A DNA stretch of 64,000 bases from Escherichia coli. Its GTDB lineage: Bacteria > Pseudomonadota > Gammaproteobacteria > Enterobacterales > Enterobacteriaceae. Of this stretch, positions 1 through 64,000 are shown in pieces. Made by a program: the position numbers and the translations under genes. How positions within the stretch are numbered: position 1 is the first letter of the stretch; every line of letters starts with the position of its first letter. Below the pieces are notes generated by a model. That model saw only the letters and a list, made by a program, of their open reading frames with translations. It did not search any database and was not told the origin of the DNA. Where the stretch lies: assembly GCF_044324785.1 (NCBI RefSeq), contig NZ_CP172127.1; one strand, 5' to 3'.

Positions 1-246
1 GATGTTCATGAGGGGATAAAATCATACCAAATAAATGAAAATACAACTATTAAGATTTAGGCCATTACGTGAAGATATAATTTACACTCCCCAAGTTAAT
101 ACATATAAGTAATTATATTAATAAATATTTATAAAAGGCATCTAAAGAATAGATGCTTAGAGCCACTTAAACTGCTGTATTGTCTAAATGTAAGAAATAA
201 CGAAATGGGTTTTTGGTGATTACTGTACTCAAAAGGAGTCAAGAAT

Positions 247-3200
247 ATGAAATCAATATTGTATTATTTAGAGCCACGTACAGAATTAAATGACAAATTA
301 TTTCGCTATGCAACACTACGCTCTTATCTACTACCTGAAATTGATGGCCTTAGGATAGCTGATAAGAGCCTCGATTTTAAAATGATCGTTTCTCGTACGA
401 TTTATAATAAAGCAAAACAAAATAATTTAAAAATGGAGGGTATCGATTTTATAATTATTGATGAAGATGTATTTGAAAAGAACTCATATCTGAAGAATAT
501 TAATGTTAGTAATGAATTATATCATGGGAATTTAAATATAAAGGCTAATGAAGAACTAAAATCAATCATATCTGCTTGCCTTCCTGTTGATTATAAACCA
601 GATATTATTATTTCATATGAAAGCCCAGCTCCATTTTTTAAAGAGATATTTCCATCATCTTTACTTTTAAACGCTATGTTTGGAATTTTTTCAAGGGCAC
701 CATTTCCTGCATATGGGTTATTAGACCCATGTGGTTTGTATGAATATTCATATCAATATAAATATGCTGATAAAATTCGTGCTGAGGAGATTTCAGAAGA
801 AGAAAAGGAAGTTATAAAATTACTCAGAAGACAAAGTTCAAGAGCACTTGCTGCTTATCATCCTCTCAAGAAATATATTTCATCATTATATGAAAAATAT
901 GATCGACTTGTTGTATTAGCATGTCAAGTGGATAACTATTTTTCTTATAATAGTTGTACCAATTATCCATCACAATATGCGATGGTGGAAGATGTTCTTT
1001 CTCAAGTTCCATCAAATATTGGTGTTATAGTTACAGAACATGGCTATAAAAGACAAATAAGTGACGAGCAAATTGAGTCTTTAAATGAAAAATACAGTAA
1101 TTTTATATATTTTTCTAAAAAAGATGTATTCACACCAAGTCAATTTATTCTTCCTTATGTAGATGGTGCTTTATCAGTCTCGTCATCGATTGGTTATCAG
1201 GCTGCTTTATGGCAGATTCCATATTTTGGTCTTGGAAAATCACAAGTCGATGTACTCTGTTCAAATACATCATTAATGAGCTTCGTTAATGATGTTGAAA
1301 AAGGCATAAAGATTGATCGTGATAATATTCTTTATGTTTTACTTTCAAAAGTTCACTTATCACATAAAAATGATTTGTTTAATGGAAAATCTTATCTAAA
1401 TAAGTTGAAGGATTTATTTAATAAGTTTACCTCTAATTGCGACGAATATGAGTATTTTAACACTAAAAAAAGTATTGATGAAGTTCGAAAAGATATCATC
1501 TGTGGCAACAGAGAATGGTTACTTAAAAAAAACTTTATTGACTCAAAATTAGTTCCTGAAGTAGACCATTTACGTGTTGCAATGTCGCATTCAAAAGCGA
1601 TCTCTTATGATCTTTTTGATACTCTTGTTGAACGTGATTTTGTTGAACCTCATGAATTATTTAATCTAATTGAATCCCGTGTACGTAATGAGTTAAACAA
1701 TAAAAACTTCCCTTTCTATTATGTAAGACGACAAGCCGAAATTGACTTGCGCAGAGAGACAAGAGGTGAGTTTGAAATTACTCTCGATGAAATTTACGAA
1801 AGATTTCCAAGATACTTTGATCTTACTTTAGAACAACTAGAGAAGATAAAAAATATAGAAATAGATGCTGAAGTCGAACTCGTTCATCCGAAAAAAGAAA
1901 TGGTTCGTGAATTTTATTTTTCTCAAATGATTTGTGAAAGTGTATCTATCATTACAGATATTTATCTTTCTCAGAATGTTATTGAGCGTATTTTACAAAA
2001 AGTAAAAATTAGTGGTTACAATAAATTATTGGTTTCAGCAGAAACTAAAACAAGAAAACATAACGGAACTATTTATCCTGAATATTTGAAATATATAAGA
2101 GATAATTTTGATATTAATGCAGGACAGGCTCTTCATGTCGGTGATAATAAACAAGCTGATGGTGATATGGCTAAAAAACATGGCATAAAAACATATGTAT
2201 TTCAAAAAGCGATTGATAATTACAAAAAATCTTTAATTGCTGATATTTTACGTTCCAGTATTAATCATCCAGGTATTTCGAGTTCTGTTATTAATGGTTT
2301 GTTTGCTAACAAATATCACGCAGGACACTGGTTTAAAATTAACAAGGAATCAATTTTTAATGCTGACGAATATAATTATGGCTATATGGCAATAGGGCCT
2401 CTTGTTGTTGGCTTTACTCAGTGGTTGTATCGGCGGGTTAATAAATTAGGTATCAAAAAATTATATTTCTTATCCCGCGATGGATGGATTCTTAAAAAAA
2501 CATTCGATTATTTTTATCCTGAATCATCATCTGGCATCAAGACCGAATACCTGTACAGCTCTCGTCGAACTGCAATGGTAGCATCGTTAAGAAATATTGA
2601 TGATATTATTGAAGTTGCCTCTCAAAACTTCAATGCTAGAAAGCTAAGTGACTTTTTATCTACTCGTTTTGGGCTGGATGTGGATACTGTTAAAAAATCT
2701 GTTCTTGAAAAATATAATTACAAGCATGACACTATTGTTTCTCCTTATTTTGAATTTGGAAAGCTGATTGGTTTTTTAAAAGATATTCATCATACAATAT
2801 TGTCTAATGCAAAAAATGAACGTGAAAGCTATATCGATTATTTACGAGAAACTGGATTTGAAAATGATTGCTTAAATGGCGGTGCTACTGTTGTTGATAT
2901 TGGTTACAGTGGTTCCATGCAATATTATTTAAAAAAAATACTGCAATGCCCTTGTGTGAACGGATTTTATTTTTTAACACATCACCATAGTCGTGATTAT
3001 TTTTCAAATGATCATTTTGAAGGTTTCTTGCAAAATCTTGATGATCATAAGATCGCTTATAGACATGGATTAAATGATCATGTGTTTATTTTTGAAGCAG
3101 CATTAAGTTCCCCTGAAGGAAGTCTGATTAAAATGGAAGGGAAAGGTCAAGAAAGAGAAATGATTTTTCTCGAGGCAGAAGAAGAGATTGTAAGAAAAAA

Positions 3201-3756
3201 TGCTCTATTAGGAACACATCGTGGCGTAATGGACTTTGTTCATGATATCAAAACTCGTTTTGGTTCTTACTTTAAATACATTGAATTTTCTCCTATTCTT
3301 TCTTCTCAACTTATTTTGAATTTTGCGAATAATCCCAACGGTATAGATGCAGGGATGTTTGCTTCTCATGAAGTCGAAAATGTTTTTGGTGGGGGGTCTG
3401 TATGCTTAATTTCGCCTTTACTAGATTGCTATAAGGACTCTAATGGCACCATTAACCCTAAAATTATCGATGAGTTATTAAAAGCATCTAAATGGAAGAG
3501 AGGTGCCAGTGCTTATTATAACTTAGTCAATGGAACTCAACCGCGAGTTAATCCTGCTAAAATGCCAGCGCCATCTGTTAACCCAGTTGTTGTGAAGCAA
3601 ACGCCACAAACTACTTATGCACATCCTTTAAAGACAACTACGCAGCGTAAACTTGCTAAGTTAAAAAAAGACCCATATTTATTCTTTAATGATTCCCAAA
3701 AACCTCTTTTAAAAAGTTTACGATTGTTCTTCAAAAATACATCAAAGCTTAATTAA
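247..3756 (+). CDS. capsule region 2 (serotype-specific) large multidomain protein; candidate capsule polymerase/transferase with internal HAD-like motif
   Basis: 1169-aa ORF, ATG preceded by AAAGGAG; very AT-rich compared with kps region 1; HAD motif-I-like DLFDTLVERDF in mid-protein; sits between kpsS and the off-window region 3. Confidence 0.6.
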   Translation: MKSILYYLEPRTELNDKLFRYATLRSYLLPEIDGLRIADKSLDFKMIVSRTIYNKAKQNNLKMEGIDFIIIDEDVFEKNSYLKNINVSNELYHGNLNIKANEELKSIISACLPVDYKPDIIISYESPAPFFKEIFPSSLLLNAMFGIFSRAPFPAYGLLDPCGLYEYSYQYKYADKIRAEEISEEEKEVIKLLRRQSSRALAAYHPLKKYISSLYEKYDRLVVLACQVDNYFSYNSCTNYPSQYAMVEDVLSQVPSNIGVIVTEHGYKRQISDEQIESLNEKYSNFIYFSKKDVFTPSQFILPYVDGALSVSSSIGYQAALWQIPYFGLGKSQVDVLCSNTSLMSFVNDVEKGIKIDRDNILYVLLSKVHLSHKNDLFNGKSYLNKLKDLFNKFTSNCDEYEYFNTKKSIDEVRKDIICGNREWLLKKNFIDSKLVPEVDHLRVAMSHSKAISYDLFDTLVERDFVEPHELFNLIESRVRNELNNKNFPFYYVRRQAEIDLRRETRGEFEITLDEIYERFPRYFDLTLEQLEKIKNIEIDAEVELVHPKKEMVREFYFSQMICESVSIITDIYLSQNVIERILQKVKISGYNKLLVSAETKTRKHNGTIYPEYLKYIRDNFDINAGQALHVGDNKQADGDMAKKHGIKTYVFQKAIDNYKKSLIADILRSSINHPGISSSVINGLFANKYHAGHWFKINKESIFNADEYNYGYMAIGPLVVGFTQWLYRRVNKLGIKKLYFLSRDGWILKKTFDYFYPESSSGIKTEYLYSSRRTAMVASLRNIDDIIEVASQNFNARKLSDFLSTRFGLDVDTVKKSVLEKYNYKHDTIVSPYFEFGKLIGFLKDIHHTILSNAKNERESYIDYLRETGFENDCLNGGATVVDIGYSGSMQYYLKKILQCPCVNGFYFLTHHHSRDYFSNDHFEGFLQNLDDHKIAYRHGLNDHVFIFEAALSSPEGSLIKMEGKGQEREMIFLEAEEEIVRKNALLGTHRGVMDFVHDIKTRFGSYFKYIEFSPILSSQLILNFANNPNGIDAGMFASHEVENVFGGGSVCLISPLLDCYKDSNGTINPKIIDELLKASKWKRGASAYYNLVNGTQPRVNPAKMPAPSVNPVVVKQTPQTTYAHPLKTTTQRKLAKLKKDPYLFFNDSQKPLLKSLRLFFKNTSKLN

Positions 3757-3764
3757 TATAATGT

Positions 3765-3792
3765 GAGTCGCACTATGGTGTGACTCTTTTTT
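3765..3792 (+). terminator. putative rho-independent terminator between the two region 2 genes
   Basis: GAGTCGCAC-TATG-GTGTGACTC stem-loop followed by TTTTTT. Confidence 0.35.
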
Positions 3793-3874
3793 ATATGTCA
3801 GTGATAGTTATTAATGAAATATTTAATGCGCGAAGGTGTACGATTTTTACAATATTTAGAGACTGGTGGGTCAA

Positions 3875-4885
3875 ATGAGTATTTCTTTGAAAAATATTGA
3901 TTTTGCTAAAGGTCCTGTTGATTCCCTCCATCATGATTATTACTTATGGCGAGGGAAGAACATTGAGGATAAAAGACTTTTTCTCGTTTTCTCATCTCGG
4001 GGAGCAGGTCCTGGAGAATTTAGTTTTTTCAAAACTTTTGATGCGCTTAATGTAAATGTTTTGCATGTTACACCCTCTGATTTTTCATGGTACCAAAAAG
4101 GGTTAGTCGGTTTAGGGAGTGATTTGCCTTCTGCATTTAAAGCCCTATCTGACCGAATAGATAATTTCTGTATTTATCATAAAATAAAACAAATTATCTG
4201 TGTAGGGGCTTCCATGGGAGGATATGGTGCTTTAATTTATGGGGCTTTATCTAGTAGAAAAATAAAAACAACACTTATTCTTTTTGGCACCGAAACAATA
4301 TTAAAACTTCCTTATTCTAAAAGTTCTGAGAGTGAATTTGATATTCTCAAAAAATTTAAAGATGTAAGGTTTCTAGATTATTCTGATCTTGATGTGAATA
4401 TGATATTTGGTGAGTTTGATATTGTAGATACTTATTGTGCTTTATCGATGCGACATGATCGAAATTTTTCATTTTTTTCATGCACTAGCGCCTCACATGT
4501 TGTTCCGGAATACTTAAATAGACAAATTGGAATTGTTAATTTTTTTACAGACTTCTTATCGGGTGGAAGATCTTTTATTGGAAGAGGCCACATTGCTTCT
4601 GAGCTTTATCCTGAGGATATTTCTCCTCTTCTGTTCTCGAAACAATTTACTGAGGAATACAATAATGCCCTCCTCTGTTGCTTGAAAAAATATCCTTCAT
4701 TTGGGTTTGCATGGAATAGATTAGGCGTATATTTACACAATATAGGAGATCTGGCTGGGTCTTTAGCAGCATTAAAAAGAGCATTTTTCATCAACCCTGA
4801 TTATCCAAATACAATTGAGCATCTTAACTCGGTAAGAAATAAACTAAAAACTTTTAGTTTTTATGTATACTTGTGTGAGGAATGA
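3875..4885 (+). CDS. capsule region 2 protein, alpha/beta-hydrolase-like (GxSxG)
   Basis: ORF 3866-4885 starts at GTG; in-frame ATG at 3875 after GGTGGG; GASMGG nucleophile-elbow-like motif; low GC. Confidence 0.5.
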   Translation: MSISLKNIDFAKGPVDSLHHDYYLWRGKNIEDKRLFLVFSSRGAGPGEFSFFKTFDALNVNVLHVTPSDFSWYQKGLVGLGSDLPSAFKALSDRIDNFCIYHKIKQIICVGASMGGYGALIYGALSSRKIKTTLILFGTETILKLPYSKSSESEFDILKKFKDVRFLDYSDLDVNMIFGEFDIVDTYCALSMRHDRNFSFFSCTSASHVVPEYLNRQIGIVNFFTDFLSGGRSFIGRGHIASELYPEDISPLLFSKQFTEEYNNALLCCLKKYPSFGFAWNRLGVYLHNIGDLAGSLAALKRAFFINPDYPNTIEHLNSVRNKLKTFSFYVYLCEE

Positions 4886-4934
4886 ATAGCAATATATCTC
4901 AATATCTAAGAGCTGGTTTTTATATCGTTCATAG

Positions 4935-6143
4935 TTATAATTTTTTTACTTTTATTTGTTTTCTTACTCTATCCCCATAATAAACCCCATTAACCTGCGT
5001 CTTCACCAATAAATACCCCCGAAACTTCTTAAACAGTTTCATATCCGGTTTAAAATCGGCCTGCCAGAACTGGTGCAAATGCCCTTGATACGTCAAGCCT
5101 TTGATGTCGTACAGGGCATTGCCCATCACTTTGAGTGGTTTGTTGTGAATCAGCGCAGATATCCCCGCCGTACTGTTAATTGTCACCACCGCTTTTGCGT
5201 GGCGTAACAATTCCGGCATCGGGAGATCGTGCACATAAATGACTCGTTCCCCTAAGCCATATTCCTTACTCAACCGCTTAATTAATGGTCGATAGAGTCT
5301 GTGACCACGATCCATTGGATGGTGCTTGATCACCAAATAACTTTCTTTCGGTGCTTTACGTGAAAATGAGTACATGACTTCATTAATATAGTCACGCACA
5401 TCGTTATAATTGCTGTGGTTACGAATCTGGCTATCGTTATACACCTGCAAAACGGCAAGATAATAACGCTGATCCAGCTCATTCATTAACCTCGGCAATA
5501 CCTTACGCTGTGTTACCTTGTAAAGTTGCTTGCGCCAGTATGCACGAACCCAGCAACGTGCTTCATACCAGGGGGAAAACGATTTATGGTGGCGGTAGCG
5601 AGGGAACTCATGGCGGTAATGCCAGCCCATCAGGTAATACCACATCGCATGACCTATACGTTTCATCGTTGAAGGTTTTAAGTTCTCAACGTGCGGCGCA
5701 GGCATATCTGGTAACTTACGATAAAAATCCGGATCGCGCGGTAGCGATGAATATGCGTTTACTCCGCCTTCTTCAACGGTTATAAATTGCGGGCGTAAAT
5801 ATCCTTCTTCAAATGCCAGAAAGCGGAGCCCTTTCGACTTTGCCCAGCGTTTTGCTTCTTTATGCAATGGGCGACAGTCACCAAAACAGAGGATGGTATC
5901 AAAGTCATATTGCCGGTGGAGATCCCGTAACCATCCGGGGAACTCTTTCGGCGTTTGGTAGTAGGCCAGGTATTGTCGATGGCGGCAGTAAAAACGATCC
6001 CCACCGTTGAATACAACATTCACAGCGTTACGTCCTAATGACTCTAACCATTCGGCGACGTCATTGAAAAAAGGTCCCATCGGCCCCTGCAATAGCAGAT
6101 ATTTTTTACCGGATAATAAAACGGTTAGTGCATTACCTTGCAT
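4935..6143 (-). CDS. kpsS: capsule export/poly-Kdo linker transferase KpsS
   Basis: 402-aa protein recognised as KpsS (MQGNALTVLLSGKKYLLLQGPMGPFF...); last gene of region 1 order F-E-D-U-C-S. Confidence 0.85.
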   Translation of the reverse strand: MQGNALTVLLSGKKYLLLQGPMGPFFNDVAEWLESLGRNAVNVVFNGGDRFYCRHRQYLAYYQTPKEFPGWLRDLHRQYDFDTILCFGDCRPLHKEAKRWAKSKGLRFLAFEEGYLRPQFITVEEGGVNAYSSLPRDPDFYRKLPDMPAPHVENLKPSTMKRIGHAMWYYLMGWHYRHEFPRYRHHKSFSPWYEARCWVRAYWRKQLYKVTQRKVLPRLMNELDQRYYLAVLQVYNDSQIRNHSNYNDVRDYINEVMYSFSRKAPKESYLVIKHHPMDRGHRLYRPLIKRLSKEYGLGERVIYVHDLPMPELLRHAKAVVTINSTAGISALIHNKPLKVMGNALYDIKGLTYQGHLHQFWQADFKPDMKLFKKFRGYLLVKTQVNGVYYGDRVRKQIKVKKL

Positions 6144-6177
6144 AAATAATTTGCGTAATAGTCAACTATGAAATTGT

Positions 6178-8205
6178 TTAGCCAAATCTGACCTTGCAGA
6201 ACATAATTAATTTGCGGTAATAGCGTATTACCCGTCCCGCTTTTTTTCGGGTAATAAACATCGGCTTACGCGGCGTCTGGATTAAATATTCCGCAGCTTC
6301 CTCAACCGTAATAGGCTGTAGCCGTGTTGGGTGAATATATGTTGGGTAAACAATCAACGCCTGATAGATCAAGTCTGCTATCGTTAATTTTTGCTCGCGG
6401 CGCGGGCAATGATGTTCATCAACGGTTAAACCCCAACCGGCATAGAAGGGCAGGCCGTAACAATGAACTTGCTTGCCATGTAATAACGCTTCAAACCCGG
6501 ACAATGATGTCATGGTGTGCACTTCATCTGCGCGCTGAATGCATTGAATAATATCGGCGCCCAGTGCCTGATAATCAGCGAGTTCAGCAGTCAGTTCTGC
6601 CGGAATATCGCCCTTGCGATTCCCCACCAGTACATCCGGGTGCGGTTTATAAACAATGTAGGCGTGCGGATTGCGCTCGCGTACTGTGCGTAATAACTCA
6701 AGGTTGCTCTTAATCGAGACAGTGCCTGTTTTAATGGAGGCATCGTCCTCTACCTGACCCGGCACCAGGATAACTTTTTTATCTTTGGCTTCGGCTGGTA
6801 GAGAGAAATCGGCTCCCAGGTTGTACTTACTCAGTTTGCTTTCAACCAGTCGCTGGCGTAATTTTTCAGCTCGCATCTTCTGCGCCAGCGTTAGCTGGCT
6901 ATGATTCAGCAGCACTTCCAGATCGCTGGGGCGTGTGGCGTCATAGTAAATACCGCGTTTATCCAGCACCAGCGATAGCGGCGGCAGCAGGTCAGAGCCA
7001 AGTCCGGATGAACGCAGAAAACCATCTTCCATTCGCCATAACGGCAGTGATTTTCGCTGCGCTTCGGCTCGCCATTGCTGTTCTCCCTTTACACCCCATA
7101 CCACGCAGGCGCTCGCCGCAGTACAGCGACGTGAAAAACTCAGCCGGTTTGTTGCCGTTTGCAAGAAAGGTTTCAGGATCGCTGACTTCCACAGCGTTAA
7201 GCCTGGCGCCCATAAATAACCATCACGCTGTTGCAGATGTCGACGTTGTAATTGCAGCCATTGCAGCACGGTAAATAGATCGCTTACTTCTCCCGTTTGC
7301 GGATCGATATAGCGACAGTAACGCAGGTATGCAGCGGCAAAAAGTTCCTCCAGCGTGGCAGAACCGCGTCGGGCAGATAACAAAGCGGACTGTGGATGAC
7401 GATCGTCGGTTAAACCCCAACCTGCATACCAAGGCTGGCCGAAACATGTTACTGGTTTTCCTGCCAGCAAGGCTTCAAAGCCGTACTGGGAGGTCACGAC
7501 GTAAACCTGGGAAACGTGTCGCAATAGCGACTGCGGGCTGACATTCTCGGCAATCAAACGTACTCGTTGCGTGGCACGCAGATCAGCGAAATAACCTGTT
7601 TTCTTTCCTTCCAGTACATCTGGGTGCACCTTCACCCAAATTTCGGCTTGAGGATTTTCCGCCATCGCGGCTTCCAGCATGGCAGCAAACTCATGCGGGC
7701 CAGCATTGCCATACGTCACTGACATATCATTAAATGTCTGATCGACAACCAGAACGATGTCTGCACGTTCTGACTCATCAGCCACAAACGCAGGTGCCAG
7801 GTTATATTTCGACAAATCTCCGGTCACGATGGTGTGCATCGCTTCTCTGGCCTGGCTTATCAGAGCTGTATTTCCGGCTTTATCCTGTACCAGTTTCTCC
7901 AGTGCTGAAGGCTTGCTGGCATCGTAGTAAATGCCACAATCATCCACCACCAGAGAAAGCGGCGGCTCGCCATTGACGCCAAGATCCAGCGAACGCACAA
8001 ATCCATCTTCCAGACGAATGACGGGTTTTCCCGCTGCTTTGGCGATGGCGACTGGTTTCGCCGCGCTGGGACGATGTCCCCACACGGCGATAGCATCAAC
8101 TTCTTGCGGAACAGGGCGCAGCAGAGAAAGTTTCTGGCACGGTTGCGCCAGAAATTTCTCCAGATGCGGAATACGCCAGATGCCAGGCGAGTAAATGCCA
8201 ATCAT
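6178..8205 (-). CDS. kpsC: capsule poly-Kdo linker transferase KpsC
   Basis: 675-aa protein with duplicated KpsC-type halves; 4-bp overlap with kpsU stop (translational coupling). Confidence 0.85.
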
Positions 8206-8942
8206 GCGTTTTCAGCCAGTTCCTGTGCCATCAGGGCGCGCACTTTTTCCAGGCATGCTGGGGTGTCGACGCCCGGACCGGTTGCGGCAACCTCAAATGT
8301 GCGGATGTTGATCCCTGCGCTCATCAACCGCAGCTGCTCCAGTGATTCTGCCTGCTCTGGCATGGACTCCGGTAACTGACTGTAGTTTTGCAGCACATCG
8401 CGACGATAAGCGTAAATACCAACGTGTTTCAGGTAGCGCGCTTTTTCAGCATTACGCGGATAGGGAATCGGCGAACGGCTGAAATAAAGCGCATCCTGGC
8501 GGGTATTTACCACCACTTTTACCGTGCTTGGCTCGGTCGCTTCTTCGGCAGAAATCGCGTGGCATAGCGTTGCCACTGGCAACGCGGGATCATCACGCAT
8601 TCCTTGTAACAGCGTTTCTACATCCCGCGGGCGAATCATTGGTTCATCGCCCTGCAGGTTAATGTAGATATCTGCCTCGACTTTATGCATCACCTCGACC
8701 AGCCGATCGGTGCCGGATTCATGATCGTTGCGCGTCATGATGGCTTTCCCGCCAAACGCCTGCACGGCCTTTTCAACACGCGGGTCGTCTGTTGCCACCC
8801 AAACTTCCGCAACGCCCGCCACCTGTAACGCACGCTCGTAAACATGCTGGATCATCGGTTTACCAACAATATCGAGCAGTGGCTTACCCGGCAGGCGCGA
8901 GGAGCCATAGCGAGCCGGAATGACAATAACTGCTTTGCTCAT
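8202..8942 (-). CDS. kpsU: CMP-Kdo synthetase KpsU (3-deoxy-manno-octulosonate cytidylyltransferase)
   Basis: 246 aa, N-terminal [16 protein letters not shown] cytidylyltransferase motif. Confidence 0.9.
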
Positions 8943-8951
8943 TTCAACTCC

Positions 8952-10631
8952 TTACAAAGACAGAATCACTTTTGCACCCACCGCCAACTGGTAAAGGATG
9001 GTGGAAATACCGCGAGTAACTTCAATGTTTTTCGATTCATATTTCGGCAGAACCATAATCTCATCGCCCGGTTTGAGTGAATCCACATCTTCTGCGTTGA
9101 CGGCTGCACCGTTCTGACGAATGACGATAATTCTGGCGTTACCCGATTTCTGCGTCAGGCCACCACATTTCTCGATGTAATCCTCGGTGGTCATACCCTT
9201 CTGCCAGCTCACCGCGTTCGGGAACAGCACTTCGCCATGAACCATAACCAGCGATGTTTTCTCCGGAATATTGATGACGTCGCCATCTTCAAGCAGAACA
9301 GAATCAATATTGGATTCGTTGAGGATCACTTCACCTTTCGGAACAACGGTGCGTGCTTTCGCCACAAAGCGGCTGATCAGTTGTGCTTCCTGCATTCGCA
9401 GGCTGGCTTCTTCTTTGGTGGATGACTGGGCAGAAAGTGATGCTTCCTCCAGCTTTTGCAGCGAGAGATTCAGCATCTCTTTCTGACGCTGAGCCACTGA
9501 TGGGCGATAAAGCTGAACTGCGTTCATCTGCGACATGCTGTTCGGGCGGACTTTTTCCAGAACCGCACGCATAGTGGAACCATAAGGCAGTACCATGGCA
9601 TGTTCACCGGAGTGTGCGCCTTCAACCCGCACCTGAATGGTGCCGGCATAGCGGTCAGTGCTCACGATTAAGGTATCGCCATTTTGCAACATACGGCCTG
9701 GCGCAGAACTGATCGGATAGTATTCGCTGCGTTTTTGCAGCCCCTGTTTACGCATAATCGTAATGTGAGTCGCGCCAGGCTTAGGGCGCGCCCAGCTCAA
9801 CGCTTCCGTTACGGGAATGCTGCTTTCGCGGAACTCAAAGTCGTAGCTGTTAAAGACATCGCCCTGAACGCTGAAAGTATGCTGACGCGGCCCGACGATG
9901 ATGGTGTCACCATCGGCGAACTGCGAAAGCCCCAGTTTGCCGTTCAGCAGGAAGTCGTACAGGTTGACGTTGGAGCGCACGCGGTTACCGCGCTTGACCA
10001 CAATATCAACGTAACTTCCGCGCTCTGGATCAACGCCGCCAGCCTTGATCAGATAATTGAGTAACGAATCAGACGTCACACCGCCATACAGACCAGGATT
10101 ACGCACAAATCCGGTCACGTACACTTTTACTGGCTGCGCCTGTAATAAGGAGGCGTAGACGTTGACGTTGGACTGGTATACTTCCTTCACTTTGGATGTG
10201 ACCAGGGCATTTAGCTGACTATTACTGACGCCAGCAACTTTCACCGGACCAACGTTCGGCAGGAAAATATTACCTTTGGGATCAACCTGTAACGCACCAT
10301 CAAAGGTGAACGCACCCCACAAGCGAACCTGAATGCTATCACCCGGATTCAGAATATAGTCAGGGTTGAATCCTACCGTCGCACCGCTATCTGCGCTGGT
10401 GCCGTTGAAAAGTTGAGCACCAAACATACGGCTCATTACCACCGGCGGTGCGGGCGGCGGGGTATTGTCGAAGCCGCTCATGTTTTGCGTATCCGACTGT
10501 TGCCCGTTCAGAATACCGGTAAGCGGCGCGGCTCCTGTAAGGTTTGGGTCGGCGTTAATATCAATGGCCGCGCTGGCCTGCGCCGCGTGACAGGCGGCAA
10601 TCAGTAAAATTGATTTAAATAATTTCATCAC
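8952..10631 (-). CDS. kpsD: capsule polysaccharide export protein KpsD
   Basis: 559 aa with N-terminal signal peptide (MMKLFKSILLIAACHAAQASA); conserved position in region 1. Confidence 0.85.
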   Translation of the reverse strand: MMKLFKSILLIAACHAAQASAAIDINADPNLTGAAPLTGILNGQQSDTQNMSGFDNTPPPAPPVVMSRMFGAQLFNGTSADSGATVGFNPDYILNPGDSIQVRLWGAFTFDGALQVDPKGNIFLPNVGPVKVAGVSNSQLNALVTSKVKEVYQSNVNVYASLLQAQPVKVYVTGFVRNPGLYGGVTSDSLLNYLIKAGGVDPERGSYVDIVVKRGNRVRSNVNLYDFLLNGKLGLSQFADGDTIIVGPRQHTFSVQGDVFNSYDFEFRESSIPVTEALSWARPKPGATHITIMRKQGLQKRSEYYPISSAPGRMLQNGDTLIVSTDRYAGTIQVRVEGAHSGEHAMVLPYGSTMRAVLEKVRPNSMSQMNAVQLYRPSVAQRQKEMLNLSLQKLEEASLSAQSSTKEEASLRMQEAQLISRFVAKARTVVPKGEVILNESNIDSVLLEDGDVINIPEKTSLVMVHGEVLFPNAVSWQKGMTTEDYIEKCGGLTQKSGNARIIVIRQNGAAVNAEDVDSLKPGDEIMVLPKYESKNIEVTRGISTILYQLAVGAKVILSL

Positions 10632-10651
10632 AAACTCATTCAGCGACAGCG

Positions 10652-11800
10652 TTAGTCTCGGTGATCTTCAATAACAGCCAGCAACAGTTTCAGGGTGCCG
10701 AATAGCAGGCAGCACACCAGTAACCAGCAGGCGATCAAATAAGGGATATTTGGAAAAGACGATTCCTGCGGCAACTGTGGCGAACTGATCACTGACAGCA
10801 CCTTGAGCTTACGAGCCGCTTCTACACGGGTCTTTTCAATGGAGGTCAGGGTCAGTTTGTACAGCTCGGTGTTGAACTCTACTTTTGATTTGATTTCTTC
10901 AAAATCCACCGCCATACGGTTTAGCTTGTCACCCTGCGGCGCTGTGATTTTGCTTTTTTCTTCGTCAATTTGTGCCTGCAATGACTGAATCGCATTACGC
11001 GCACTCACAACTTGCGGGGCGTCTTCACGCAGATACGTCAGCAAGTTCCGCAGGTCCGCTTCCATCTGGATCTTCTGGCCCATCAGCGTATTGACTAACG
11101 TGCTCGCCGCCTGTGCCTGTGCCTGTGGATCCAGAACGTTGTTGTTGTCCTGATAAGAGAGCAATTCCGCTTTGCTGGCGTCCAGACGCTGGCGTGCCTT
11201 TTCCATCTCCGTTTCTGCAAAGGCAAGCTGGTCACGCGCGATGCGATGTGACATCTCATTGATAAAGCGCTCTGACTCTTTCAGCACGGTCTGGTTAAAC
11301 TTAAGCGCAAACTCCGGGCTAAAGCCCTGCGTCTGAATATTCAGTAATCCGGTTTTATCGTCATACGAGACGTTGATACGGTCCTTGTAGTACTTCAGGA
11401 AGCCTTCTGCAGTTTCATCCTTGCTAAGATGATTAAGAAAATCGAGCCCGCTGTGGCTAAACGCTTCACGAAAATTTAGTTGCTTATCCAGTGCCGCCAG
11501 CATATCCGGCGAGTTGATGTACTCTTTCAGATACAACGCATCTTCTGCGGAACTGGGGTTAGAGGCACCCAGAAGCAGACCAAAATTCAGGCTGCCGCTG
11601 TTTAAATCATCCGAGCGTTTAATGGCGACTTTCGACTCGCTCATATAGCGAGGCTGGCTGAAGATAGCCAGATAGATCAGCAGCACCGCCATCGGTGCCA
11701 GAATGATGATTTTCGCCAGGTGTTTTTGGATATCTGCCAGTGAGATGGCAGACAGACGAGCACGCATCCAGGATACGGCAGACTTCACTTTTATCAACAT
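10652..11800 (-). CDS. kpsE: capsule export inner-membrane protein KpsE
   Basis: 382 aa, N-terminal TM segment, coiled-coil middle, C-terminal TM; position between kpsF and kpsD. Confidence 0.85.
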   Translation of the reverse strand: MLIKVKSAVSWMRARLSAISLADIQKHLAKIIILAPMAVLLIYLAIFSQPRYMSESKVAIKRSDDLNSGSLNFGLLLGASNPSSAEDALYLKEYINSPDMLAALDKQLNFREAFSHSGLDFLNHLSKDETAEGFLKYYKDRINVSYDDKTGLLNIQTQGFSPEFALKFNQTVLKESERFINEMSHRIARDQLAFAETEMEKARQRLDASKAELLSYQDNNNVLDPQAQAQAASTLVNTLMGQKIQMEADLRNLLTYLREDAPQVVSARNAIQSLQAQIDEEKSKITAPQGDKLNRMAVDFEEIKSKVEFNTELYKLTLTSIEKTRVEAARKLKVLSVISSPQLPQESSFPNIPYLIACWLLVCCLLFGTLKLLLAVIEDHRD

Positions 11801-11871
11801 GTAACGATTATCAAAGTTTCAGTGGGGCGCAAACTCAATGAGAGACTAACCTCTCGCACCCCGTTGCTTAA

Positions 11872-12855
11872 TTAGTCGAAAATGCGCACAAGGCCAGTGA
11901 CTTTATTTGCCTTGTTGGTCACCAATAACGTTGAGACGCGGTGCTTTTGCATTTTTTCTTCCGCTTCAATGATCATGGTGTCTTCCGGTAGCGTCAGCGG
12001 TTCACGTGTCATCATCTGCGCAGCCGTGGCGGATGTCAGAGAATCCTCTTTTTCCATAAAGCGACGCAGGTCACCGTCGGTGATAATGCCCGCTAGCCCA
12101 CCTTCTGCGTCTTCTACCATCACCATTCCCTGGCATCCGCTGGTGATACGTTGAATCACGGTTTTAAATGACGCATCCAGCTGTACCGCAGGAACATCAT
12201 GCTGCATGACATCAGCAACGCGGGTCAGCAGGCGACGACCTAATGAACCGCCCGGGTGATAGCGCGCAAAATCATTCGGCATAAATTTGCGTTGGTGGAT
12301 CATGGCAATCGCCAGCGCATCGCCGATCGCCATCGTCAGCGTGGTAGACGTTGTTGGTGCAAGATTATTCGGGCAGGTTTCATTCGCCATGTGGAGTTCC
12401 AGCACGGCATCAGCATTTTTCGCCAGCGTGGAATTTCCATTATTGGTAATGGCGATAATTCGGTTGCCGAAATTTTTCAGTGAAGGAACTAGCTTGAGGA
12501 TTTCATCCGTTTCACCGCTGGCAGAAATAAGGATCAGAAGATCGTAAGGCGTAATCATGCCCAGATCGCCATGGAAAGCTTCTGCAGGATGAATAAAGAA
12601 ACTAGGCGTACCCGTAGAGGCCAGCGTCGCTGACATTTTACGACCGACATGCCCTGATTTACCCATTCCCGAAAGAATAACGTGCCCTTTACAGTTCATT
12701 ATCAAATTAAGGACACGCTGGTACTGCCCGGAATCCAGTTGTTTAGACAAGTTTTGTAATGCTGCGCCTTGTTCTGCCAGAGTCTGGCGAACAGAGGTAA
12801 TTAGATATGGATCGATAGTACTGCTCTGGTCATCAGGTAAATGTCTTTCAGACAT
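11872..12855 (-). CDS. kpsF: arabinose-5-phosphate isomerase KpsF (SIS + CBS domains)
   Basis: ORF 11872-12891; start trimmed to MSERHL with AAAGGAG SD; SIS motif GMGKSGHVGRK. Confidence 0.9.
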   Translation of the reverse strand: MSERHLPDDQSSTIDPYLITSVRQTLAEQGAALQNLSKQLDSGQYQRVLNLIMNCKGHVILSGMGKSGHVGRKMSATLASTGTPSFFIHPAEAFHGDLGMITPYDLLILISASGETDEILKLVPSLKNFGNRIIAITNNGNSTLAKNADAVLELHMANETCPNNLAPTTSTTLTMAIGDALAIAMIHQRKFMPNDFARYHPGGSLGRRLLTRVADVMQHDVPAVQLDASFKTVIQRITSGCQGMVMVEDAEGGLAGIITDGDLRRFMEKEDSLTSATAAQMMTREPLTLPEDTMIIEAEEKMQKHRVSTLLVTNKANKVTGLVRIFD

Positions 12856-13990
12856 ATCAGCTCCTTTGCACGGAAATAATGCCACAGTCACAACAAACCC
12901 GAACCCACTATAATTTATTTATGCTAAATCAATGGGTTGTAACAAAATTTTTAATGAATATAAAACCATGGTCAGTCCATGCTTATATGCAGGACTTATC
13001 ACCTTCTTATTAAGTCGCAATGTCTCATGGAGGTGCGAAGATGCTGCAATATTACAGGCGAGAAGGGGAACCAAATTTTGCCCACCTATTTAACACACCC
13101 CTACATTATGAACAAGGAATTTAGGATTTTTATCATTTATTAAAATGTTTCCTACTTGACTATTAAACCAAAAAACAATTTATCAATTGATTATTTCCTT
13201 GTAAAAAAAGAACGTATGACCATGTTATTAATAAATAAAACACGTAAATAATGGTGATGTTGTTTTGTGATTAACTATTTAAGAGTGGCATAATAAACAA
13301 GTTGACAATTTCTATGTAAAGAAGAAGAAAATAATAAAATTTTAGCGGTGACTATTGAATGATATGATAGTTGTGGTGTTGATTATTTCTGGTAATGAAT
13401 GCGGAATTAAATCTGGCCGGATTGTATTTTTGCTATATCTATTTTTCAGGAGATTATTATTAAATATAAAAATAACAATGGTGATTATCTCCGGTTGACC
13501 TGGAGTCACGTATGCCAGCGAGTGCTTTCTTCCGGGCCTTCCTTCACTTCAGAGAAAAAGAGGCAATCATCAGGCTCTTTTTGAGTCATATGCGCCGATA
13601 ATCAACTGTCTTGAACGTAAAAATTATGGAGCAACATGATGCTACGATTCATTTCACTCTTCGTTCTTTCTGAGCATTGCGTTCAGGATGGTCAGCAATT
13701 TACGCATACTGTCAACCAGCGCCACTTTTTTGGTTTTTCCGGCTGCTGACAGATGCATGTAAAATGCCTTTATCACCGGATTAAACCAGGTTACCACAAG
13801 CGCTGCCATGTGCAGGGCTGCTCTTGCCTCCGTACGCGCACTGGCGTCGTTCGGCCAGCAGATATGTGTGGGATAACAGGGATGTTATGTGAACTGAACT
13901 GTGTTTTGTTAGCGGGGGGATGTTTATTGATGATTCGGGAGTGTTTAAGACCTGATGGCGTTATGCTCCCAAGTTTATTTTATATAAAGA
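12856..13990 (-). promoter_or_regulatory. kps region 1 promoter and long AT-rich upstream regulatory region
   Basis: 1.1-kb AT-rich non-coding stretch upstream of kpsF; region 1 is known to have a long regulated upstream region. Confidence 0.4.
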
Positions 13991-13992
13991 TC

Positions 13993-14023
13993 CAAAAGCA
14001 AAAACCCGCCTTGTGGGCGGGTT
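13993..14023 (-). terminator. rho-independent terminator-like hairpin
   Basis: AACCCGCC-loop-GGCGGGTT stem followed by T-run on the minus strand. Confidence 0.35.
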
Positions 14024-14034
14024 CTTTAGAATAG

Positions 14035-14056
14035 TGGTGCCGGAATCGGAATCGAA
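14035..14056. repeat. degenerate copy of tRNA-Phe 3' end (att scar, island boundary)
   Basis: TGGTGCCGGAATCGGAATCGAA matches the reverse complement of the tRNA-Phe 3' end with one gap and one or two mismatches. Confidence 0.45.
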
Positions 14057-14166
14057 AATTTCTTTTATCATATTGATATTAATATAATTTGTTTGGTTTG
14101 ATTAAAAATGTACCCTCAATTATACCCGCAGTCCCTTTTGATATCGAAAGGGAATCACACTCGGGA

Positions 14167-15009
14167 TCAGGCTGAGAGCACAGAAGGAAAGTACCTGGCT
14201 ATTATATCGTTAATTCTGTCAATCAGTTCCAGCCTTTTGAAAGTGATGTGTGCAGATCCCTTCTTAAAGTATTTAATGATGAACATCTCGTCTTCATAGC
14301 GCTCTTTACCCTGAACGGACTGGATGTGACCATCCAGACGAATAGTGATGTTTTCCCGGTTGTCGGGGATCGGTTTGCCGCTGAACAGATGTAGCATTCT
14401 TTCCAGGTCGACGAGTCGGTCAGTCTGTTGCCCGGTGATAAGATGAAACCCCCACCGGTCCCACCTCACCAGGTTGTTGACGATAATTTTACTGCCAAAT
14501 TTGCAGGGGCAATTGGTTTTGTAATTCCAGCTCAGTCCCCTGAAGACGTTGATCACCCCTCGCTCAAACACCTCATCCTTATTCTGGTGTAGTTGTTCAA
14601 ATGTGATCAGAATGTTCGCTTCACTGATTTCCGGAAAATTATCGTACTCCAGTGACCGGTACCATGTATCACGGGCCTGTGCATCCATTAAGGAAAGCAT
14701 CCCTGAACGTTGCATCAGGTCACGCCAGATTTCGCGATCGAGATTGCGTGTGATGGCTTTCATTGCGGTTTCCGGTTTCTCCATCAGCCAGCAGCCGCAG
14801 CGAAAATCCTGTTTCATGGCCCAGCCCGGGGCGGCTTTACCGCCAATACTTTCTGTCATTGCTGATATTTCAGCCAGTTGCCGGATAAGTGTGTCGATTT
14901 GCAGCAGTGTACTCTTTCGTACAGCCAGAATGTGGCGGATATTGGTTGAGCAGATAACGTCCGTATGCCCGGTGACCACTTCCGGACGGGAGATTGTGAT
15001 GTCTGACAT
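14167..15009 (-). CDS. conserved island hypothetical protein (paralog at 45253-46122)
   Basis: 280-aa ORF with a near-identical paralog; sits beyond the CbtA toxin gene. Confidence 0.6.
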   Translation of the reverse strand: MSDITISRPEVVTGHTDVICSTNIRHILAVRKSTLLQIDTLIRQLAEISAMTESIGGKAAPGWAMKQDFRCGCWLMEKPETAMKAITRNLDREIWRDLMQRSGMLSLMDAQARDTWYRSLEYDNFPEISEANILITFEQLHQNKDEVFERGVINVFRGLSWNYKTNCPCKFGSKIIVNNLVRWDRWGFHLITGQQTDRLVDLERMLHLFSGKPIPDNRENITIRLDGHIQSVQGKERYEDEMFIIKYFKKGSAHITFKRLELIDRINDIIARYFPSVLSA

Positions 15010-15093
15010 TATCGGTTTCCCTTTTGGTTTATAAACGAAAACGCCAGCCCTGTTCAGGCTGACGTCAGTGGAATGAAGTATGGTGAGTGATAT

Positions 15094-15516
15094 TTACCGG
15101 TTCTGGTGCAGAAGCTGCAGGTGACGAAGAGTACGGACATCCTCCCGGGCCTGTTCGATACAGGGCAACAGTGCTGCCGAATCCGTTTTATCCTCATCGT
15201 TGTCAAAGATAATTCCCGATTCGCAGTCGATATTGTCCTGCAGCCACGCAATGAGGATATCCAGCGCTGTTTCAGTGGTTAATGGCATCACGCTCTGTAT
15301 CACTGTATTGTCTTCCGGCAACTGATGAGGGCTGGCAGAAGTCGCCGGTGTTTCGGTAGCGTCACGTTTATCCACCACGCGGAGTGAATAACCGTTTTCA
15401 GCGACCTTGTTAATCAGTTCAATGAGATTAACACCATCGACGTCAACGACAATTCGCCCCATGTTCAGCGCCTGCACGTTAACGCTGTCGGCTTCCAGCG
15501 TCAGGGCCAGTTTCAT
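15094..15516 (-). CDS. hypothetical protein in yeeW-like position downstream of cbtA
   Basis: 140-aa ORF overlapping cbtA stop by 4 bp; N- and C-terminal parts conserved in copy 2 but the middle is replaced. Confidence 0.45.
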   Translation of the reverse strand: MKLALTLEADSVNVQALNMGRIVVDVDGVNLIELINKVAENGYSLRVVDKRDATETPATSASPHQLPEDNTVIQSVMPLTTETALDILIAWLQDNIDCESGIIFDNDEDKTDSAALLPCIEQAREDVRTLRHLQLLHQNR

Positions 15517-15890
15517 TGTTTCGCCTCCGGATGCTTACCCAGAGTAATGTTATTTACTGTTCGGTAATTGTCGCGGGTCATCAGGCCGGTCGCCCTGCGA
15601 GCCCGGAGGATATCGATGCTGTTTATTAACTGAGAGCGGGTACAGGCGCTGAATCCCGGCTGGTCGGTACGCACCAGCGCGTATTTTTCCACGAGAAAGT
15701 TCACCGCATCACACAGTGAAATGCCTGCCTCAATATGCTGCTCAATCACACGTTCATCAGCGAACGGTGTGTCATTCAGTGTGAGGCCGTAATGCTGGTC
15801 CAGCAGTCGGGTGAGCAGTGTATGCCAGATGGTGACGGGAGACGGGCAGCACGATGCCTCCCGTACGTGTGTGTCAGGTAATGTTTTCAT
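15513..15890 (-). CDS. cbtA: CbtA/YkfI/YpjF-family type IV toxin
   Basis: MKTLPDTHV...LTLNDTPFADERVIEQHIEAGISLCDAVNFLVEKYALVRTDQPGF recognised as CbtA family; track ORF trimmed to MKTLP. Confidence 0.8.
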   Translation of the reverse strand: MKTLPDTHVREASCCPSPVTIWHTLLTRLLDQHYGLTLNDTPFADERVIEQHIEAGISLCDAVNFLVEKYALVRTDQPGFSACTRSQLINSIDILRARRATGLMTRDNYRTVNNITLGKHPEAKQ

Positions 15891-15936
15891 CTTAAGTTCT
15901 CTGTAACTGGTAGTGCTAAAGGTGAGATATTCGGGG

Positions 15937-16311
15937 TTATGAGGTGGTTGCGGGTGCCAGTGTCGGATAAACAGCCATATAAACGTAACCACAGGAGCCG
16001 AGGGTGTCGGCTTCACAGGCCAGCCCCTTCGCATACAGTGTCACGGTATGCTGATGGCGGGGATTCAGTTCACCGCTGGTGAGCATGAGCTCCAGTTGTT
16101 TCATCAGCAGCGGAAAGGCCTGGTCCAGGTGGTACGCATCTGCATCGCTGAACAGGCCTCTGATACCGGCGCGGTCGGCAAGGTAATGCAACCGGTTACC
16201 CTCCTGCACCAGACGTGCCCCGAAACAGGGCGTCACGGTGCAGGGCAGCCCCCACCAGGGGCGGTCGTGATTGTCGTCGGGAAGTGTTGTCCCGGGGAGT
16301 GTGTCTGACAC
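15937..16311 (-). CDS. cbeA: CbeA/YafW/YfjZ-family antitoxin
   Basis: 124 aa MSDTLPGTTLPDDNHDRPWWGLPCTVTPCFGARLVQEGNRLHYLADRAGI...; immediately upstream of toxin. Confidence 0.8.
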   Translation of the reverse strand: MSDTLPGTTLPDDNHDRPWWGLPCTVTPCFGARLVQEGNRLHYLADRAGIRGLFSDADAYHLDQAFPLLMKQLELMLTSGELNPRHQHTVTLYAKGLACEADTLGSCGYVYMAVYPTLAPATTS

Positions 16312-16386
16312 GATAAAATCCTCACAGAAAATCGGTTAAGAATGGTCCGGTAGTGGCGATAATTCTGCTCATCAGAATGCCCTGAC

Positions 16387-16608
16387 TCAGTTCAGGGTGA
16401 CACTCATCAGGCGGACATACGGGCCAAAACTGTCCTTACGGCGTTCTGCAAATACAGCCAGCACACCGGGAATATCCTGCACTTCACGACCGGTATACGC
16501 CTCAGCACTGCCGTGCCAGCGGTATTTACCGGTACAGAACGGAAAAAGACGGGATGTCGGATGTTGTTGGTGAATACGCATGGCTTCACCACGGGTGATG
16601 ATTTTCAT
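16387..16608 (-). CDS. YeeT/YkfH/YpjJ-family small protein
   Basis: 73 aa; conserved position between radC-like and antitoxin genes. Confidence 0.65.
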   Translation of the reverse strand: MKIITRGEAMRIHQQHPTSRLFPFCTGKYRWHGSAEAYTGREVQDIPGVLAVFAERRKDSFGPYVRLMSVTLN

Positions 16609-16676
16609 GGTGTGATACCTCTGAAGACAGAAGATAAAAGTGAAAACAGGTGTGATGTGGTGGTGACGGTGACGGG

Positions 16677-17153
16677 TTAAAGCAGACCGTGTTCCGCAAA
16701 GGAGAAAACCTGGCTGCCACCGACTATCAGATGGTCCGGTACCCGGATATCCACCAGGCCCAGTGCCTGTACCAGACGTTCCGTGATAAGGCGGTCTGCC
16801 TTGCTGGGTGTGACTTCACCGGACGGGTGATTGTGTGCCAGCACCACGGCAGCGGCATTGTGGTACAGGGCGCGTTTAATCACTTCCCGGGGATGGACTT
16901 CCGTGCGGTTGATGGTGCCGGTGAAGAGGGTTTCACCGGCAATCAGCTGATTCTGGTTGTTCAGATACAGCACCCGGAATTCTTCACGCTCCAGTCCCGC
17001 CATGTTCAGAATCAGCCATTCCCGTGCCGCATGCGTGGAGGTGAAGGCCACGCCGGGTTCATGAAGATGGCGGTCCAGGGCTTTCAGGGCCCGCTGAATG
17101 AGGCTGCGCTCTCTGGTTGTCATTTCTCCGGGCAGAAAGGAAATCTGTTGCAT
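16677..17153 (-). CDS. RadC-like JAB-domain protein (YeeS/YkfG/YfjY family)
   Basis: 158 aa; JAMM-like HNHPSG motif (VLAHNHPSGEVTPSKAD). Confidence 0.8.
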   Translation of the reverse strand: MQQISFLPGEMTTRERSLIQRALKALDRHLHEPGVAFTSTHAAREWLILNMAGLEREEFRVLYLNNQNQLIAGETLFTGTINRTEVHPREVIKRALYHNAAAVVLAHNHPSGEVTPSKADRLITERLVQALGLVDIRVPDHLIVGGSQVFSFAEHGLL

Positions 17154-17168
17154 TGTTCCGGCCCCCTT

Positions 17169-17654
17169 TCAGTCAATGATGCGCATAATGGCGCTGCATT
17201 CCGGATGCTGCAGGGCGTAATCCCGCAGACGGTAATAATGAACCGTCATGGCATAACACTCCGTACGGCAGGCGTGATGACTGTACGTCATCAGACAGGC
17301 AGCAATGCCGGCGGCTTCCGGGCTCATTTCAGCGCGGTTACCGTTCATGGCATTGAACAGTACCCATGTTTCGTCATCATCATCATCCGGTTCGGGGGCC
17401 ATAAATGCCCCGCCGTTATTCAGTGTGTACAGATTCCAGATACCACCGCAGTAGTCTTCACACAGACGGTCCATCCAGCCGAAGACACGGGGCTCCAGGG
17501 TCACCCACTGTGGAATGAGGCCAAAGTGCTGTGGCCAGAAGCTGATGCACTGTTCATCAGGGACGGGAGTGGCAACCAGTTGAGACTGGTTATTCCCTGA
17601 TGCAGTAGTTACGGAAACAGAAGGTGTGGTGGAATTATGTGAAACGGTTGTCAT
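17169..17654 (-). CDS. antirestriction protein (KlcA/ArdB-like, YfjX/YafX family)
   Basis: Recognised family; start trimmed to MTTVSHN to match copy 2 length (161 aa). Confidence 0.7.
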   Translation of the reverse strand: MTTVSHNSTTPSVSVTTASGNNQSQLVATPVPDEQCISFWPQHFGLIPQWVTLEPRVFGWMDRLCEDYCGGIWNLYTLNNGGAFMAPEPDDDDDETWVLFNAMNGNRAEMSPEAAGIAACLMTYSHHACRTECYAMTVHYYRLRDYALQHPECSAIMRIID

Positions 17655-17744
17655 GATATTATTCCTTATAAAAAGCAAATGAATGAAGAAGGCTCGGGGG
17701 CAGGGACAGACGTGAGTCAGGACGGCGCTTTCAGGTAAACGGTA

Positions 17745-18563
17745 TCAGCGCATGTTCTCCAGCAGCGTTTCCGCCATCACCCATAATGCGCGATTGAGCT
17801 TAATATCGGTGTCGATGCTGTGAATGGCCCGGGTATGGATACGTTTTCCTCTGGCACTGCGGCCGGAAATTCCGCCTTTCAGCATATTCTCCTGGATGGT
17901 CTGATATGCGCTCCACAGGTCCTTACCGTAATCCTCCCTGCGTCGTGGCGTAAGAATGTCAGCGGTGGTGACGGGCTGATGTTCGTCACCATAACGGTAA
18001 GTCAGGGCCGCCTGTGCCAGCGCCTGGCGTGCCGGTGGCGGCAGGACCAGCGACTGCATGGCATCACGCTTCTCCTCTATCCGGTCAAACACGCCCACCA
18101 CCTCGTAAGCCCCTTCGATAACTTTCTCCACTACATTTCCCCGGTGTGGAACACGCACTTCCCCCAGAGACTGGCCACAGACGCACCCGTTCTGGCAGAC
18201 GAACCTGAAGTAACCCGGCAGCATCTGGTAGCTGGAGGTACCGTCATGAGAGTTGAGCAGAATAATTTCAGGGACATGTTCTCCGTTTATCTCTCCGGCC
18301 CGCCGCAGACGCAGCATGTGTTTGGTATACCCCCGGCGGCCCGGGTCACGTACGCGGGTCTGGCAGGCGAAGAACGGCTGAAAGCCTTCCCGCTGCAGAT
18401 TTTCCAGGACGGTAATGGTGGGAATGTACGCATACCGTTCACTGCGGGAGGTGTGCCGGTCTTCCCCAAAAATACTGGGTACATGGCGTATCAGTTCTTC
18501 ATGTGTCAGCGGACGGTCACGGCGTATCTGGTTTACATGACCAAAACGACTTGCTAATCGCAT
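17745..18563 (-). CDS. DUF932-like protein (YfjQ/YafZ family)
   Basis: 272 aa, MRLASRFGHVNQIRRDRPLT...; conserved CP4-type island gene. Confidence 0.65.
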   Translation of the reverse strand: MRLASRFGHVNQIRRDRPLTHEELIRHVPSIFGEDRHTSRSERYAYIPTITVLENLQREGFQPFFACQTRVRDPGRRGYTKHMLRLRRAGEINGEHVPEIILLNSHDGTSSYQMLPGYFRFVCQNGCVCGQSLGEVRVPHRGNVVEKVIEGAYEVVGVFDRIEEKRDAMQSLVLPPPARQALAQAALTYRYGDEHQPVTTADILTPRRREDYGKDLWSAYQTIQENMLKGGISGRSARGKRIHTRAIHSIDTDIKLNRALWVMAETLLENMR

Positions 18564-18653
18564 GATTTGCTCCTTATGAATGAGTTAGCGGTATAAATGA
18601 AAAAGCCGCGTCTTCTGGAGAAGACGCGGCCTGATGGATCAAGTGAATGACGT

Positions 18654-18887
18654 TTATTGCCTGAGAATTCCCTCACTGGCGAGATACGGATTTAGCTGTT
18701 TTCCGGCATCAGGTTCAAAATTCCAGCACCGCCAGCGTAGCTGCCCTTCAGCATTGCGAATAACCAACCGGGAATATGTTCCCTGGTCATCTTCAGTAAA
18801 CACATTGCGGTAAGCTGTTTTGACGGCAACAGCCTGTTCGCGTGAGAAAGGGCCTTCGGGCAATAAACGTGATGTACAACCCGGCAT
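18654..18887 (-). CDS. DUF905-like small protein (YkfF family)
   Basis: ORF trimmed to internal Met to match 77-aa paralog at 50098-50331. Confidence 0.55.
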
Positions 18888-18957
18888 ATCTGTTGCTCCC
18901 TGAAAGTAAAAAGCCCCGGTCATGATGACCGGGGCCTGAAGGAGAGTGACCTGATTA

Positions 18958-21804
18958 TCAGAAAGTCACATTCAGCGTGGCCTGACCGTTATAACCTTCA
19001 GCGCTGCTGCCGCTGACACTGTGGGCATAACCGGCCTGAACGCCCAGGGTGATATTTTCCCGGACACGGGCTTCCAGTCCGGCCTGCAGGTCCAGTGACG
19101 TGCCATTCCGGGACGGTGAGAACGTCATGTTACTGCCGGCGGCGGCTGTACCCATGCTCATGTCACCCCGGGAGCTGAAAGTGCGGATAACAGAAGGCTG
19201 TACCCACCAGTTCACCGGCAGTTCACTCACACGGTGTTTTGTACTGTCGCGCAGAGTGTCACGGGATGAGGTGCCTTCGCCAAAGGTCATATCGTTGTGG
19301 CTGCCCAGACGGAAGCCGGCACGCACATGTTGTGTACTGCCATGCCCGAACTTCACATAACCGGCGTTATCCTGGCCGTCATCCAGGGAGAGCCCCTGCC
19401 AGGTGTACTGCAGTTGTGGCTCCAGCATCAGGTTGTCAGTGATACTGAAGGGCAGACCGGTTTCCAGTGAGCCCAGCCAGCCCCAGCCCCGGGCGCGGAA
19501 GTCGTTATTGTCCGATGACGCTTTCATGCTGTGGCGGGTTCCCTGTGCCACAATGTCAGCCCACAGGCCGGAGGACGTGTGTGTCAGATTCAGGTATCCG
19601 CCCAGGCTGCCGGCATCATCCCGGACCGTGCCGGCGCGGGAACCGTCATCATCCTTAACATCAACGGAAGAATGGCCTGCAGCACCATATACCCCTGTCG
19701 TCAGAGACATACCGGCAACCTCTGTTCTGAGCAGGTCACCCTCCAGATGGACGAAGCCATAGCTGCCGCTGCTTTCCGGCGTGGCTCCACGGGCAATACC
19801 GCCGTTGTTATCGTGACCGAGATGACCGCCCTGAATGCTGAGACGGACGCTGTTATTTTCACCGCTTACACCGGTCTGATGGCTGCGGGAGCCTGCCAGA
19901 ATCCGGTCATAGTCCATTGCCTGTGTCAGCATGGAGGCATACAGGGGGACTTCAGCACGATAAGCATTTTCACTGCGCAGGTACCAGTCTTCATCGCTGT
20001 CACGGTTCAGGGTGTAGTTAAAGGCTCCGGCCTGAAGCGGGCGACTCAGGGCAAACGCACCTTCTTCTGTGGTGGCACCATTCTGTGCATCCACAACCCG
20101 GATACCCTGTCCGGAGGTTGCCACCCCGAGGTTACTGTTTCCGACATTTGTAAACGCAAGCCAGGTTTTGCCGGTTGCCTGACCACCATTAATCACCAGC
20201 TGGTCAGAGGTATTGCTGCCATCAAGGCGAACACGCATATTGATGGTGCCACCCTGACCGGTGAGGTTACTGGTTGTCAGTTTATGGAACGTTACCGGGG
20301 CGTTGCCTTTTGCAACAGCACGGCTCAGTACGGCATCCGGTGTTGTCTGATTGTCAAAGTAAATCTCCCCTGCGTTAACAATATCGCCGGTACTGACCAC
20401 ATCACCATTCAGTACCATGCTGGCGCCTTTACTGAGCTGTGTTCTGCCACTCAGACTTCCCCCGGCAGCCAGCATCAGTGTTCCACGATGTCCGACAGTG
20501 GTGTTGCTGGCCTGTCCCCCGGCATTAACCGTAAAGCTGCCGCCATTTTCCAGCAGCAGGTCGCTGGCCTGACCGGATATGCCATCAATACTGAACTTAC
20601 CGCTGGCATTGGTCCCCTCAACAGTGGCACCACTGTCTGCTATCAGGGCACCACCGGATGTCATGGTGACATCTGTTGCCTTACCACCGGCAGACACTGC
20701 CAGGGTACCGCCGTCATCCACCAGTGTTTTCTGCGCTGAATGGCCCTCCAGTACATCCAGGCGACCGCCGGACTCCAGAACAACGCCGTCAGCCTTACCG
20801 TTTTCCACTGTGAAATTGCCCAGACGGTTGCTGCCGGTGACGGTTGCCGCCGTACTGGTGACCAGTGCGCCGCCCTGCGTCAGGGTGACATTCGTGGCTG
20901 TACCACCGGCGTTCACCTGCAGTTTGCCTTTCTGGTTAACGGTGGTGAAATCCGCCAGACCACCTTCCTTGATAATCTGCCAGCCGTCACTGTTAACAAC
21001 AGTGCCAGACGCCGTACCGCCGTTGTGCACATACTGGTACCCCCCATTCAGCGTGGTATCCAGTGCGTGACCATGTACAGTCTGGTCGCCGCCGGCATAA
21101 ACCACAGTGGTATTTGCCGTTCCTTCAGCAGCCACAATCTGACGACCATTTTTATTGATGGTGGTGCGTACGGCATCTCCGTAGACGGTCTGCCCGGTAT
21201 CACCATTTTCCGCATCCGGTCCCCCTTCCGCGCCGGTATTCACAACCGTGTCGGTTGCCACTGCGCCGGATTTGACGGCCTGCCAGCCCTTCTCATTAAT
21301 GACGGTACCCGTTGCAATCCCGCCTTCATGTACCCACTGCTCACCGCCGTTCAGCGTGGTGTTCACTGCCTGCCCCTGAAGGCTCTGTCCGCCTCCGGCA
21401 CTGATAACCGTGTCTGAAACGCTTCCTCCGGCATTCACTCTCTGAAGACCACCACCGGTGACAGTAGTGTTGTTGGCGATACCGCCATTTTGTATCCATT
21501 GCCCGCCGGTATTGACCTCGTTATCCGGCCCATACTCCAGCCCGGTACTGATGGTCATTCCGTTGGTCGTACCGAAGACAATCTGGTTGTCATGATTTTC
21601 CAGTGCTCCGCCGCTCACGGTTTCTCCCGCCTGTACAACCGTGTCAGCAGCCAGTGCCGGGACTGATGTGACAGCAGCAAGAGACAGCGCAACCGCCACA
21701 CCGGCGCGTTTTCCCCGTGAGCGGGCCAGTTCGGAGGCCACCACCAGGGTGCCCGTAATGTGATTCCATACCAGCCTGTAGCTGGTGTTCAGATGTCGTT
21801 TCAT
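18958..21804 (-). CDS. flu: antigen 43 (Ag43) self-associating autotransporter adhesin
   Basis: [31 protein letters not shown] signal region, repetitive Gly/Thr/Asn-rich passenger, C-terminal beta-barrel ending ...TLNVTF; start trimmed to MKRHL (948 aa). Confidence 0.85.
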
Positions 21805-22017
21805 CAGCTTTTCCTTACAGAGGGTGAATAAAAAAGCCGGTACCCACAAATGTGGATACCGGCAGGTACAAAACAGCATGGTCAGATAAAGTGTTTTTTC
21901 CCGGACATAAATGCTTCCCCTCTCTCATCCGCCAGAGAAGTATCAGTCCGTTGTGTGCAATTCCGTTCTGCATGATGAAGAGATTCAGCTGCCTTTTCGC
22001 AGGCCATTAACCACTAT

Positions 22018-22060
22018 AAATGATCGATTGTGACGATCGATACCTGTTTTATCGATCGTT
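22018..22060 (-). promoter_or_regulatory. agn43 phase-variation switch: three GATC Dam sites (OxyR operator region)
   Basis: GATC at about 22022, 22035, 22054 in TGATCGATTGTGACGATCGATACCTGTTTTATCGATCG, about 220 bp upstream of the flu start. Confidence 0.6.
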
Positions 22061-22176
22061 TTATTCTATTAATAACAAGGCAGCCACGCAAGAGAAACAG
22101 GAGGAGTATGAGGGGTTTGTGTCATGTTTTCAGTTGGTTAACGCAATGTAATCAGGCATTTCCTCTGGCAGAGTGT

Positions 22177-23112
22177 TCAGAAGAAAATCCAGTTCCATAC
22201 CGCGCGGGCAACAGAGACCACGGTGTCACGGACGGCACGCAGAACCGTACGAGCCACAGAGGCAACACAGACGCTCTCCGCCGTGTCAAATATCCGGTCC
22301 ACCGCACCGGTAAACTGTTCACGGGCCTGCCCCCGGACAGATTCCGTGCACAGCTCGTCCTGCAGGCGGGTCATCAGGGGACTGGCGGCATGGTCGGGAA
22401 GTGCTGTCATGAGCGCACTGACCAGCGTATCCAGTTCCCAGCCGGTGCGGGCCGATACGGCCACAACCGGATGTACGGGCCGGAACAGCCGGAATACCGC
22501 ATCTGTTTTCTCACGAATGTTCTGTTCCTGTGCGGGAGAAGGCTGAATACCTGCCATATCCCATTCATGGCAGGGCTCCGTTTTGTCGGCCTGCGTCACC
22601 ACAAACAGCACCTGCTGATGTCCCCGGTGCAGGATGTGTCGCCAGAAATAGTCATCCACAGACAGGGCCCGGTCATCGGCTTTAATCAGCCACAGTACCA
22701 GGTCAAGTTCAGGCAGAATGTCACGGTACAGGGCTTCATACTCTGCATCCCTGTCCCGGCTCTCGCCCACCCCGGGCAGGTCAGTGATAACCATGCTGTG
22801 ACCATGGCCACTCAGACGGAAGCGCTGCACTTCCCGGGTGCCGGCGTGAACATCACTGACCGGGGTGACCTCCCCCTGAAACAGTGCATTACAGAGTGAG
22901 GATTTACCGGCCCCGCTTTTTCCCATAATGCCAATCACGGGTTCGTGGCTGGTGAGTTTGCGCAGATGTTCCAGGATGTGACGGGAAAGTGAGTAAGGCA
23001 GGGAGGAGAGCGGTTTTTCAATTGCCTCAATGGCATCAGACGGATTCATACATGTATTCCCGGTGAAAAAAGACAAAACCCCGCGCACCGGAAAGGTGGC
23101 GGGGGGATTCAC
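22177..23112 (-). CDS. YeeP/YfjP/YkfA-family GTPase
   Basis: P-loop GIMGKSGAGKSSL; true start may be the internal Met at about 23049. Confidence 0.75.
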   Translation of the reverse strand: MNPPATFPVRGVLSFFTGNTCMNPSDAIEAIEKPLSSLPYSLSRHILEHLRKLTSHEPVIGIMGKSGAGKSSLCNALFQGEVTPVSDVHAGTREVQRFRLSGHGHSMVITDLPGVGESRDRDAEYEALYRDILPELDLVLWLIKADDRALSVDDYFWRHILHRGHQQVLFVVTQADKTEPCHEWDMAGIQPSPAQEQNIREKTDAVFRLFRPVHPVVAVSARTGWELDTLVSALMTALPDHAASPLMTRLQDELCTESVRGQAREQFTGAVDRIFDTAESVCVASVARTVLRAVRDTVVSVARAVWNWIFF

Positions 23113-23278
23113 GGAGATAATATCTGCCTGAAATTATTTGGAATGCAGGTATATGTGGCTGATTTGTATCAGCTAATGAGTACAGGTCTGAATCTAATCT
23201 GACAGTCCGCTCTGTGCCAGGAGCGGACATTGTTTTCCAACTATTACCTAAGCCTGCGAACCATCTCATCTTCACCCC

Positions 23279-24166
23279 TTAAATTCTCAATGTATCGATA
23301 ACCGCTCGTAGGGCGGGTGACACATTGCGGTGCGGATAATAGATATATGAACCCTCCAGGCGTTGGCTGTAGCATTGCAAAACTCTGATTAGCGCCCCCT
23401 GTTCTATATCATCAGACACTAATTCCTCCGGAACATAAGCCAGCCCCAGACCTAGCCTTGCGGCTTTGGCTTCCATATAACTGTCAGCAAAGGCCCATTG
23501 TCCCTGAGGCTGATGGGTGATCTTTTTACCGTCCTGATTGAGTTCCCAGGCATACAGACTGCCGTCGCCGAACTGGTAAGCGATGCAGGGATGACCTACT
23601 AAATCGGTGGGGGTTTGTGGAAATCCGTAGCGCTGAAAGTGCCCGGGCGTGCCGACAACAGCCATCTCCATATCGGGCGAAATGCGCACCGCAACCATAC
23701 CGCTATCCACTTCCGAGCCCAGACGTATACCGGCATCGAAGCGCTCAGTAATAATATCGACAAACCGGCTTTCGCTGATGAGCTCCAGCCGAATATCCGG
23801 GTATCGTTGTTTAAACACCGCCAGCTTCGGCAGCAGCACTTTATCAATGGCGTGCTGGCTCGCATTAATTCGGACCGTACCCGATGGTGTATGGCGATAA
23901 TGGGCCAGCGTGGCAAGCCCCATATCTAAGGCGTCAAATCCAGATTCGACGTTTCGATAGAGTAACTCGCCGGCATGGGTGAGCGATAACTTGCGCGTGG
24001 TGCGTACCAGAAGCTGCACGCCCAGTCGCTCTTCCAGCTCGCGCACTGCACGGCTAATTCCTGACTGCGCCAGGCCAAGCCTCTGCGCGGCGGCGGTAAA
24101 ACTCCCTTCTCGCACGACCTGCATAAACAGATAGAGATCGTTATAGTTTTCCCGTTTCGCCATCAT
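23279..24166 (-). CDS. LysR-family transcriptional regulator
   Basis: N-terminal HTH FTAAAQRLGLAQSGISRAVRELEERLGVQLL and LysR substrate-binding region. Confidence 0.85.
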   Translation of the reverse strand: MMAKRENYNDLYLFMQVVREGSFTAAAQRLGLAQSGISRAVRELEERLGVQLLVRTTRKLSLTHAGELLYRNVESGFDALDMGLATLAHYRHTPSGTVRINASQHAIDKVLLPKLAVFKQRYPDIRLELISESRFVDIITERFDAGIRLGSEVDSGMVAVRISPDMEMAVVGTPGHFQRYGFPQTPTDLVGHPCIAYQFGDGSLYAWELNQDGKKITHQPQGQWAFADSYMEAKAARLGLGLAYVPEELVSDDIEQGALIRVLQCYSQRLEGSYIYYPHRNVSPALRAVIDTLRI

Positions 24167-24318
24167 CCTTCCCCTGCTGCATCACAATTCAGAACAATAT
24201 GTTATTAATCTTAGCATTTTTTACCCTCTAATTAGCACTATTAATGCTAACTATAATGTGCGCGTTGCAACAAAGCACAGCAGTGTTATCCGTATGAAAC
24301 CAGTATCTGGCACATTTT

Positions 24319-25470
24319 ATGAGGGGGATTTTGATGACTGCTTTCACCCAAAAATTGACAGCCGCGATATCCACCATGCTGTTATGCGTATCATTAAGTG
24401 GAGTCACAAATATGAGTTACGCTGATACAACCAATCCGAACGCGCCCGTTTCGCAGGTCGAGAAATGGGATAAAACTTTTGCTGAGAGCACGAAAGTTGA
24501 TCACCGTAAGGTGACCTTTCCGAACCGGTACGGGATCACCTTAGTCGGGGATCTCTATATACCGAAGGATCGTGGCGATCGCAAGATGGCAGCAATTGCT
24601 GTTAGTGGCCCCTTCGGGGCGGTGAAAGAGCAATCCAGTGGCCTGTATGCGCAGACGCTGGCTGAACGGGGGTTTGTCACTCTGGCTTTTGACCCTTCAT
24701 ACACGGGGGAAAGCGGCGGCTACCCGCGAAACGTCGCATCTCCGGATATCAACACCGAGGATTTCAGCGCGGCGGTTGATTTCTTAGGCCTGCAAAAAGA
24801 GGTGGATCGCAACCGTATCGGGTTGCTCGGCATCTGCGGATGGGGTGGCATGGCCTTAAACGACGCCGCGATGGACACACGTGTCAAGGCGGTGGCGAGC
24901 AGCGTGATGTATGACATGAGCCGTGCAATGGGGCATGGCGTGGGCGATGGCAAAGACCGCTATACCACTGCCGATCGTCGTGCCGTATTGCAGTATTTGA
25001 ACATGCAGCGCTGGAAGGATGCTGAAAATGGCGCTTTCGCGCCAGGCGGGCATGATATTTACGTTGATGAGAAGGGCAACGTCACCGCTTCCGATCGTAT
25101 TTTACCGGAAACTTTGCCAGCGAATTCTAATCCGGTATTGAAAGAGTTCTTTGATTATTACCGCATGCCGCGTGGTTTCCATGCGCGTTCGGTCAACTCA
25201 ACCAGTGCCTGGAATGCAACCATGCCGCTGTCATTTATGAATATGCCGCTGCTGAGTTACGCTAATGAAGTTACTATCCCTACACTCATCGTGACCGGTG
25301 AAAAAGCCCATTCACGCTATTTTGCTGAAGATGCCTTTAAGGCAATCGGCAGCAAAGAGAAAGAGTTAGTGATTGTCCCCGAGGCAAACCATGTTGATCT
25401 GTACGACAACGTTGCGGGTAAGATCCCATTTGCCAAATTTGAGCAATTTTTCAAGGCAAACTTAAGATAA
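24319..25470 (+). CDS. secreted alpha/beta-hydrolase fold protein
   Basis: Signal-peptide-like N-terminus; nucleophile elbow GICGWGG; likely start is the ATG at 24334 after GAGGGGG. Confidence 0.7.
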   Translation: MRGILMTAFTQKLTAAISTMLLCVSLSGVTNMSYADTTNPNAPVSQVEKWDKTFAESTKVDHRKVTFPNRYGITLVGDLYIPKDRGDRKMAAIAVSGPFGAVKEQSSGLYAQTLAERGFVTLAFDPSYTGESGGYPRNVASPDINTEDFSAAVDFLGLQKEVDRNRIGLLGICGWGGMALNDAAMDTRVKAVASSVMYDMSRAMGHGVGDGKDRYTTADRRAVLQYLNMQRWKDAENGAFAPGGHDIYVDEKGNVTASDRILPETLPANSNPVLKEFFDYYRMPRGFHARSVNSTSAWNATMPLSFMNMPLLSYANEVTIPTLIVTGEKAHSRYFAEDAFKAIGSKEKELVIVPEANHVDLYDNVAGKIPFAKFEQFFKANLR

Positions 25471-25646
25471 CCCGAAAGGTTTACCAGGCCACCTGTCGTA
25501 AACGGGTGGCTTTTAACTGCCTGGTGTGATGCAGAATATGCCGCATCTCCCTATATTCTCACCCAACTATTATGTCGTTATTCCCTGAATAACTTCTGAC
25601 CCGATTGCGCTTGAATCTGGCTGGTTCGATATTAAGGGGGCTAATA

Positions 25647-26840
25647 ATGTCCACTGTAAGTCTCAAACAATTATACGGAAAAACGCATGCATACTGGAGC
25701 GGCGTATTCGCCATGACGCTTTGCGTGTTTGTGCTGATCGCTTCTGAGTTTATGCCAGTCAGCCTGCTTACGCTCATTGCCCATGATTTGCACGTTACCG
25801 AAGGGCTGGCAGGGCAAGGAATTGCTGTCTCTGGTGCGCTGGCGGTGCTTACCAGTCTGACTATCTCCCGTATTACCGGAGACCTGAATCGAAAATATCT
25901 TCTGCTGGGGCTGACGGCCTTAATGGCCATATCGGGAATAGTTATCACCATAGCACCTGACTATCCGGTTTATATGCTGGGGAGGGCCCTGATTGGTATC
26001 GTCATTGGAGGGTTCTGGTCAATGTCGGCTGCAACCGCCATTCGGCTCGTGCCGAAGCAGCATGTCCCCCGCGCACTGGCAATTTTTAACGGCGGAAACG
26101 CACTGGCCACCGTTGTGGCAGCGCCACTTGGTAGCTATCTGGGGACAACCATCGGCTGGCGTGGGGCCTTTTTATGTCTGGTCCCCCTTGCGATAGCTGC
26201 GTTCATCTGGCAATGGGTCAGTCTGCCTCCGATGGAAAGTGATAAAACACAAAAGCTACAGAGATCTGTGCTTCGCCTGTTCAGCGTTGCCATCGTACCA
26301 ACGGGACTGCTGGCCTGCGGACTCTTCTTTATGGGACAGTTTGCTTTATTTACCTACGTGCGCCCCTTTCTGGAGAGCGTCACCAGAGTGGGACCTTCTG
26401 ATCTTTCTCTGATTTTGCTCGCAATAGGTGTAGCAGGTTTTGTCGGCACAATGATCGTCTCAACATTCCTGAACACCATATTTTATAAGACCTTAATAAT
26501 GATCCCGTTGCTTATGGCAGCGATTACCGGTGCGTTACTGCTGGTCGGACACCATATCTGGGCTGTTGCCGTTTTACTCAGCCTGTGGGGGCTACTTGCG
26601 ACAGCTGCGCCAACGGGGTGGTGGACATGGATAGCACGCGCGTTACCCGAAGATGCAGAGACGGGGGGAGGCCTCATGGTTGCAGTGATTCAGTTATCTA
26701 TTGCACTTGGTTCAACGGCTGGAGGTCTGGTATTCGACAGTCTGGGATGGAGAAGTGCTTTTGGTTTAAGTGGTTTGTTACTTCTGGGAGCGGTAGCGAT
26801 GACATGTGCCACATCCCGTCAAAACAGGAAGGCGCAGTAG
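25647..26840 (+). CDS. MFS transporter
   Basis: About 12 predicted TM segments; start trimmed to the ATG with AAGGGGG SD (track ORF begins 25605). Confidence 0.8.
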   Translation: MSTVSLKQLYGKTHAYWSGVFAMTLCVFVLIASEFMPVSLLTLIAHDLHVTEGLAGQGIAVSGALAVLTSLTISRITGDLNRKYLLLGLTALMAISGIVITIAPDYPVYMLGRALIGIVIGGFWSMSAATAIRLVPKQHVPRALAIFNGGNALATVVAAPLGSYLGTTIGWRGAFLCLVPLAIAAFIWQWVSLPPMESDKTQKLQRSVLRLFSVAIVPTGLLACGLFFMGQFALFTYVRPFLESVTRVGPSDLSLILLAIGVAGFVGTMIVSTFLNTIFYKTLIMIPLLMAAITGALLLVGHHIWAVAVLLSLWGLLATAAPTGWWTWIARALPEDAETGGGLMVAVIQLSIALGSTAGGLVFDSLGWRSAFGLSGLLLLGAVAMTCATSRQNRKAQ

Positions 26841-29302
26841 CGCAATCCTTTTATTTCTGGCGTACGCTCTTTAAGGCATCCGGCTGAGAGGCTAATGATC
26901 ACTCCTCGCTCACAACGGACCTTCAGCTCAGCCGCTCCGGCCGCTTCATGCCATGAATGTACGCAGCCAGTCAGAATATTAAGGTGCGGATTTCAGTTCA
27001 CTTGTCAGCCCAGTGATACAGGACAGTAATGACCAACAATTTGGTATTGATACAACAAGTTGCGGCCCCGGTTCGTGGGGGAGATGAAACGACGGTAGCT
27101 GAAGTTACTGAAATGAAGAATTCAGAGAGACTGAATGATATGCCTCACCTTTAGTGAATAGTGTAAAAACGGGAGACTCTCACCCGAGATTATCCACTCA
27201 TGCTCAATGTATAATTTTCGTGCCCCTCACAGGTAAGAGCCGGATGCATTCGTTGTGTACGTTGCAGAATTGGTAACCGGGGACCCTGCAGTCTTTAACT
27301 CCGAGTCTTGTGCTGCTCATTTGCCACAAAATCCTGGTACGCCAGCTCAATCATTTCATTCAACAGTTTTTTTGGGGGGCACCACGACTTCGGGCAATAC
27401 TTTCAGGCTGTTTGTGGATTTTTCCGGACAGTTTCAGCGGAACGGAACCATCAGCACGTTCATCACGCCTTTTTTGTTGCTCCCGGGCACTTTTCAGTTC
27501 ATCCACAATATAGCTGCTCTTCTCGCATTTTTGCCGATTTTAAAAATGCGAACAAAACATCCGTACATGATGTACAGATTAAACTGCCAGGGACTGGTGT
27601 CAGAAAGCCTCCGGTTAGCCTGCTCTTTCCGGAATGTGCCGGTTATGAAAAACCGGAAATTCAGTCTCTGTTGTAAGATGTACCCTCTGATACTACGTTT
27701 TCGTTTTCTCTGTGTATTTAACTCACTGTATTTATTGTCTTTTTAAGCCTGACTGATATTCTCCGGTCATAGTGTGCCGGATAGACATCCCGTAACCTTC
27801 TCATTTTTATATAAAAATACCTGCACTGTCTTCAGCGCATCTGTCTCCTTTAAGTAAAAAATGTTTTCACGTATTGCTGTAAATTCATTTTAAATCAGTA
27901 TGTTATCCTGATATTGCTGTCTCCTGGTTTGATGCGTAATCGTTCTGCCTTTCTGGATGATTCTGGTGCTTCCGGGTGCATTCTCCTCTGCACATGCAAC
28001 AGTTCGTCATCGCCACGTGCCCAAAAAGCATATAAAAACGAATCGAATCTGATCGTTTTTTCAATCGTTTTTCACAGGAATTTCGTAGGGTGTTCTCCGC
28101 TATAGCCTCCATATTTGCTGTCTTTTTCTTCATAAATCGTATGCAATATAACCAGTCTGTCAAGACATCTTCCCTGCTGTTGAGGTGACGATCTCATTTC
28201 TGGTCTTTTCCGGGAGAGAGACGGTCAGATGAGCGAGCCGGATTTACTGCCAGAGGTACTCCCCGCGGCAGAAAATAGTGCTCCTGTTTCCGCAATCCGG
28301 GATCGGCAACGTCCCATGGTTAATGCCACTTGCAGCGTCAGGCACTGCAGGTTTACGTCGTGATCTGATTTCTTCTGCACTTATCCCGATCACGGAAGTT
28401 CCCCCTGCGCAGACATCGGTTCCTGCCGACATCTCACAATACCGCCAGGCTGTCATGCAGTAACACCCGCAATGCGGTCTGCGGTTTTAAGCGCACTCTC
28501 CTGTTTTCAGTGCACCGATAAGCGTTATAGAAAGTCTGGGGTGAGTTACTGAATGTCTGTTAAGTGGTGCCGTGGGTGGAGACTGCTTACTTTTCCACAG
28601 CAACTGCAGTCATTCAGGATGCTCAGGAGAGAATATGTCAACGCCACGAGCCGGGCCATTTTCATGCCAGCCAGTATATTTTCTACACTGATGCAGTCTG
28701 ATTTTCACCATTCCATCCTCACTGATTGTCGTGTTGTTTTGGGTCATCACCACAGCTTTCCGTTTCTCTTTTAATCGGTAACGCTCTCCTTTGATATTCA
28801 GCGTGGTTGAGTGATGCAGCAGTCAATCCAGGAGCGCTGTTGTCCGGCAACCACCATATCAACTTCTTCCCGGCGTGCCGGCGCTGGTATCCAGGCCGGG
28901 TTTCGAAGCGAAGCGTTCCTGACGGACTCATTGACATCCGGGCCGGATGTAGTCATGCAGCATGGAACGTCCGCCCGTATACACTGACGGCGTCCGGCCG
29001 TGTACAGAGATCGGTAAAATTCGTTACTACAACTGTTCCTGAATATCTGACGAAGAAACATTCAGCAATAACATCCGGCCGTGTACATCTCTTTTGCGGT
29101 GCAGGGAGCACTGTCGCCATGTACTTATTGTCACCAGGGTGAGGCATGTACCGCAGCATGCCAGCTCAGCAATGACAGGATGCCCTTAAGACATCCGTCA
29201 TGGCTCAGTATGATGACGACGAACACGCTCTGCAGGTGAGCATGCAGGGCCGGGGGTATCATCATTTCCGTATTTTGCCGCACCTTCCGGAAACAACCGG
29301 CA

Positions 29303-29920
29303 TCAGTTACGGTTACCGTCAACCGTTGTGCGGTATGCCAGGAGCACGTACTGATCCATCAGATCCGTCAGTGCTGCGTTCTGCTTCTGACGGTCGATGA
29401 TCCATTCCCCCAGCTCTTTTTCTGATTTCCGTTTCAGGTTCTCCGTCCAGTCGTCAAGGCTGTTTCCGGTCATTAAATCAAGCCAGCAAAGCCAGACCAG
29501 TTTGAGGCGCAACTCCGTGCCACCAAACTGACGGAAGAGGCTGATCAGTTTATTTGCCAGAGAACGCTGCCTCAGACGTTCACATTCAGACAGCAGAATC
29601 CCTTCCAGCATCGGATGATGAACCAGCAGATGTTCGCTGGTGCATAAGTTCACCACCAGATCATCATCCAGGGGCGGCGTGGCCCGTTTGTCAGAGCCAT
29701 AAATCAGCCGGTGCAGACTCCGGGGTACGATGGCAATCTTCGGTTTTTCACCATTGAATGACACCCACCCGGGCGTCAGATTATGGAAGTAGTGGATATT
29801 CGGATGACACACGCCCCAGGATACGGCGTGCCGGGTGAAGCCGGTCAGCCATTTCTGGTAGCTTTCGTGGAGCAGCTCGTAACGGGTCTGATACTGTGGT
29901 TTCATTTTCATATTCCTCAC
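29303..29920 (-). CDS. hypothetical protein downstream of alpA
   Basis: 205-aa ORF on the same strand, 79 bp after alpA; no recognisable motif. Confidence 0.5.
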   Translation of the reverse strand: MRNMKMKPQYQTRYELLHESYQKWLTGFTRHAVSWGVCHPNIHYFHNLTPGWVSFNGEKPKIAIVPRSLHRLIYGSDKRATPPLDDDLVVNLCTSEHLLVHHPMLEGILLSECERLRQRSLANKLISLFRQFGGTELRLKLVWLCWLDLMTGNSLDDWTENLKRKSEKELGEWIIDRQKQNAALTDLMDQYVLLAYRTTVDGNRN

Positions 29921-29998
29921 GGGGGATAACAGGCAGCAGAGTGCCGCCGGCAGGCCGGAGATTGCGTCTGCTGTGGGCGAAGGGCCAGTGGTTAAAAA

Positions 29999-30205
29999 TT
30001 ACGGACGGGACTGTGCAATACGCGCCTGCAGCCAGGCTTCCACTTCACTTTTCAGCCAGCGGGAGCTGCGGCCGAGTTTGATGGGAGCCGGAAAGGCCCC
30101 ATCCTTGATGAGCTTGTAAAACCACTTATCGGTCAGGCCGGTCAGCTGAGTGATAAACGTCATATCGACCATCTGGTCATCCATCAGCGAAACTGGGGTG
30201 GTCAT
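29999..30205 (-). CDS. alpA: AlpA-family phage/island transcriptional regulator
   Basis: 68 aa; FITQLTGLTDKWFYKLIKDGAFPAPIKLGRSSRWLKSEVEAWL is the AlpA/MerR-like excisionase-type HTH. Confidence 0.8.
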   Translation of the reverse strand: MTTPVSLMDDQMVDMTFITQLTGLTDKWFYKLIKDGAFPAPIKLGRSSRWLKSEVEAWLQARIAQSRP

Positions 30206-30588
30206 AAAAATCTTCTCCGGATGTTGTTAATCTCAGCCGGCGTTGATGATGAAAACAACGCACCACCTTCACCGGCATAACAACCGGGGAGAAACGTAAA
30301 AAATCAGTAGGGGAATATTCCTGCCAGGAGAGAAACTGTTGTGTACAGGCAATACAGGTTGTCTGTTTTGTCAGTGAAGCCGGTATAAACGGAAGATGAT
30401 TTTGTGTTGCCGGAATATGGGATGGCGTTTTGCCGTGACAGGATCAGTATTTTCAGTGATGATTATTACTGTGCAGGGGAGTACCGGAGATAAACCACGC
30501 CCTGTACCTGCCAGAGCGGAGGTTTGTATTGACTGAACGGAAGATAAAGCGAGGTAAACACTGTTGCGGTGAGCGGAGAAGACTGAGA

Positions 30589-31380
30589 TTATTCTCTGTA
30601 ATTACAAACAACAGTGATCTGATCCGGTTTTTTTACCGTTACGGGTTTCCGGGGATCAATTTTATAGACCGGGGTAATGACCACGCCGGAATTTATGGAG
30701 AAAAGCGGGATCCAGCAATAAACGTCCGGATATTTCTGTGTCTCCGGAATACCTTTTGTGCCAGAGGCCATCAGATCTTTAACGCTCACGAAAAATGACT
30801 TCCGCAGATCAAAAAAGTACTCGTTATATATCACATCCTTTGCCAGCAGGATGACTGCATTACCAACAGCCGATTTTACAGGTGTTTCATCAGGTGGATT
30901 ATCGTGATTGTATATTGTTCTTTCTATATAAATAAAACAGGCATATTTCGTCTTCTCCCCGGATAGTTGCATCTGGTATTCGCAAATGTCTTTGATATAC
31001 CGACTTTCAACCCTTCCAATCATCTTATCCCGGCGATAGTGTCTTTTATGTTTCAGCGCGTACAGAACACCATTTGAACTGTCAAACTCCAGGACACTTC
31101 TGGTGAAAAGTTTGTTTTCCCAGATCTCCAGACAATACTTCTCTGCACTGACGACATTGCGTTTGTGGGGAAGATTCCGTTGATACACTCCATTTAATAA
31201 GCGTGACTGCAGTTCGCCTGCAAGTTGATAGTAACAGTTAATGTCATTAAGGACAGGTGCTGTGGCGTTGAGTAATGTGTTGATTACCTTAGAGCGCGAA
31301 AGTTTGTGGGTATGACAGTACTCATCCACAATTCGCAGTGTCTCATCACTGGTCATATTGAAAGTTATACGTGTTGTCAT
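30589..31380 (-). CDS. hypothetical protein: N-terminal ribbon-helix-helix-like domain fused to an unknown ~200-aa domain
   Basis: 263 aa, low GC; N-terminus ITFNMTSDETLRIVDEYCHTHKLSRSKVINTLL resembles a CopG/Arc RHH; remainder has no recognisable motif. Confidence 0.5.
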   Translation of the reverse strand: MTTRITFNMTSDETLRIVDEYCHTHKLSRSKVINTLLNATAPVLNDINCYYQLAGELQSRLLNGVYQRNLPHKRNVVSAEKYCLEIWENKLFTRSVLEFDSSNGVLYALKHKRHYRRDKMIGRVESRYIKDICEYQMQLSGEKTKYACFIYIERTIYNHDNPPDETPVKSAVGNAVILLAKDVIYNEYFFDLRKSFFVSVKDLMASGTKGIPETQKYPDVYCWIPLFSINSGVVITPVYKIDPRKPVTVKKPDQITVVCNYRE

Positions 31381-31719
31381 GATGAAGTTTTCTGTTAATC
31401 ATACTGGTTGATATGCATAACATTTCATAAAAAATACTGTTAATTCATATAATTGATTTTTTGACTGGTTTTATCCTCGTGTGGTGGAAAGCAGTATTAC
31501 TGCCACTGTAGTCAGCATAAATCTATCACACAGAACCACCGAAAATGAAGCATTGCTCAGGGGGAAGCTGCCACTCGTATGAGTTCTCTGAACCATGATA
31601 ACCAGTATTTTTCGTTTTGGGTGATTTGTTTATCGTTACAGCTACATACAGTTCATGTACCATTAAAAAATAATAAAGGTTAATTAGTATTATTTATAGA
31701 AGTATGTTTATGTAATTCT

Positions 31720-31765
31720 ACCGTGTAAATGAACCCTGTAATTCTACCTTGTAAATACACCTTGT
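31720..31765. repeat. tandem direct repeats TGTAATTCTACC(G/T)TGTAAAT in a 1.4-kb non-coding region
   Basis: Two adjacent copies plus multiple dispersed (C)TGTAA motifs between 31700 and 31930. Confidence 0.4.
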
Positions 31766-32797
31766 AACCAAGTCCTGTAGAAGTCTGTCTCATAGAAGTA
31801 TCTGTGCAGTGATATTCTCTGTAGTAGTACTTGTAACTCTGTTCTTAACTCTCTCTTCAGTAATGTAGTCCCGCAACACCTGAATATAAATCTGTAATGT
31901 TCACACACTGACTGTAACGTGCTTTGTTAAGTAATGTCTGCTATTTTTTTTTCTGTTATTTTTCCTGTTGTTTTCTGTATTTTGTTGTATGGTGTAATAA
32001 CTATTCTGAACCCGTCATCACCTTTATAGCTAAGAGTATGACTTCGCCAGTGTTGATACTGTGGATAACGGTGATTAAGGAATTACTGTTAATGATCTGT
32101 TCCTGCAGCTCACCTGATGAGTTTTGGTAGTAATACGTAAAAGAGTATGCCTCATGTCATTAAAAAGTCTTCCGGAGTGTTGTTTAACCCTGTACCTCTG
32201 TTACTCATGTAGTACGTTGCGGAAAGCTACGTTAATTGTAATATCTGGTTATGGCGTTATGCCTTCAGTATTAAAAACATCTTTTACCGGAGAAACTGGG
32301 AAGTGGAAAGGCTTTCGGGATAACGTCAGGCCATTATGACGATATTACGTTAATCACAGTACAAGATAACGAGAGGGTAATGGAATTTTAAACCAGAGTA
32401 GTTCCACTGTTGTTCACTGGAAAAAGTGATTTCCCACGCGCGTTATAAGCTTACTCCAGAGGAGATGGAAGCCTTCAACTCTGCGGTCGATCACCGGCTG
32501 GCAGAACTGACCATGAACAAACTTTACGATCGTGTTCCCGCTTCAGTCTGGAAATATGTTACCTGATAAATGTTTCTGATGAAGTACAGTCGTCACAATG
32601 ACATCACTTCAGATATTATCTGCGCTGTGATTGACTGTCACGTATGCCGTTCTCTGTATGGTTCTGATACCCGGGTGTGGTCCCACTTTCTCTGTGGCGC
32701 CCGGGGAGTTGTGAACCTGCACGTCTTCGTGTGATAACGTTTTCTTCAAAAATTACGCCAGCGCTTCTTCCTGTGTTACAGAACACGAGGAAGAAAC

Positions 32798-33397
32798 ATG
32801 AAGACTTACAACACCAATCCCGGTTACGAAATGGATCCCCAGCTCCTGACACACTTTAACCAGCATCTGGATTCATTATTCGGGGTATATTCGAAACTGT
32901 TACCGTTCAGAATGGATTTTGCTTACCGAAAAAACACCCTCAGCTACAGATGTGCCTGCAGGTACGCCATGTGCGCGGAGATACTGCGACTGATTAACGA
33001 AGTGGGAGAGAAACTGGTCGGGTATGCCTGGGTAATGGAATATACGGAACGTAAAGGGCTTCACATTCATTTTGTGGGCTATCTGAACGGTCAGAGCCAC
33101 AGGAGTTCGTATCTGGTATCCAGATTGATGGGAGATATCTGGAGGCGGGTTACCGGGGGGGATGGTTACTACCACTGGTGCCGGTTTAATAAAAATTATC
33201 CGGTAAACATTAACCACGTCATTCACTATTCAGATCACAAAGCGGTGAATGCCTTACGCTATGCCATCAGCTACCTGGCCAAACGAGAACAGAAAGAATG
33301 TGGCATCATCCTGAAATGCAGCGGGCTTCCTGAAAAAAGTAATCGGGGTCGACCGCGACTGGGCAGCCCCCTGCCGGAGACTTATTCTCTGGTGTAA
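32798..33397 (+). CDS. inovirus Gp2-type / YagK-YfjJ family protein (HUH replication-initiator-like)
   Basis: 199 aa; HUH-like LHIHFVGY motif; SD GAGGA. Confidence 0.65.
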   Translation: MKTYNTNPGYEMDPQLLTHFNQHLDSLFGVYSKLLPFRMDFAYRKNTLSYRCACRYAMCAEILRLINEVGEKLVGYAWVMEYTERKGLHIHFVGYLNGQSHRSSYLVSRLMGDIWRRVTGGDGYYHWCRFNKNYPVNINHVIHYSDHKAVNALRYAISYLAKREQKECGIILKCSGLPEKSNRGRPRLGSPLPETYSLV

Positions 33398-33762
33398 GAC
33401 CCTGAACGACAACTACGGGCTGGCGCTAATTGTTACAGTCGGTTCCGGAGGCCACTTCAGGGACTCTGCGCATTTTTTACGACATGGCTATTCCGTATGA
33501 ACCATACGGAGATTTAACCATGGCACATTCTTTACCATTCCTTCCGGCAACCGATACAGCACATCCTCCGATGTCCATCCCTGCCTGCTGACAGTTTTTT
33601 ACGCCGGAGGGCCATTGTGTGACAACCACAGTGCTGTAACAGCAACCAGCCTGCTTTACCCAAACTCCAGTCCAGATTTTAACTGAACCGCCATTCACAC
33701 CCTGACCACACTGCCCGTACCGGGACAGCTGTTGCCTGCGTGTCGTCTGGCTGCTGAGGAAT

Positions 33763-34152
33763 ATGACGATGTACGCAAAATCCTTTATTGCATTTGATGG
33801 CAACGGGCGTCTGACGGGTGCCCGTACCGCACAGACTGCACCTTACGATCGCTACACTTGCCACCTTTGCGGCAGTGCGCTCAGATACCACCCGCAATAC
33901 GACACTGAGCGTCCCTGGTTTGAACACACTGACGACGGGCTGACGGAGCACGGTCAGCAGTGCCCTTATGTCAGACCGGAACGCAGGGAGATACAACTGA
34001 TTAAGCGTCTGCAGCAATTCGTACCGGATGCCTTACCCGTGGTGCGTAAAGCCAGCCGGCACTGCAGACAATGTCATCACGATTATTATGGGGAGCGGTA
34101 CTGCACGCACAGCCATACCGGGCACTTCAGTGAGGAGGGGGTGGCAGAATGA
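33763..34152 (+). CDS. small zinc-ribbon protein (paralog 1 of a tandem pair)
   Basis: 129 aa; CHLCGSAL...WFEH followed by a C-terminal CxxC/His cluster; stop overlaps next start (ATGA). Confidence 0.5.
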   Translation: MTMYAKSFIAFDGNGRLTGARTAQTAPYDRYTCHLCGSALRYHPQYDTERPWFEHTDDGLTEHGQQCPYVRPERREIQLIKRLQQFVPDALPVVRKASRHCRQCHHDYYGERYCTHSHTGHFSEEGVAE

Positions 34153-34574
34153 ACGGTATAAAAACGGGGCTGGGGATCACGCCGGGTGAACACATTATCA
34201 GTGCTGATTCTGCGCTCAGCAGAAATATCCGGCAGTGTTTCTGCCTTTCCTGTCATGGCCGGTTGATTTTGCAGACAGATGCTCAGGGGGCGTGGTTTGA
34301 GCACGATTTACATGTCCTGAGCGAGCAACAGAAGGCAGCCTGCGTGGTGCTGAATCCGGAAAAGTCCCACCCTTACATTGAGGATATGGAGATGTTTTTA
34401 TCGCCATTACCGGTCGTGCTGGAGTGGCATTGTGTGATGTGTGAGCAGTTTTTTCATGGGAAGAAATTCTGTGAGGCCTGTGGTACGGGGATTTATTGCA
34501 GAGCGGTATGTACGAAGTCTGTTTACAGCTACCAGCCAGACTTGTTTCAGGACTGCGGAGGTGCGAGTACTTAA
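34149..34574 (+). CDS. small zinc-ribbon protein (paralog 2 of a tandem pair)
   Basis: 141 aa; CLSCHGRL...WFEH and CVMC...CEAC motifs parallel the upstream gene. Confidence 0.5.
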   Translation: MNGIKTGLGITPGEHIISADSALSRNIRQCFCLSCHGRLILQTDAQGAWFEHDLHVLSEQQKAACVVLNPEKSHPYIEDMEMFLSPLPVVLEWHCVMCEQFFHGKKFCEACGTGIYCRAVCTKSVYSYQPDLFQDCGGAST

Positions 34575-35045
34575 TCCGAAATGCCCGACCTGCTCAGGGC
34601 GTTCAGAAGTATCGGAACCTGCATTTTATCTGGTGTTTCGCACCCACCCCGTTCGTGACACAAAGGCGCGACACCGGATATCCGCAGTCCTGCTTACCTG
34701 AATAAAACCCGGGGTATTGATTGTGTACTGTGGTGCGAAATCGCACCGTGATCGCGGATTCGCCGAATCCGCACTGTGGTGTCAACCAACCATACGCGAG
34801 AGTCCTCTCCGTATTTATCAGTGCCTCAGGACGATTTCTGCATAGTTAATCCAGGGGGCTGCATTGTTTATTTCCCTGCTAATGGACGTGACATCCAGGA
34901 TATTCATGATCCTGATTTCCCTGAGCAGTATCAGCGCTTATTGGAGCGTCTGGATTATCAGACGATGCCCGGTACTAAAGCATCAGGCCAGCGTAACTCT
35001 GGCTACAGCGGTTTTTGACCTGTTGTAACTGTAAGGTGATTTATT

Positions 35046-35612
35046 ATGTATACAGAATCAAATGTTAAGCTTTCCTGTAACGCCCTCTGGCAAAAGTGTG
35101 TCCTTGCAACTCTGTATCGGGCTGCAGCCACACATCCTGAAATTAAATTATTACAATTTAAATTAATACCAGGGCAGGGTATTAATAAGGCCATTCCCTC
35201 TCTGATGGCTGATTTTACTGGTGAACTGCATAGACTCATTTCTGAATATTTGCAGTGTAAGCGACGTAAAGAGCAATCTGTTGAGCCCACCCCTTTATAT
35301 TATCTCTGGAGTAGGGAAGCTGTGGCTAACGATACCACTCCTTATCTTATGGTGCTGCTACTTAATAACGATGTCTGGTGTAAGAGTCGTGAGGTGGTGG
35401 TTCTCAGAAATCTGATTGAGCAGGCGTGGGGAAAAGTATTGGGTGAAGATAACTCCATTACACATCTGGTTGTGTATCCTGAAGTGCTGTCGTTGGTATT
35501 TGATGCAGCTAACACATACAACGCTGAGCCTGCTGTACTGGAACAGACGGCCCGGGCTTACATTGAATCACATGGTACCATTGAACGTCATCTTGGGTGT
35601 AGTGACTTTTAA
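35046..35612 (+). CDS. YagK-like (inovirus Gp2-type) protein with degenerate HUH motif
   Basis: 188 aa; YLWSRE...PYLMVLLLNNDVWC aligns with the HYHVILLLNKDTWC motif of the 57669 paralog but lacks both His. Confidence 0.6.
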   Translation: MYTESNVKLSCNALWQKCVLATLYRAAATHPEIKLLQFKLIPGQGINKAIPSLMADFTGELHRLISEYLQCKRRKEQSVEPTPLYYLWSREAVANDTTPYLMVLLLNNDVWCKSREVVVLRNLIEQAWGKVLGEDNSITHLVVYPEVLSLVFDAANTYNAEPAVLEQTARAYIESHGTIERHLGCSDF

Positions 35613-35957
35613 CGTCAGGTGATGCATAAGGGCCTTTCGCTGAGAGGCCCTGTTTACACAATTAAATAAATCGAGCCCGACCAACAATTTTGATGTTAAC
35701 AGCAGGATTATTGAGGGGCAATCAATGTGTTCTTCGGTAGCGATTACGGTAGTGAACGGACCTGCTGTCTGAATGGCATCGATCCGCAAGCGTATCGGCG
35801 CCATATTCTGAGCGTACTACTGAAATGGCTAATGGCAGTAAAGAGAGACTTTACGTATATTTGCATAAAGCAGGATTTTACGACTAGTCAACATTCTTTA
35901 TAATTCTTCAGGTTCAGAGTATCTGACATATAGGGTTATGTATTGGGGAGACATTTA

Positions 35958-36659
35958 ATGTTTGGCCATCTGTTACGATACTTTAGTTTCTGTAAAAAAG
36001 ATTTATTAGTATTTCATCCTGAATCTGATTACTCAGATAATTTACATAAAGCCTTCTCTTTTACAAAAAGGCTAGGATTTAATGAAGAATGGAATGGGGT
36101 CACAAAAAACAAAGAATATGATTATCAGGATGTATTCAGTCATGTCTGTCTGCAGTCTGGTGTGACAGACTTTTCCGCTTCAGCAGGACAATGCTTAAAG
36201 TGGAGTCATTATTTTCAGCCATATTTTGAGAATATCCTTGAATGTCGGGTATGGGTTACCGTTGGACAACTCTGGAAACAGGAACGATTTATTTACAATC
36301 CGTCAGTTGCGGATTTTCAGCGCTGGTCTGAAAAAGGGATTCAGCCTGAAGATTTTAGACATCACTCGGGGTTTAACTTTCATGCGTGGTTGACGACGGA
36401 AAATGGTGTGATTGTGGATGTTTCCTTTATGAGTACGTTATCGCGGCGATTACCTGAACACCTGAGTGAAGTCAGTGGAAGTGTGATTATTGGCACGCCA
36501 GAGACGGTTCTTCCTGAGTATAAATATGTTCCCATGATTGTCGGTCAGAGGATTGTTGAGAAAATAGAAAAACGCTCTTTCATTGGTTTTCTGGCGCACG
36601 ACGATATTGATTTATATACAGTACCTGCAATCTTGGTTCCGGTATGGAAAGAATGTTAA
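35958..36659 (+). CDS. hypothetical orphan cargo protein
   Basis: Track ORF starts at TTG 35943; ATG at 35958 preceded by GGGGAG; 233 aa; low GC; no recognisable motif. Confidence 0.5.
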   Translation: MFGHLLRYFSFCKKDLLVFHPESDYSDNLHKAFSFTKRLGFNEEWNGVTKNKEYDYQDVFSHVCLQSGVTDFSASAGQCLKWSHYFQPYFENILECRVWVTVGQLWKQERFIYNPSVADFQRWSEKGIQPEDFRHHSGFNFHAWLTTENGVIVDVSFMSTLSRRLPEHLSEVSGSVIIGTPETVLPEYKYVPMIVGQRIVEKIEKRSFIGFLAHDDIDLYTVPAILVPVWKEC

Positions 36660-36978
36660 AGCACGGAATAACACTATGCACTTACCGCTTTCCGGAACTC
36701 AGCTTGTTACCTGAGCGGTCAACAGAGCAGTCTTTCAGTGTCTGCACTTGGTTGCCACTAAACCGGAGTCATTTATCAGAAGTATATGTTCATGGAAGGA
36801 TATTGTCAGCGCCAGTGATATAAGACGGTAATGAGGATAGCCACCCCGCATGGGTTTCCTCAACACTGGTCACTGTGACAAGCGCACCATGATCGTCTTT
36901 GTATCGCTGATTGACTTTCGATAATAGAACATCTTCTGACATAAATTTTAGTACGGTAACAATTAACTAAATTTTCAT

Positions 36979-37245
36979 GTGGTAGCACTGAATCAGGAGA
37001 CTGCGTTTCCTGATGTGTGCTTCTGCAGCCGTTACCGGATACAGACTTCGATACCAGTTACTTCGACATCCGCCATGTGTCCTGGGACCCGCTATAACGA
37101 AGTTGGAGGTAATCAGTACAGCGTTCCCGAAATGCTGTGTGGTCAGCCAGTCTCGATACGAATATCGCTGAACGATGAGTTGCGGATCTACAGTAATGAG
37201 AAACTGGTGGCCTCACATCGCCTCTGCTCAGTGTCGTCTGGCTAG
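36979..37245 (+). pseudogene. IS21-family IstA C-terminal fragment (remnant)
   Basis: ...NQYSVPEMLCGQPVSIRISLNDELRIYSNEKLVASHRL resembles an IstA C-terminus; no N-terminal part. Confidence 0.35.
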
Positions 37246-37389
37246 CAGATAGTACCGGAACCTCACGCCCCGCTCTGGCAGCAGATCAGTCAGGTGGAAC
37301 ATCGACCACTGAGTGCCTATGAGGAGCTGTTGTGATGCATGTGTCAACGACGGATGAAAGTGGCTCTTCCGCAACCTGGGTGGAGATTT

Positions 37390-38816
37390 TCATGCCAGTG
37401 GACTCATTACCCTCTGCCTGAGTAGTTCAAATCCTGCTCGACCATACATCTGGCGTTTCAGCATCTTCAGGCGATTTACATGACCTTCGACAACACCATT
37501 ACTCCAGTGACTACTGATTGCCTCACATATAGCTGCAGCATCAGCTTCCATCCCCGCCGCCACGCGCCGAAATTCTGCTGAACCGCTTTCGTGGACTCGA
37601 GTGAACCAACTGCTTAGCTGTGATTTATTTTGGGTTTTCAGAATACGGTAGAACTCGAGTGCCAGTTGCTGCGCTATTTTCAGCTCAGGTTCTTTTTCAC
37701 ACATCAGACTAATAAATCGGGAAGCATAATTTTCTTCATCCCTGGTTATTCTCCAGGGCATCAACCAGCGGCTTACCCGGGACACTGAAGGAAGTCTGAC
37801 GGCAGTAGTAACCGGTGGGTTCCAGCCTTTACGCCATTTGGCAACCGCATCCCTGACGATGGTTTCACTGCCTGTAAATCCCCGGGCCACCATTTCCCGC
37901 CATATCCGGCTGGCGTTATAATTACCACTTTCTCGTTGCTCTTTTAACCACTCCCTCCATGGGTCCAGAAGCCCTCGCTTTGGCGGTCGGGTTGACATTT
38001 CAGGGAATGTTCCTGAACGCACCCAGCGACTGACTGTCACACGCGACAGGCCTGTAATACGGGATATTTCCCTGAAACTACATCCCTTGTTATGCAGGGC
38101 CATAACCTCTGTCCAACGCTGATGCCGTTTTTTGCGGGTTTGTTGTTTTAGGCGTTCCGGACGACGGAGCGATGCTGCAGGCACAGATGGTTCTGGATCA
38201 GGTGATTTCTTTGGTGACAACTCACTGGCAACAAGACGTATCAGAGGTATATGTCTATACATCATTCGTTCAGGCGCATCGCCAATATTTTTTAGCAGAT
38301 GCCATCGATCGGCCACCTGTCTGGCCTGAGGTGCACCTTCACGTGCTGCTGTCGCATAGACTCCACTGCGATCACGCGAGACAATCTGTATTTCCGGATA
38401 TTTTCTGAACCAGGTCGCCAGCGTACGCTGATCACGGCCGGGAAGCAGGACGAGGGGACGGTGAGTATCAAGATTGACGATTAACGTACCGTAACGGTGG
38501 CCCCGATGCCACGCCCACTCATCAATACCGACATGAGGCGAGCCTGACTGTTTCGTCTCCGGGGTATTGATAACCCTGCGAAGGAGAGTATCAGCACTGC
38601 AACGGAGACCCACTGCCGTTGCTGCCCGTTTCCCGGCCTCACCTCCGGCGATTAATCCCAGTTGACGTTGTAAATTTTGTAACGCCTGTGAAGACTGTTG
38701 GTGTGAACCGGCGAAGGGAGCAAGCGACTCGGCAAAAATTTTACGTGAACAAGCCGGGTTACGGCAGTACCAGTGGCGGACAGAAAATACAAGCCATAGC
38801 GTATGTCCTGAGCAGG
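37390..38816 (-). CDS. ISL3-family-like transposase, 5' end truncated by IS2
   Basis: GIDEWAWHRGHRYGTLIVNLD DDE-domain start and C-terminal SNGVVEGHVNRLKMLKRQMYG motif typical of ISL3; track ORF start lies inside the IS2 terminus. Confidence 0.5.
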
Positions 38817-38827
38817 TGGATTTGCCC

Positions 38828-39733
38828 CTATATTTCCAGACACCTGTTATCACTTAACCCATTACTGGCCTGCTGCCGCAGATATTCCCGTGGCGAGCGA
38901 TAACCCAGTGCACTATGCGGATGCCATTCGTTATAATGCTCGAACGCCTCTGCAAGGTTCTTTGCTGCCGTTAACCCGTCTGGTTTAGGCATGATACTGA
39001 TGTAGTCACGCTTTATCGTTTTCACGAAGCTCTCTGCTATGCCGTTACTCTCCGGACTCCGCACCGCCGTGTTCTTCGGTTCAAGCCCCAACATCCGGGC
39101 AAACTGCCGTGTTTCATTAGCCCGGTAGCATGAACCATTATCCGTCAGCCACTCTACTGGAGACGCCGGAAGCTCGTTGCCGAAGCGGCGTTCCACCGCT
39201 CCTGGCATGACGTCCTGTACTGTTTCACTGTCGAAGCCGCCCGTAGTGACTGCCCAGTGCAGTGCCTCACGGTCACAGCAGTCCAGCGCGAACGTGACTC
39301 GCAGTTTTTCTCCGTTATCACAGCGGAACTCGAACCCGTCAGAGCACCATCGTTGATTGCTTTCTTTCACGGCCACTTTGCCAGTATGTGCCCGTTTCGA
39401 TGGCGGTACAGCGGTTTTTCGCTCAAGCAACAGCGCATTCTGGCGCATGATCCGGTAAACACGTTTGGCATTGATCGCAGGCATACCATCAAGTTCGGCC
39501 TGTCTGCGAAGCAGCGCCCATACCCGACGATAACCATACGTGGGCAGCTCTCCGATAACATGGTGTATACGGAGAAGCACATCCGTATCATCTGAGTGAC
39601 GGCTGCGGCGACCATCTTTCCAGTCATCGGTTCGTCTGAGAATTACGTGCAACTGCGCACGCGACACCCGGAGACAACGGCTGACTAAGCTTACTCCCCA
39701 TCCCCGGGCAATAAGGGCGCGTGCGCTATCCAC
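38828..39733 (-). CDS. insD: IS2 transposase OrfB (InsD)
   Basis: 301 aa recognised as IS2 InsD (DDE integrase core). Confidence 0.9.
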
Positions 39734-40056
39734 TTTTTTGCACGCCCGTATTCAACGGCTTCTTTAAGGAGTTCATTTTCCATCGTTTTTTTGCCGAGCA
39801 GGCGCTGGAGTTCTTTAATCTGCTTCATGGCAGCAGCAAGTTCAGAGGCAGGAACGACCTGCTCTCCTGCGGCCACAGCAGTAAGACTTCCCTCCTGGTA
39901 TTGCTTGCGCCAGAGAAATAACTGGCTGGCTGCCACACCGTGTTGCCGGGCAACAAGGGAGACCGTCATTCCCGGTTCAAAACTCTGCTGAACAATAGCG
40001 ATCTTTTCCTGTGTAGTACGCCGTCTGCGTTTCTCCGGTCCTAAGACATCAATCAT
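39691..40056 (-). CDS. insC: IS2 OrfA (InsC)
   Basis: [56 protein letters not shown]; track ORF trimmed to MIDVLG. Confidence 0.9.
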
Positions 40057-40613
40057 CTGCTCTCCAATGACTAGTCTAAAAACTAGTATTAAGACTATCA
40101 CTTATTTAAGTGATATTGGTTGTCTGGAGATTCATGGGGCCAGTCTAATGTGTATCCGGGATGGATGTTTACCAGAACCTTCTCTGTTCCAGTGTGTGGA
40201 GTTTTACAGAAGAGGCGACTGTATGCAACTCTTGCCCCGTAACTGTCTTTATTCGTTTCTCCACACTCTCCGGACATTGTAAATTCCAGATGTGTGGCAG
40301 TGTGTTTTTCGTAAATCGTACACAATGCATTTTTACACGGAGTTCAGCCAGTCGTATCACTGAGAGTTTTTTTCTGATTTGTACCACTCATGCAGCAGTG
40401 ATAAGGAGATATTTTCTCTGTCGGGCCAGCAGGGGCGGTGCCACCTGTTTAGTTTTCTTATGTTTGGTAAAAGAGAGGCTAAAATATATACAACAGGCGT
40501 ATGTAATGATTCATATTGTTAATCATTAACCAGTAAGAATTAATGTAGTGGATCGGTAATTCAGGACACCTCGAAATCCTGTTAATGTTAAAACAGTGAA
40601 AATGGGGTGATGC

Positions 40614-40931
40614 ATGAGCAAAACTCGTCGGACTAAACGCACCTTTTCCCCGGAGTTCAGGCTCGAAGCTATCGAGCAAGTAGTTAAATACCAGCGCGAT
40701 GTCAGAGAAGTCGCGCTGGCACTTGAGCTCAATCCTGACCATTTGCGTAAATGGATACGGTTGTATAAGCTGGAACTTCAGGGTATTGAGCCCGCTGGTA
40801 ATGCCATACCCCTGAACAGCGAGAAATTCAGCAGCTTAAAAGCGCAGATAAAGCGCCTTGAGATGGAAAAAGAAATACTAAAGCAGGCTGCCGTGCTGAT
40901 GAGCGAAATCCCCGGCAAGCTGTCGCGCTAA
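40614..40931 (+). CDS. IS3-family transposase OrfA; downstream orfB truncated
   Basis: 105 aa with HTH and leucine-zipper-like C-terminus; orfB-like frame continues to about 41060 and is cut. Confidence 0.65.
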   Translation: MSKTRRTKRTFSPEFRLEAIEQVVKYQRDVREVALALELNPDHLRKWIRLYKLELQGIEPAGNAIPLNSEKFSSLKAQIKRLEMEKEILKQAAVLMSEIPGKLSR

Positions 40932-41099
40932 TCACACTGCTGAAAGCAAAGCGGCCAGTGCGGATTATTTGTCATTTATTCGGTGTTCACCGTAGCGTTT
41001 ATTACGCGCAGGTGAAGCGTCCTGTTAATGTATCAGCGCCAATGATATAAGACAGTAATTAGGATTCGGACGATTTCCTGGACTGCTTTATTATGCCAG

Positions 41100-42650
41100 C
41101 CCGCATTGTTGGCGGTACATTTCAGGGATGACTGCACCCAGCGAAAATTTTATACGCCGCTCGTTATACCATCTGATGTAAGCATCCACATGCCGCATGA
41201 ATTTTTCAGGCGTGATACCCAATCATTTACGCCCATAATATATTTCAGTTTTCAGTCTGCCGAAAAAGCCTTCGCATGCAGCATTATCAGGCGAGCATCC
41301 TTTACGGGACATTGAGCGAATAAGGCCTGCTGTATTCACTCTTTCCAGCCAGGCCAGCGATAATGCCCACCTCTGTCACTGTGTATCACCGGTCGTTCGC
41401 CAGCATTTAACGTTTCGACAGCGTTATCCAGCATAGTGTTGACCAGTTCAGCATCGGGGCGTGTACTGAGAGACCAGCTCACAACTTTTCTGTCGAAGCA
41501 GTCCACCACCGGTGATAGCCAGACTTTTCCTGCAGGAAGCTGGAACTCCGTGATATCTGTCAGCCATTTCTGATTAGGTTGCTCCGCCTTAAAATCTCTG
41601 GCGATAAGGTTATCCGGAGAAGGTCCGATTTCTCCGCAATATGAGCTGTAGCGGCGATGACGGTTACGGCTGACGACAAGCTGTTCCTCCACCATAAGTC
41701 TGCGTACAACCTTTTCTGATAGCCGATCCCCCTCATGCCTGAGCATCGCATGCAGGCGACGATAGCCATAACACTGGTAATTACTGTTAAATATATCTGT
41801 CAGCATCGTACGTATCGTGGCGTATTTATCACTGGCTTTCAGTGCAGCCCGGTGATAAAAATAACTGCTACGGGCAAGGCCCAGAACATGCAGTAATTCT
41901 GTCAGGGGATATGTTTATCTCAGGGCATCAGTAATCTTTGTTTTTTCTCTGTTGTTCAGGTGACTGATGCTGATGCCCGGGTCTTTTTTTATTATTTCCT
42001 CCGCTTTTTTCAGAATATCCAGTTCCATCTGCCGGCGGCGTATTTCCTGATTCAGTCGGGCGACTTCCTCCCGCAACGCATCGCGTTCTGCCTCCAGGGA
42101 AGGGGCGTTATGTTTACGCATAGTCTGGTAAGCACTGTTGCCGATAATTTCATCTTTCCATTTATACAATACCGCGCGACTGACACCAATACGCCTGGCG
42201 ATTTCACTGGCTGATCCTTGTCGTGTACAGAGTACCATGACAGCCTGACGTTTGACTTCTGGTTCAAAGGACGCAACCGGATTGGTCTTACTGGTAAATA
42301 CACGTCGTCTGTCGGGGGAACGTTCATTAACCCAGCGAGCGAGCATATCGGTACAGGGATAACCCAGAGTCCTGCTGGTAAACGCCAGGCAGCAGCCGTG
42401 GTTAAGATAATGTTCAACGGCAACCTGTTTTTGCTCATCGGAGTAACGGTGCTTATGACGAATGGATTCTTTTGATCCGCCACCTGCTTCCCATGAACGG
42501 ATCCAACGCCGCAGATTTCTTTTCGAAGGGTAGCCCAGTTCGCGTACGACGGGGCCAGCTTCTTACCATATTTGAAATAAAGCTCAATGGTGCGAATTTT
42601 TTGTTCTTCAGTAAACATGTTTCATCTCCTGAGAGTCCAGGAAATCGTCC
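41100..42650 (-). mobile_element. degraded IS3-family insertion sequence (orfA and orfB frameshifted)
   Basis: ORFs 42052-42618, 41915-42346 and 41336-41806 encode pieces of IS3-type OrfA (HTH) and OrfB (DDE core) in different frames. Confidence 0.6.
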
Positions 42651-42868
42651 GCATCCCCTAACGGTCAAAAATCGTGGCGTTGATACAGGGGAAATCCGTA
42701 GTTTTTGATGCCAGCCATAACGTGTTTGACTATAAAGTATTACGAAAGGACTTTAATGAGCCCCTGGAATAATTCATTAAAGTAATTTACTTCGCTATCC
42801 TTTTCCCAGTTACTCACAAAGAAAAATATTCATAAAATAATTCCCGGGCTGGCAGCCCGGGATGATTA

Positions 42869-44131
42869 CTATTTTAATGGATTGTTAATCTTTGCATATT
42901 CAAACGGGCTGATACATTGTTCTCTGTTCGCACCCAGAAAATCTGCCCACCACTGTAGCATCAGTCGACGTTCTTCCAGATGTTCTGCTTTATGGATATA
43001 TGCAGCACGTACACCATTACGCTCCTGATGGCTCATCTGACGTTCCACAGCATCGCGGGACCACAAACCTGATTCAATCAATGCACTGCACGCCATCGCC
43101 CGGAATCCATGACCACAGACTTCCTGGGTTGTGTCATATCCCATCACCCTCAGGGCTTTATTTACAGTATTTTCACTGATCGGTTTACGCGGGTCATGTG
43201 CTCCCGTAAAGATCAGACCATTTTCACCAGCCCATGTCTGTAGTTCTGTCAGTATGGCTACAGCCTGTTTGCTGAGTGGCACAAGATGTGGTGTTCGCAT
43301 CTTGGAGCCCCGGTGTGAGTATTTTACGCCTGGCAGAGGTTCGCGTTCGGCTGGAATAGTCCACATGGCATTGTCAATATCAATTTCAGACCAGCGGGAA
43401 TATCTGAGTTCACTGGAACGAATAAAAACCAGTAAATTCAGCATAACTGCCAGTCGGGTGACAGGCTGACCTTTATAACCGTCAATACGCGACAGAAGTT
43501 CAGGCAGGCGTGAAAGATCCAGAGCAGGGCGATGCTGGCGTTTTACCGTGGTCAATGCACCAGCCATATCCAGAGCCGGGTTATATCTGATGATGCCAGA
43601 CTGTACGGCATAACGCATTACAGCAGATATTCTTTGCTGCAGACGACTGGCGATTTCATAAATTTGTTTTGCTTCTGCAGCACGAACAGGGATAAGCAGG
43701 TCCGGGGTATTGAGTGTTGTGATATCCCGGTTGCCGATAAAGGGGAAAACGTGTGTCTCGAGGCTTTTGATTACTTTATCGCTGTGTGATTGTGCCCATT
43801 GTTTATTACTGGCATGCCAGCGTCGTGCAATATGTTCAAAAGAGAGTTGTAAATCAGGGACTACTTTTTTAGCTCTTTTTTGTTCGCAAGGGTCAATCCC
43901 CTCTGAAATCAGTTTTCGGGCCTCATCCCGTTTTGTACGAGCTTCGGAGAGAGAAACTTCTGGATATACACCAAGTGCCAGAGTCTTCTCCTTACCCAGA
44001 ATACGATAACGGAGACGCCAGTAACGGGAACCATTAGGATGAACCAGCAGGAACATGCCAGCCCCGTCAGTGAGTTTATAAGCCTTGTCAGTGTGCTTTG
44101 CAGCCCGGATTTTTGCGTCAGTCAGTGCCAT
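42869..44131 (-). CDS. P4-type (IntA-like) tyrosine integrase
   Basis: 420 aa; MALTDAKIRAAKHTDKAYKLTDGAGMFLLVHPNGSRYWRLRYR N-terminus typical of P4-family integrases; next to tRNA-Phe 3'-end repeat. Confidence 0.85.
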   Translation of the reverse strand: MALTDAKIRAAKHTDKAYKLTDGAGMFLLVHPNGSRYWRLRYRILGKEKTLALGVYPEVSLSEARTKRDEARKLISEGIDPCEQKRAKKVVPDLQLSFEHIARRWHASNKQWAQSHSDKVIKSLETHVFPFIGNRDITTLNTPDLLIPVRAAEAKQIYEIASRLQQRISAVMRYAVQSGIIRYNPALDMAGALTTVKRQHRPALDLSRLPELLSRIDGYKGQPVTRLAVMLNLLVFIRSSELRYSRWSEIDIDNAMWTIPAEREPLPGVKYSHRGSKMRTPHLVPLSKQAVAILTELQTWAGENGLIFTGAHDPRKPISENTVNKALRVMGYDTTQEVCGHGFRAMACSALIESGLWSRDAVERQMSHQERNGVRAAYIHKAEHLEERRLMLQWWADFLGANREQCISPFEYAKINNPLK

Positions 44132-44287
44132 AGTTCAGCCTTCTGAATGCGTTAAAGAGGGTACAAATTCTGTCGAACTGGGGTATACCCGCAATTATAC
44201 CCACACAATGGGGTTGATGTGGGGGGAATCTGGTTGAGTTCGGTAGAATTGATTTGGAGGCAGAACGCTTAAATTGTGGCGTTCTGA

Positions 44288-44317
44288 AACGAAAAACGGA
44301 CCTCCGTGGAGGTCCGT
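44288..44317 (-). terminator. rho-independent terminator-like hairpin
   Basis: ACGGACCTCC-GT-GGAGGTCCGT perfect inverted repeat followed by T-run on the minus strand. Confidence 0.4.
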
Positions 44318-44328
44318 TGATATGAATT

Positions 44329-44347
44329 TGGTGCCCGGACTCGGAAT
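44329..44347. repeat. 19-bp direct repeat of tRNA-Phe 3' end (att site)
   Basis: TGGTGCCCGGACTCGGAAT is the reverse complement of the tRNA-Phe 3' terminus; sequence diverges from the tRNA beyond 19 nt. Confidence 0.6.
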
Positions 44348-44594
44348 GAAACTGGTTGTATAACAAGTTGTTTTATATTGATTGTTTTGTGTTTGTTATT
44401 TTTGAGGCCACCAATGAGGCCCCCATGTGCAATTCGAATTCTTTTGACGCTATAATCCCTCTTTCTTGTGGTTTGTTGTAATCATTTTGTCTGGTTCGAT
44501 ATGCTGAATCGCGGAATCGAAGTGACAACAAAATACAGAGATTTATAAAATACCTGGCTACCTGTGTTAGGGAGCGTTAACGCACAGATTTTGT

Positions 44595-44921
44595 TTATGG
44601 CTGCCAGAAATGATCTGATGGTTTGTCGTCTGGCTCTGCAAGTACCCTGTTGATATCCCGGGAACCATGAACGATACGTTCGATACGAACTTCAGTATCC
44701 AGTACCCTGAACAGCAGAAGGTAACGACCATACGAACAACCTCTGATCCCAGCCCCTAACTCGGGTCTTTCTCTGTAGAGTACTGGCGATTCGGCTATCA
44801 ACAGACATTGTTGGTAAAGCTCTTCGGTAAAACTGATTGCACGGACAGGATTATCCTGAGCGATCCAGTCACCTATAGCTTCAAGATCGTGTTCTGCTAA
44901 TGGTGAAACAGTCAGTTTCAT
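44595..44921 (-). CDS. parE: ParE/RelE-family type II toxin
   Basis: 108 aa; overlaps upstream antitoxin gene by 4 bp. Confidence 0.7.
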   Translation of the reverse strand: MKLTVSPLAEHDLEAIGDWIAQDNPVRAISFTEELYQQCLLIAESPVLYRERPELGAGIRGCSYGRYLLLFRVLDTEVRIERIVHGSRDINRVLAEPDDKPSDHFWQP

Positions 44922-45181
44922 ATTGGCTGTTCACCTTCTGCCATCTTTTTGTATTTGTGCGTCAGTCGCCCGAATACCTCTTCAGCACTTTTACTTTCAC
45001 CGCTGTTGATGCCTGCGGTCACGGCGCTCTGGAGTGATTCAAGCTTTATCTGCTGTTCCCGTTCTTCCAGAGCACGAAGTCCGGCACGAATGACTTCACT
45101 TGTATTGTTGTACCGACCACTTTCTATTTGTTCGCGGATAAACGTTTCAAAGTAAGGACTGAGGGATACACTGGTAGGCAT
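44918..45181 (-). CDS. parD: ParD-family (RHH) type II antitoxin
   Basis: 87 aa; ...FIREQIESGRYNNTSEVIRAGLRALEEREQQ ParD-like signature. Confidence 0.7.
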   Translation of the reverse strand: MPTSVSLSPYFETFIREQIESGRYNNTSEVIRAGLRALEEREQQIKLESLQSAVTAGINSGESKSAEEVFGRLTHKYKKMAEGEQPI

Positions 45182-45252
45182 GGTTATTTTCTCGCCGATT
45201 GATCACTATCAATTAATAATAGTTAATATTCGTGAATTGTAAAATACCTCTT

Positions 45253-46122
45253 TTATGCCTTGCTGCTTTTGTTCACTGTGCTTGCCAGGGCTTCCGGGTA
45301 GTGTCTGGCAATAATATCATTAAGCCTGTCAACCAGCTCTGGTTTCCTGAACGTGATGTGCGCGGAGCCCTTCTTAAAGTATCTGATGCTGAACATCTCA
45401 TCTTCATAGTCCTCTTTACCCTGAACAGACTGGATGTGATCATCCAGATGAATGGTGATGTTTTCCCGGTTGTCGGGGATCGGTTTGCCGCTGAACAGGT
45501 GTAGCATTCTTTCCAGATCGGCAAGTCGATCTGCCTGTGGGCCGTTGTTCAGATGAAACCCCCACCGGTCCCACCTCACCAGGTTGTTGACGATAATTTT
45601 ACTGCCAAATTTGCAGGGGCAATTGGTTTTGTAATTCCAGCTCAGTCCCCTGAAGACGTTGATCACCCCTCGCTCAAACACCTCATCCTTATTCTGGTGC
45701 AGTTGTTCAAATGTGCTCAGAATGTTCGCTTCGCAGATTTCCGGAAAATTATCGTACTCCAGTGACCGGTACCATGTATCACGGGCTTGTGCATCCATTA
45801 ATGACAGCATCCCTGAACGTTGCATCAGGTCACGCCAGAGTTCGCGATCGAGATTCCGGGTGATGGCTTTCATTGCGGTTTCCGGTTTCTCCATCAGCCA
45901 GCAACCGCAGCGAAAATCCTGTTTCATGGCCCAGTCCCGGGCGGTTTTACCTCCAATACTTTCTGTCATTGCTGATATTTCAGCCAGTTGCCGGATAAGT
46001 GTGTCGATTTGCAGCAGTGTACTCTTTCGTACAGCCAGAATGTGGCGGATACTGGTTGAGCAAATAACGTCCGTATGCCCGGTGACCACTTCCGGACGGG
46101 AGGCTGTGATATCTGACATCAT
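45253..46122 (-). CDS. conserved island hypothetical protein (paralog of 14167-15009)
   Basis: 289 aa, near-identical to copy 1 over most of its length. Confidence 0.6.
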   Translation of the reverse strand: MMSDITASRPEVVTGHTDVICSTSIRHILAVRKSTLLQIDTLIRQLAEISAMTESIGGKTARDWAMKQDFRCGCWLMEKPETAMKAITRNLDRELWRDLMQRSGMLSLMDAQARDTWYRSLEYDNFPEICEANILSTFEQLHQNKDEVFERGVINVFRGLSWNYKTNCPCKFGSKIIVNNLVRWDRWGFHLNNGPQADRLADLERMLHLFSGKPIPDNRENITIHLDDHIQSVQGKEDYEDEMFSIRYFKKGSAHITFRKPELVDRLNDIIARHYPEALASTVNKSSKA

Positions 46123-46412
46123 CGTTTTTCCTTTTGGTTTATAAACGAAAACGCCAGCTGTATTCAGGCTGGCGTCAGGGGAATGAAGTATGGTGAGTGA
46201 TATTCACCGGTTCTGGTGCAGAAGCTGCAGTTGGCGCAGGGTACGGATATCTTCCCTGGCCTGTTCAATGCAGGGCAGCAGTGCTGTCGAATCCGTTTTA
46301 TCCTCATCGTTGTCAAAGATAATTTCCGATTCGCAGTCAATATTGTCCTGCAGCCACGCAATCAGAATATCCAGCGCTGTTTCCGTGGTTAATGATTTCA
46401 TGTTGTTCCAGG

Positions 46413-46901
46413 TTACCAGTTGAAAGTGGGTAAACCCGGCAGGCATTCAGCGCTGGCATCCAGATGAATGAGACTGACGCCATAACGTCGGGTAAGTGTG
46501 ACAACCAGACGGCGGAACGTTTTTGACAGGCCCAGGCGCTTAAGCCGCAAAACCGGGTATGACCACGCATCGGTACGTAACAGATATCCGCTACCTGTGA
46601 AATGAATCCATTCTGATTCGCCGGTGTCATTCGTCTGATGTGACAGCGAGTACAACCAGGCATTGTCCGTTTCCGTGATATGTGCGGTACTGCAGCGTAT
46701 GCCGGTAAGGGCCGCAGATGGTGGCGTGCGCTCTGCTGATGCCCGGTCAGATTCATCAACAACACGAAGGGAGTAACCGTTATCGCAGACCACGTTAATC
46801 AGTTCAGCGAGAGTAACACCATCGACGTCAACGACAATGCGCCCCATGTTCAGTGCCTGCACGTTAATGCTGTCGGCTTCCAGCGTCAGGGCCAGTTTCA
46901 T
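46413..46901 (-). CDS. hypothetical protein in yeeW-like position (variant of 15094-15516)
   Basis: 162 aa; N-terminal 50 aa match copy 1, then a divergent inserted segment; copy-1 C-terminus appears in a separate frame (46204-46446). Confidence 0.4.
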   Translation of the reverse strand: MKLALTLEADSINVQALNMGRIVVDVDGVTLAELINVVCDNGYSLRVVDESDRASAERTPPSAALTGIRCSTAHITETDNAWLYSLSHQTNDTGESEWIHFTGSGYLLRTDAWSYPVLRLKRLGLSKTFRRLVVTLTRRYGVSLIHLDASAECLPGLPTFNW

Positions 46902-47275
46902 TGTTTCGCCCCCGGATGTTTACCCAGGGTAATGTTATTTACCGTTCTGTAATTTTCGCGGGCCATCAGGCCGGTTGCCCGGCGTGCCCGGAGGATATCA
47001 ATACTGTTTATTAACTGAGAACGGGTACAGGCGCTGAATCCCGGCTGGTCGGTACGTACCAGCGCGTATTTTTCAACGAGAAAGTTCACCGCATCACACA
47101 GTGAAATGCCCGCTTCAATATGCTGCTCAATCACACGTTCATCAGCGAACGGTGTGTCATTCAGCGCGAGGCCGTAGTGCTGGTCCAGTAACCGGGTGAG
47201 CAGTGTCTGCCAGATGGTGACGGGAGACGGGCAGCACGATGCCTCCCGTACATGCGTGTCGGGTAATGTTTTCAT
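46898..47275 (-). CDS. cbtA: CbtA-family toxin, copy 2
   Basis: MKTLPDTHVREASCCPSPVTIWQTLL...; track ORF trimmed. Confidence 0.8.
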   Translation of the reverse strand: MKTLPDTHVREASCCPSPVTIWQTLLTRLLDQHYGLALNDTPFADERVIEQHIEAGISLCDAVNFLVEKYALVRTDQPGFSACTRSQLINSIDILRARRATGLMARENYRTVNNITLGKHPGAKQ

Positions 47276-47364
47276 AATGAAGATTTTCCTGATATGCAGA
47301 GATAAAAAATGGGACAGTGGCGTGGTGAAAGCACCAGGCCGGAGCAGAAGGTTATTCTGGAGAG

Positions 47365-47733
47365 TTACTTTTTCGTTTCGGGCGTCGGATAAACAGCCAT
47401 ATAAACGTAGCCACAACTGCCGAGGGTGTCGGCTTCGCAGGTCAGCCCTTTTGCATACAGTGTCACGGTATGCTGATGGCGGGGATTCAGTTCACCGCTG
47501 GTGAGCATGAGTTCCAGTTGTTTCATCAGCAGCGGAAAGGCCTGGTCCAGGTGGTACGAATCCGCGTCGCTGAACCGCCCTCTAATACAGGCGCGGTCGG
47601 CAAGGTAATGCAACCGGTTGCCTTCCTGTACCAGACGGGCACCAAAACAGGGCGTCACGGTGCAGGGCAGTCCCCACCAGGTGCGGTCGTTATTGTCGTC
47701 GGGAAGCGTTGTCCCGGGGAGTGTGTCTGACAC
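47365..47733 (-). CDS. cbeA: CbeA-family antitoxin, copy 2
   Basis: 122 aa paralog of 15937-16311. Confidence 0.8.
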   Translation of the reverse strand: MSDTLPGTTLPDDNNDRTWWGLPCTVTPCFGARLVQEGNRLHYLADRACIRGRFSDADSYHLDQAFPLLMKQLELMLTSGELNPRHQHTVTLYAKGLTCEADTLGSCGYVYMAVYPTPETKK

Positions 47734-47817
47734 GATAAAATCCTCACAGAAAATTGGTTAAGAATGGTCCGGTGGTGGCGATAATTCTGCTCTTCTGAAT
47801 GCCCTTCCAGACTCAGT

Positions 47818-48034
47818 TCAGGGTGACGCTCATCAGCCGGACATACGGACCAAAACTGTCCTTCCGGCGTTCTGCAAACACAGCCAGCACACCGGGAATA
47901 TCCTGTACTTCACGGCCGGTATATGTATCCGTGCTACCGTGTCAGCGGTATTTACCGGTACAGAACGGAAAAAGACGGGATGCAGGATGCTGACGGTGAA
48001 TACGCATGGCTTCACCACGGGTGATGATTTTCAT
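47818..48034 (-). pseudogene. YeeT-family gene, copy 2, with premature stop
   Basis: Collinear with 16387-16608, but the Trp codon in GKYRWHG reads as TGA in this copy. Confidence 0.45.
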
Positions 48035-48120
48035 GAGAATAGTCCTCCTGAATGTGAAAGTAAGAAACAGCTGAGAAAGAGAAACTGAAGTGATATGAAG
48101 GTGATTGTGACGGTGACGGG

Positions 48121-48597
48121 TTAAAGCAGACCGTGTTCCGCAAAGGAGAAAACCTGGCTGCCACCGATTATCAGATGGTCCGGTACCCGGATATCCACCA
48201 GGGCCAGTGCCTGTACCAGACGCTCGGTGATAAGGCGGTCTGCCTTGCTGGGGATGACTTCACCGGACGGGTGATTGTGCGCCAGCACCACGGCAGCGGC
48301 ATTGTGGTACAGGGCGCGTTTAATCACCTCCCGGGGATGGACTTCTGTGCGGTTGATGGTGCCAGTGAAGAGGGTTTCACCGGTAATCAGCTGATTCTGG
48401 TTATTCAGATACAGCACCCGGAATTCTTCACGCTCCAGTCCCGCCATGTTCAGAATCAGCCATTCCCGTGCCGCATGCGTGGAGGTGAAGGCCACGCCGG
48501 GTTCATGAAGATGGCGGTCCAGGGCTTTCAGGGCCCGCTGAATGAGGCTGCGCTCGCCGGGTGTCATCTCTCCGGGCAGAAAGGAAAGCTGCTGCAT
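48121..48597 (-). CDS. RadC-like JAB-domain protein, copy 2
   Basis: Paralog of 16677-17153; start trimmed to MQQLSF. Confidence 0.8.
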   Translation of the reverse strand: MQQLSFLPGEMTPGERSLIQRALKALDRHLHEPGVAFTSTHAAREWLILNMAGLEREEFRVLYLNNQNQLITGETLFTGTINRTEVHPREVIKRALYHNAAAVVLAHNHPSGEVIPSKADRLITERLVQALALVDIRVPDHLIIGGSQVFSFAEHGLL

Positions 48598-48612
48598 TGT
48601 CCCTGCCTCCAT

Positions 48613-49098
48613 TCAGTCGATGATGCGCATAATGGCGCTGCATTCCGGATGCTGCAGGGCATAATCCCGCAGCCGGTAATAATGAACCGTCATGGCATAA
48701 TTCTCTGTACGACAGGCGTGATGGCTGTACGCCATCAGACAGGCGGCAATGCCGGCGGCTTCCGGGCTCATTTCAGCGCGGTTACCGTTCATGACGTTAA
48801 ACAGCACCCATGTTTCGTCATCATCGTCATCCGGTTCAGGTGCCATAAATGCGCCACCGTTGTTCAGGGTGTACAGATTCCAGATGCCCCCGCAGTAGTC
48901 TTCGCACAGACGGTCCATCCAGCCGAAGACACGGGGCTCCAGGGTCACCCACTGTGGAATGAGGCCAAAATGCTGCGGCCAGAAGCTGATGCGCTGTTCA
49001 TCAGGGACGGGAGTGGCAACCAGTTGAGACTGGTTATTCCCTGATGCAGTAGTTACGGAAACAGAAGGTGTGGTGGAGCTATGCGAAAAGGTTGTCAT
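48613..49098 (-). CDS. antirestriction protein (KlcA/ArdB-like), copy 2
   Basis: 161 aa paralog. Confidence 0.7.
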   Translation of the reverse strand: MTTFSHSSTTPSVSVTTASGNNQSQLVATPVPDEQRISFWPQHFGLIPQWVTLEPRVFGWMDRLCEDYCGGIWNLYTLNNGGAFMAPEPDDDDDETWVLFNVMNGNRAEMSPEAAGIAACLMAYSHHACRTENYAMTVHYYRLRDYALQHPECSAIMRIID

Positions 49099-49189
49099 GA
49101 GATGATTCCTTATAAAAAGTAAATGAATGGAAGAATGCCTGGGGACTGGTACAGACGTGAGTCAGGGCTGCACTTTCAGGGAAACAGCA

Positions 49190-50008
49190 TCAGCGCATGC
49201 TCTCCAGCAGCGTTTCTGCCATCACCCACAACGCCCGGTTGAGCTTAATGTCGGTATCGATGCTGTGAATGGCCCGGGTATGGATACGTTTTCCTCTGGC
49301 ACTGCGACCGGAAATCCCGCCTTTCAGCATATTTTCCTGGATGGTCTGATAAGCACTCCACAGGTCCTTACCGTAATCCTCCCGGCGTCGTGGCGTCAGA
49401 ATGTCGGTAGTGGTGACGGGCTGATGTTCATCACCATAACGGTAAGTCAGCGCCGCCTGTGCCAGCGCCTGGCGTGCCGGTGGCGGCAGGACCAGCGACT
49501 GCATGGCATCACGCTTTTCCTCAATCCGGTCAAACACGCCCACCACTTCGTAAGCACCTTCAATCACCCTGTCCACCACGTTTCCCCGGTGGGGCACCCG
49601 GACTTCTCCCAGCGACTGACCGCAGACCAAGCCATTGGTGCAGATGGCACGAAAATATCCGGGTAACATCTGATAGCTGGATGAACCGTCATGGGAGTTG
49701 AGCAGAATAATTTCAGGCACATGCTGACCGGTTATCTGTCCGGCCCGCCGCAGACGCAGCATATGTTTGGTATATTCCCGGCGGCTCTGGTCGCGCACAC
49801 GGGTCTGGCAGGCGAAGAACGGCTGAAAGCCTTCCCGCTGCAGATTTTCCAGGACGGTGATGGTGGGAATGTACGCATACCGTTCACTGCGGGAGGTGTG
49901 CCGGTCTTCTCCAAAAATACTCGGGACGTGGTACATCAGTTCTTCGCGTGTCAGTGGGCGCTCCCGACGGATCTGATTTACATGACCAAAACGACTGGCT
50001 AATTGCAT
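49190..50008 (-). CDS. DUF932-like protein (YfjQ/YafZ family), copy 2
   Basis: 272 aa paralog. Confidence 0.65.
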   Translation of the reverse strand: MQLASRFGHVNQIRRERPLTREELMYHVPSIFGEDRHTSRSERYAYIPTITVLENLQREGFQPFFACQTRVRDQSRREYTKHMLRLRRAGQITGQHVPEIILLNSHDGSSSYQMLPGYFRAICTNGLVCGQSLGEVRVPHRGNVVDRVIEGAYEVVGVFDRIEEKRDAMQSLVLPPPARQALAQAALTYRYGDEHQPVTTTDILTPRRREDYGKDLWSAYQTIQENMLKGGISGRSARGKRIHTRAIHSIDTDIKLNRALWVMAETLLESMR

Positions 50009-50097
50009 ACTTTGCTCCTTATGAATGAATTAGCGGTATAAACGAAAAGGCCGCGTCTCCCGGAGAAGACGCGGCCTGATGGATGAAATGAAGACGT

Positions 50098-50331
50098 TTA
50101 TTGCCTGAGAATTCCCTCACTGGCGAGATACGAATTTAGCTGTTTTCCGGCATCAGGTTCAAAATTCCAGCACCGCCAGCGTAGCTGCCCTTCGGCATTG
50201 CGGATAACCAGCCGGAAATGCGTTCCCTGGTCATCTTCAATAAGCACATTGCGGTAAGCTGTTGTGACGGCAACCGCCTGTTCGCGTGAGAAAGGGCCTT
50301 CGGGCAATAAAACAGGGTGGCAGTCCGACAT
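50098..50331 (-). CDS. DUF905-like small protein, copy 2
   Basis: 77 aa paralog. Confidence 0.55.
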
Positions 50332-50336
50332 ACCGG

Positions 50337-51014
50337 CTATTTTCCGATAAATTCAACGCTGGCGCCGGTGGCATTACCGTCAGCACCAACCGTGACGGTC
50401 ACTTTGTCGTACGCACGGTCTTCAGGATTGAATACTTCAAACTCAACCTTATTGCCTTTTACTTCGTAAGAGCCAAAATCAGCGGTTTCTGTTGTTTCCT
50501 CGTCATATTCCCGGGCGTATGCCTGCCGGGCAGCCTGCAGGACGGAATCTTTATTAATAGTGGTCGTCTGTTTCGGGGAAAAACCGGCAAGTGATGTGAC
50601 AAATTTCGGACAGACCTTCAGCATATCACCGCGGGTGAATTCCATTCGTACACCAAATGCCTGTAAAACGGACACATCACGCTCTGCTATGGAGTGAACG
50701 GCTTTTTTGACCATTTCCGGCGCCTGTCCGATTTCCACCTCAACAGCCCTGAATCCCGTCTGCTGATTACACATTTGTGATGTGGGGATCAGGTTACCGT
50801 TAATACTGATACGGCTGCCCAGGAGCGTCTGTACGCCATTCGGGCATCCCTGCATCAGGCCGGTAATACCAATCGTGCCATTTTTCAGCATTACCAGCGC
50901 CTGACCATCTTCCGTCATGGTCTGACACCAGCCGTTTTTGACAGCCCAGTTGCCGGCGGAGGCGGAGAATGATGCCACAGTGAACAGCAGGGGAAAAAGA
51001 GCTCTGGTATTCAT
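50337..51014 (-). CDS. secreted hypothetical protein (signal peptide)
   Basis: Track ORF trimmed to [20 protein letters not shown] signal peptide. Confidence 0.5.
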
Positions 51015-51161
51015 GACTGACCTCTGAAATGAACGTACGGTGTTATTGATAATGATGGAAGGTATGCAGTGACTGTTCAGGGAATGACGTAGCCGTATAT
51101 TTAGTTTTCTGTTCAACATATTGTCTCCATACCTGTCGGGACGGCTTTGGCAGGCCGGCGA

Positions 51162-51842
51162 TCACAGGTTAAAGGTGTTGATAAGTTTATGGATGAAAGA
51201 GAAATGTGGCAGGGCGGAGATAAAACGCTCTTCAGCGACCAGACTGTGGATGTGGCCTCTCCGTTCAAACCGTTCTGATGTCAGGCTGACTGATTTGATA
51301 TCTGCCAGAGGAAAGACCTGCAGTTTTCCCTTCTGTAACGCGATCAGATACCAGCTACCGCTGTAATAAATGAGCCGGCAGGGCTCCAGTGACGGATACC
51401 ATCGCTCAGTCATCAGAGAGATGTGGATACACTGTCTTATTGCCAGGATGAGTTGCGAGAAACACTCGGGGAACGTTGCAGTGATATCCGGCGCCGGTAG
51501 CCAGATAAGGCAGGGAGAGGGCTCCTGGTTGTCGGTAAGACAGGTTATCAGTCGTCCGTTCCGGAGCGGAAGTATCCGTGCGATCCCGGTATTCTGTATA
51601 AAAGAAAGCATTTCAGGGATCGCACCCGGGCTGCTCTGTCGTCTGAGGCTGTACCTGCCATTTCTGTACTCTAAATCCAGGTGAACCAGACGCTGATGAA
51701 AATCGCGCTGTAAAGTACGTTCTGTAACGCCAAATTCATCTGACAGTGTTTTTAGTGACAGAGATTCTCCGGCCATCAGTCGGCTGATAATGAGTGATAA
51801 GCGAACCGCCAGGCGATCATGCCGGGAACGATTATCAGACAT
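51162..51842 (-). CDS. YfjR-like transcriptional regulator (HTH plus WYL-like domain)
   Basis: N-terminal HTH SLKTLSDEFGVTERTLQRDF; conserved position next to the GTPase. Confidence 0.6.
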   Translation of the reverse strand: MSDNRSRHDRLAVRLSLIISRLMAGESLSLKTLSDEFGVTERTLQRDFHQRLVHLDLEYRNGRYSLRRQSSPGAIPEMLSFIQNTGIARILPLRNGRLITCLTDNQEPSPCLIWLPAPDITATFPECFSQLILAIRQCIHISLMTERWYPSLEPCRLIYYSGSWYLIALQKGKLQVFPLADIKSVSLTSERFERRGHIHSLVAEERFISALPHFSFIHKLINTFNL

Positions 51843-52044
51843 AGATGTGCACTCCGTAAGAAAACATCTTTTATTTCATGATGTTATTATGCATCATGAT
51901 GTTGAAAGGATGTGTCGCATCCGGATAATCAGGAATAAAATGCAGCAGAAAAAATATTCTTTTAATTATCTGATTTTTAAGCATGATTTCATAAAAAGAA
52001 GAATGCTCGTTAATGCAGCGACACATCCTGTCGGCGTGAGTGTG

Positions 52045-52929
52045 TCAGAACAGACGCTCCCACAGTGTGATCAGCAGGTGGATAATGCGGTCCCGGGCTT
52101 TACGCAGAAGCTGTAACATCCAGGCCGGAAAACTGAAACGGGCAACGGCGACGTCAAAACTTTTCCCGATGGTTTCACCAAAAGTCTGTTGTGCGTGTTT
52201 CTGGGCCTGTTCAGAGCGGTTTTCTCCCCGGATATGTGAATACACCGCGCTGGTTGCCTGTGGTGGCAGTGCGTGGATCATCAGCGACACAAACGCCGGA
52301 AGGTTCCAGCCGACAGGTGCAGCAACGGAGAGTACCGGAAATGATGAAGGGAACAGGGTTGCCACCCGGGCTGTCACCGTCGCCAGTGAGAGCGACTGCT
52401 GACGGGACGGGCATTTTTCTGTGGCATTCCATTCTTCAGCAGGAAACACGCGATCGGCATGGCTGAGAACAAACAGAAAACGCGAGGGATCTGCGCCTTC
52501 ATTCAGTAAAAACTGATGCATGGCAATATCAGCAGCATACGCACGTTCATCAGCCCGCAGGATCCAGATAATCAGATCCAGTTCCGGTAGCAGCTGACGA
52601 TAAAGTGTCCGGTATTCCTGATCATGCTGCGGTGTTTCACCAATGCCGGGCAGATCGACCAGCGTCATTCTGCGTTCACCGAACTGCAGGGTAAGACGAT
52701 GAGCCTGGCGGGTGCAGCCGTTCAGAGGATGTGTGGCGCAGATACGGGACTGAAAAATGGCATTACACAGACTGCTTTTGCCTGTTCCGGATTTACCCAT
52801 AATGCCAATCACGGGCTCGTAATGAATAACACTGTGGAGATGTTCAAGGATTTTCTGGCGAATTTCTTCAGGAAGAAACGTCAGATGTGATTTCACTTGT
52901 GCGGAGAGGGAAGAATGGCTGAATGACAT
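52045..52929 (-). CDS. YeeP/YfjP-family GTPase, second copy
   Basis: P-loop GIMGKSGTGKSSL; 294 aa. Confidence 0.75.
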   Translation of the reverse strand: MSFSHSSLSAQVKSHLTFLPEEIRQKILEHLHSVIHYEPVIGIMGKSGTGKSSLCNAIFQSRICATHPLNGCTRQAHRLTLQFGERRMTLVDLPGIGETPQHDQEYRTLYRQLLPELDLIIWILRADERAYAADIAMHQFLLNEGADPSRFLFVLSHADRVFPAEEWNATEKCPSRQQSLSLATVTARVATLFPSSFPVLSVAAPVGWNLPAFVSLMIHALPPQATSAVYSHIRGENRSEQAQKHAQQTFGETIGKSFDVAVARFSFPAWMLQLLRKARDRIIHLLITLWERLF

Positions 52930-53034
52930 ACCGTTATCCTGTTGATTTCGCTGAACCGGATCACACTAATCCGGCTTATCATTCAGGTAATATGGACGTG
53001 AAAAAATCTGGAGTGACAGAGTGCGGGAGGTGAG

Positions 53035-53997
53035 ATGACGGCACAACAAAGTGATGCGCTGCGTGAGATTGCTAATAAGGCCAGAGTTACCACCATTCTT
53101 CAGTGTAAGGCCTGGAAAGATACCCAGCGAATACTGAAGCGCAGCGGACTCGTGTGCAGAGAACGGTCAGAGCCGTTTGATCCGGAGAAACATTTTGACT
53201 GTTATACGGTGCGTTATCTGTACCTGCTTAACATAATGGCACTTGAGCTAAAGTCAGATACACGGATTAAGGTTGAGGTGGGGCAATGGTATCGCATGAC
53301 GGGTAAACGTTTATCACTTAATGTCCCGCCTTTTATGCTGATCCCGCGTAATATCCGGAGAAAAGTGGACGGATTCAGACAATCCAGACAATCAGAAGAT
53401 GAAGCAACCAAAAATCCGCCTCAACCGTTCACGGGCAGTTTGTATAAGGTTTTGAGCAGGGACAGCGATTCGGCTGAGCTGGACGCCTGGTTTGCTGAAC
53501 CGCCGCTGACACGGCAGGAAGTGTGGGAGGGGAGGCGTGTTACAGATTTTGATCCATGGGCGCTGTCTTCGTTTATTTGCCGTTCAGAATCCCCGACGTT
53601 TGAACTTTTTTACCAGGAATATAAGCGACTGGGATTAAAATCTCTTTTTGTATCAGGGGTAATGTTTGAACAGTTTTTAACAGGGCTAAGTTTCAGAAAA
53701 TATGGGGACTGGGTTGAATCTCAGTTACTGGAATCACTGGGAAATGTGATGTTTTTCATGCTGCTTTATGACATGGAAAATCTGGATAAGTTTATAAAAG
53801 AACTGATGGACATTAATGTTCAAAGTGAAGATTCGAAGGAAAAAGGGAAATCACGAAAAGAGAGAATGCTGGAGTATATCAACTCATATATCCGCAATGT
53901 TTATGGAAGATTCCTTTGTACGTCAAAAGAAAGGTACGAACAGCATAAACGCAAAAACAGCAGCAAAAAGAAAAACGGTTCTGGTGGAACTCATTAA
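53035..53997 (+). CDS. hypothetical protein (orphan)
   Basis: 320 aa, ATG with GGGAGG SD; Lys-rich C-terminus; no recognisable motif. Confidence 0.5.
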   Translation: MTAQQSDALREIANKARVTTILQCKAWKDTQRILKRSGLVCRERSEPFDPEKHFDCYTVRYLYLLNIMALELKSDTRIKVEVGQWYRMTGKRLSLNVPPFMLIPRNIRRKVDGFRQSRQSEDEATKNPPQPFTGSLYKVLSRDSDSAELDAWFAEPPLTRQEVWEGRRVTDFDPWALSSFICRSESPTFELFYQEYKRLGLKSLFVSGVMFEQFLTGLSFRKYGDWVESQLLESLGNVMFFMLLYDMENLDKFIKELMDINVQSEDSKEKGKSRKERMLEYINSYIRNVYGRFLCTSKERYEQHKRKNSSKKKNGSGGTH

Positions 53998-54848
53998 CGG
54001 GAATAATCCCCTGCTGTTTTCTGCATAAACAGACGATCAGCTGATAAGATGAGTTTATCCAGCATTTCAGCCTGCGTCAGATTATTCTTTTTTGCCATTT
54101 TCCGGAGTGCATTCCTGGCTTCCGGAGAAATCAGGGCACTTATCTGTACCCGGGAATCGGTTTTCTCATACCGGAACATTTTCTGGTATGAGCACTTCAT
54201 GCGCCTGAGAAAATCATTCTGCTGATAAACTAATTCTTTTAACTTTTGAGGTTCAGTACCGACAGAATAGATTTTCATGAAGACACGGCGCACATAAGCT
54301 ATTATGAACAGACGTGACTCCCCTGAAGCTTTAAATTCTGAAATATCAGGACAGTGACGTTCTTCGTCAGTGCAATGTTTTTGCAGATACGCCCATGCCC
54401 ATTTGATATGTATCCGCCGGGAACCAAGCCATGTCATGGGGTTCACTTTTTCAGCATATGACCATAAAAAATGAACGACATACAAGAAGTCAGATACATT
54501 TTCTGTCCCGGTTAGCCTTATAAGCTCCTGTAGCCATTTTCTCGTCACACGAATCCTTGCCTGATGATTAGCTGGAGCTGCTTCTGTGGCAAACAGTCTG
54601 GCATACAGACAGGAAGTTCCGTAATCTGCATATTGCTCACCTGAGAGTCGGACAATACTGTCAGGAACATGATATATAAACATCCATACCCAGAATGCGG
54701 CTACAGGGTCTTTTTGCACCCACTCCGGAACAACGTCTCTGCCTGCATTATCAGCATTAACAGAAGGTGATTTATCGTTATGTCGGTAATATTCATATTC
54801 CATCCGACTAAAAACATGATCAGATTCATCTGGTGAATGCACAGACAT
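53994..54848 (-). CDS. hypothetical protein with C-terminal RHH-like segment
   Basis: Track ORF 53994-54863; preferred start MSVHSPD preceded by AGGGAG; 3' end overlaps the convergent gene by 4 bp. Confidence 0.5.
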   Translation of the reverse strand: MSVHSPDESDHVFSRMEYEYYRHNDKSPSVNADNAGRDVVPEWVQKDPVAAFWVWMFIYHVPDSIVRLSGEQYADYGTSCLYARLFATEAAPANHQARIRVTRKWLQELIRLTGTENVSDFLYVVHFLWSYAEKVNPMTWLGSRRIHIKWAWAYLQKHCTDEERHCPDISEFKASGESRLFIIAYVRRVFMKIYSVGTEPQKLKELVYQQNDFLRRMKCSYQKMFRYEKTDSRVQISALISPEARNALRKMAKKNNLTQAEMLDKLILSADRLFMQKTAGDYSR

Positions 54849-55810
54849 GAACTCCCTGGGCATAAATGCACAACCAACTCTATAGAACTCTTTACCCCCC
54901 CTCTTATCACCTCTGTCAGTAAATTTCGCCTGAATCCCCTTTTATCCATACATCAGAAAAAATGCAATAACGTTCATGGACTCTTTTCTCTGATTTACAT
55001 AAAAACACAGAAAATTACAATGTGATTAATATCGCGTTTTTTTAAAAAATTATATTGACATCATGTTATTTCCTGTAGTTTGCAATAAAAAATTTTCTTA
55101 AAATATTTATATGAATATTTTTGATGCCTCAACATGCTGTCGTTATATAGAGTGTCTTCTCATCATTTATGGTTATTTCTCTCAATGCGCATACGCTCTG
55201 TCAGGGCATGTCTGTAGCTGCCATGATGGGGAATGAGAACTCAGCAAAAGGATTTTGGATGCAGTGAAGTTCTCCCGGAGACGGTTCTTCTGAGGTGGGG
55301 GTGGCATCATATCCTCTTACATAAGATGATGGCGTGCGCGGGAAAGCTTTCTTCTGTACTCAGGTTGTTGTTGGTTATCCCCGGTCGTCATTGTTTTCCT
55401 GACATTAAGATCCTGATTCCAGGATCTATAGCACAGTCGTTTCCTTGTGTGCTGTTATGCTTCTGCTCAGTTCAGAACAATTGCTTCATCCGGCATGGAG
55501 AATTCCGGTGAGTGAGGCAGTAAGAAATGACTGACATGAATGTTATATGTGAAGGGGCCGGAGAGACGTCATAATCAGTATGGCTGTCATTCTGGCTGGA
55601 AAATGCGATCACTTTCCGGGGTAAAAGACAACATGGAAGCTGACGAACGGGATGCTCCGGATGGTCTTTTCAGGGAGGCCTGGGTAAATAATTTCAGAGT
55701 AAATCTGTATGTTTTTTAAACAGTAAAGATCCATGCTGGCCGTGAAAAACTGAAATCAACACTCAGTCTGCATGGATGTCTGAAGATGTTGAGAATGTCG
55801 GGAATGGTAC

Positions 55811-55906
55811 TATACACGTATTTTACTAAGTATTTTTACTAAGCATTTCAGTAAGTGTTATACACGTATTTTCTACTAAGTGTTTTACCAGACATACACG
55901 TATTTT
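55811..55906. repeat. iteron-like direct repeats (T)ATACACGTATTTT x3 with associated ACTAAGT motifs
   Basis: Three copies spaced about 35-48 bp apart inside a 1.6-kb non-coding region. Confidence 0.45.
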
Positions 55907-56468
55907 CATAAACACTTCTACAAGTGTTTTCGTTAAGCATTGCTATACACATCCAGTTTAGTAAATCTTTACGTTAACTAAATCAGTTTAATGCTGCTGT
56001 AAAACCTTTCTGTTTAAGCAATCAATCTGCTATTCGATTTTACTGATGTTACGTTTAACCTTTCCTTAGATTTCGAGTTTCGACGTTAGCTTGAGAAAAG
56101 TATCTTTACGTAAAGCCCAGTGAATTAACTCAAATCCGATTGAGGTAACCTGATGCGATTTACTGTGAGTTTGCGATAACACTGTTAAATGGCTTATGGA
56201 TGATTTTGTAACGGCGAGATTGATAAGGTGATTAACTGGCCCTGGTGTTTTTTCTCAGCGTAAGGTGATTATCTTCATCATAAGGCTCTTTTCAGAAAAA
56301 GTGTGATGATTGGTTGTGGTGTTTTGATTCAGATGAGGATCTGCCAATGATTATGATGTATTGTAAGAAATAACGCCTTCAGAATGTTGGAGCATGCACT
56401 TACACAAACTGTTTTTCTAAAATTAAGGGAACAGTTTAAAGAGTATAAACTGTTCATCTTCTTCAGGA

Positions 56469-56999
56469 TTAAGCTACATTGTTGTTATGACTGACAGGAT
56501 TGTTTTCTTCCCCTGACTCTGGGCTTAACAGTCCCTGGCGTTGTAGATATTCACTGACTGACATTCCAGAACTACGGATCCTGTCAGAGATTTTACGAAA
56601 TTGATCCTTCCATTCTGCAGGTAATTTCTTAATTTGTCTGACTTTACAGGCTACACTGTACGGGGTTCGCCCTAGTTTCTCTGCCAGCCAGAAAAGGTGT
56701 TTACCAATTTCATCGTCCGGTACATCCTCCAGAACATCTCGCAATAAACTCTCGTCTGCCTCATTCCATGCCACACCAGCATTTGGGAAACGAGGATCGA
56801 TCTCTCTTTCCTTCTTCTCCTTCTTACTTTGCTCTTTTCGGGATGATACAGATACGACAGAACGTTCTTTTACCGCTGTAATTGCCATAACTGCATTGAG
56901 CAGAGATCTGCGCTCCACATCGTTCAGCATTTTTCCTTCACAGATCAAATCATTCAGGATGTCAATGACTAGATTCAGACTTTCTTCTGTTAGCTTCAT
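56469..56999 (-). CDS. hypothetical protein (orphan)
   Basis: 176 aa; charged central linker; no recognisable motif. Confidence 0.5.
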   Translation of the reverse strand: MKLTEESLNLVIDILNDLICEGKMLNDVERRSLLNAVMAITAVKERSVVSVSSRKEQSKKEKKEREIDPRFPNAGVAWNEADESLLRDVLEDVPDDEIGKHLFWLAEKLGRTPYSVACKVRQIKKLPAEWKDQFRKISDRIRSSGMSVSEYLQRQGLLSPESGEENNPVSHNNNVA

Positions 57000-57668
57000 A
57001 TTTCAGACCTTGAAGTATGTAGATAATCAGCACAATTACTAATGTGATAAATATCAGAAGATAATTTACAGGTAAACCGGAAAATACATCTGAAGAATAA
57101 AGGCCTCAGCTTAACGTTTCAGCCAGTTTGTGAGCTGATTGAGGTACGGCGATGACATTAACGGGAATTACTCCCCTATAGCTCTGAGCTTATTTTTCAC
57201 CCTGGCAACATATGGTGGCTACTGCGCATGGTTTTGGAGTAGATATCTTACTACTCGTAGAATTGTGCTTACTGGTCAGGCCAGCGCACAGGCATTCCGT
57301 GCAATCAATAGAACACTGGTTTTTTAGTCTTCCGTTACCCATCAGGATGTTAGTGCAGATTCCGGTGTATTCGATCAGTTGTTCGGCGAATCAGCGATCG
57401 ATCACGATGCGATTTCGTATGTTAGGGATGCTGGTATGATTACTCGCTGAAAAATAATGTGAAAAGGCAGTTTTTCTTTAGACATTTAGCTCATTCATGC
57501 TGTTGTTTTACGTTTTGCTGTCGTGTGCAGGATTATCTTTTCGTTACGGGACGATTCATTCCGTTTTAATCAGGAGCTATTGGCGTTGCTCATTGGTGGG
57601 ATGCCGTAAAGTTTTACCGCGGCGATTAATGATGTGAAGTCAATCCAAATCAACGGAGATCTCTCATC

Positions 57669-58400
57669 ATGAATCAACCAATACACAATGATTACTGGTT
57701 ATCCCGTTTTGAAAGTATTCTCAACAGTGCCCTGGTGCAACACCGTGCCGTCTCGTTAATCCGGGTGGATTTACGTTTCCCTGAGCATATGCCTGTCACC
57801 ATCATGGATCCCGATCCGGATTCAGCGGTGATTTCTCGTTTTTTCGAATCCCTGAAAGCCAAAATTCAGGCTTACCAGCGGAAAAAACGACGTACCAACA
57901 AGCGTGTGCGTGCAACCACCCTGCATTATTTCTGGTGTCGGGAGTTTGGCAAGGAAAAAGGCAGGAAACATTATCACGTGATATTACTGCTCAACAAAGA
58001 TACCTGGTGCTCGCCAGGGGATTTCACCGTTCCTTCTTCGCTGGCGACGCTGATCCAACTGGCATGGTGTAGCGCTCTGCATCTTGAGCCCTGGCAGGGT
58101 AATGGACTGGTTCATTTTTCCAGGCGGACGCCTTTCCGTAAACCGGCATCATCTGATGCTCGCCCTTCTTCCGATGATACGCCTTTGTCGGGTGGATGTT
58201 CTGAAACCAGGAAGGCTTCAGACAAAAAGCCGGGTGAAGCCGCTGTTCTCTGGATCAAGCGTGGTGATGTGGAAGCGATGCAGAAAGCCATGGAGAGAGC
58301 CCGTTATCTCGTGAAGTATGAGACGAAGCAGCATGACGGTTCTGGTCAACGTAATTATGGTTGCAGCCGTGGAGCGGGGCGTCTACTGGATGGCAGGTGA
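57669..58400 (+). CDS. YagK-like inovirus Gp2-type protein (HUH replication-initiator-like)
   Basis: 243 aa; HUH motif HYHVILLL; SD GGAGA. Confidence 0.65.
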   Translation: MNQPIHNDYWLSRFESILNSALVQHRAVSLIRVDLRFPEHMPVTIMDPDPDSAVISRFFESLKAKIQAYQRKKRRTNKRVRATTLHYFWCREFGKEKGRKHYHVILLLNKDTWCSPGDFTVPSSLATLIQLAWCSALHLEPWQGNGLVHFSRRTPFRKPASSDARPSSDDTPLSGGCSETRKASDKKPGEAAVLWIKRGDVEAMQKAMERARYLVKYETKQHDGSGQRNYGCSRGAGRLLDGR

Positions 58401-58726
58401 ACCCTGTAAAAAGGCATCCGGTGCCAGAGTATATGTCACAGTAAGGGCGTGGTTGACGCCCTTAGCTCGTTTTCTGAAAAAGTCGTCCTGAAGTCATGCA
58501 ATGTTTCCTGGTTTTCATGCATCCATCATTTGTCGCTGCGATGCCAGACTTCTGGATGCACACATGTTGTTTTACTTTTGTCAGCATCATAAATGCGCCG
58601 GGACTGGTGAATGGAGATAAGCCATTTTATTATCGACGTCAGCGAACATACTCACCATGCCGGTATGTTCCTGAACTGAACAATAAGTTTTGCGCTGATT
58701 ACAGTATGTGAAGGAGGTCCGTTACA

Positions 58727-60331
58727 ATGAATTCCGCTTATATGCAATCCTTGCAGACATCCCACCACTTCCCAGCTGATTTAACCTACAGATTATTTCC
58801 TAGTGAGCTTGCATATCTCATTGACGACTTATATGAAAGTACCCAACTTCCGCTGGAGCTCATTTTTAATACTGTACTGGCAACGCTCTCACTCTCCTGT
58901 CAGTCACTGGTTGACGTTGTTCATCCTCACACCAACATGCCGGAACCCTGCTCACTTTATCTGTTGGCAATCGCAGAGCCAGGCGCGGGAAAAACAACGA
59001 TAAACAGACTGGTGATGAACCCCTGTTACGAATTTGCCGATCGACTCATTCAACAATACGAAGAGAGAAACAAAGATTATAAGACTGAACTACAGATCTG
59101 GAATACCCGGCAGAAAGCGCTTGCTGCCAATTTAAGAAAGGCTGTTAACCGGGGGTATCCGGGGGAACAGGAAGAAGAGGCGCTGCGTAATCACGAAAGA
59201 AATAAACCGACACGTCCGGTTCGACCGAATTTTATCTATGAAGATGTTTCGCTTAAAGCGCTTGTGGAAGGGCTCAATGAACATCCTGAGGCAGGGGTTA
59301 TTTCTGACGAGGCGGTCACTTTTTTCAGAAGCTATCTGAAAAATTATCCGGGCCTGTTGAATAAAGCATGGAGTGGACAACCGTTTGATTTTGGACGGGC
59401 TGACGAGAAATACCATATCACGCCACGTCTGACATTTTCGTTAATGTCCCAGCCGGATGTCTTTACGAATTATATAAATAAAAATGACGTACTGGCGTGG
59501 GGAAGCGGATTTCTTTCCCGGTTTCTGTTCAGTCAGACCGGAAGTCCTTCCCGGGTACGGGATTATACGAGAGGCGAGTTCAGAACAAAACCAACCCTGG
59601 AGAAGTTTCATAAAAAGATTAACGGATTTCTGTTAAGCCATAACATTAATTCCCCCGGTATGAGCACCGAAAGGAAAACATTAAAACTTGCAAAGAAAGC
59701 GTTGGGGGAGTGGCAGGAAAACCAGATTAAGATTGAAAGAAAAGCGCTTGCAGGAGGGGAGTGGGAACACATCAGAGATATTGTTCTGAAAGCAGGTTCT
59801 AATATACTGAGGATAGCTGGAATATTCACCTGCTATTGCTATAAAGATGCTGAGGAAATTGAATCAATTGCGCTTTTTAAAGCTATGCATCTCATGGACT
59901 GGTATCTGGAGGAGGCGAGCACAATATTTTATCCCATGTCTGCACGATGCCAGTTTGAACAGGATGCCTGTGAACTGTATGCATGGATTATGACCCGAAT
60001 AAGGCAGAATAATTGGCGTGCTATCAGGAAAACAGACATTGAAAGATATGGTCCCAATCGTCTGAGAAGAGCAGAAAAACTTACACCTGTACTCAATCAG
60101 TTAATCGCTCAAAATTATTTCCGTATCATCAAGATGCGATCGCATCAGGCACTTTATGTTTCTGCTCTTGATAATAATGGTTACATCCTTCCTTTCGGCG
60201 CAATGTCTTACGAACCGTTTGATATTGTTCCACCCCAGTATAACCATAATGCGAAAACATATTCCGTTGTTATTCCACCGGCATTAATTCAGTCATTTAC
60301 ACCTGATTCCTCAGCTTACACCTTATTTTAA
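58727..60331 (+). CDS. YfjI-like island protein with Walker A-like P-loop
   Basis: 534 aa; AEPGAGKTT motif; strong SD GAAGGAGG. Confidence 0.6.
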   Translation: MNSAYMQSLQTSHHFPADLTYRLFPSELAYLIDDLYESTQLPLELIFNTVLATLSLSCQSLVDVVHPHTNMPEPCSLYLLAIAEPGAGKTTINRLVMNPCYEFADRLIQQYEERNKDYKTELQIWNTRQKALAANLRKAVNRGYPGEQEEEALRNHERNKPTRPVRPNFIYEDVSLKALVEGLNEHPEAGVISDEAVTFFRSYLKNYPGLLNKAWSGQPFDFGRADEKYHITPRLTFSLMSQPDVFTNYINKNDVLAWGSGFLSRFLFSQTGSPSRVRDYTRGEFRTKPTLEKFHKKINGFLLSHNINSPGMSTERKTLKLAKKALGEWQENQIKIERKALAGGEWEHIRDIVLKAGSNILRIAGIFTCYCYKDAEEIESIALFKAMHLMDWYLEEASTIFYPMSARCQFEQDACELYAWIMTRIRQNNWRAIRKTDIERYGPNRLRRAEKLTPVLNQLIAQNYFRIIKMRSHQALYVSALDNNGYILPFGAMSYEPFDIVPPQYNHNAKTYSVVIPPALIQSFTPDSSAYTLF

Positions 60332-60930
60332 AACAATTTTGTGAGTAGAAAACGAAAATCATAATCCTTCGAATGAAGGTTGATGATAAGGTGTGTTGCA
60401 TATCCTGCACCTGTGCAAATATTCACCAATTATTGGGTGTGAATGAAAATTTCTCTGAAAAAATCGCTATGGTAGCAACAGTAGCAGCACATACACTACA
60501 TCTGTGATTTGGTTTTGTTTTCATAATGACCTGCTGTCAGAGCTGATTGAATGCTGGGATGTGCGCACTGGTGGAAGAGTGGTTTTCGTTTCAGATATAA
60601 CGAAAGGCAATCGAAAGATTGTTTTAAACATGGATTAAAGCTAATCATTAACCATATTGTGTGAGTTTTTATATATAAGTTTGTTTGATTCTTGCCGTGA
60701 TGAGTGCTGGGGTATATGACGATGTCGCTCTCTTTCTGAATAACAAATTATTATTCGTCTGTTACTGATAAGGGATGCGATTCATGTTTTAATAGATGGT
60801 TGAAGAAAATTAATTTGATATTTTTTTTGTAAGGGAATGGAACTGTCCGGAATATGTTCAGAACGGCGGATTTCTCATTTCCATTCATTAAACATGGATA
60901 ATTTTAATTTAGGTTTATTACTATTATTAT

Positions 60931-61045
60931 ACTCACTCCCTTTTTGATATAATCTCTATTGTTATTTACTTCCTGTCTTTACTCACTCCCTTTTTCATAC
61001 AATCTCTATTGTTATTTACTTCCTGTCTTTACTCACTCTCTATCT
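60931..61045. repeat. 50-bp tandem direct repeat (about 2.3 units)
   Basis: ACTCACTCCCTTTTTGATATAATCTCTATTGTTATTTACTTCCTGTCTTT repeated immediately with two mismatches, then a partial third unit. Confidence 0.6.
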
Positions 61046-61920
61046 TTACGATTATATTCACTCTATCGTTACACATTCCATTAGTATTACTCTTGTTATC
61101 GTATTCATTCCATCCCTCAATCATATTTACTGTAACTCATATGATGTTCAGGTAAGTTATTCTCTACCATTCTACTGATGATATTCATCTGTTCTCATTT
61201 TCACTGAAACAGCAATTAATTTTAATCTTATCCATCATGAGCTGTATTTTCTTAACAATGGTTGTTTATCTGAAGTGTTTTAACTATTCTGATGAACATC
61301 AATTCTTTTGTCATTACTGATTAACCGAATGTTTACTTTTTGATAAGGTATCCATGATTCTGTAACGATTAACAGAGCTGGATAAACAATGGAATTGACA
61401 GGAGAGATTCCTGATTATGTTTGTTCTGGGTTGTATTATCTAAGATGCAGGATGAAAATCATGTCAGTGGTATTTTTTATTCTGCTATCGTGAGCCGTGA
61501 ATGTTCATGTCCTTAAGAACAGATTGAATGAGCGCATATAAGTTTATTGCATTGGCCTTGTACACAGTTTTTACAACCACTGAGAGCAAGTTTGTAGTTT
61601 ATGATGTGATTGGTCGCAATATGTTTCTTAACCTTCTGGACGTGGTGTTTTATCGCGTATTTACAGTATTTCGTGATGTTTTATTGAGTCTGTATTTTCT
61701 TTACTCCTCGTTTATCTCATCTCTTTAGCTAATACCATCAGATAATCCATTTCTTTCTGCATAATGCTGCGTATCGTTAATAACCCGTCGTATCCATTCT
61801 GCTACAGCATGCCTGATAAATACCATCTGTAAGTTATTACCGTTTTAGATCTGATTATGAGCGAAAGCATTAATTCGTTCACAGAGCTTAAAACATCATT
61901 AACTTTCAGGAGTCATCAAC

Positions 61921-62487
61921 ATGCCTAAATCTTACACACCAAACTGGTTTTTTACCGCTTTACTTGACAATCACATCAATCAAATGATGGCACGCTATTC
62001 CTGCCTGCGGGCCTTACGGATGGATTTCTTCTACAGGAAAGATACGCCTGATTTCTTACAACCTGATCATCGCTGGCTTGAATTGCAGTTGCGTATGCTG
62101 CTGGAGCAGGTGGAACAATTTGAAAATATCGTTGGTTTCTTCTGGGTGATTGAATGGACGGCTGATCATGGTTTTCATGCGCATGTGGTTTTCTGGATCG
62201 ATCGTCAGAGGGTTAAAAAAATATATCCCTTTGCGGAGCGGATAGCGGAATGCTGGCGGTCTATTACGCATAACAGCGGTTCGGCACACCGCTGTACATA
62301 TCAGCCGCATTATACATACAACATCAACATTCCTGTGCGCCACAACGATCCTGAAAGCATCGATAATATTCGCGGTGCCCTGCATTATCTGGCAAAAGAA
62401 GAGCAAAAAGACGGGCTGTGTGCCTACGGCTGCAATGAAGTTCCTGAACGTCCTGCTGCAGGGCGTCCTCGTAAGCCTCACTTCTGA
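61921..62487 (+). CDS. YfjJ-like inovirus Gp2-type protein (HUH replication-initiator-like)
   Basis: 188 aa; HUH motif FHAHVVFWI; SD AGGAG. Confidence 0.7.
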   Translation: MPKSYTPNWFFTALLDNHINQMMARYSCLRALRMDFFYRKDTPDFLQPDHRWLELQLRMLLEQVEQFENIVGFFWVIEWTADHGFHAHVVFWIDRQRVKKIYPFAERIAECWRSITHNSGSAHRCTYQPHYTYNINIPVRHNDPESIDNIRGALHYLAKEEQKDGLCAYGCNEVPERPAAGRPRKPHF

Positions 62488-62744
62488 AGCTTAAATCCTG
62501 AGCTTCCTGTCCTGGAAACACTCCGTCGGTAAAAACTTACCGCCTTGCTTAATGATGTGAACTGAAGTCAACGGAGATCATTCACTCTGAACCACATCCG
62601 GTGTTCTGTCCCTTGTCGGTGACCTGATCTTCCCGTTCTGCCCCGGTTCTTCACTTATTCCATCAACCCCATCCGCAAACCATAACACGTCAGCTTATTC
62701 ACGGGCAGGACGCATTGTGGGCTGCGCATAACGGAGCATATCTT

Positions 62745-63305
62745 ATGAATGCTATCCCTTATTTCGACTATAGCCTGGCCCCCTTCTGGCCATCTTATCA
62801 GAACAAAGTCATCGGCGTCCTTGAGCGTGCGCTGCGTGAGCAGTCCGGCTCACGGATACGGCGGATCCTGCTTCGTCTGCCGTGTGAATATGACAATACC
62901 TTCAACAGCAGAACGACCTGGTTTGGTATGGATTTTATCGAAACCGTCAGTGCGCTGATGAATGCAACACCCGGACGTGACCTTTGCTGGCTCCTGACCC
63001 GTCATCCTGAAAAACCGGAATACCATGTGGTGCTGTGCGTCAGACAGGAGTATTTCGACGGCCCCGAACTGGATCGGTTGATTCTGGATGCCTGGAGTAA
63101 CGTGCTGGGTTTCGCGTCACCAGGTGAAGCAAAGCCGTACCAGAAGCAGATCACCCGGGATGTGGTACTGGATCGCCGGTCACCGGACTGCGAAGCCCTG
63201 TTTAAGGACCTTATCTGGGCGTTCAGTGATTTCGCCCGCGATCGCCGTGGAGTGCGCGATCCGGAAGCCCGTTGCCTCGCCGGTAATCCCGGTTGGCAGT
63301 GCTGA
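62745..63305 (+). CDS. YagK/YfjJ-related protein with partial HUH motif
   Basis: Track ORF starts at TTG 62715; ATG at 62745 after ACGGAG; motif PEYHVVLCV has one His only. Confidence 0.5.
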   Translation: MNAIPYFDYSLAPFWPSYQNKVIGVLERALREQSGSRIRRILLRLPCEYDNTFNSRTTWFGMDFIETVSALMNATPGRDLCWLLTRHPEKPEYHVVLCVRQEYFDGPELDRLILDAWSNVLGFASPGEAKPYQKQITRDVVLDRRSPDCEALFKDLIWAFSDFARDRRGVRDPEARCLAGNPGWQC

Positions 63306-63373
63306 AAGCAGCATTCCATCCCATACCTCGTATTACCCCATTCTTCATCAATCTCACAGAGGATATTCTGACC

Positions 63374-63607
63374 ATGTTGACCACAATAAGCCACGACAGC
63401 GTGTTGCTGCGTGCCGACGATCCCCTGATCGACATGAACTACATCACCAGTTTCACCGGCATGACCGATAAATGGTTTTACAGGCTGATCAGTGAAGGTC
63501 ATTTCCCTAAACCCATCAAACTGGGGCGCAGCAGCCGCTGGTACAAAAGTGAAGTGGAGCAGTGGATGCAGCAGCGAATTGAGGAATCACGAGGAGCAGC
63601 AGCATGA
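63374..63607 (+). CDS. alpA: AlpA-family transcriptional regulator, second copy
   Basis: ITSFTGMTDKWFYRLISEGHFPKPIKLGRSSRWYKSEVEQW; track ORF trimmed to MLTTISH after GAGGA. Confidence 0.8.
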   Translation: MLTTISHDSVLLRADDPLIDMNYITSFTGMTDKWFYRLISEGHFPKPIKLGRSSRWYKSEVEQWMQQRIEESRGAAA

Positions 63608-63696
63608 AACGTGTTGTAATGCCAGTACGCTGGCAATGTGCGAAATGCCGGCGCTGGTATTGTGGAAATCAGCCCTGTCCCTGGTGCTGGCGCTGA
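63604..63696 (+). CDS. candidate 30-aa Cys-rich small ORF translationally coupled to alpA
   Basis: ATGA overlap with alpA stop; MKRVVMPVRWQCAKCRRWYCGNQPCPWCWR has two CxxC pairs. Confidence 0.3.
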   Translation: MKRVVMPVRWQCAKCRRWYCGNQPCPWCWR

Positions 63697-64000
63697 CAAC
63701 TCCCGCTCATCTTTCTGCTGGCACCCTCTGGCCAGCCAACTGTTTGTCATCATTTCCTGACTGATTCGTCATTCCCTTCGTCCCGCCAGTCACTGGTGTT
63801 TGTATCGTACCGTGCCGGTGTCGATGTGCGCTTTCCGTGTGTCTGGTCTGCACCGGCTTAACAAAATTCAACGGGGATAAAATAGTGCAAATAACCGAAG
63901 CCTTACTTTCAGCGCCGGGGGAAATCCGGCGTTTTGTTCAGCAGGCGGTGGACCACTGGCCAAATCTGTTGGCATTTCACTTCACGCTCCATTCGGCAGA

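Follow-up and report, generated by a model that had tools for sequence, protein, structure and literature searches.

[quoted passage not shown] The three genes are an old and widely conserved cassette that the island carries, and the adjoining GTPase gene is island backbone and lies outside it. We studied a window of 64,000 nucleotides (contig NZ_CP172127.1), and all positions are those of the window. The features are as follows.

22177-23049, minus strand: YkfA/YeeP-family GTPase, 290 aa (MMR_HSR1 match and YkfA homology)
23233-26901: cargo segment with the three-gene cassette, 3,669 bp (homology breakpoints)
23279-24163, minus strand: LysR-type regulator, 294 aa, OvrB (Z0346/ECs_0309) homologue (HTH_1 and LysR_substrate)
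24192-24204: 13-bp box GAACAATATGTTA in invariant columns; consensus TAACAATATGnTA, T-N11-A type, inner dyad AACA/TGTT
24211-24250: three TTAGCA/TGCTAA hexamers within CTAATTAGCAC, in invariant columns
24252-24257, plus strand: TATAAT, candidate -10 of the hydrolase promoter
24334-25470, plus strand: putatively exported alpha/beta hydrolase, PA2218/YcjY family, 378 aa (homology to PDB 2HDW and 5XB6)
24334-24423, plus strand: predicted signal peptide of the hydrolase (N-terminal hydrophobic segment)
24835-24837, plus strand: codon of hydrolase Cys168
25390-25392, plus strand: codon of hydrolase His353, nearly invariant
25486-25516, plus strand: terminator-like hairpin and T-run, 11-bp stem, 16 nt past the hydrolase stop codon
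25577-25593: perfect T-N11-A-type palindrome GTTATTC-ccc/t-GAATAAC; the MFS start follows 54 bp downstream
25647-26840, plus strand: OpdE/NepI-like MFS transporter, 397 aa (MFS_1 match)

Genes and their setting

An ORF check found the four genes intact at these coordinates and strands, and in several E. coli chromosomes that have this DNA in identical form, the RefSeq annotation lists them as well. Together with the Pfam domains given below, this bears out an earlier note on this DNA, which had described a GTPase, a LysR regulator, a secreted hydrolase and an MFS transporter inside an island. The gene coordinates of that note were longest-ORF limits; from the RefSeq annotation, the YkfA alignment and a GAGGGGG ribosome-binding site, the probable starts were placed at 23049 (GTPase), 24163 (LysR), 24334 (hydrolase) and 25647 (MFS). 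The setting is a pheV-type E. coli island adjoining Ag43 and kps capsule genes, and its island nature is confirmed by the neighbours annotated in the identical region of NRZ14408 (Ag43, DUF932, antirestriction, RadC, CbeA/CbtA, AlpA and integrase).

The GTPase matches PF01926 (MMR_HSR1; 3e-15), has the motifs GKSGAGKS (G1), DLPG (G3) and TQAD (G4), and is 49% identical to K-12 YkfA in an alignment that starts from Met22 of the long ORF. It occupies the conserved position of a CP4-type module (Ag43 / DUF932 / antirestriction / RadC / CbeA-CbtA), as the layout of K-12 CP4-6 also shows. Backbone homology to another island passes through the gene up to 23232, and in other strains different cargo is found on this GTPase backbone. 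The second GTPase of the window has different neighbours, and none of about 90 other cassette loci has a GTPase beside the cassette.

The boundaries of the cargo were set by homology breakpoints. Homology to the island of O114:H49 ends at 23232 and restarts at 26902, that to strain ESM1.4 restarts at 26906, and the chromosomal cassettes of Klebsiella, Hafnia and Rahnella are homologous over 23263-26827. Other strains fill the slot at 23233-26901 with other cargo; repeats flanking this segment were looked for and none were found. To the right of the island copy lies pseudogene debris of the pheV-side island, with the GTPase on the other side. This island allele was found in 98 of 5426 genomes.

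LysR regulator and divergent spacer

The regulator has the domains PF00126 (HTH_1; 6.8e-24) and PF03466 (LysR_substrate; 3.5e-36). Judged by its sequence, it is closely related to OvrB (ECs_0309), a virulence regulator described in the literature: the two are 83% identical over 294 aa, and the HTH is nearly identical, with 4 differences among the first 60 residues. The full-length identity and the synteny with z0347/z0348 place it with OvrB, whereas its location is other than O-island 9 (OI-9) beside paoABCD. The island allele belongs to a lineage distinct from that of OI-9 and nearer to Klebsiella/Citrobacter (89-92% protein identity).

The regulator and hydrolase genes diverge from a 170-bp spacer. 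In an alignment of 13 spacer alleles, two blocks of invariant columns are retained, the hexamer dyad and TATAAT included, despite saturated synonymous sites. The GAACAATATGTTA box sits within the first block, with the start site deduced from TATAAT about 66 bp downstream. One hexamer lies at 24211-24216, and the other two form the dyad TTAGCA-N7-TGCTAA at 24232-24250 (inverted repeat I14), whose halves change in step from allele to allele: they read TTAGCA/TGCTAA in the window and TCAGCA/TGCTGA in Rahnella. The spacer also shares a TAATC/TAATT motif with those of the P. aeruginosa and alpha-proteobacterial homologues and of K-12 pgrR-ycjY. TATAAT is identical in 12 of the 13 alleles, the sole exception being TAGAAT in Aeromonas; a consensus promoter scan of the spacer found no promoter, and TATAAT was missed because it has no good -35.

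A divergent gene 170 bp away, a TAACAATATGnTA box and an AGCA-N7-TGCT dyad are what a LysR-type regulator would be expected to have, and we regard the repeats as a candidate operator. The strongest dyad stands at about -23 relative to the deduced start, which is not the usual place of a primary LysR site. Because the conserved operator-like repeats adjoin the TATAAT, we infer that LysR may control this spacer locally.

Hydrolase

The hydrolase matches the PETase/DLH-type alpha/beta hydrolases (2.3e-8, Pfam), PDB 2HDW (E 2e-121 across residues 9-376) and 5XB6, which is YcjY (E 1e-40). The single hydrophobic segment at its N-terminus, with a probable cleavage after SYA30 and no lipobox, suggests export to the periplasm, so that "secreted" in the earlier note would hold in the sense of exported; export and cleavage site were assigned by rule, not by a predictor. 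Cys168, the single cysteine of the mature protein, aligns with the catalytic serine of G-L-S-M-G in the GxSxG hydrolases 8B4U and 9PJB, which points to a cysteine-nucleophile type. The elbow after strand 5 reads G-I-C-G-W-G and is therefore not a strict GxCxG; His353 lies near the C-terminus. Candidates for the acid of the triad are the residue after the G322 strand, which is E/D in most sequences but K/A/T in some, and the invariant D355 and D358, whose placement is unusual.

Transporter and its upstream gap

The transporter matches PF07690 (MFS_1; 1.7e-39) and, by a crude hydropathy scan, has about 12 hydrophobic segments; it is 61% identical over 388 aa to a P. aeruginosa protein in a cluster named OpdE. 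NepI is the best-scoring named MFS model and aligns end to end, but its 275 bits lie under the 584-bit equivalog cut-off, and identity with NepI was rejected. The other named relatives in NCBIfam, namely the PRK03545 sugar efflux model, Cmx/CmrA and AraJ, are all exporters.

The gap between the hydrolase and MFS genes is 176 bp. Every Enterobacterales allele, and that of Psychrobacter too, has a hairpin in this position, though the stem sequences differ. The palindrome, the only exact match in the window, is present in Klebsiella, Rahnella and Hafnia and missing from the short-gap alleles of O55 and Kluyvera. The earlier note had seen in both genes a plausible small metabolic or detoxification cassette under LysR control. 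A single LysR-controlled operon of the two is too simple a view, because a conserved hairpin and a separate palindrome precede the MFS gene; the two genes may be regulated differently, possibly through another factor. The other half of that proposal, one conserved module of LysR, hydrolase and MFS, held up.

Conservation of the cassette

We took 80 species-level loci holding the hydrolase and searched within 2.5 kb for a related LysR (more than 200 bits) and an OpdE-like MFS. The former was found in 20 loci and the latter in 17, and both partners were near the hydrolase in 13, all from Proteobacteria. We call the three genes a module because they are linked in about 13-20 of the 80 loci and in two gene orders. 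The linked triad occurs across alpha-, beta- and gamma-proteobacteria, its carriers including Enterobacterales, Pseudomonas, Acinetobacter, Vogesella and alpha-proteobacteria; in the alpha-proteobacteria and Pseudomonas the MFS gene precedes the hydrolase gene in the same transcription direction. Three Enterobacterales loci and Aeromonas are without the MFS gene. In Klebsiella, Rahnella and E. coli O55/O157 the cassette stands in unrelated chromosomal surroundings, and dN/dS of 0.04-0.14 with dS above 1 indicates strong purifying selection on the cassette.

Possible function

The reading that we favour, and hold to be fairly probable, is an accessory cassette of an OvrB-type LysR, an exported Cys alpha/beta hydrolase and an OpdE/NepI-like MFS transporter. 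LysR would bind the conserved repeats of the spacer and repress its own promoter, and with a small-molecule ligand bound it would activate the hydrolase promoter (TATAAT). The exported hydrolase would cleave a small molecule in the periplasm at an ester, lactone or thioester bond, and the transporter would carry the substrate or product over the inner membrane, most likely outwards. The MFS gene would be expressed at a lower level and tuned separately, through transcription that reads past the hairpin (25486-25516) and/or from a site of its own near 25577-25593. The sequence data show the gene content, boundaries, homologies, synteny, selection and motif conservation; binding, the directions of regulation and transport, and the substrate class are deduced. 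Besides these data, Cys168 at the nucleophile position and the hydrophobic N-terminus of the hydrolase, we counted for this mechanism that the transporter is most similar to the exporter families NepI, PRK03545 and Cmx/CmrA, and that PgrR, 40% identical to the window LysR, is recorded as a direct regulator of the divergent ycjY. Against it we counted the outcome of the promoter scan, the dyad at about -23, the hairpin and palindrome, the loci without the MFS gene, and the ambiguous acid of the triad.

The same genes might instead form an uptake or catabolic module, in which the periplasmic hydrolase frees a usable product, the transporter imports it, and LysR, as its cytoplasmic sensor, switches the genes on. 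A cytoplasmic sensor suits pairing with a periplasmic enzyme, the MFS-first order of alpha-proteobacteria and Pseudomonas would fit such a module, and homology does not settle which way the transporter works because it is below the NepI cut-off. However, the relatives named in NCBIfam, NepI among them, are all exporters, and the loci compared have no catabolic genes conserved downstream of the cassette; we consider import rather unlikely.

It is decidedly improbable that LysR acts chiefly in trans, as a virulence or global regulator, with the hydrolase and MFS genes as mere neighbours. OvrB is a demonstrated DNA-binding LysR-type activator: it binds and activates the LEE1 promoter (Liu et al. 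2019, PMC6768210) and furthers both adherence and colonisation, and deletion of z0347 or z0348 left adherence and LEE expression unaffected (PMC6768210; PMC8565820). Those studies examined LEE promoters and adherence only (PMC6768210; PMC8565820), and a missing adherence phenotype is uninformative on local regulation. Moreover, the window holds no LEE, nor does this region in its strain type, and the triad is kept in many non-pathogens, far beyond Escherichia, under purifying selection and along with its spacer motifs.

Recycling of cell-wall peptides in the manner of PgrR-YcjY-MpaA, with the hydrolase acting on peptidoglycan-derived peptides in the periplasm, is suggested by the paralogy to PgrR (40%) and YcjY (33%) and the annotation of the PgrR regulon as peptidoglycan recycling (PMC5934670). 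It is very improbable, since homologues of mpaA, ycjG and mppA were not found beside the cassette in the loci compared, and YcjY is cytoplasmic (the alignment shows no signal peptide) whereas the window hydrolase appears to be exported. A functional pair of GTPase and LysR, after the analogy with ykfA-perR, is scarcely tenable and already contradicted by the synteny described above, with backbone homology stopping between the two genes, even though they are adjacent on one strand here and a GTPase gene adjoins a LysR gene in K-12 CP4-6 too.

A distinctly long shot extends the favoured mechanism: OvrB-type LysR proteins might ancestrally sense the small molecule of their own Cys-hydrolase and exporter, and pathogenic E. 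coli might repeatedly have wired this sensor into virulence control. If so, the virulence targets would be LEE in EHEC and others here, for example Ag43 or the capsule genes nearby; the ligand would be a host- or diet-derived virulence cue; and the same module could account for the old OpdE-OprD/imipenem phenotype of P. aeruginosa.

Comparison with known systems

The K-12 CP4-6 pair ykfA-perR, to which the earlier note had likened the GTPase and LysR genes, shares with the window the island module, a GTPase of one family within it, and a LysR gene in the cargo slot beside it. With only 29% identity to the window LysR (96 bits, LysR-family level), PerR is not its orthologue; IS911/IS30 come after the perR gene, with neither hydrolase nor MFS. 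By these identities, the two loci are alike in position and not through descent. The purine ribonucleoside efflux pump NepI (YicM) gives the best named model for the transporter, yet with 275 against 584 bits the window protein is a paralogue of it.

K-12 PgrR (YcjZ) and YcjY, which are more distant relatives, are likewise a divergent pair of a LysR and a YcjY-family Cys-type hydrolase, with TAATC repeats in their spacer. According to PMC5934670, PgrR binds the spacer between ycjY and ycjZ and regulates ycjY-ymjDC-mpaA. It acts as a repressor, and YcjY has neither a signal peptide nor an MFS partner, its operon running on into ymjD-ymjC-mpaA.

The same three families are linked in P. aeruginosa, where a LysR gene (which we take to be PA2220) diverges from those for the OpdE MFS and, behind it, the hydrolase of PDB 2HDW (presumably PA2218); the OpdE name and the locus were taken from the cluster name and a neighbourhood analysis. 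The MFS is 61% and the LysR 43% identical to those of the window, and the hydrolases match at E 2e-121. Both hydrolases appear to be exported, although PA2218 carries a lipobox (LVGC) and the window protein a plain signal peptide, and the gene order is permuted, with MFS ahead of hydrolase. The one recorded phenotype, cited in PMC12690498, is a rise in imipenem resistance upon disruption of opdE.

The closest relative is z0346 (ovrB)-z0347-z0348 of OI-9 in O157:H7 (Sakai ECs_0309-0311), with identical gene order and orientation, the same spacer motifs, and identities of 83% (LysR), 87% (hydrolase) and 70% (MFS). It is a different allele, with about 78% nucleotide identity and dS above 1. OI-9 adjoins paoABCD and was found in 912 of 5426 genomes, whereas the window copy is pheV-side island cargo; LEE1, the sole known OvrB target, is absent from the window context. 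The arrangement of the cassette itself is ordinary.

Island boundaries and cargo

Comparison of island boundaries showed that the GTPase gene (YkfA/YeeP family) is part of the island backbone and that the genes for a LysR-type regulator, an exported alpha/beta hydrolase, and an MFS transporter form a 3.67-kb cargo unit. The four genes of the earlier note were present as described and intact, and Pfam supported every assignment.

The four genes (longest open reading frame, strand, product by Pfam, probable true start)
22177-23112, minus strand: GTPase, start 23049
23279-24166, minus strand: LysR regulator, start 24163
24319-25470, plus strand: hydrolase, start 24334 with GAGGGGG just before it
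25605-26840, plus strand: MFS transporter, start 25647

The RefSeq annotation of identical DNA in several E. coli chromosomes gives the same four products. With PADLOC, the GTPases showed only weak LeoBC-like P-loop similarity.

The placement of these genes inside an island also held: the region is a CP4-type E. coli island beside the kps capsule genes, and in strain NRZ14408 the same island terminates at an integrase adjoining tRNA-Phe. The minus strand carries, in this order, the genes for the GTPase, Ag43, DUF905, DUF932, antirestriction, RadC, DUF987, CbeA, and CbtA, a conserved module that is also found in K-12 CP4-6. Islands without the three genes delimited the cargo segment to 23233-26901; homology to the O114:H49 island stops at 23232 and restarts at 26902, and that to strain ESM1.4 restarts at 26906. 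The compared strains have different cargo in this slot: an ETEC_3214-family gene, IS100, or a TonB receptor together with an ABC transporter. The chromosomal cassettes of Klebsiella, Hafnia, and Rahnella are homologous to 23263-26827, from the LysR stop codon to shortly before the MFS stop codon (26838-26840). No flanking direct or inverted repeats beyond chance were found that would account for the insertion of the cargo. For genome annotation, the backbone (GTPase) can now be told apart from the cargo.

To the right of the cargo, 26902-29300 is pseudogene debris, consisting of a frameshifted hypothetical gene and an AAA ATPase/IS21 istB-like fragment, and is common to islands with other cargo (87-99% identity).

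Breadth and age of the module

Synteny in multiple species bore out the small hydrolase, MFS, and LysR cassette, proposed earlier, as a conserved linked module. The triad occurs in the same order in unrelated chromosomal contexts in Klebsiella michiganensis, Rahnella (beside csgDEFG), and E. coli O55:H7 and O157:H7 (beside paoABCD). We scanned 80 loci with the hydrolase, using one genome per species and accepting as partners genes that scored >200 bits within 2.5 kb. A related LysR gene was nearby in 20 of the 80 loci, an OpdE-like MFS gene in 17, and both in 13. All partner-bearing loci were from Proteobacteria, with two gene orders, and included those of Enterobacterales, Aeromonas, Psychrobacter, Acinetobacter, Cricetibacter, Vogesella, Luteimonas, Sphingomonas, Novosphingobium, Bosea, Brevundimonas, and others. 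Hydrolase homologues from Bacteroidota, Firmicutes, and other phyla were without LysR or MFS partners, and distant homologues on a Helicobacter-like contig and in a rumen metagenome showed no such linkage.

Between the window allele and those of Klebsiella, O55, and Rahnella, dN/dS was 0.04-0.14 at dS of 1.1-2.6. Judged from the sequences, the cassette genes are old and functional. The window allele was found in 98 of 5,426 complete E. coli genomes and the O55/O157 allele in 912.

Divergent spacer

An alignment of 13 alleles of the spacer between the LysR and hydrolase genes revealed two nearly invariant blocks, despite saturated synonymous sites.

Features of the two blocks
24187-24216: first block
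24192-24204: T-N11-A-type box GAACAATATGTTA, in the first block
24211-24216: TTAGCA, in the first block
24228-24257: second block, containing CTAATTAGCA-N7-TGCTAA with TATAAT directly after

Both halves of the spacer dyad change together among the alleles. With TATAAT taken as the -10 hexamer for the hydrolase, the boxes would lie near -66, -50, and -23, a candidate layout that resembles multi-site LysR-controlled promoters. On the other strand, a TGnTAAGAT element (24216-24208) is a candidate that could be used by the LysR gene itself. No promoter was reported when the spacer was scanned with the consensus. A TAATC/TAATT element occurs again in the spacers of Aeromonas, Luteimonas, P. aeruginosa, Bosea, Brevundimonas, and K-12 pgrR-ycjY.

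At 24190 and 24192, the window allele has TTCAGAAC, where other Enterobacterales alleles have TTTATAAC (CTATAAC in one) and Aeromonas has TAATAAC. With this variant, the T-N11-A box has G in place of its outer T, and the LysR strand loses a TGnTATAAA-like element; autoregulation of LysR in the window lineage may be altered as a result.

Most Enterobacterales alleles share a conserved region downstream of TATAAT (24258-24310, GCGTTGCAACAAAGCACAGCAGTGTTATCCGTATGAAACC...). A structured RNA or riboswitch was rejected for this leader: Rfam gave no match to it, only a weak hairpin was predicted, and there were no compensatory changes or covariation.

Between the hydrolase and MFS genes

The 176-bp gap contains two elements.

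25486-25516: hairpin with an 11-bp G+C-rich stem followed by TTTT, 16 nt past the hydrolase stop codon
25577-25593: perfect palindrome GTTATTCcctGAATAAC, unique in the window

The hairpin was missed by the terminator scan and was shown by RNAfold and allele comparison. It is at the same place in all Enterobacterales alleles and in Psychrobacter with differing stem sequences, which argues that it is selected as a structure; it would most simply be a partial terminator. Klebsiella, Rahnella, and Hafnia retain the palindrome, but the O55 and Kluyvera alleles, in which the gap is short, lack it. Together, the two elements suggest that the hydrolase and MFS genes are linked and probably unequally expressed, and the MFS gene may be under its own control.

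Other features of the window

The Rfam IS102 RNA matched 21823-22059 on the minus strand (64.8 bits; gathering score 46), in the interval from the GTPase stop to the start of Ag43, and GATC-rich palindromes lie at 22023-22060. In K-12 CP4-44, isrC has the same position upstream of flu, and the matched region probably controls phase variation of Ag43. The Ag43 autotransporter gene (18958-21879, minus strand) is intact; in NRZ14408, otherwise identical in this region, ISEc12 splits it.

The first island ends with an integrase gene (42869-44131), and no tRNA gene was found anywhere in the 64-kb window. A second CP4-type island follows directly (45253-60331). None of the complete genomes in the collection matched over more than 80% of 40000-64000.

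Genes of the second island
52045-52929: GTPase, 36% identical to the first
51162-51842: WYL-domain regulator
also YagK/YfjJ and DUF3987 genes

The cargo slot beside this GTPase holds two convergent open reading frames, 53035-53997 (plus strand, 320 aa) and 53994-54863 (minus strand, 289 aa), with no Pfam or PADLOC match. At the other end of the window, 1-5000 has a G+C content of only about 30% and resembles the serotype-specific region 2 of a group 2 capsule cluster. Its two large open reading frames, 247-3756 and 3866-4885, are upstream of the kps export genes (4935-12891).

Proteins and a possible role of the module

The hydrolase has one N-terminal hydrophobic segment, an SYA/D cleavage motif (cut between A and D), and no lipobox; by these rules, it is probably periplasmic. 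The mature protein has a single cysteine, Cys168, which falls at the catalytic serine position in alignments with the GxSxG hydrolases 8B4U and 9PJB, and His353 is nearly invariant. Where the hydrolase shows weak similarity, it is always to an enzyme that hydrolyses esters or lactones, namely a PETase-like enzyme, a MHETase, a BHET hydrolase, a ferulic acid esterase, dienelactone hydrolase, and the UilS lactonase.

We lean towards a general scheme in which a regulator of the OvrB type (OvrB is the LysR-type virulence regulator of O157:H7), a periplasmic Cys-hydrolase, and an OpdE-type exporter jointly handle a small ester- or lactone-type molecule. The ligand-responsive regulator would control the hydrolase from the divergent promoter, and expression of the exporter would be lower or separately tuned. 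An uptake or catabolic role of the cassette is unlikely; the MFS protein, with about 12 hydrophobic segments, scores highest with exporter models, yet under every equivalog cut-off.

The O157 allele is O-island 9 (OI-9), with z0346 (ovrB), z0347 (hydrolase), and z0348 (MFS), or Sakai ECs_0309-0311. Identity to the O157 proteins is 83% for the window LysR protein (against ECs_0309, the HTH domains being almost the same), 87% for the hydrolase, and 70% for the MFS protein. OvrB, an activator of the LysR type, binds the promoter of LEE1 and favours adherence as well as colonisation; deletion of z0347 or z0348 leaves these traits unaffected [PMC6768210; PMC8565820]. The regulator might thus act chiefly in trans on virulence, next to genes that have nothing to do with it, a reading that we regard as improbable beside the conserved linkage. 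A more speculative and improbable reading makes the module's ligand a virulence cue.

In K-12, a distant paralogous pair consists of PgrR (YcjZ), 40% identical to the LysR protein, and the divergent YcjY, 33% identical to the hydrolase. The ycjY/ycjZ spacer is listed as a binding site of PgrR, and ycjY-ymjDC-mpaA as under its control [PMC5934670]; among experimental precedents for a LysR protein that controls a divergent hydrolase of this family, this one is the best. A role with peptidoglycan peptides, drawn by analogy with PgrR, is very improbable. The literature on ECs0309-0311, YcjY, and PA2218 yielded no functional data for the hydrolase; a prediction cited in one review makes YcjY a possible PHB polymerase, from a GxCxG-like motif. 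A further divergent YcjY-type hydrolase and LysR pair, ECs_0332/ECs_0333, adjoins a flavin oxidoreductase gene in O157 Sakai (24952-26955 of genome stretch L101, in its own coordinates), so that the pairing occurs several times over within E. coli.

Comparison with known systems

The earlier note had likened the GTPase-LysR arrangement to ykfA-perR of CP4-6. The likeness stands for position, with a LysR gene in the cargo slot beside the GTPase in both islands; judged by protein identity, it is not homology. Identity with YkfA is 49% for the GTPase. The LysR protein shares 29% identity with PerR and likewise 29% with K-12 YagP, which ruled out orthology with the former and the latter as a remnant of this LysR. 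In K-12 CP4-6, perR is followed by IS911/IS30, with no hydrolase or MFS gene, and the GTPase of the window's second island has quite different neighbours. A partnership of GTPase and LysR, suggested by their adjacency, is scarcely credible, being contradicted by synteny: no GTPase lay beside the cassette loci of the one-genome-per-species scan. The misleading PerR analogy gives way to the correct relatives, OvrB/OI-9, OpdE/PA2218, and PgrR/YcjY.

The hydrolase matched PDB 2HDW (PA2218) with an E value of 2e-121, and a solved structure with 60% identity to the window protein exists. The P. aeruginosa locus has a different order, LysR divergent from MFS followed by the hydrolase; its MFS protein, of a cluster named OpdE by public sources, is 61% identical to that of the window, and its LysR protein 43%. 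Disruption of opdE reportedly raises imipenem resistance [cited in PMC12690498]. The EHEC virulence regulator, the 1992 P. aeruginosa imipenem/OprD locus, and the structural-genomics protein appear, from their similarities, to be one conserved module; the papers found do not connect these three pieces, which are joined here, and the module's ligand or substrate, once found, would account for all three.

As a sequence feature, this is a conventional LysR-plus-divergent-target cassette, its O157 allele is already described, and every component is from a known family. Our analysis contributes the correct relatives, the limits of the cargo segment, the extent of the three-gene linkage, the Cys nucleophile, the conserved motifs of the spacer, and the internal hairpin.

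Follow-up and report, generated by a model that had tools for sequence, protein, structure and literature searches.

The segment from 26841 to 29302 of the window (the whole stretch of Escherichia coli DNA analysed here, 64,000 nt in length) is very probably neutral, eroding DNA of a CP4-type island, with no working gene and no dedicated signal, and the short repeated motif within it would be a by-product of that erosion. This reading was built by comparing the sequence with those of sister islands. The segment is part of a chromosomal island adjoining the gsp/yghD locus, in which the order on the minus strand is an alpA-like gene, a 202-aa gene, the segment itself, MFS/hydrolase/LysR cargo, a GTPase, Ag43 and a CbtA/CbeA toxin-antitoxin pair. 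The same layout is found in CP4-type (alpA/Ag43/cbtA-cbeA) islands of E. coli, where alpA and a small hypothetical gene are followed by a variable or decayed zone, GTPase, Ag43 and CbtA/CbeA. With its lineage-specific deletions, and with IS100, IS66, IS1 and IS2 inserted at the same spot in sister islands, the segment is a typical example of the class. K-12 CP4-44 lacks the alpA side of the island. The stretch 26850–29350 is 100% identical to the chromosome of E. coli A20 (NZ_CP028755.1); parts of it are found in 3657 of 5426 complete E. coli genomes, and at least 80% of it is covered in 1055. The features of the segment and of the two genes beside it are as follows.

26841–26905, no strand: tail of the cargo module (LysR, alpha/beta hydrolase, MFS transporter), ending at the junction with the island backbone.
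26906–27294, no strand: conserved, non-coding 3′ flank of the 390-aa gene, 88–100% identical in ~1170 genomes, with only the adjacent gene annotated.
27295–27528, minus strand: pseudogene of a 390-aa orphan protein, with ATG at 27528–27526, deletion junction at 27504–27513 and stop at 27295–27297.
27529–28635, no strand: conserved 1.1-kb upstream region of the 390-aa gene, 85–92% identical to AGR6128, GF8 and a Klebsiella record.
28636–28650, minus strand: right terminal inverted repeat of the IS21-family remnant, TGTCAACGCCACGAG on the plus strand, the minus-strand element ending in ...CGTGGCGTTGACA.
28688–28843, minus strand: istB fragment (IstB residues 214–265) with an in-frame TGA, from tblastn and megablast.
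28875–28981, minus strand: frameshifted istA fragment (IstA residues 85–121), from tblastn against IS21 IstA (E = 3e-4 to 1e-3).
28968–28983, minus strand: motif copy A (TGTATACGGGCGGACG), comprising istA codons 85–89 (Y T G G R) plus TG(T) from beyond the deletion junction.
28982–29302, no strand: 3′ flank of the 202-aa gene, either non-coding or too decayed to be recognised, where the 81-bp unit between copies C and B is found.
28991–29006, minus strand: motif copy B (TGTACACGGCCGGACG), exact only in the window lineage; relatives read TGCACATG[A/G]CC[G/C]GGCT.
29072–29087, minus strand: motif copy C (TGTACACGGCCGGATG), the older one, within the conserved 3′ flank.
29303–29911, minus strand: context, intact 202-aa hypothetical gene after alpA (RefSeq CDS WP_198583305.1).
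29999–30205, minus strand: context, alpA-like excisionase/regulator gene (phrog_66 'excisionase and transcriptional regulator', E = 1e-9).

The alpA-like gene is called an AlpA family regulator in the annotation of sister islands, and the 202-aa protein has no match in Pfam, NCBIfam, PADLOC or PHROG. Upstream of alpA, a 263-aa hypothetical protein (30589–31380, minus strand) is kept in several sister islands; it has no credible match in Pfam, PADLOC, PHROG or NCBIfam, the last giving only two matches far below threshold.

An initial annotation of this DNA had seen no credible long open reading frame in the segment, and we agree. The longest stop-to-stop frame, 169 codons, lies within the range of shuffled sequences (118 ± 26, maximum 227), and between the MFS stop (26840) and the stop of the 202-aa gene (29303) RefSeq has only two pseudogene fragments and one 66-aa ORF. 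The tblastn comparison with related islands that had been proposed for finding ancestral genes was run, and it identified a 390-aa gene as well as fragments of an IS21-family element. The suggestion of a remnant of earlier cargo holds for the former, which stands intact, at 390–393 aa, in the same place in the related islands of AGR6128 (locus L002, 4394–5566) and GF8 and survives in the window only as a pseudogene. What had gone unrecognised is the IS21 stump, ~350 bp beside the motif with IstA, IstB and the right terminal repeat. The deletion in the 390-aa gene is internal, out of frame and ~950 bp long, with blastn breakpoints at 27503/27514 in the window versus 4603/5552 in AGR6128 locus L002, and leaves the first 5 codons and the last ~75 (residues about 314–390). 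In tblastn the intact AGR6128 protein is 69–92% identical to the pseudogene, of which RefSeq gives 27295–27506 as a frameshifted partial pseudogene ('frameshifted hypothetical protein'). None of four HMM libraries (Pfam, NCBIfam, PADLOC, PHROG) matches the 390-aa protein, and the homologues returned by homology search are unnamed proteins only, all from E. coli where a source is named.

The match to other islands begins at 26902–26906, which marks a sharp junction between the backbone and interchangeable cargo. To the left of it are a TonB receptor/ABC transporter in AGR6128 and CFT073, and ParA-type cargo in GF8. Since CFT073 has an identical decayed segment next to other cargo, recombination at 26902–26906 appears to have exchanged the cargo. 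At this junction, 39 nt (26902–26940) are 97% identical to the interior of a gene annotated 'adhesin' in strain EC476 (two matches). On the other side of the pseudogene, the upstream region (27529–28635) contains no ORF conserved between lineages; its AT-rich core lies at 27700–28100, with a GC content of 35–40%.

The IS21-family remnant (28636–28981, minus strand) is internally deleted, with ~350 of ~2100 bp left, and its DNA is ~84% identical to IS21 overall. Compared with members of this family (IS21, ISEc62 and IS100, with an istA transposase, an istB AAA+ helper and terminal inverted repeats built of direct repeats), it is alike in the order of istA and istB and in its right end, and differs in lacking a left end and both the DDE and ATPase cores and in its broken frames and in-frame stop. 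The two fragments lie on the same strand in the canonical order, istB immediately 3′ of istA, with ~1.5 kb deleted between istA codon ~121 and istB codon ~214. By tblastn the istB fragment is 71% identical to IS21 IstB (E = 3e-18) and 67% to ISEc62 IstB; megablast matches it to annotated istB genes, and it is this fragment that RefSeq/PGAP presents as a partial 'AAA family ATPase' pseudogene. In the istA fragment, 42 nt (28940–28981) match annotated IS21 istA genes at 92.9% identity, with the similarity ending exactly at 28981. Aligned with tandem IS21 copies (pCFSAN083828_2), the right end, ...CATGAAAATGGC..CGTGGCGTTGACA, corresponds to theirs (...CGTGGCGTTGACA) and terminates in CA-3′; strain 5270 has the same IS right end in the same flank. 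The DDE catalytic domain, Walker motifs and left end are absent from the remnant, neither a left terminal repeat nor a target-site duplication was found in the window, and no left end was found in any sister lineage. Judged by what is left of it, the remnant is a non-mobile stump and not a complete member of the family. A plasmid search gave no intact copy of its IS variant. The sister islands are broken at other points: the surviving istA begins at residue 85 in the window and at ~41 in AGR6128 and 2024CK, AGR6128 keeping residues ~41–84, split from residue 85 onward by IS100 with target duplication CATTG, 2024CK keeping residues ~41–54, and istA of GF8 beginning at about residue 112.

The repeated motif lies next to this remnant. 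The two copies that had been reported just downstream of the gene after alpA were confirmed: TCCGGCCGTGTACA occurs exactly at 28993–29006 and 29074–29087 on the plus strand, 81 nt apart and 216–333 nt past the stop (29303) of the 202-aa gene. There is a third copy, TCCGCCCGTATACA, with 2 mismatches (12/14) at 28970–28983, 23 nt from the copy at 28993. The minus-strand reading lengthens the motif to 16 nt, TGTAYACGGSCGGAYG. The accompanying AGAGAT (29006–29011) and ATCTCT (29087–29092) are likewise present and are reverse complements, a pair of only 6 nt that is reduced to 5 nt or less in sister islands. No other copy and no inverted copy was found in the 64-kb window, and a 201-nt query around the motif matches this island only, plus IS21 istA for its first 52 nt; the many genomic copies that define a dispersed intergenic repeat (REP/BIME/ERIC-like) were not found for it.

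We compared the copies across lineages in an alignment of 11 alleles (A1), which shows graded conservation of C, an exact B in the window, GDAR2-2 and CFT073 only, and one copy in strain 5270. Copy C reads TGTACACGGCTGGATG in GF8 and AF60, TATACACGGCTGGATG in E-1246 and CTCACACGGCAGGATG in 2024CK; in AGR6128 it can hardly be made out. The alignment shows it to be old flank sequence. Copy A has another source. At istA codons 85–89, IS21 reads GGCTATACGGGCGGACGTTCC / TATACGGGCGGACGTTCC, and alignment with these codons shows copy A to be the istA YTGGR codons, which resemble C by chance at 12/14 positions. The deletion junction in copy A, with CCGTCAGTGTA joined to TACGGGCGG in the window and CCGTCTGTATGGCACAGGTTACGGG... 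in relatives, is lineage-specific; beyond this point the other lineages carry either older istA (AGR6128, across IS100) or further flank (GF8, 2024CK). Copy B is a patch of change: its 16 nt hold 4 window-derived changes, compared with 5 over the 159 nt upstream (Fisher p = 0.0045). All 4 of these changes produce the base found in copy C, and the patch lies 12 nt from the deletion junction.

Chance resemblance of unrelated sequences is a very unlikely source of the repeat as a whole. It describes copy A well enough, whose likeness appears largely coincidental and whose istA codons a deletion happened to bring beside B. By chance alone, however, only ~0.01 exact 14-nt repeats would be expected in 2.4 kb (an estimate from pairs × 4^-14), and none of 100 dinucleotide shuffles of the window gave three motif matches (mean 0.37). 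The changes in B are clustered and directional, all 4 going towards C, so coincidence is refuted for B and C only.

Direct repeats beside an IS21 remnant could also be binding repeats of the transposase. IS21 ends carry two or more direct repeats (L1/L2, R1/R2), separated by 23 bp, with a CA-3′ terminus (PMC10122671), and on these grounds we considered the three 16-mers as repeats of this kind: a terminal-repeat array or pseudo-end (TGTACACGGCCGGA-type) belonging to an IS21-family element, one that perhaps directed the deletions nearby. The motif begins with TGT on the minus strand and abuts the remnant, copies A and B are 23 nt apart from start to start, and three similar 16-mers at 23-nt and 81-nt spacing superficially recall the direct repeats of an IS21 end. 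Counted by hand from the sequences, the motif also agrees with the remnant's right terminus (TGTCAACGCCACGA) at 9/14 positions. Copy A, however, is istA coding sequence, the same bases being present in IS21 codons 85–89; it sits ~350 nt into the element and is therefore no end. Nor do B and C behave as termini: their flank homologues in other lineages lack the TGT start, and homology crosses the would-be terminus, including in strain 55989. Neither strand of 28984–29302 is significantly similar to IS21 or ISEc62, the similarity to istA is not significant once the motif is removed, and the window holds no inverted partner. In terminus position, inverted counterpart and likeness to an end, TGTAYACGGSCGGAYG does not have the properties of an IS21-type terminal direct repeat, its agreement with the real right end remaining at 9/14, and the repeated motif is not the terminal repeat of the remnant. 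This explanation is already largely refuted, and we consider it the most improbable of those weighed here.

The 202-aa gene's 3′ flank (28982–29302) has homologues in all lineages examined, where it is longer and more diverged. Three candidate identities for parts of it were rejected. The extra 261 nt in the GF8 flank, taken as an ancestral gene fragment, contain a 75–79-aa ORF with matches only to itself among 5.8 billion proteins. The flank as a decayed IS left end with the istA N-terminus, an idea prompted by the spacing and by short matches seen by eye, gave local alignments to full IS21 and ISEc62 that were no better than those of shuffles. Copy C as a second, older istA 'YTGG' fragment appeared significant (0/1000 shuffles) due to the motif alone; with the motif removed, 42 to 587 of 1000 shuffles score equal or better, depending on the reference.

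A regulatory or terminator role for the motif region, as the initial annotation had entertained, found no support. On the transcribed minus strand, a scan of 28900–29302 gave no terminator-like hairpin with a U-run, and the numbers of terminator-like and promoter sequences across the region equal shuffle expectation. A search of Rfam 15 (E ≤ 1, 24000–33000) returned a single overlapping match, to CRISPR-DR13, which scores 27.9 against a 37-bit threshold (E = 0.51) and falls inside the istB fragment. RNA folding gave nothing unusual, with z = -0.6 for 141 nt, the fold that uses the AGAGAT/ATCTCT pair, and z = -1.9 for 343 nt. An element of the alpA/202-aa gene transcript, such as a protein- or RNA-binding site in its 3′ UTR or a termination site, would be well placed here, 216–333 nt downstream of the stop on the transcribed strand, and two exact copies exceed chance. 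Copy C reads GUACACGGCCGGAUGU, which we take to recall, loosely, GGA-type RNA-binding motifs. Against such an element stand the lack of a minus-strand hairpin with a U-run near the motif, of an unusual fold and of an Rfam family. Furthermore, sister islands in which the alpA and 202-aa genes are preserved at 91–96% identity have no copy B, strain 5270 has lost one copy and the spacer, and in strain 55989 the flank homology fades within ~25 nt past the position of copy C. The initial annotation had held that its proposal would fail if homologous islands had ordinary intergenic DNA here, and ordinary flank DNA is what they have, with B not conserved and C progressively diverged. A regulatory or termination element is very unlikely, and with neither terminator, Rfam match, unusual fold nor cross-lineage conservation the motif does not appear worth pursuing as one.

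The events that best account for the segment as eroding island DNA can be set out as follows. An IS21-family element in minus-strand orientation once separated the 202-aa gene's 3′ flank from the upstream region of the 390-aa gene, and deletion then took different pieces from different lineages. In the window lineage, one deletion removed ~950 bp from the 390-aa gene; a second, of ~1.5 kb inside the IS, joined istA codon ~121 to istB codon ~214; and a third joined the flank just past copy B to istA codon 85. The 23-nt distance between copies A and B is due to this third deletion, which brought the YTGGR codons next to B. Copy B itself would be a 16-nt patch made by short templated repair or a template switch from C, perhaps as part of the event that produced the neighbouring deletion; a series of three or four separate point mutations is the less likely origin. 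The cluster identical to C, 12 nt from a deletion junction, resembles the templated patches left by template switching, just as the loss of exactly one repeat plus a 67-nt spacer in strains 5270 and 3CM resembles direct-repeat deletion by replication slippage. Both mechanisms are read here from end products only, and we place the events in no order. More specific accounts of copy B are improbable: that B was rewritten to C in the same event as the deletion, as a record of microhomology-mediated template switching, or that the B/C pair was selected as a candidate double binding site for the AlpA-like regulator or the 202-aa protein. Selection for a second binding site, in place of templated repair, could also lie behind the four-substitution cluster that makes B equal to C.

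The exact repeat has had consequences of its own. The three-copy arrangement of the window is present in 263 of 5426 complete genomes, including GDAR2-2 and CFT073, the latter with an identical allele at about 281.5 kb of NZ_CP051263.1. In strain 5270 a single B/C repeat is found, with the upstream flank of C joined to the downstream flank of B, one repeat and the 67-nt spacer (81 bp in all) having been lost, and strain 3CM gives the same two-piece match. It is the collapse to one copy in these two strains that leaves the promotion of deletion as the only demonstrable effect of the repeat; on this comparison, the exact 14-nt direct repeats render the 81-bp unit between them unstable. The locus offers a small, clean case in which the erosion of an island makes short exact direct repeats, which drive further deletion. 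It also allows better annotation of DNA that roughly one in five complete E. coli genomes carry, CFT073 among them: the PGAP 'AAA family ATPase' is an istB stump accompanied by an unannotated istA piece and an IS21 right end, and the 'frameshifted hypothetical protein' is a deletion derivative of the 390-aa orphan gene. The segment is real but ordinary, and of little importance.

Several further observations concern the segment and its surroundings. A leader hairpin with a 9-bp stem (ATCTGTACATCATGTACGGAT) followed by a T-run lies at 27579–27549 on the minus strand, ~20–30 nt ahead of the 390-aa gene's start codon. Four lineages keep the hairpin, which in AGR6128 and GF8 contains a 9-nt tandem duplication (TCTGTACAT), and it could be an attenuator for the 390-aa orphan gene. 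An unrecognised function may lie elsewhere in the segment, since the upstream region and the 3′ flank are conserved in thousands of genomes. The 66-aa hypothetical ORF (WP_096980503.1; WP_011076196.1 in CFT073) lies at 29200–29400 on the plus strand, overlaps the 3′ end of the 202-aa gene by 98 nt in antisense and is kept in GF8 and strain 55989. The ORF may represent a genuine small gene, or else an artefact of annotation. The same island segment is found at ~87% identity in NZ_CP079635.1, a 1.04-Mb Klebsiella pneumoniae 'plasmid' (pAI1527P_P1) labelled non-mobilizable and with 5 annotated features, which is probably chromosomal sequence or a mislabelled assembly.

In sister islands (AGR6128 locus L002, 6972–8936; 2016C04-116 locus L013, from 1911; 55989 locus L009, 1233–1930) the zone downstream of the 202-aa gene has been struck repeatedly by insertion sequences and looks like a local hot spot for insertion and deletion. 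IS100, with target duplication CATTG, lies 7 nt from the position of the window's deletion junction, the distance from the motif region to IS66/ISEc23 is ~120 nt, and IS1 and IS2 are nearby. The window also carries a second IS21-family element, of the ISEc62 type, near which the motif was not found. This element is nearly complete (34574–36540, minus strand), has an internal stop in istA, and sits in a 'putative zinc ribbon protein' gene of which a leftover piece is present at 36644–36736.

Follow-up and report, generated by a model that had tools for sequence, protein, structure and literature searches.

The locus raises the question of what a 263-codon gene, lying next to alpA in an island of Escherichia coli, does for the element that carries it. 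The gene was analysed within a stretch of 64,000 nucleotides, hereafter the window, and the positions of its features are collected in Table 1. The original prediction, made from the nucleotide sequence, had offered two roles for the gene product, that of a master regulator of the island and that of a single-gene defence or abortive-infection protein. The explanation that we favour, and hold with roughly even confidence, is that the YagM-family protein would act as a self-regulating ribbon-helix-helix (RHH) regulator in the backbone of the CP4/SRL-type islands of Enterobacterales.

Table 1. Features of the YagM-family locus, with positions given in the numbering of the window.
Feature	Position	Strand	Basis or remark
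Hypothetical protein, 205 aa, after alpA	29303-29920	-	ORF; follows alpA in most loci with enough flank
alpA/rox-type excisionase-family gene, 68 aa	29999-30205	-	TIGR01764 excisionase domain, E=1.5e-4; 383 bp downstream of the YagM-family gene
Weak terminator-like hairpin between the YagM-family gene and alpA	30498-30518	-	Consensus scan
YagM-family gene, 263 aa	30589-31380	-	ATG-initiated ORF; identical to RefSeq WP_002431077.1
Family-specific alpha+beta C-terminal domain, codons 79-258	30607-31146	-	No known fold relative
Predicted ribbon-helix-helix DNA-binding domain with extended second helix, codons 1-62	31195-31380	-	Model
28-bp imperfect inverted repeat GTTATGCAT-N10-ATGATTAAC, candidate operator	31394-31421		14-41 nt upstream of ATG
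Extra half-site-like copy ATGAATTAACAG	31437-31448	-	About 45 nt further upstream; read from sequence; weak
TTACA tandem array, 13-nt period	31711-31767		Tandem Repeats Finder; overlaps consensus promoter-like matches on the - strand
T-rich tandem array	31947-31983		Tandem Repeats Finder
Hha/YmoA-family gene, N-terminally disrupted	32417/32426-32566	+	RefSeq annotation
YagK/YfjJ ('inovirus Gp2-type') protein, 199 aa	32798-33397	+	Annotation; divergent from the YagM-family gene

The predicted ORF was confirmed, with ATG as its start codon, and its product is named 'YagM family protein' by RefSeq (annotation of strain TUM9803). The gene is present in 758 of 5426 complete E. coli genomes at 95-100% identity. 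Every copy is chromosomal, and most are labelled 'hypothetical protein'. At least 80% of the gene is covered in 750 of the 758 copies. Several complete genomes match the surrounding 4.5-kb stretch, 29000-33500, with 100% identity, and 596 genomes have 80% or more of it. The reading frame was intact in all five alleles compared, and the pairwise dN/dS among them was 0.24-0.40, apart from 0.78 in a single, very closely related pair that differs by few changes. The gene is under purifying selection, and it is real and functional. Its GC content is 41.9%, compared with 47.4% for the window; the description of the gene as low-GC was right in direction, and the difference is mild.

By sequence comparison, the window protein is a member of the YagM family (PF27701/UCP007319), because it matches K-12 YagM (b0279) over the full length (residues 5-257, 25% identity, E=7e-15), PF27701 is precomputed on all homologues at 44-95% identity, and RefSeq uses the family name. 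A protein database search returned 27 homologue clusters: those from E. coli are 93-95% identical to the window protein, those from Citrobacter and Pectobacterium 52-57%, and those from Aeromonas 44%. When 1.84 billion representative proteins were searched exhaustively, no more than 39 clusters at 50% identity came back. With each species represented by a single genome, and with an alignment narrower than the full family as query, six loci were recovered (Klebsiella oxytoca, Hafnia, Cedecea, Pectobacterium, Enterobacter, and an E. coli-like contig binned as Collinsella). The family is narrow and consists of Enterobacterales and Aeromonas sequences, with nothing beyond. Orthologues at 44-57% identity are full-length in at least eight genera, and truncated entries are common among the database homologues. 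The K-12 protein, encoded in CP4-6, shares with the window protein its two-domain layout, the type of island, and the linkage to alpA-like and yagK genes. It differs in belonging to a distinct subfamily and in having, as annotated, a 37-aa N-terminal extension, and its gene lies inside the string intF-yagN-ykgV-yagM-yagL-yagK without the upstream inverted repeat described below.

The whole window protein had no match in local Pfam-A, PHROGs, or PADLOC, and only a sub-threshold RHH match in NCBIfam; the local Pfam-A and NCBIfam copies contain no model matching the YagM family. In the literature, yagM is listed among the uncharacterised genes of the 2024 y-ome survey (PMC11551758), and one data point is found in an expression table (PMC5811629). 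Our literature search returned lists of uncharacterised genes and that one table, and no functional study of the family. The protein is already catalogued in databases, in a family without an assigned function that includes a K-12 y-gene. New here are the support for the RHH fold, the orphan C-terminal domain confined to one architecture, the constant linkage to alpA and a HUH gene in variable order, and the candidate operator.

The structure of the window protein was predicted with AlphaFold2 from an alignment of 22 sequences (A1), and the resulting model had a pLDDT of 79 and a pTM of 0.65. In the model, residues 1-11 are unstructured, helices span residues 12-25 and 29-62, and a disordered linker (63-78) leads to an alpha+beta domain (79-258). 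When two copies were modelled as a dimer with a 40-residue Gly/Ser linker (A3), residues 3-9, which are coil in the monomer, became strands in both chains, at a pLDDT of 51-66. A beta strand followed by two helices, the order by which RHH membership is recognised, is predicted at the N-terminus. A comparison of the family profile with the sequences of solved structures returned CopG alone (residues 1-38, E=0.83), with the K-R-I/L-T strand and the S-x-S turn aligned, and residues 6-33 matched the NCBIfam RHH family aCcr1 with E=0.0025 and 17.7 bits, below the cut-off of 60. The N-terminal domain is the best conserved part of the protein (majority fraction 0.54, compared with 0.41 for the C-terminal domain); R4-I-T-F is retained widely across the family, and S28 and S30 hardly vary. 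The nearest structural relatives of this domain are the ParD-type antitoxins (5ceg_A, 6xrw_D). With these and with CopG (2cpg) it shares the strand-helix-helix fold, the long second helix, and the CopG-like R-x-T strand and S-x-S turn. Such proteins have 45-100 aa and act with a toxin partner or alone, whereas the window protein has an extra 185-aa domain and no toxin neighbour, and the sequence similarity lies below significance. Taken as a prediction, a ribbon-helix-helix in the N-terminal ~60 residues is supported.

The C-terminal domain (~185 aa) matched nothing in the local Pfam-A, NCBIfam, PHROGs, or PADLOC, and its fold had no match beyond the YagM family. A Foldseek search of AFDB50 returned members of the same family only, some of them named 'CopG family', followed by weak matches to uncharacterised enterobacterial proteins of 310-330 aa. 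A profile search with the domain recovered full-length PF27701 proteins (245-270 aa) together with shorter, mostly partial entries. It returned no other domain architecture, and the domain was never seen without the RHH or with other partners. The ACT-like metal-binding tetramerisation domain of the NikR type is absent from this end of the protein. As a model-based description, the fusion of an RHH N-terminus to a domain without known relatives holds, and the structure prediction and Foldseek search proposed for that domain matched no known enzyme or structural protein, only its own family. The phrase 'no recognisable motif' is correct for the C-terminal domain with respect to library and fold matches, whereas the protein as a whole falls into the catalogued family PF27701/UCP007319.

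The setting of the gene was compared between the window, K-12 CP4-6, and 15 further loci with enough flanking sequence. The YagM-family gene always lies within about 2.5 kb of alpA and yagK/yfjJ, and the order and orientation vary. Three arrangements were found. In arrangement A (Citrobacter, Pectobacterium, Klebsiella, Hafnia, Cedecea, Enterobacter, and Buttiauxella), the genes yagK, alpA, and the homologue of the 205-aa ORF are transcribed in that order, divergently from the YagM-family gene. Directly after the YagM-family gene, most of these loci have the island GTPase gene and then DUF932, YfjS, YfjT, DUF905, antirestriction, RadC, CbeA, and CbtA genes; in Citrobacter and Klebsiella other genes lie between it and the GTPase gene. 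In arrangement B (K-12 CP4-6 and the metagenomic locus L010), alpA-like, yagM, yagL, and yagK genes follow one another in a single direction. Arrangement C was seen in the window and in all inspected E. coli copies: hha, yagK1, two zinc-ribbon genes, and yagK2 run in one direction, and the YagM-family gene, alpA, the 205-aa ORF, variable cargo, the GTPase gene, and Ag43 run in the other. The cargo beside the module varies by locus and includes TIR and protease genes, Dpd, type I restriction, iron uptake, and MFS/LysR genes. Because the YagM-family gene keeps its place while the cargo, defence systems included, varies, it belongs to the backbone of the CP4/SRL-type islands and is not cargo. We read it as a transcription unit of its own, placed at the hinge where the excision/HUH module meets the long right-arm operon.

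That alpA is co-oriented and directly downstream was correctly predicted for the window. The position directly upstream of alpA in the same orientation is, however, specific to E. coli. To call the protein an 'island master regulator' acting on alpA goes too far, because the gene diverges from the yagK-alpA operon in Citrobacter, Pectobacterium, Klebsiella, Hafnia, Enterobacter, and Buttiauxella, and lies downstream of the alpA-like gene in CP4-6. Homologues of the alpA product carry the Phage_AlpA family of Pfam, and this neighbour is annotated as a helix-turn-helix regulator in strain TUM9803 and as a member of the AlpA family in other records; an Hha/YmoA family protein and a YagK/YfjJ domain protein are likewise annotated beside the gene in TUM9803. 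Homologues of the 205-aa protein, at 30-52% identity, adjoin alpA in loci L003, L006, L014-L016, and L018, and the protein itself had no family match in the profile libraries searched. The folding energy of the hairpin between the YagM-family gene and alpA is not better than that of shuffled sequence; in L011 a strong terminator stands at the equivalent position, right after the YagM-family gene. A 38-nt conserved element was found upstream of alpA. A remnant of yagK between the two genes was sought as a trace of the E. coli rearrangement, and none was found.

The same type of island, with the same neighbours, is represented by the SRL island of Shigella and by CP4-57, whose excision is controlled by Rox/AlpA. 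The order in the SRL island is yfjJ, hha, vis/alpA, GTPase, Ag43, and orf41 of that island is a Vis/AlpA homologue (PMC6980539). Rox, a protein of the AlpA type, stimulates excision of the Shigella SRL island (PMC2704930). Unlike the RHH protein of the window, Rox and AlpA are HTH proteins of the excisionase family, and in the literature that we searched, PMC2704930 included, no excision role is reported for a YagM-family ORF. In Shigella flexneri 2a, a truncated homologue (Q9AL54) is 95% identical to the window protein. YfjH of CP4-57, which is divergent from alpA, was considered as a hidden member of the YagM family and rejected by profile comparison. The second island of the window has, upstream of its GTPase gene, an ORF of 289 aa (53994-54863) whose product is non-homologous to the YagM-family protein; a C-terminal RHH-like segment in it matches the RepA2/CopB and RepB-RCR_reg replication regulators. 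A 'regulator slot' at this place in the islands is thereby supported, if indirectly.

The 1.4-kb region 31381-32797 upstream of the YagM-family gene had been described as non-coding and repeat-rich, and both terms need qualification. It contains a gene of the Hha/YmoA family that is damaged in the window: in comparison with the full-length 70-aa allele of L022, deletions of 14 nt and 12 nt have destroyed the first 24 codons. IS elements and pseudogenes are abundant in the surrounding island. Tandem Repeats Finder returned two short arrays only for the region. The copy number of the TTACA array differs between E. coli alleles (five copies in L020), and its 13-nt repeats are not conserved outside E. 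coli. An Rfam scan of 29000-34000 revealed no RNA element.

What is conserved in this region lies close to the gene. When the upstream sequences of eight loci were aligned, the sole invariant block was GTTATGCA ... ATGnnTAAY, just before the start codon; the upstream regions are otherwise divergent, and the proteins encoded at these eight loci are only 21-57% identical. The block forms an inverted repeat with the consensus GTTATGCAT-N10-ATGnnTAAC. In a pattern search every locus of arrangements A and C, and also L008, had a single copy of it, and the distance to the start codon did not vary. In L011 and L012 the repeat is perfectly palindromic (GTTATGCAT-N10-ATGCATAAC), and in L008 it is a near-perfect palindrome with a single mismatch at the outermost base. 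In the window it is unique, with 0.14 matches expected by chance. It was not found upstream of K-12 yagM or of the gene in L010, both of arrangement B, in which the gene lies inside the alpA-yagM-yagL-yagK string. The ideal half-site holds a small palindrome, ATGCAT, and the palindromes of the two half-sites are ~16 bp apart, centre to centre. Additional upstream copies of their own half-site variant were seen in L006 and L015, and in the window the repeats D5 and I3 are related to the half-site-like sequence ATGAATTAACAG. As an RNA hairpin the repeat was rejected: it is weak and not conserved, being unformed in L006, and substitutions break the pairing with no compensatory changes. Because the substitutions break pairing and the hairpin is weak, a protein-binding DNA site is likelier than an RNA structure, and a candidate operator is the better reading of the conserved repeat. 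Matches to consensus promoters near the repeat were not above chance and were inconsistent between loci, and in some loci they overlap or precede the repeat.

An autoregulating RHH regulator is suggested because the RHH is the best-conserved part of the protein, a palindromic site stands at the 5' end of its own gene, the gene is a stand-alone unit at the hinge, and the C-terminal domain is never found apart from the RHH. The suggestion of an RHH repressor with a sensor domain had been part of the original prediction; on the fold, the palindromic site, the place in the backbone, and the constant fusion of the two domains it is the best-supported of the proposals, though it is reached by inference. 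The mechanism could be as follows. The N-terminal 60 residues would form the ribbon-helix-helix, and the strands R4-I-T-F-N8 of two chains would pair into a beta ribbon that reads the major groove, as the linked-dimer model weakly suggests. Judging from conservation and position, the protein would bind GTTATGCAT-N10-ATGnnTAAC, 14-41 nt before its own start, and the ATGCAT palindrome of each half-site would suit one RHH dimer per half-site. Binding would repress its own transcription and, probably, that directed toward hha-yagK from the divergent control region which the genes share; a further effect in E. coli may be to limit read-through into alpA. The C-terminal domain might, more speculatively, hold two dimers together, receive a signal, or do both. 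In sum, the protein would set the expression of the excision/replication module and of the right-arm operon, which codes for the GTPase, Ag43, DUF932, antirestriction, RadC, and CbeA/CbtA proteins. An RHH at the N-terminus followed by an oligomerisation or sensor domain at the C-terminus is also the layout of NikR, TrwA, and Mnt. The site recognised by NikR is a 28-bp palindrome whose half-sites lie far apart, and TrwA is both a repressor of its own operon and a helper of a HUH relaxase.

Several results speak against this regulator. The RHH profile matches are sub-threshold, with no local Pfam-A match, and the dimer model has low confidence in the RHH region (the pLDDT of 51-66 given above). 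The promoter matches, at chance level and inconsistent between loci, give no consistent geometry for repression. K-12 yagM and L010 lack the repeat upstream, and where it is present it could be bound by another protein, such as AlpA, YagK, Hha/H-NS, or IHF. The half-site spacing of ~16 bp would put two dimers on opposite faces of the DNA.

An alternative that we consider unlikely, while giving it real weight, is that the protein serves as an accessory DNA-binding factor of the TrwA/TraY/NikA kind for the YagK/YfjJ HUH nuclease, at a rolling-circle or transfer origin in the yagK-yagM intergenic region. It would help or control nicking after excision of the island, and autoregulation could be a side effect. 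The YagK family has the features of such a nuclease: H89-x-H91 and Y159-x-x-K162 are near-invariant in the family alignment (A5), which we take to be the HUH nuclease signature, and the Pfam families REP_ORF2-G2P and YagK_YfjJ_C are precomputed on the homologues. In the window, the HUH-motif yagK gene lies within 1.5 kb of the YagM-family gene and diverges from it, and in every informative locus yagM and yagK are neighbours, whether they diverge or follow one another in a string. By analogy, plasmids as a rule have RHH accessory proteins beside their HUH relaxases or initiators, as in TrwA of R388, NikA of R64, and CopG-RepB of pMV158. In pMV158 a small RHH repressor gene stands beside the HUH initiator gene, and the order in CP4-6 and L010, RHH and then HUH, mirrors copG-repB; the window protein is, however, six times larger than CopG, the two genes are divergent in most loci, and replication of the island by YagK is only a supposition. 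The iteron-like 13-nt repeats of the E. coli intergenic region, and the match of the slot-mate in the second island to the RepA2/CopB and RepB-RCR_reg families, would also suit an origin-binding role. The conserved repeat, however, lies against the yagM start and 330-1400 bp from yagK, the 13-nt repeats are unconserved outside E. coli, and no conserved hairpin resembling a nick site was found. Moreover, we know of no demonstration of YagK-driven replication or transfer of a CP4/SRL-type island. The accessory factor and the self-regulating regulator overlap, as both need site-specific DNA binding.

Quite improbable, in our estimate, is a further proposal in which YagM-family proteins are the maintenance repressors of CP4/SRL-type islands. 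They would act at the palindromic operator of the hinge, and their orphan-fold sensor domain would be inactivated by a signal (a helper phage protein, a plasmid protein, or stress), releasing AlpA/Rox excision and YagK rolling-circle replication or mobilisation. If this were true, the 'cryptic prophages' would be inducible satellites or mobilisable elements, and the family would be a new class of repressors with a role comparable to that of Stl in the staphylococcal islands.

There is very little to commend the proposal that the protein is an effector fused to an antitoxin-like RHH, that is, a single-chain toxin-antitoxin, abortive-infection, or other defence protein, with the activity residing in the orphan C-terminal domain and the RHH serving autoregulation or sensing. 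The resemblance of the N-terminal domain to ParD-type antitoxins would agree with it, as would a C-terminal domain of no known fold with the near-invariant polar residues E125, R154, and D191, and the presence of defence cargo and a CbtA/CbeA pair in these islands. The search of PADLOC (DB 2.0), however, gave no match for the window protein, K-12 YagM, or the immediate neighbours, and PHROGs gave none either. No toxin is adjacent, the neighbours being alpA, the 205-aa protein, hha, and yagK, and neither a match to a toxin family nor a partner of the ParE/RelE fold was found. No conserved catalytic signature, motif, or fold was recognised in the window protein. The position in the backbone is fixed, whereas defence cargo lies elsewhere and is variable, and the family, with its 39 clusters, is tied to one island type and not spread across defence islands. 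The defence role that had been envisaged for this gene thus finds no support in the PADLOC search, the backbone position, or the search for a catalytic signature. Next to no weight can be given to a decaying, cryptic-prophage-like remnant without present function, as might be read from the IS elements and pseudogenes that litter the island, the damaged hha, the many truncated database entries, and the listing of K-12 yagM as uncharacterised (PMC11551758), since at least 80% of the gene is covered in 750 of 758 E. coli copies, five of five alleles are intact with a dN/dS of about 0.25-0.4, full-length orthologues (44-57% identity) occur in at least eight genera, and the conserved upstream element is retained.

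We return, then, to the proposed self-regulating RHH regulator and its meaning for the islands. Few accessory elements of E. coli and Shigella are as common as the CP4/SRL-type islands, and their cargo includes adhesins (Ag43), resistance loci, toxin-antitoxin pairs, and defence genes. If the regulator holds, a control point of these islands, bearing on what keeps them quiescent and what triggers their excision, would be identified, and its C-terminal domain would represent a new effector or oligomerisation fold among RHH regulators. An uncharacterised family of K-12 y-genes would gain a testable hypothesis, consisting of an RHH protein, a 28-bp site, and defined neighbouring targets.

Two paralogues of the YagK/YfjJ family lie beyond the hha gene that is divergent from the YagM-family gene. 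The H-x-H and Y-x-x-K motifs are both missing from the second paralogue, and they are retained in the other nine aligned members of the family. The second paralogue is therefore probably a catalytically dead copy, as judged from these motifs. The pair of overlapping genes annotated as putative zinc ribbons is kept across the E. coli arrangement. This arrangement was also observed, with 92-95% protein identity, in comparison locus L014 (JAIJJM010000108.1), a 7.2-kb contig of a 'Collinsella sp.' MAG. This contig probably derives from E. coli and was mis-binned into an actinobacterial MAG.

The hha paralogue of the island is damaged. Comparison with the PE15 allele revealed that its first 24 codons have been lost via deletions of 14 nt and 12 nt; despite these deletions, RefSeq annotates a 49-aa protein at this site. 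The TTACA repeats are overlapped by promoter-like matches directed at the YagM-family gene. Their copy number differs among E. coli alleles, from about 3.7 to 5.4, and no such repeats with the 13-nt period were found in genera other than that of E. coli.

Coordinates of the features considered in the window and in the comparison loci (L handles)
Feature	Position	Strand	Remarks
205-aa protein gene	29303-29920	-	after alpA
38-nt element	30266-30303		upstream of alpA
TTACA repeats, 13-nt period	31711-31767; L014 1993-2074; L020 8589-8669		
hha paralogue of the island, damaged	32340-32566	+	compared with full-length 70-aa allele of strain PE15 (L022)
Two overlapping 'putative zinc ribbon' genes	33763-34574	+	129 and 141 aa; between both yagK paralogues
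Second YagK/YfjJ paralogue	35046-35612	+	
'tRNA-Ser'	about 44331-44408 (L001 27332-27409)		RefSeq, 78 nt; adjoins integrase 42869-44131
289-aa ORF	53994-54863	-	second CP4-like island; upstream of GTPase (52045-52929)
Variable cargo	L006 1-4310; L011 1-6090; L012 1-6255		adjoins alpA side of module

The 289-aa ORF of the second island showed no relation to YagM. Its C-terminal end (aa 235-274) is an RHH-like segment that matches RepA2/CopB replication regulators (E=7.5e-5) and also the replication regulator RepB-RCR_reg. With this segment and its place upstream of the GTPase, the ORF appears to be the positional counterpart, in this island, of the YagM-family gene. In the AFDB50 Foldseek search with the YagM-family query, ranks 27-36 were weak matches (E 1e-4 to 1e-2, TM about 0.3) to uncharacterised enterobacterial proteins, mostly of 280-330 aa, from Cedecea, Kluyvera, Serratia, Buttiauxella and Escherichia marmotae, which are possibly distant relatives. 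Profile similarity to the YagM family was absent from K-12 YfjH (318 aa).

At the annotated tRNA-Ser, no tRNA was detected by ARAGORN or by Rfam at the gathering threshold, and ARAGORN reported none over the entire window. The annotation may mark a partial tRNA remaining at the attachment site.

On the alpA side, the 38-nt element is 84-86% conserved in the Pectobacterium, Hafnia, Cedecea and Enterobacter loci, where the flanks share no similarity; the element may serve as promoter or operator of alpA. Among loci whose flanks extend far enough, most have a homologue of the 205-aa protein (30-52% identity) after alpA, and NCBIfam, PHROGs and PADLOC all gave no match to the protein. Its gene is another uncharacterised backbone gene. 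The variable cargo often consists of defence genes: one set comprises a TIR-domain protein, a large Trypsin_2/AAA_16-domain protein and a metallo-beta-lactamase-fold protein, and further cargo includes type I restriction genes and a Dpd cluster. Such cargo suggests that a defence hotspot adjoins alpA.

Follow-up and report, generated by a model that had tools for sequence, protein, structure and literature searches.

The closest described counterparts of this locus are the hha paralogues hha2 and hha3 of EAEC 042 (EC042_4516 and EC042_4796), which lie in flu-yeeR islands under H-NS/Hha repression (Prieto et al. 2016, PMC4864382; PMC6480617). The region studied here, a divergent intergenic gap within a 64-kb stretch of Escherichia coli DNA (the window, meaning the whole stretch analyzed), holds part of a gene of the same Pfam family, likewise within a CP4-44-like island of the flu/Ag43-yeeR type between IS elements; the complement of the published hha2 reverse primer is an exact match to L004, one of the alleles we compared (PMC4864382; PMC6480617). 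The window copy matches neither published primer pair exactly and therefore represents a third allele lineage; unlike Hha2 and Hha3, it cannot yield a 70-aa protein, because it carries a stop at codon 4 and deletions of 14 and 12 bp. Compared with the core proteins Hha, YmoA, and Cnu(YdgT) (1JW2, 2MW2, 4ICG, 2K5S, and 2JQT), the surviving part is 59% identical over Hha residues 23-71 (29 of 49 residues for K-12 Hha), conserved core included, but it lacks the N-terminal ~22 residues and is probably not expressed. Core hha lies at the tomB-hha locus, whereas the window remnant is island-borne.

Two other kinds of known element resemble the repeats in the gap. In pMV158, the dso/cop region combines the RHH repressor CopG, the HUH initiator RepB, and an 11-bp direct-repeat "bind" locus. 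The window array likewise consists of direct repeats beside an AT-rich block, between putative RHH-type and HUH-like Rep-type genes and with a DnaA box near, but it has a 13-bp period, is dispensable in one allele (L018), and is missing in distant relatives; no nick-site hairpin was identified next to it. With VNTR or minisatellite (MLVA-type) loci, the array shares head-to-tail units, copy-number variation among strains, 26-bp dimers, and a nested microsatellite; it differs in having a 5-nt core that is unusually invariant and all its units on one strand, and these traits would leave room for a binding function. The hairpin before yagK is similar to translational hairpins that sequester a Shine-Dalgarno (SD) sequence in that it, too, hides the SD in its 3' arm, and its function is putative.

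The gap spans exactly the space between the starts of the divergent YagM-family and YagK/YfjJ-type genes (Table 1), as the earlier note had proposed. The same note described a 1.4-kb noncoding region, which needs amending because ~190 bp of the gap is an hha pseudogene. We consider it probable that the gap is the control region of a decaying CP4-44-like island, containing a broken hha tail and a minisatellite and organized in four layers. The first, ~85 bp beside the YagM-family gene, would be the conserved promoter/leader of that gene. The second would be ~800 bp of fast-evolving AT-rich spacer, without coding or RNA-structure signal, in which the minisatellite would grow and shrink by slipped-strand or unequal recombination. 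The third would be a horizontally spread "hha cassette": in sister islands it is predicted to encode a 70-aa co-repressor of the Hha2/Hha3 type working with the nucleoid protein H-NS, and in the window the hha copy would be dead, its surviving 3' reading frame being the small ORF noticed earlier. The fourth would be a 230-bp leader ending in a hairpin that may sequester the yagK ribosome-binding site. Elsewhere, the island in the window contains Ag43, a YeeP-like GTPase, antirestriction and JAB/RadC-like genes, and an integrase. The observation is real but ordinary: a broken, already annotated hha-family gene together with a strain-variable minisatellite.

Table 1. Features of the divergent gap and its flanking genes (window coordinates)
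Feature	Position	Strand	Evidence or remarks
YagM-family gene, 263 aa	30589-31380	-	Start at 31380
Divergent gap	31381-32797		ORF list; RefSeq annotation at the TUM9803 locus (99.9% identical)
Candidate YagM-proximal promoter/leader block	31381-31465	-	blastn versus L011/L013, alignment; 90-97% column conservation
AT-rich block CATTAAAAAATAATAAAGGTTAATTAGTATTATTTATAGA, directly upstream of the array	31661-31700		95-100% conserved in 12 E. coli alleles; 31681-31700 invariant
13-bp minisatellite	31696-31803	+	TRF, repeat search, motif statistics, 12-allele unit dissection
Dispersed same-strand TGTAA (31832, 31893, 31913, 31993), irregular spacing	31832-31997	+	Motif count; mostly conserved among alleles
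T-rich indel-prone tract, TTTTTCTGTTA-like 11-12-bp repeats, poly-T of variable length	31941-32020	+	TRF, alignments
Perfect DnaA-box consensus TTATCCACA	32060-32068	-	Only perfect match in the 64-kb window; no cluster
Upstream part of the "hha cassette", common to other island types (L003/L004)	32300-32379	+	Alignment
5'-degraded hha paralogue (hha2/hha3 type, by homology)	32380-32566	+	Alignment to intact alleles, Pfam, NCBIfam
PGAP CDS WP_072146520.1, 49 aa, "Hha/YmoA family", CTG start	32417-32566	+	RefSeq
Small ORF, GTG start, 46 codons	32426-32566	+	ORF list
Hairpin CTTCTTCCTGTGTT-ACAG-AACACGAGGAAGAA	32765-32795	+	3' arm contains the yagK SD GAGGA (32786-32790), 3 nt before ATG
YagK/YfjJ "inovirus Gp2-type" gene, 199 aa	32798-33397	+	Start at 32798

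The short GTG-initiated ORF exists, and its translation is the peptide quoted in the earlier note, but it runs from 32426 to 32566 (46 codons plus stop) rather than from 32424 to 32561. Rather than a new, unverified small gene, it is what survives of the 3' part of an hha-family gene (Pfam HHA, 81 bits), the start region having been destroyed. Nor is it unannotated, since PGAP already places an Hha/YmoA family CDS there in RefSeq, entered as a CDS and not as a pseudogene. The match of the remnant to Pfam HHA (PF05321) scores 81.4 bits against a cutoff of 25 (E 5.7e-23) and spans profile positions 11-57 of 57. The full-length domain of ~67-72 aa, including its N-terminal segment, is not present, and the NCBIfam Hha subfamily model gives 82.4 bits, under its 90-bit full-length cutoff. 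The intact allele has 1JW2, 4ICG, 2K5S, and 2JQT as PDB relatives; in the intact relatives and the solved structures, the alignment begins at residue ~5-7. Residue D48 of Hha is important for binding the N-terminal domain of H-NS, and the equivalent Asp is kept in the AVDHR of the remnant. Judged by homology, then, the small ORF corresponds to the last 46-49 codons of an hha paralogue, of the hha2/hha3 type, carried on an island. What looked like a new small ORF is the end of a damaged copy of a gene whose paralogues are published and whose remnant RefSeq has already named.

Alignment to intact alleles locates the lesions. The hha ATG lies at 32380, behind the original SD sequence GAGAGGG (32371-32377), and is followed by a TAA stop (G>T) at codon 4 (32389-32391), by the 14-bp deletion after 32398, and by the 12-bp deletion after 32414; the last 49 codons remain intact, ending in the TGA at 32564-32566. 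The stop and the two deletions remove the part that aligns to Hha residues 1-22. Translation from the original SD and ATG would now end after 3 codons, and the original start codon and ribosome-binding site are no longer in frame with the Hha domain. An intact 70-aa gene (MEVKTKEDWLYQFRRCSSRETLEKV...) occupies the same position in EC1515, M9682-C1, and 214-4, and the intact alleles at the locus (WP_000453333.1 and WP_000453335.1, both 70 aa) are 2-3 residues off the remnant in the last 49. The hha locus has IS3 insertions in L006 and L017 and internal deletions in L005, L016, and L010; the IS3 insertions and larger deletions in other alleles indicate that hha has been lost repeatedly. Such repeated loss by different lesions adds modestly to what is known of how H-NS co-regulators turn over in islands.

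Could the truncated Hha nonetheless be a functional mini-protein of 46-49 aa, made from the GTG at 32426 or the CTG at 32417? Keeping the part that aligns to Hha residues 24-72, it might act as a modified or dominant-negative partner of H-NS. The open frame is identical in the window, L001, L007-L009, and Nissle 1917, which carries the same remnant allele, and several of the alleles that share it have diverged elsewhere; a second lineage, L003, likewise has the 14-bp deletion and an open 49-codon frame. PGAP lists the remnant as a CDS, and the AVDHRLAEL motif is retained along with the D48 equivalent. Translation signals and codon changes argue the other way. Reading from the sequence, we found no SD before CTG 32417 and only GGA, a weak one, before GTG 32426, and the N-terminal ~22 residues that are lost occur in every solved family member. 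Intact alleles differ from one another by 8 synonymous and 0-1 nonsynonymous codons, whereas a comparison of the window allele with its nearest intact counterpart shows 0 synonymous and 2 nonsynonymous codon differences. The short frame thus has neither its own start with a ribosome-binding site nor a sign of purifying selection, and the further independent knockouts (IS3, internal deletions) point to a gene being lost, not remodeled. We regard a functional mini-Hha as very improbable; the remnant is presumably not made in useful amounts, and the 49-aa PGAP CDS is, from its sequence, most likely a pseudogene fragment. Where hha2/hha3 serve as virulence markers, WP_072146520.1 should be left out of the tally of functional Hha copies.

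The tandem TGTAA units reported earlier are present (TGTAATTCTACCGTGTAAAT at 31711-31730 and TGTAATTCTACCTTGTAAAT at 31737-31756). The accompanying claim of many dispersed CTGTAA motifs stands for the TGTAA core, which does recur, but not for CTGTAA itself, found in the region only 3 times on the plus strand and 2 on the minus. The array consists of five TGTAA-N4-ACC-N units (31711-31775) and then a degenerate TGTAG unit (31776-31788), bracketed by ATAGAAGTAT direct repeats at 31696-31705 and 31792-31801. TRF returned a period of 13 (3.7 copies) and a period of 26 (2.2 copies, score 86), and a repeat search found four 26-nt copies spaced 13 nt apart. TGTAA starts at 31711, 31724, 31737, 31750, 31763, 31832, 31893, 31913, 31993, and 32237. 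Between 31700 and 32000, the TGTAA-densest 300-bp stretch in the window, it occurs 9 times on the plus strand and 0 times on the minus, against an expectation of 0.53 and a maximum of 4 in 2000 shuffles. A CTGTAA cluster at 51333-52111 was set aside as lying within coding sequence.

Across 12 alleles (the window and 11 others), copy number ranged from 0 to about 8 units, so that head-to-tail units and copy-number polymorphism among strains, the marks of a VNTR or minisatellite, are both present. L008 and L009 are one unit apart, and L019 has a (CTCTAC)n expansion nested in the array. In L018, the sequence between the ATAGAAGTAT repeats is cleanly absent while yagM, alpA, and hha are intact; its Gp2-type gene is truncated beside an IS3 remnant. 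The array is strictly single-stranded in orientation. Over 56 units, TGTAA is nearly invariant: of the 13 positions in the unit, these five adjacent ones vary least, and variation falls in the next four bases. By our own combinatorial estimate, contiguous least-variable columns would arise in ~1% of random placements, with the units delimited partly by that very motif. Such a contiguous core would look like the pattern expected of a protein-recognition core. In addition, the array is a ready-made polymorphic marker.

These features raise the alternative that the units are iterons. They would serve either as an operator for the putative RHH N terminus of the YagM-family protein or as a rolling-circle "bind" locus for the HUH-like YagK/Gp2 protein, with the conserved AT block as unwinding element and the DnaA box as host-factor site. 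At least three same-orientation repeats with a conserved core beside an AT-rich segment are indeed found (5-6 units, all on the plus strand), with a 17-fold enrichment of TGTAA in a single orientation, a conserved TGTAA/ACC core around a variable 4-nt spacer, an adjoining AT block that is 95-100% conserved, and a perfect DnaA box. The architecture is analogous to that of pMV158 dso, and YagK has sub-threshold REP_ORF2-G2P and YagK_YfjJ_C matches and an HIHF motif. At the corresponding position, another island type has a short repeat of its own, AAACACATG, whose copy number likewise varies by one unit; this hints at a recurring functional architecture. The repeat type changes with the YagM/YagK1 block, not with AlpA (93% identical between island types) or YagN (94% identical), although simple physical linkage also explains this co-variation.

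Several observations weigh against iterons. The array is not retained wherever the cognate protein gene is: L018 lacks it despite intact yagM, alpA, and hha, and so do the Citrobacter and Pectobacterium YagM-YagK pairs, whose gap is only ~390 bp and is without hha. Copy number is unconstrained, the internal microsatellite of L019 is tolerated, the 13-bp period is not helically phased, and units diverge between alleles about as much as the flanking spacer does. The block near yagM conserved across genera (GTTATGCA/TATGATTAACA) is a likelier operator. For the neighboring RHH, AlpA, or HUH proteins, which the earlier note put forward as possible binders of the repeats, the indirect evidence likewise goes mostly against a required site; the types of AlpA and YagN do not follow the repeat type. 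The RHH fold of YagM is itself putative: both this and the HUH assignment of YagK fall below family thresholds, the sole profile match of the YagM-family protein being sub-threshold (aCcr1, E 0.0025), and its AlphaFold model is poor (mean pLDDT 43.7) and unusable for fold comparison. A literature search on YfjJ, YagK, and YagM yielded nothing on function, full-text searches with the repeat sequences gave only irrelevant matches, and none of the viral contigs scanned had an exact match to a pattern of four TGTAA-N4-ACC units in phase. The DnaA box is conserved in most alleles, mutated in L005, and 270 bp from the array; we treat this single box as a lead only. We consider the iteron interpretation unlikely, and improbable the more specific idea that the array, AT block, and DnaA box form the binding locus or origin of an uncharacterized CP4-44-type replication/regulation module, which could pair a YagM-family (RHH-like) protein with a YagK/YfjJ HUH-like initiator and have its own repeat type in each island lineage. 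Most likely the array is a by-product rather than a required site; its loss in only ~1/40 of sampled alleles counts against this view.

We give very little credence to the minisatellite as a contingency (phase-variation) element, switching the yagM-alpA operon or an hha-yagK transcript through the number or spacing of promoters. Copy number does differ between strains, and read on the minus strand each 26-bp dimer forms a promoter-like hexamer pair, ATTACA-N16-TAGAAT, with four such matches in the array; the region holds 10 promoter-like sites in all, versus 5.2 ± 2.1 expected. However, ~330 bp separate the array from the start of yagM, a gene with a conserved proximal block of its own, and ~670 bp separate it from the hha ATG. 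Nearly identical strains agree in copy number, L008 and L009 differing by the single unit mentioned above, which suggests slow change, not rapid switching.

Around the array, GC content is 33-40% over 31350-32400, and by analogy with the EAEC islands this AT-rich spacer may be a target of H-NS/Hha silencing. The spacer is 83-89% identical to other alleles and has many indels whose length is not a multiple of 3; at third codon positions, identity is 94-95% for yagM and 87-90% for yagK. The spacer diverges faster than synonymous sites and, on these alignments, appears to behave as nonconstrained DNA. Its length polymorphism is widespread among 751 carrier genomes, with variation seen across 40 sampled genomes, in none of which does it contain an annotated feature. 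Conservation in the gap is lowest (0.52-0.69) in the tract at 31941-32020, which is largely deleted in L002, L017, L018, and L020. Nine local ORFs of 34-78 aa had no real Pfam match. No sequence homologous to the ~1-kb spacer was found outside E. coli; by blastn, an 851-bp core matched no phage and only 3 plasmid records, all from E. coli, two of which cover at least 99% of the query, one of these two being a 1-Mb record that may be chromosomal.

It is barely credible that the ~1-kb spacer is a structured noncoding RNA or long regulatory leader. The best promoter-like site in the region (TTCATA-N18-TATAAT, plus strand, 31424-31453, 10/12 matches) points into the spacer, toward hha, and no terminator-like site interrupts it. 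Nevertheless, an Rfam search of 28000-36500 at E of ≤1 gave as its sole match a chance CRISPR-DR13 (28679-28708) outside the gap, and fold z-scores of the spacer on both strands ran from -2 to +3, unremarkable values in what is a rough screen using crude neighbor-preserving swap shuffles. Frequent indels, 11-17% divergence between alleles, and the lack of homologues outside E. coli also speak against it. Apart from the yagK hairpin, neither an Rfam match nor a significant fold was found.

At the yagM end, homology to the YagM-YagK loci of Citrobacter and Pectobacterium was detectable in 31381-31465 (GTTATGCA...TATGATTAACA in common) and nowhere else in the gap; this block includes a near-palindrome, TGATATGCATAACA, at 31409-31422. 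A search of genome contigs with the YagM protein found a single locus, on an E. coli-like contig in a "Collinsella" MAG. The only part with a second copy elsewhere in the window is alpA (75% identical, 63426-63581).

Downstream of hha, a 54-codon ORF (32570-32734) was rejected as a gene: its substitutions relative to L002 show no codon-position bias, and it is deleted in L005. The small zinc-ribbon gene that lies between hha and the Gp2-type gene in L003/L004 had no counterpart in the window by tblastn. The hairpin at the yagK end folds with -19.3 kcal/mol (z of -3.8; 0 of 200 shuffles as stable) and would limit yagK translation. It is kept in all E. coli alleles compared, and SD-sequestering hairpins of unrelated sequence precede the Gp2-type genes of L003/L004, L011, and L013.

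The gap between yagM and yagK has exactly the coordinates reported for it earlier, 31381-32797, and together with its surroundings matches the E. coli TUM9803 chromosome at 99.9 to 100% identity; the RefSeq annotation of that chromosome supplied the local gene order (table). The earlier note read this gap as non-coding with a possible new small ORF. The GTG-initiated ORF is present and encodes the peptide quoted; it is not new, however, but a known, annotated, and most likely dead remnant of an hha2/hha3-type gene. The open frame matches Pfam HHA (81 bits, E = 5.7e-23) over profile positions 11 to 57 only, and its product is 59% identical to residues 23 to 71 of K-12 Hha. Intact 213-nt hha genes, whose product is a 70-residue protein or a one-residue variant of it, occupy the same position between the same neighbors in strains EC1515, M9682-C1, and 214-4. 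Alignment to these alleles shows that the window keeps the original ATG and its GAGAGGG Shine-Dalgarno sequence, that a G>T change made codon 4 a TAA, and that 14 bases were lost after 32398 and 12 after 32414. A Shine-Dalgarno sequence is absent before the CTG from which PGAP calls the remaining frame, and only GGA precedes the GTG.

Comparison of alleles argues that hha at this locus is undergoing loss, not remodelling. IS3 interrupts the gene at two different positions in same-locus alleles (L006 and L017), and larger internal deletions shorten it in alleles L005 and L016 and in the L010 contig. Within the final 49 codons, intact alleles are separated from one another by 8 synonymous and 0 to 1 nonsynonymous codon differences, whereas the corresponding counts between the window and the intact allele closest to it are 0 and 2; these numbers are small, but they point toward relaxed constraint. 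The hha2/hha3 family is already published: in E. coli 042, hha2 and hha3 lie within flu-yeeR regions gained by horizontal transfer, and repression of these regions is relieved in hha and hns mutants (PMC4864382, PMC6480617). The reverse primer published for hha2, taken as its complement, is an exact match to the allele of L004, which, with L003, represents another island type. Among 5,426 complete E. coli genomes, 2,229 contain the hha segment of our query and 639 contain the whole gap; the truncated allele of the window is also that of Nissle 1917.

Features of the yagM-yagK locus, its island, and comparison loci (window coordinates unless a locus is named)
Feature	Position	Strand	Source or remark
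YagN-like gene	29303-29920	minus	RefSeq annotation, TUM9803
AlpA	29999-30205	minus	RefSeq annotation, TUM9803
YagM-family protein	30589-31380	minus	RefSeq annotation, TUM9803
Near-palindrome	31409-31422		within yagM-proximal block
Best promoter-like site	31424-31453	plus	promoter scan
Perfect DnaA box	32060-32068	minus	consensus TTATCCACA
Original hha ATG	32380		alignment to intact alleles
hha codon 4, TAA	32389-32391		alignment to intact alleles
Open hha frame	32402-32563		Pfam HHA match
CTG start of remaining hha frame	32417		PGAP call
GTG ORF	32426-32566		hha remnant
49-aa "Hha/YmoA family nucleoid-associated regulatory protein"	between YagM-family and YagK/YfjJ genes		RefSeq annotation, TUM9803
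Hairpin before yagK	32765-32795		31 nt
YagK/YfjJ-domain ("inovirus-type Gp2") protein	32798-33397	plus	RefSeq annotation, TUM9803
Two DUF7828/zinc-ribbon proteins	after YagK/YfjJ gene		RefSeq annotation, TUM9803
Second YagK/YfjJ protein	after DUF7828/zinc-ribbon genes		RefSeq annotation, TUM9803
Second JAB/antirestriction/DUF932 block	48532-50311		91% identical
Second alpA-like sequence	63426-63581	opposite	75% identical
Shine-Dalgarno-sequestering hairpin, L003	~3930-3960		other island type
Shine-Dalgarno-sequestering hairpin, L004	~3890-3920		other island type
Shine-Dalgarno-sequestering hairpin, L011	~3620-3650	minus	Citrobacter
Shine-Dalgarno-sequestering hairpin, L013	~3640-3670	minus	Pectobacterium

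The tandem units described previously are indeed there: TRF reports periods of 13 and 26 (score 86), and a repeat search finds four 26-nt copies spaced 13 nt apart. The description of many dispersed CTGTAA motifs is overstated, since the gap holds only three on the plus strand and two on the minus strand; the real core is therefore TGTAA. Between 31700 and 32000 there are nine copies of TGTAA, all on the plus strand (0.53 expected; shuffle maximum 4, n = 2000), and nowhere else in the window does a 300-bp segment approach this density. Window-wide, CTGTAA is over-represented (52 versus 27 ± 5.5; 0 of 100 dinucleotide-preserving shuffles reach 52), with most copies falling within coding sequence.

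Judged by its variation, the array behaves as a minisatellite. Taking the segment bounded by two fixed anchors in each of 12 alleles, we counted full 13-bp units of the form TGTAA-N4-ACC-N; the degenerate TGTAG/TGCAG unit that closes the array and a small number of 8- to 12-bp partials are additional to these counts. The window has five such units, and its array is a 26-bp dimer duplicated in the pattern A-B-A-B'. There are three units each in L002 (plus an 8-bp partial unit), L005, L017, and L020, four in L016 (plus two 12-bp units), seven each in L007 (plus one 12-bp unit) and L009, and eight each in L006 and L008. L018 has none: the sequence is cleanly absent between flanking ATAGAAGTAT direct repeats, with yagM, alpA, and hha intact. 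In L019 (E. coli FEX669), a (CTCTAC)n microsatellite of ~8 to 9 copies has expanded within one TGTAATTCTACC unit, about 350 to 420 nt into the yagM-hha spacer. An 851-bp query matched lengths of 724 to 893 bp over 40 evenly sampled carrier genomes. The repeats are thus a 13-bp minisatellite that varies in copy number and lies in a rapidly evolving, AT-rich spacer of the island.

That the array serves as a protein-binding site seems improbable to us. The five least variable unit positions are the contiguous TGTAA, with variation concentrated in the next four bases, as a binding site might require, but orthologous units have diverged about as far as the surrounding spacer and the 13-bp period provides no helical phasing. 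The array is confined to one strand, adjoins a 40-bp AT-rich block that is 95 to 100% conserved, and shares the gap with the sole perfect DnaA box of the 64-kb window; nevertheless, L018 does without it, as do the Citrobacter and Pectobacterium loci, which share the divergent YagM-YagK pair across a gap of only ~390 bp that lacks hha. A different short repeat, AAACACATG, lies at the analogous place in the L003/L004 island type and is one unit apart between the two strains, which could speak for a function. However, the two island types have almost identical AlpA (93%) and YagN-like (94%) proteins, so any neighbor binding the array would be YagM or a YagK1-type protein, and linkage explains equally well the covariation of repeat type with YagM/YagK1 type. 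The only sequence common to distant relatives is instead a block of ~85 bp beside yagM (GTTATGCA...TATGATTAACA), which includes a near-palindrome and is a better candidate operator than the array, for an autoregulating YagM. The L003/L004 type has the order alpA, spacer, hha, without yagM; its direct-repeat cluster (AAACACATG/AAATACATGAGATC; L004 2584-2625 and the L003 equivalent) directly follows an AT-rich run and differs by one 9-bp unit between the two. The DnaA box, about 270 bp from the array in the window, is conserved across most alleles, but L005 has a mutated version.

The spacer is 83 to 89% identical to other alleles and shows numerous indels whose length is not a multiple of three, whereas third codon positions are 94 to 95% identical in yagM and 87 to 90% in yagK; hence there is no detectable constraint on the spacer as a whole. 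GC content is 33 to 40% over 31350-32400. None of the annotations of the 40 sampled carrier genomes places a feature in the spacer, its ORFs have no family matches, Rfam gives no match, and fold energies are ordinary. A promoter scan returned 10 promoter-like sites versus 5.2 ± 2.1 expected, four of them contributed by the minus strand of the array; no terminator-like site was found in the gap. By analogy with what is reported for genes of such islands in 042, we infer that H-NS/Hha may bind the AT-rich spacer.

Of the small features within the gap, the most interesting, yet a well-known kind of device, is the hairpin formed by the 31 nt before the yagK start (81-nt context, −19.3 kcal/mol, z = −3.8), whose 3' arm contains the yagK Shine-Dalgarno sequence. 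Every E. coli allele retains this hairpin, even L005, whose upstream sequence differs. Hairpins of the same architecture and unrelated sequence precede Gp2-type genes in L003/L004, Citrobacter, and Pectobacterium, and this recurrence suggests conserved translational control of HUH-like YagK/Gp2-type proteins. The device recurs in four lineages on unrelated stems, such as CCTTTGT...ACAAAGG in Citrobacter and TCCGTATG...CATACGGA in L003/L004. The YagK protein has a HIHF motif and matches REP_ORF2-G2P and YagK_YfjJ_C, both just under threshold. AlpA is a clear Phage_AlpA member. For the YagM-family protein, the one indication of an RHH nature is a sub-threshold aCcr1 match (residues 6 to 33, E = 0.0025); a low-confidence model (pLDDT 43.7) predicts a beta-alpha-alpha order.

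The wider island contains Ag43, YeeP-like GTPase, DUF932, antirestriction, and JAB-domain genes, a tyrosine integrase, and many IS remnants, a content that identifies it as a decayed CP4-44-like flu-yeeR island. Such islands are mosaic. The YagN-like protein of the window shares 94% identity with its counterpart in the L004-type island (L004 1320-1922) and only 36% with that of L002 (962-1534), despite which L002 and the window have the yagM-spacer-yagK block in common; AlpA is 93 to 97% identical across all these islands. Identity to TUM9803 stops at 44350 (~44331-44350), within a 78-nt tRNA-Ser of the PGAP annotation of TUM9803, beside the integrase; neither ARAGORN nor Rfam found a tRNA in the window. 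Because of this end point and the second JAB/antirestriction/DUF932 block downstream, two related islands seem to lie in tandem in the window strain, meeting at a tRNA-fragment junction. The second alpA-like sequence, near the right end, is probably part of the second island. No long ORF is present in 28000-29300, which separates the MFS transporter gene from the YagN-like gene, and the TUM9803 counterpart has fragments only, namely a hypothetical gene with a frameshift and 135 nt of an "AAA family ATPase". A YfjI/DUF3987 gene adjoins the YagN-like gene in sister islands L006 and L016, and 28000-29300 is probably a decayed primase-helicase-like gene.

Follow-up and report, generated by a model that had tools for sequence, protein, structure and literature searches.

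What do two small, overlapping, cysteine-rich genes do in a genomic island of Escherichia coli, and do they belong to the variable cargo of that island or to its backbone? The window analysed here, a stretch of 64,000 nucleotides, is an E. coli genomic island, collinear with NZ_CP097170 and adjoining the kps capsule genes; its backbone comprises DUF4942, CbtA/CbeA, RadC, antirestriction, DUF932, Ag43 and GTPase genes, and IS elements and pseudogenes are abundant in it. A sequence-only reading of the window had singled out positions 33763–34574 as a translationally coupled pair of paralogous zinc-ribbon genes, a candidate undescribed module lying in low-GC cargo where a defence or addiction function might be expected.

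The gene pair and its protein family

The two same-strand genes are present at 33763–34574 as described, overlapping by ATGA. The first, which we call ZnA (33769..34152, plus strand), encodes 127 aa (WP_000270956.1) with a DUF7828 domain and a degenerate Zn_ribbon_11 domain; the second, ZnB (34149..34574, plus strand), encodes 141 aa (WP_001013324.1) with DUF7828 and a canonical Zn_ribbon_11. At 34149–34152 the ATG of ZnB overlaps the TGA of ZnA, giving an overlap of 4 nt in the window, and GAGGAGGGGG lies inside ZnA, 5' of the ZnB start. Both reading frames are intact. The length of 129 aa first given for ZnA corresponds to a real reading frame, 33763..34152, that opens at an alternative upstream ATG; the true start is most likely 33769 (MYAKSF...), as RefSeq uses this position, all orthologs begin there and a GAGGA stands 9 nt upstream. 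The supposed low GC content did not hold either, as ZnA has 56% and ZnB 50% GC against 47% for the window, and it is the neighbours alone that are AT-rich.

The paralogy and shared architecture proposed for the two proteins are borne out, with 31% identity over 81 aa (BLASTP, E = 2e-9) and the same two Pfam domains in each. DUF7828 (PF25165) is matched at the N-terminus with E-values of 2.8e-31 in ZnA and 3.7e-22 in ZnB, and Zn_ribbon_11 (PF11682, formerly DUF3279) at the C-terminus with 1e-4 and 3.8e-15, respectively; RefSeq names both proteins 'putative zinc ribbon protein' (Enterobacterales). The view that no named family could be assigned is thereby superseded. In a Pfam scan of diverse family members, all of the 49 proteins match both domains. 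The invariant layout of the family is a CxxC, about 18 residues, WFEH, about 11 residues and a C, followed by WxCxxC-x9-CxxC, so that the CxxC...WFEH segment and the C-terminal Cys/His cluster picked out earlier correspond to its invariant columns. The invariant C33, C36, W52, F53, E54 and H55 and the near-invariant C67 are all found in ZnA and ZnB. The N-terminal domain of ZnA in the window is fully canonical; in its C-terminal ribbon, R stands in place of the near-invariant W that precedes the first CxxC, and the second knuckle has S instead of its second Cys (CTHSH vs CTHCH), so that one zinc ligand is lost. The C-terminal ribbon of ZnB is canonical. The features that mark membership of the DUF7828/Zn_ribbon_11 family, namely the N-terminal domain, the C-terminal domain and a location downstream of a YagK/YfjJ gene (AlpA present or not) in an integrase-type island, are all found in the pair, and to judge from these ZnA and ZnB are ordinary members of a catalogued family, with no difference in kind.

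An AlphaFold2 model of ZnB, built from a 49-sequence alignment (mean pLDDT 82.5, pTM 0.55), has two confident beta-rich domains (residues 1–70 and 86–125) joined by a helical linker of low confidence. Each protein is accordingly modelled as an N-terminal CCHC finger, a helical linker and a C-terminal four-Cys ribbon, and both are, by their sequences, small non-enzymatic predicted zinc proteins that carry no catalytic motifs. Modelling of the heterodimer, suggested as a check in the sequence-only reading, gave no support for an A:B complex: the model of A and B fused by a linker of 30 residues, a crude construct run with paired and unpaired homologs and without PAE, reached a pTM of 0.40 and a pLDDT of 69.9, the latter below that of ZnB alone.

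The family has no solved-structure relative in a PDB profile search, which returned a marginal match to RPB9 (E = 0.012) and nothing else. RPB9 and TFS resemble the Zn proteins in having two zinc ribbons and a linker, a likeness from which the spurious UniRef name 'DNA-directed RNA polymerase, beta subunit' probably stems. We reject membership of the RPB9/TFIIS type, as there is no significant sequence or fold match and the E-value of 0.012 reflects an effect of cysteine spacing. The N-terminal domain is weakly CoiA_N-like, at a level of similarity below Pfam significance: DUF7828 shares with CoiA_N (PF25164) the order of a beta strand, a CxxC, about 18 residues, an aromatic-F-x-H motif and then a Cys, and 8 of the 49 family members match CoiA_N weakly at E<=0.1 (best 1.3e-3, none <=0.001), while 6 of the 49 weakly match DUF7830. 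In CoiA itself, a putative zinc finger precedes a PD-(D/E)XK nuclease, which acts to resolve the D-loops of transformation (10.1101/2024.02.06.579203). Unlike CoiA, the Zn proteins lack the PD-(D/E)XK nuclease (no match to PF06054) and end at about 130–140 aa; they also carry an extra C-terminal ribbon, stand alone and occur in islands of non-competent enterobacteria. Scans of NCBIfam, PADLOC and PHROGs gave no useful match for the pair, and a literature search found no functional study of, or paper on, the DUF7828/Zn_ribbon_11 family. The term 'undescribed' is therefore apt for the mechanism, but not for the family, which is already in Pfam and RefSeq.

A fixed place in an island operon

Both genes that flank the pair belong to the YagK/YfjJ family, as the earlier description of two HUH/Gp2-like neighbours implied, but the HUH motif is confined to one of them. 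The upstream gene (32798..33397, plus strand; 'inovirus-type Gp2') has intact HUH-type motifs (R..D, E, H-I-H and YLAK), whereas in the downstream paralog (35046..35612, plus strand; YagK_YfjJ_C, 9e-10) the HUH histidines are replaced (PYLMVLLL). In an alignment of YagK/YfjJ proteins, the invariant R, D, E, H, H, W, Y and K columns fit the active site of a putative HUH endonuclease, and the YagK/YfjJ neighbours show weak REP_ORF2-G2P matches. A PDB profile search found no solved relative, matching His-tag artefacts only, and the literature on YagK, YfjJ and Gp2 holds incidental mentions only. Equivalents of the downstream gene in other genera carry a precomputed PF27752 (UCP030791) match that was not reproduced on the window protein at 35046..35612.

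Among known systems, the flanking genes recall HUH rolling-circle and relaxase modules (inovirus gpII, or an RCR Rep with RepB/CopG-type regulators), which share HUH and Tyr motifs with YagK/YfjJ. A further likeness is that the divergent upstream gene has weak RepB-RCR_reg matches in some loci; RepB-RCR_reg is a regulator of rolling-circle plasmids. These weak or faint matches, in a gene divergent from the operon, were seen at L028 3524–4477, L034 3563–4531 and L038 227–1456. The divergent gene of the window (30589..31380, 263 aa) has no Pfam match, and its sub-threshold NCBIfam match covers the first 32 residues only. Unlike the described HUH modules, of which zinc-ribbon partners are not a known component, the present arrangement contains a second YagK/YfjJ paralog predicted to be catalytically dead, and its HUH assignment is putative.

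A genome scan gave 18 loci from about 13 named genera and several metagenome bins. In loci with enough flank, the Zn gene is found downstream of a YagK/YfjJ gene whose strand it shares, an arrangement that extends to about 15 genera overall and in which the upstream YagK/YfjJ protein nearly always keeps its H-x-H. The sole full-flank exception is L019, a truncated Zn fragment in Erwinia with no YagK/YfjJ neighbour. Ten of the loci, including the window, have a second Zn paralog followed by the HUH-less YagK/YfjJ paralog, so that the co-occurrence of the two genes across genomes, put forward as a synteny check, is conserved. From gene tables with precomputed Pfam matches, the canonical operon reads YagK_YfjJ, AlpA, Zn, Zn, YagK_YfjJ(weak)/UCP030791, DUF2913. 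The order YagK_YfjJ, AlpA and then Zn recurs in the gene tables of Citrobacter, Hafnia and distant family members; five very divergent members all adjoin YagK_YfjJ and AlpA, usually with a single Zn gene after AlpA. In Citrobacter the full order is Gp2, AlpA, two unannotated genes, Zn, Gp2, Zn and then a Dpd cluster. Read from position, the Zn genes would share a transcript with the gene of an HUH-type protein and, in most cases, with that of AlpA.

The window departs from this order in one respect. Its alpA, encoding an AlpA-family HTH protein (30000..30206, minus strand), is displaced and inverted, whereas in most other genera alpA has the orientation of the HUH gene and ZnA and stands between them; no alpA remnant was found in the 365-bp gap 5' of ZnA. 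At the position that DUF2913 occupies in other genera, the window has a hypothetical gene of 233–238 aa (35958–36659, 39.5% GC), whose protein has no match in NCBIfam, PADLOC or PHROGs.

Where contigs extend far enough, the cargo found 3' of the operon is Dpd, or SMEK/CTD10/MC6/DUF2326 genes with an integrase beyond them, or an ars operon; the antirestriction, DUF932, RadC and GTPase genes lie on the opposite side of the operon from this cargo. The operon is also found on Klebsiella and Raoultella megaplasmids of 200–480 kb. On an IncFIB/IncHI1B plasmid of Klebsiella pneumoniae (NZ_CP110517.1, L035, 7750–18414), Gp2, AlpA, Zn, Zn, a Gp2-type gene and DUF2913 are directly followed by an RND efflux cluster, marked in PLSDB as a resistance gene. 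Because the position of the operon is fixed and the variable cargo starts downstream of it, the Zn genes are, by this comparison of loci, backbone at the edge of the cargo region, and not the cargo for which they had been taken.

Two further stretches of the window touch on the same gene families. A second island at the right end (61921–64000) repeats the operon skeleton, with a Gp2-like gene carrying HAH (61921..62487), a 196-aa ORF (62715..63305), an AlpA gene (about 63377..63598), a 30-aa ORF (63604..63696), MKRVVMPVRWQCAKCRRWYCGNQPCPWCWR, that has the exact Zn_ribbon_11 spacing as a stand-alone mini-ribbon, and the start of a UCP030791-like gene (63885..) that runs past the window end. At 57669–58400 lies a YagK/YfjJ-type gene of 243 aa with H-Y-H intact and no zinc-ribbon gene behind it; a 534-aa ORF follows at 58727..60331.

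Distribution, evolution and conserved leader

Of 5426 complete E. coli genomes, 3853 contain DNA that resembles the pair, with a median of 2 and a maximum of 7 sites in each, and the exact window alleles are found on at least 1000 contigs (ZnA) and on 875 contigs (ZnB). ZnA-type proteins of 60–90% identity are present in Salmonella, Citrobacter, Klebsiella, Enterobacter, Serratia and others; the ZnB type of the window is nearly restricted to E. coli and Shigella. The family is narrow, as searching 1.84 billion representative proteins with a profile yielded only 272 clusters; it was not found among 50,697 phage records and is rare on plasmids (29 of 72,556, mostly Klebsiella megaplasmids). Median dN/dS values of 0.18 for ZnA and 0.20 for ZnB-type genes, with 0.11–0.18 for the window allele against its orthologs, are the signature of purifying selection, which by these sequence comparisons acts on both genes (dN/dS about 0.2).

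The proposed translational coupling is likewise upheld, since the overlap, of 13 nt or 4 nt, recurs together with a Shine-Dalgarno sequence in the ZnA 3' end in at least nine loci from different genera; the 13-nt form stands behind GGAGGTGA in seven loci, again from different genera. This recurrence across genera argues that the pairing is not due to chance. ZnB evolves faster than ZnA, with several ZnB types within E. coli, and chimeras between ZnA and ZnB indicate recombination. The second gene is frameshifted or absent beside an intact first gene in L005, L008, L015 and L016, and single-gene and broken-second-gene states are common among related loci. The ancestral state was probably a single Zn gene, the pair being a later tandem duplication. 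Among individual sequences, one natural chain of 238 aa (P0232) contains one and a half Zn units, and two A/C-type chimeras (P0118 and P0188) resemble deletions between adjacent paralogs.

Directly 5' of ZnA lies a conserved leader of 67 nt (33687..33753, plus strand) with the core CCGGGACGGCTnnnGCCTGCGTGT at 33720–33743. It is present in one copy per locus and is about 85% identical across genera, at distances where synonymous sites in ZnA are saturated; the window copy carries mismatches. The leader is taken as non-coding because its reading frame is not conserved, and an RNA fold is not supported, given that no compensatory pairs or covariation, a z-score of -1.24 and no Rfam match were obtained; nor is a DNA hairpin or an origin claimed for it. 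Candidate roles are those of an operator, a leader or a recognition site. Scans for promoters and terminators in the vicinity of the pair yielded nothing informative. A different kind of element is found at 31711–31769, where four to five tandem 13-bp repeats (TGTAAWTnnACCy) sit in a 1-kb spacer of 36% GC between the 263-aa divergent gene and an Hha-family gene. Their number of matches was reached in 0 of 100 shuffles, and they look like iterons by sequence; among the loci compared, they occur only in the E. coli copies.

Candidate roles of the zinc-ribbon pair

We tentatively favor, with a confidence that falls somewhat short of even, a role for ZnA and ZnB as zinc-stabilised, nucleic-acid- and/or YagK/YfjJ-binding accessory factors of an HUH/AlpA module for excision, replication and transfer of the island. 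AlpA-family proteins switch on integrase expression and excision in CP4-57, and HUH proteins nick DNA to set off rolling-circle replication or transfer. On its other arm (antirestriction, DUF932, RadC) the island resembles plasmid leading regions, and a preprint on related Pseudomonas islands describes a Gp2-like protein, AlpA and RadC as probable core functions (10.1101/2024.08.29.610337). The accessory-factor role is proposed from these associations, that is, with AlpA, with the HUH protein, with the leading-region-like arm and with the content of the Pseudomonas islands. We envision that both proteins would bind nucleic acid and/or the YagK/YfjJ proteins and could serve as specificity or regulatory subunits in the island life cycle, which would comprise excision driven by AlpA and control over how the excised island is nicked, replicated or transferred. 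In this scheme the conserved subunit would be ZnA, with ZnB as a rapidly evolving partner that is at times dispensable. Several observations pull the other way. The pI of the proteins is near-neutral (5.7–8.4) and not basic; the fusion model gave no support for a heterodimer; ZnA is unchanged whichever YagK/YfjJ subtype stands upstream, which argues against tight co-evolution with the nuclease; and ZnA in the window has lost a zinc ligand. In the islands of E. coli K-12, yagK and yfjJ are not known to have a zinc gene beside them, so that the nuclease would not strictly need the zinc genes.

A more elaborate possibility, to which we give rather little credence, is a new four-component DNA-processing machine formed by the active and inactive HUH paralogs and the CoiA_N-like Zn pair, co-expressed with AlpA at the backbone–cargo junction. 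Such a machine might nick and replicate the island, mobilise it, or exchange cargo at that junction, and the 67-nt leader could serve it as a recognition or control site.

The Zn proteins might instead be small zinc-finger transcription activators or RNA-polymerase-binding proteins of the Ogr/Delta or TraR/DksA kind, co-expressed with AlpA and turning on genes of the island or of a helper phage or helper plasmid. Their genes stand directly behind alpA in the same operon in most genera, the proteins are small, with two zinc modules and no catalytic motifs, and the strongly conserved leader of ZnA suggests tight regulation. There is a precedent in Delta of P4, a tandem duplication of an Ogr-like finger, and the Ogr/Delta activators of P2 and P4 are, like the Zn pair, small proteins with zinc fingers, encoded where an integrase-bearing satellite or island has its regulatory genes. 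The comparison does not extend to the sequences, though: the proteins differ in size and in the spacing of their cysteines, similarity is seen neither in sequence nor in Pfam domains, neither Ogr_Delta nor zf-dskA_traR of Pfam is matched even at E<=10 or in the scans of individual family members, and there are no recognisable P4 genes near the Zn-pair islands. The marginal match to RPB9 (E = 0.012), an RNA polymerase subunit with two ribbons, which would also speak for a role in transcription, is driven by cysteine spacing, and we regard such a role as unlikely. A self-contained conflict module, be it phage or plasmid defence, anti-defence or a toxin–antitoxin addiction pair, is what two small overlapping genes within a mobile island would first bring to mind, all the more as known or likely defence cargo starts just downstream in related islands and ZnB is fast-evolving, with several types and recombinant chimeras. 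Yet the operon occupies a fixed and not a variable backbone position, conservation of ZnA is strong (omega 0.18), the ancestor was probably a single gene, and the paralogous partners have no enzymatic or toxin domain. A known defence system is not supported, as the pair and its four neighbours match 0 PADLOC-DB 2.0 families at E<=0.1, and NCBIfam likewise gave nothing. Type II toxin–antitoxin systems combine unrelated folds, one with a known toxin domain, and their antitoxin cannot be lost alone; a type II pair is rejected here because the partners are paralogous, neither matches a toxin or antitoxin family, and the second gene is lost alone, being frameshifted or absent while the first is intact in the four loci named above. 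With no PADLOC match, no phage homolog, a probable single-gene ancestor and paralogous partners, the defence or addiction function originally suggested is not borne out, and we consider a conflict module quite improbable.

It is similarly doubtful that the pair of the window island is a decaying passenger, the relic of an ancestral operon with no current function. The W-to-R and Cys-to-Ser changes in the C-terminal ribbon of ZnA, where the Pfam match is only 1e-4, the displaced and inverted alpA, the mismatches in the window copy of the leader and an island full of IS elements and pseudogenes would all fit decay. Against it stand the intact reading frames of both genes, the fully canonical N-terminal domain, the low dN/dS of the window allele against orthologs (0.11–0.18) and the exact alleles on at least 1000 (ZnA) and 875 (ZnB) contigs.

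Whichever biochemical role applies, the comparison of sequences and gene order identifies the Zn pair as core genes of integrase/AlpA-type genomic islands of Enterobacterales. In the literature searched, we did not find the conserved operon that joins a putatively active HUH protein and AlpA to paired Zn proteins and a predicted dead HUH paralog. The pair alone is a catalogued domain family, and its value lies in pointing to a testable operon and not to a new kind of system. The cargo of islands with the Zn operon includes Ag43, CbtA/CbeA, capsule, defence and resistance genes; most E. coli genomes have such islands, often in several copies, and they are found on Klebsiella megaplasmids too. 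The operon, consisting of the HUH protein, AlpA, two Zn proteins, the dead HUH paralog and DUF2913, is an obvious candidate for the machinery by which these islands might replicate or move after excision by AlpA and integrase.
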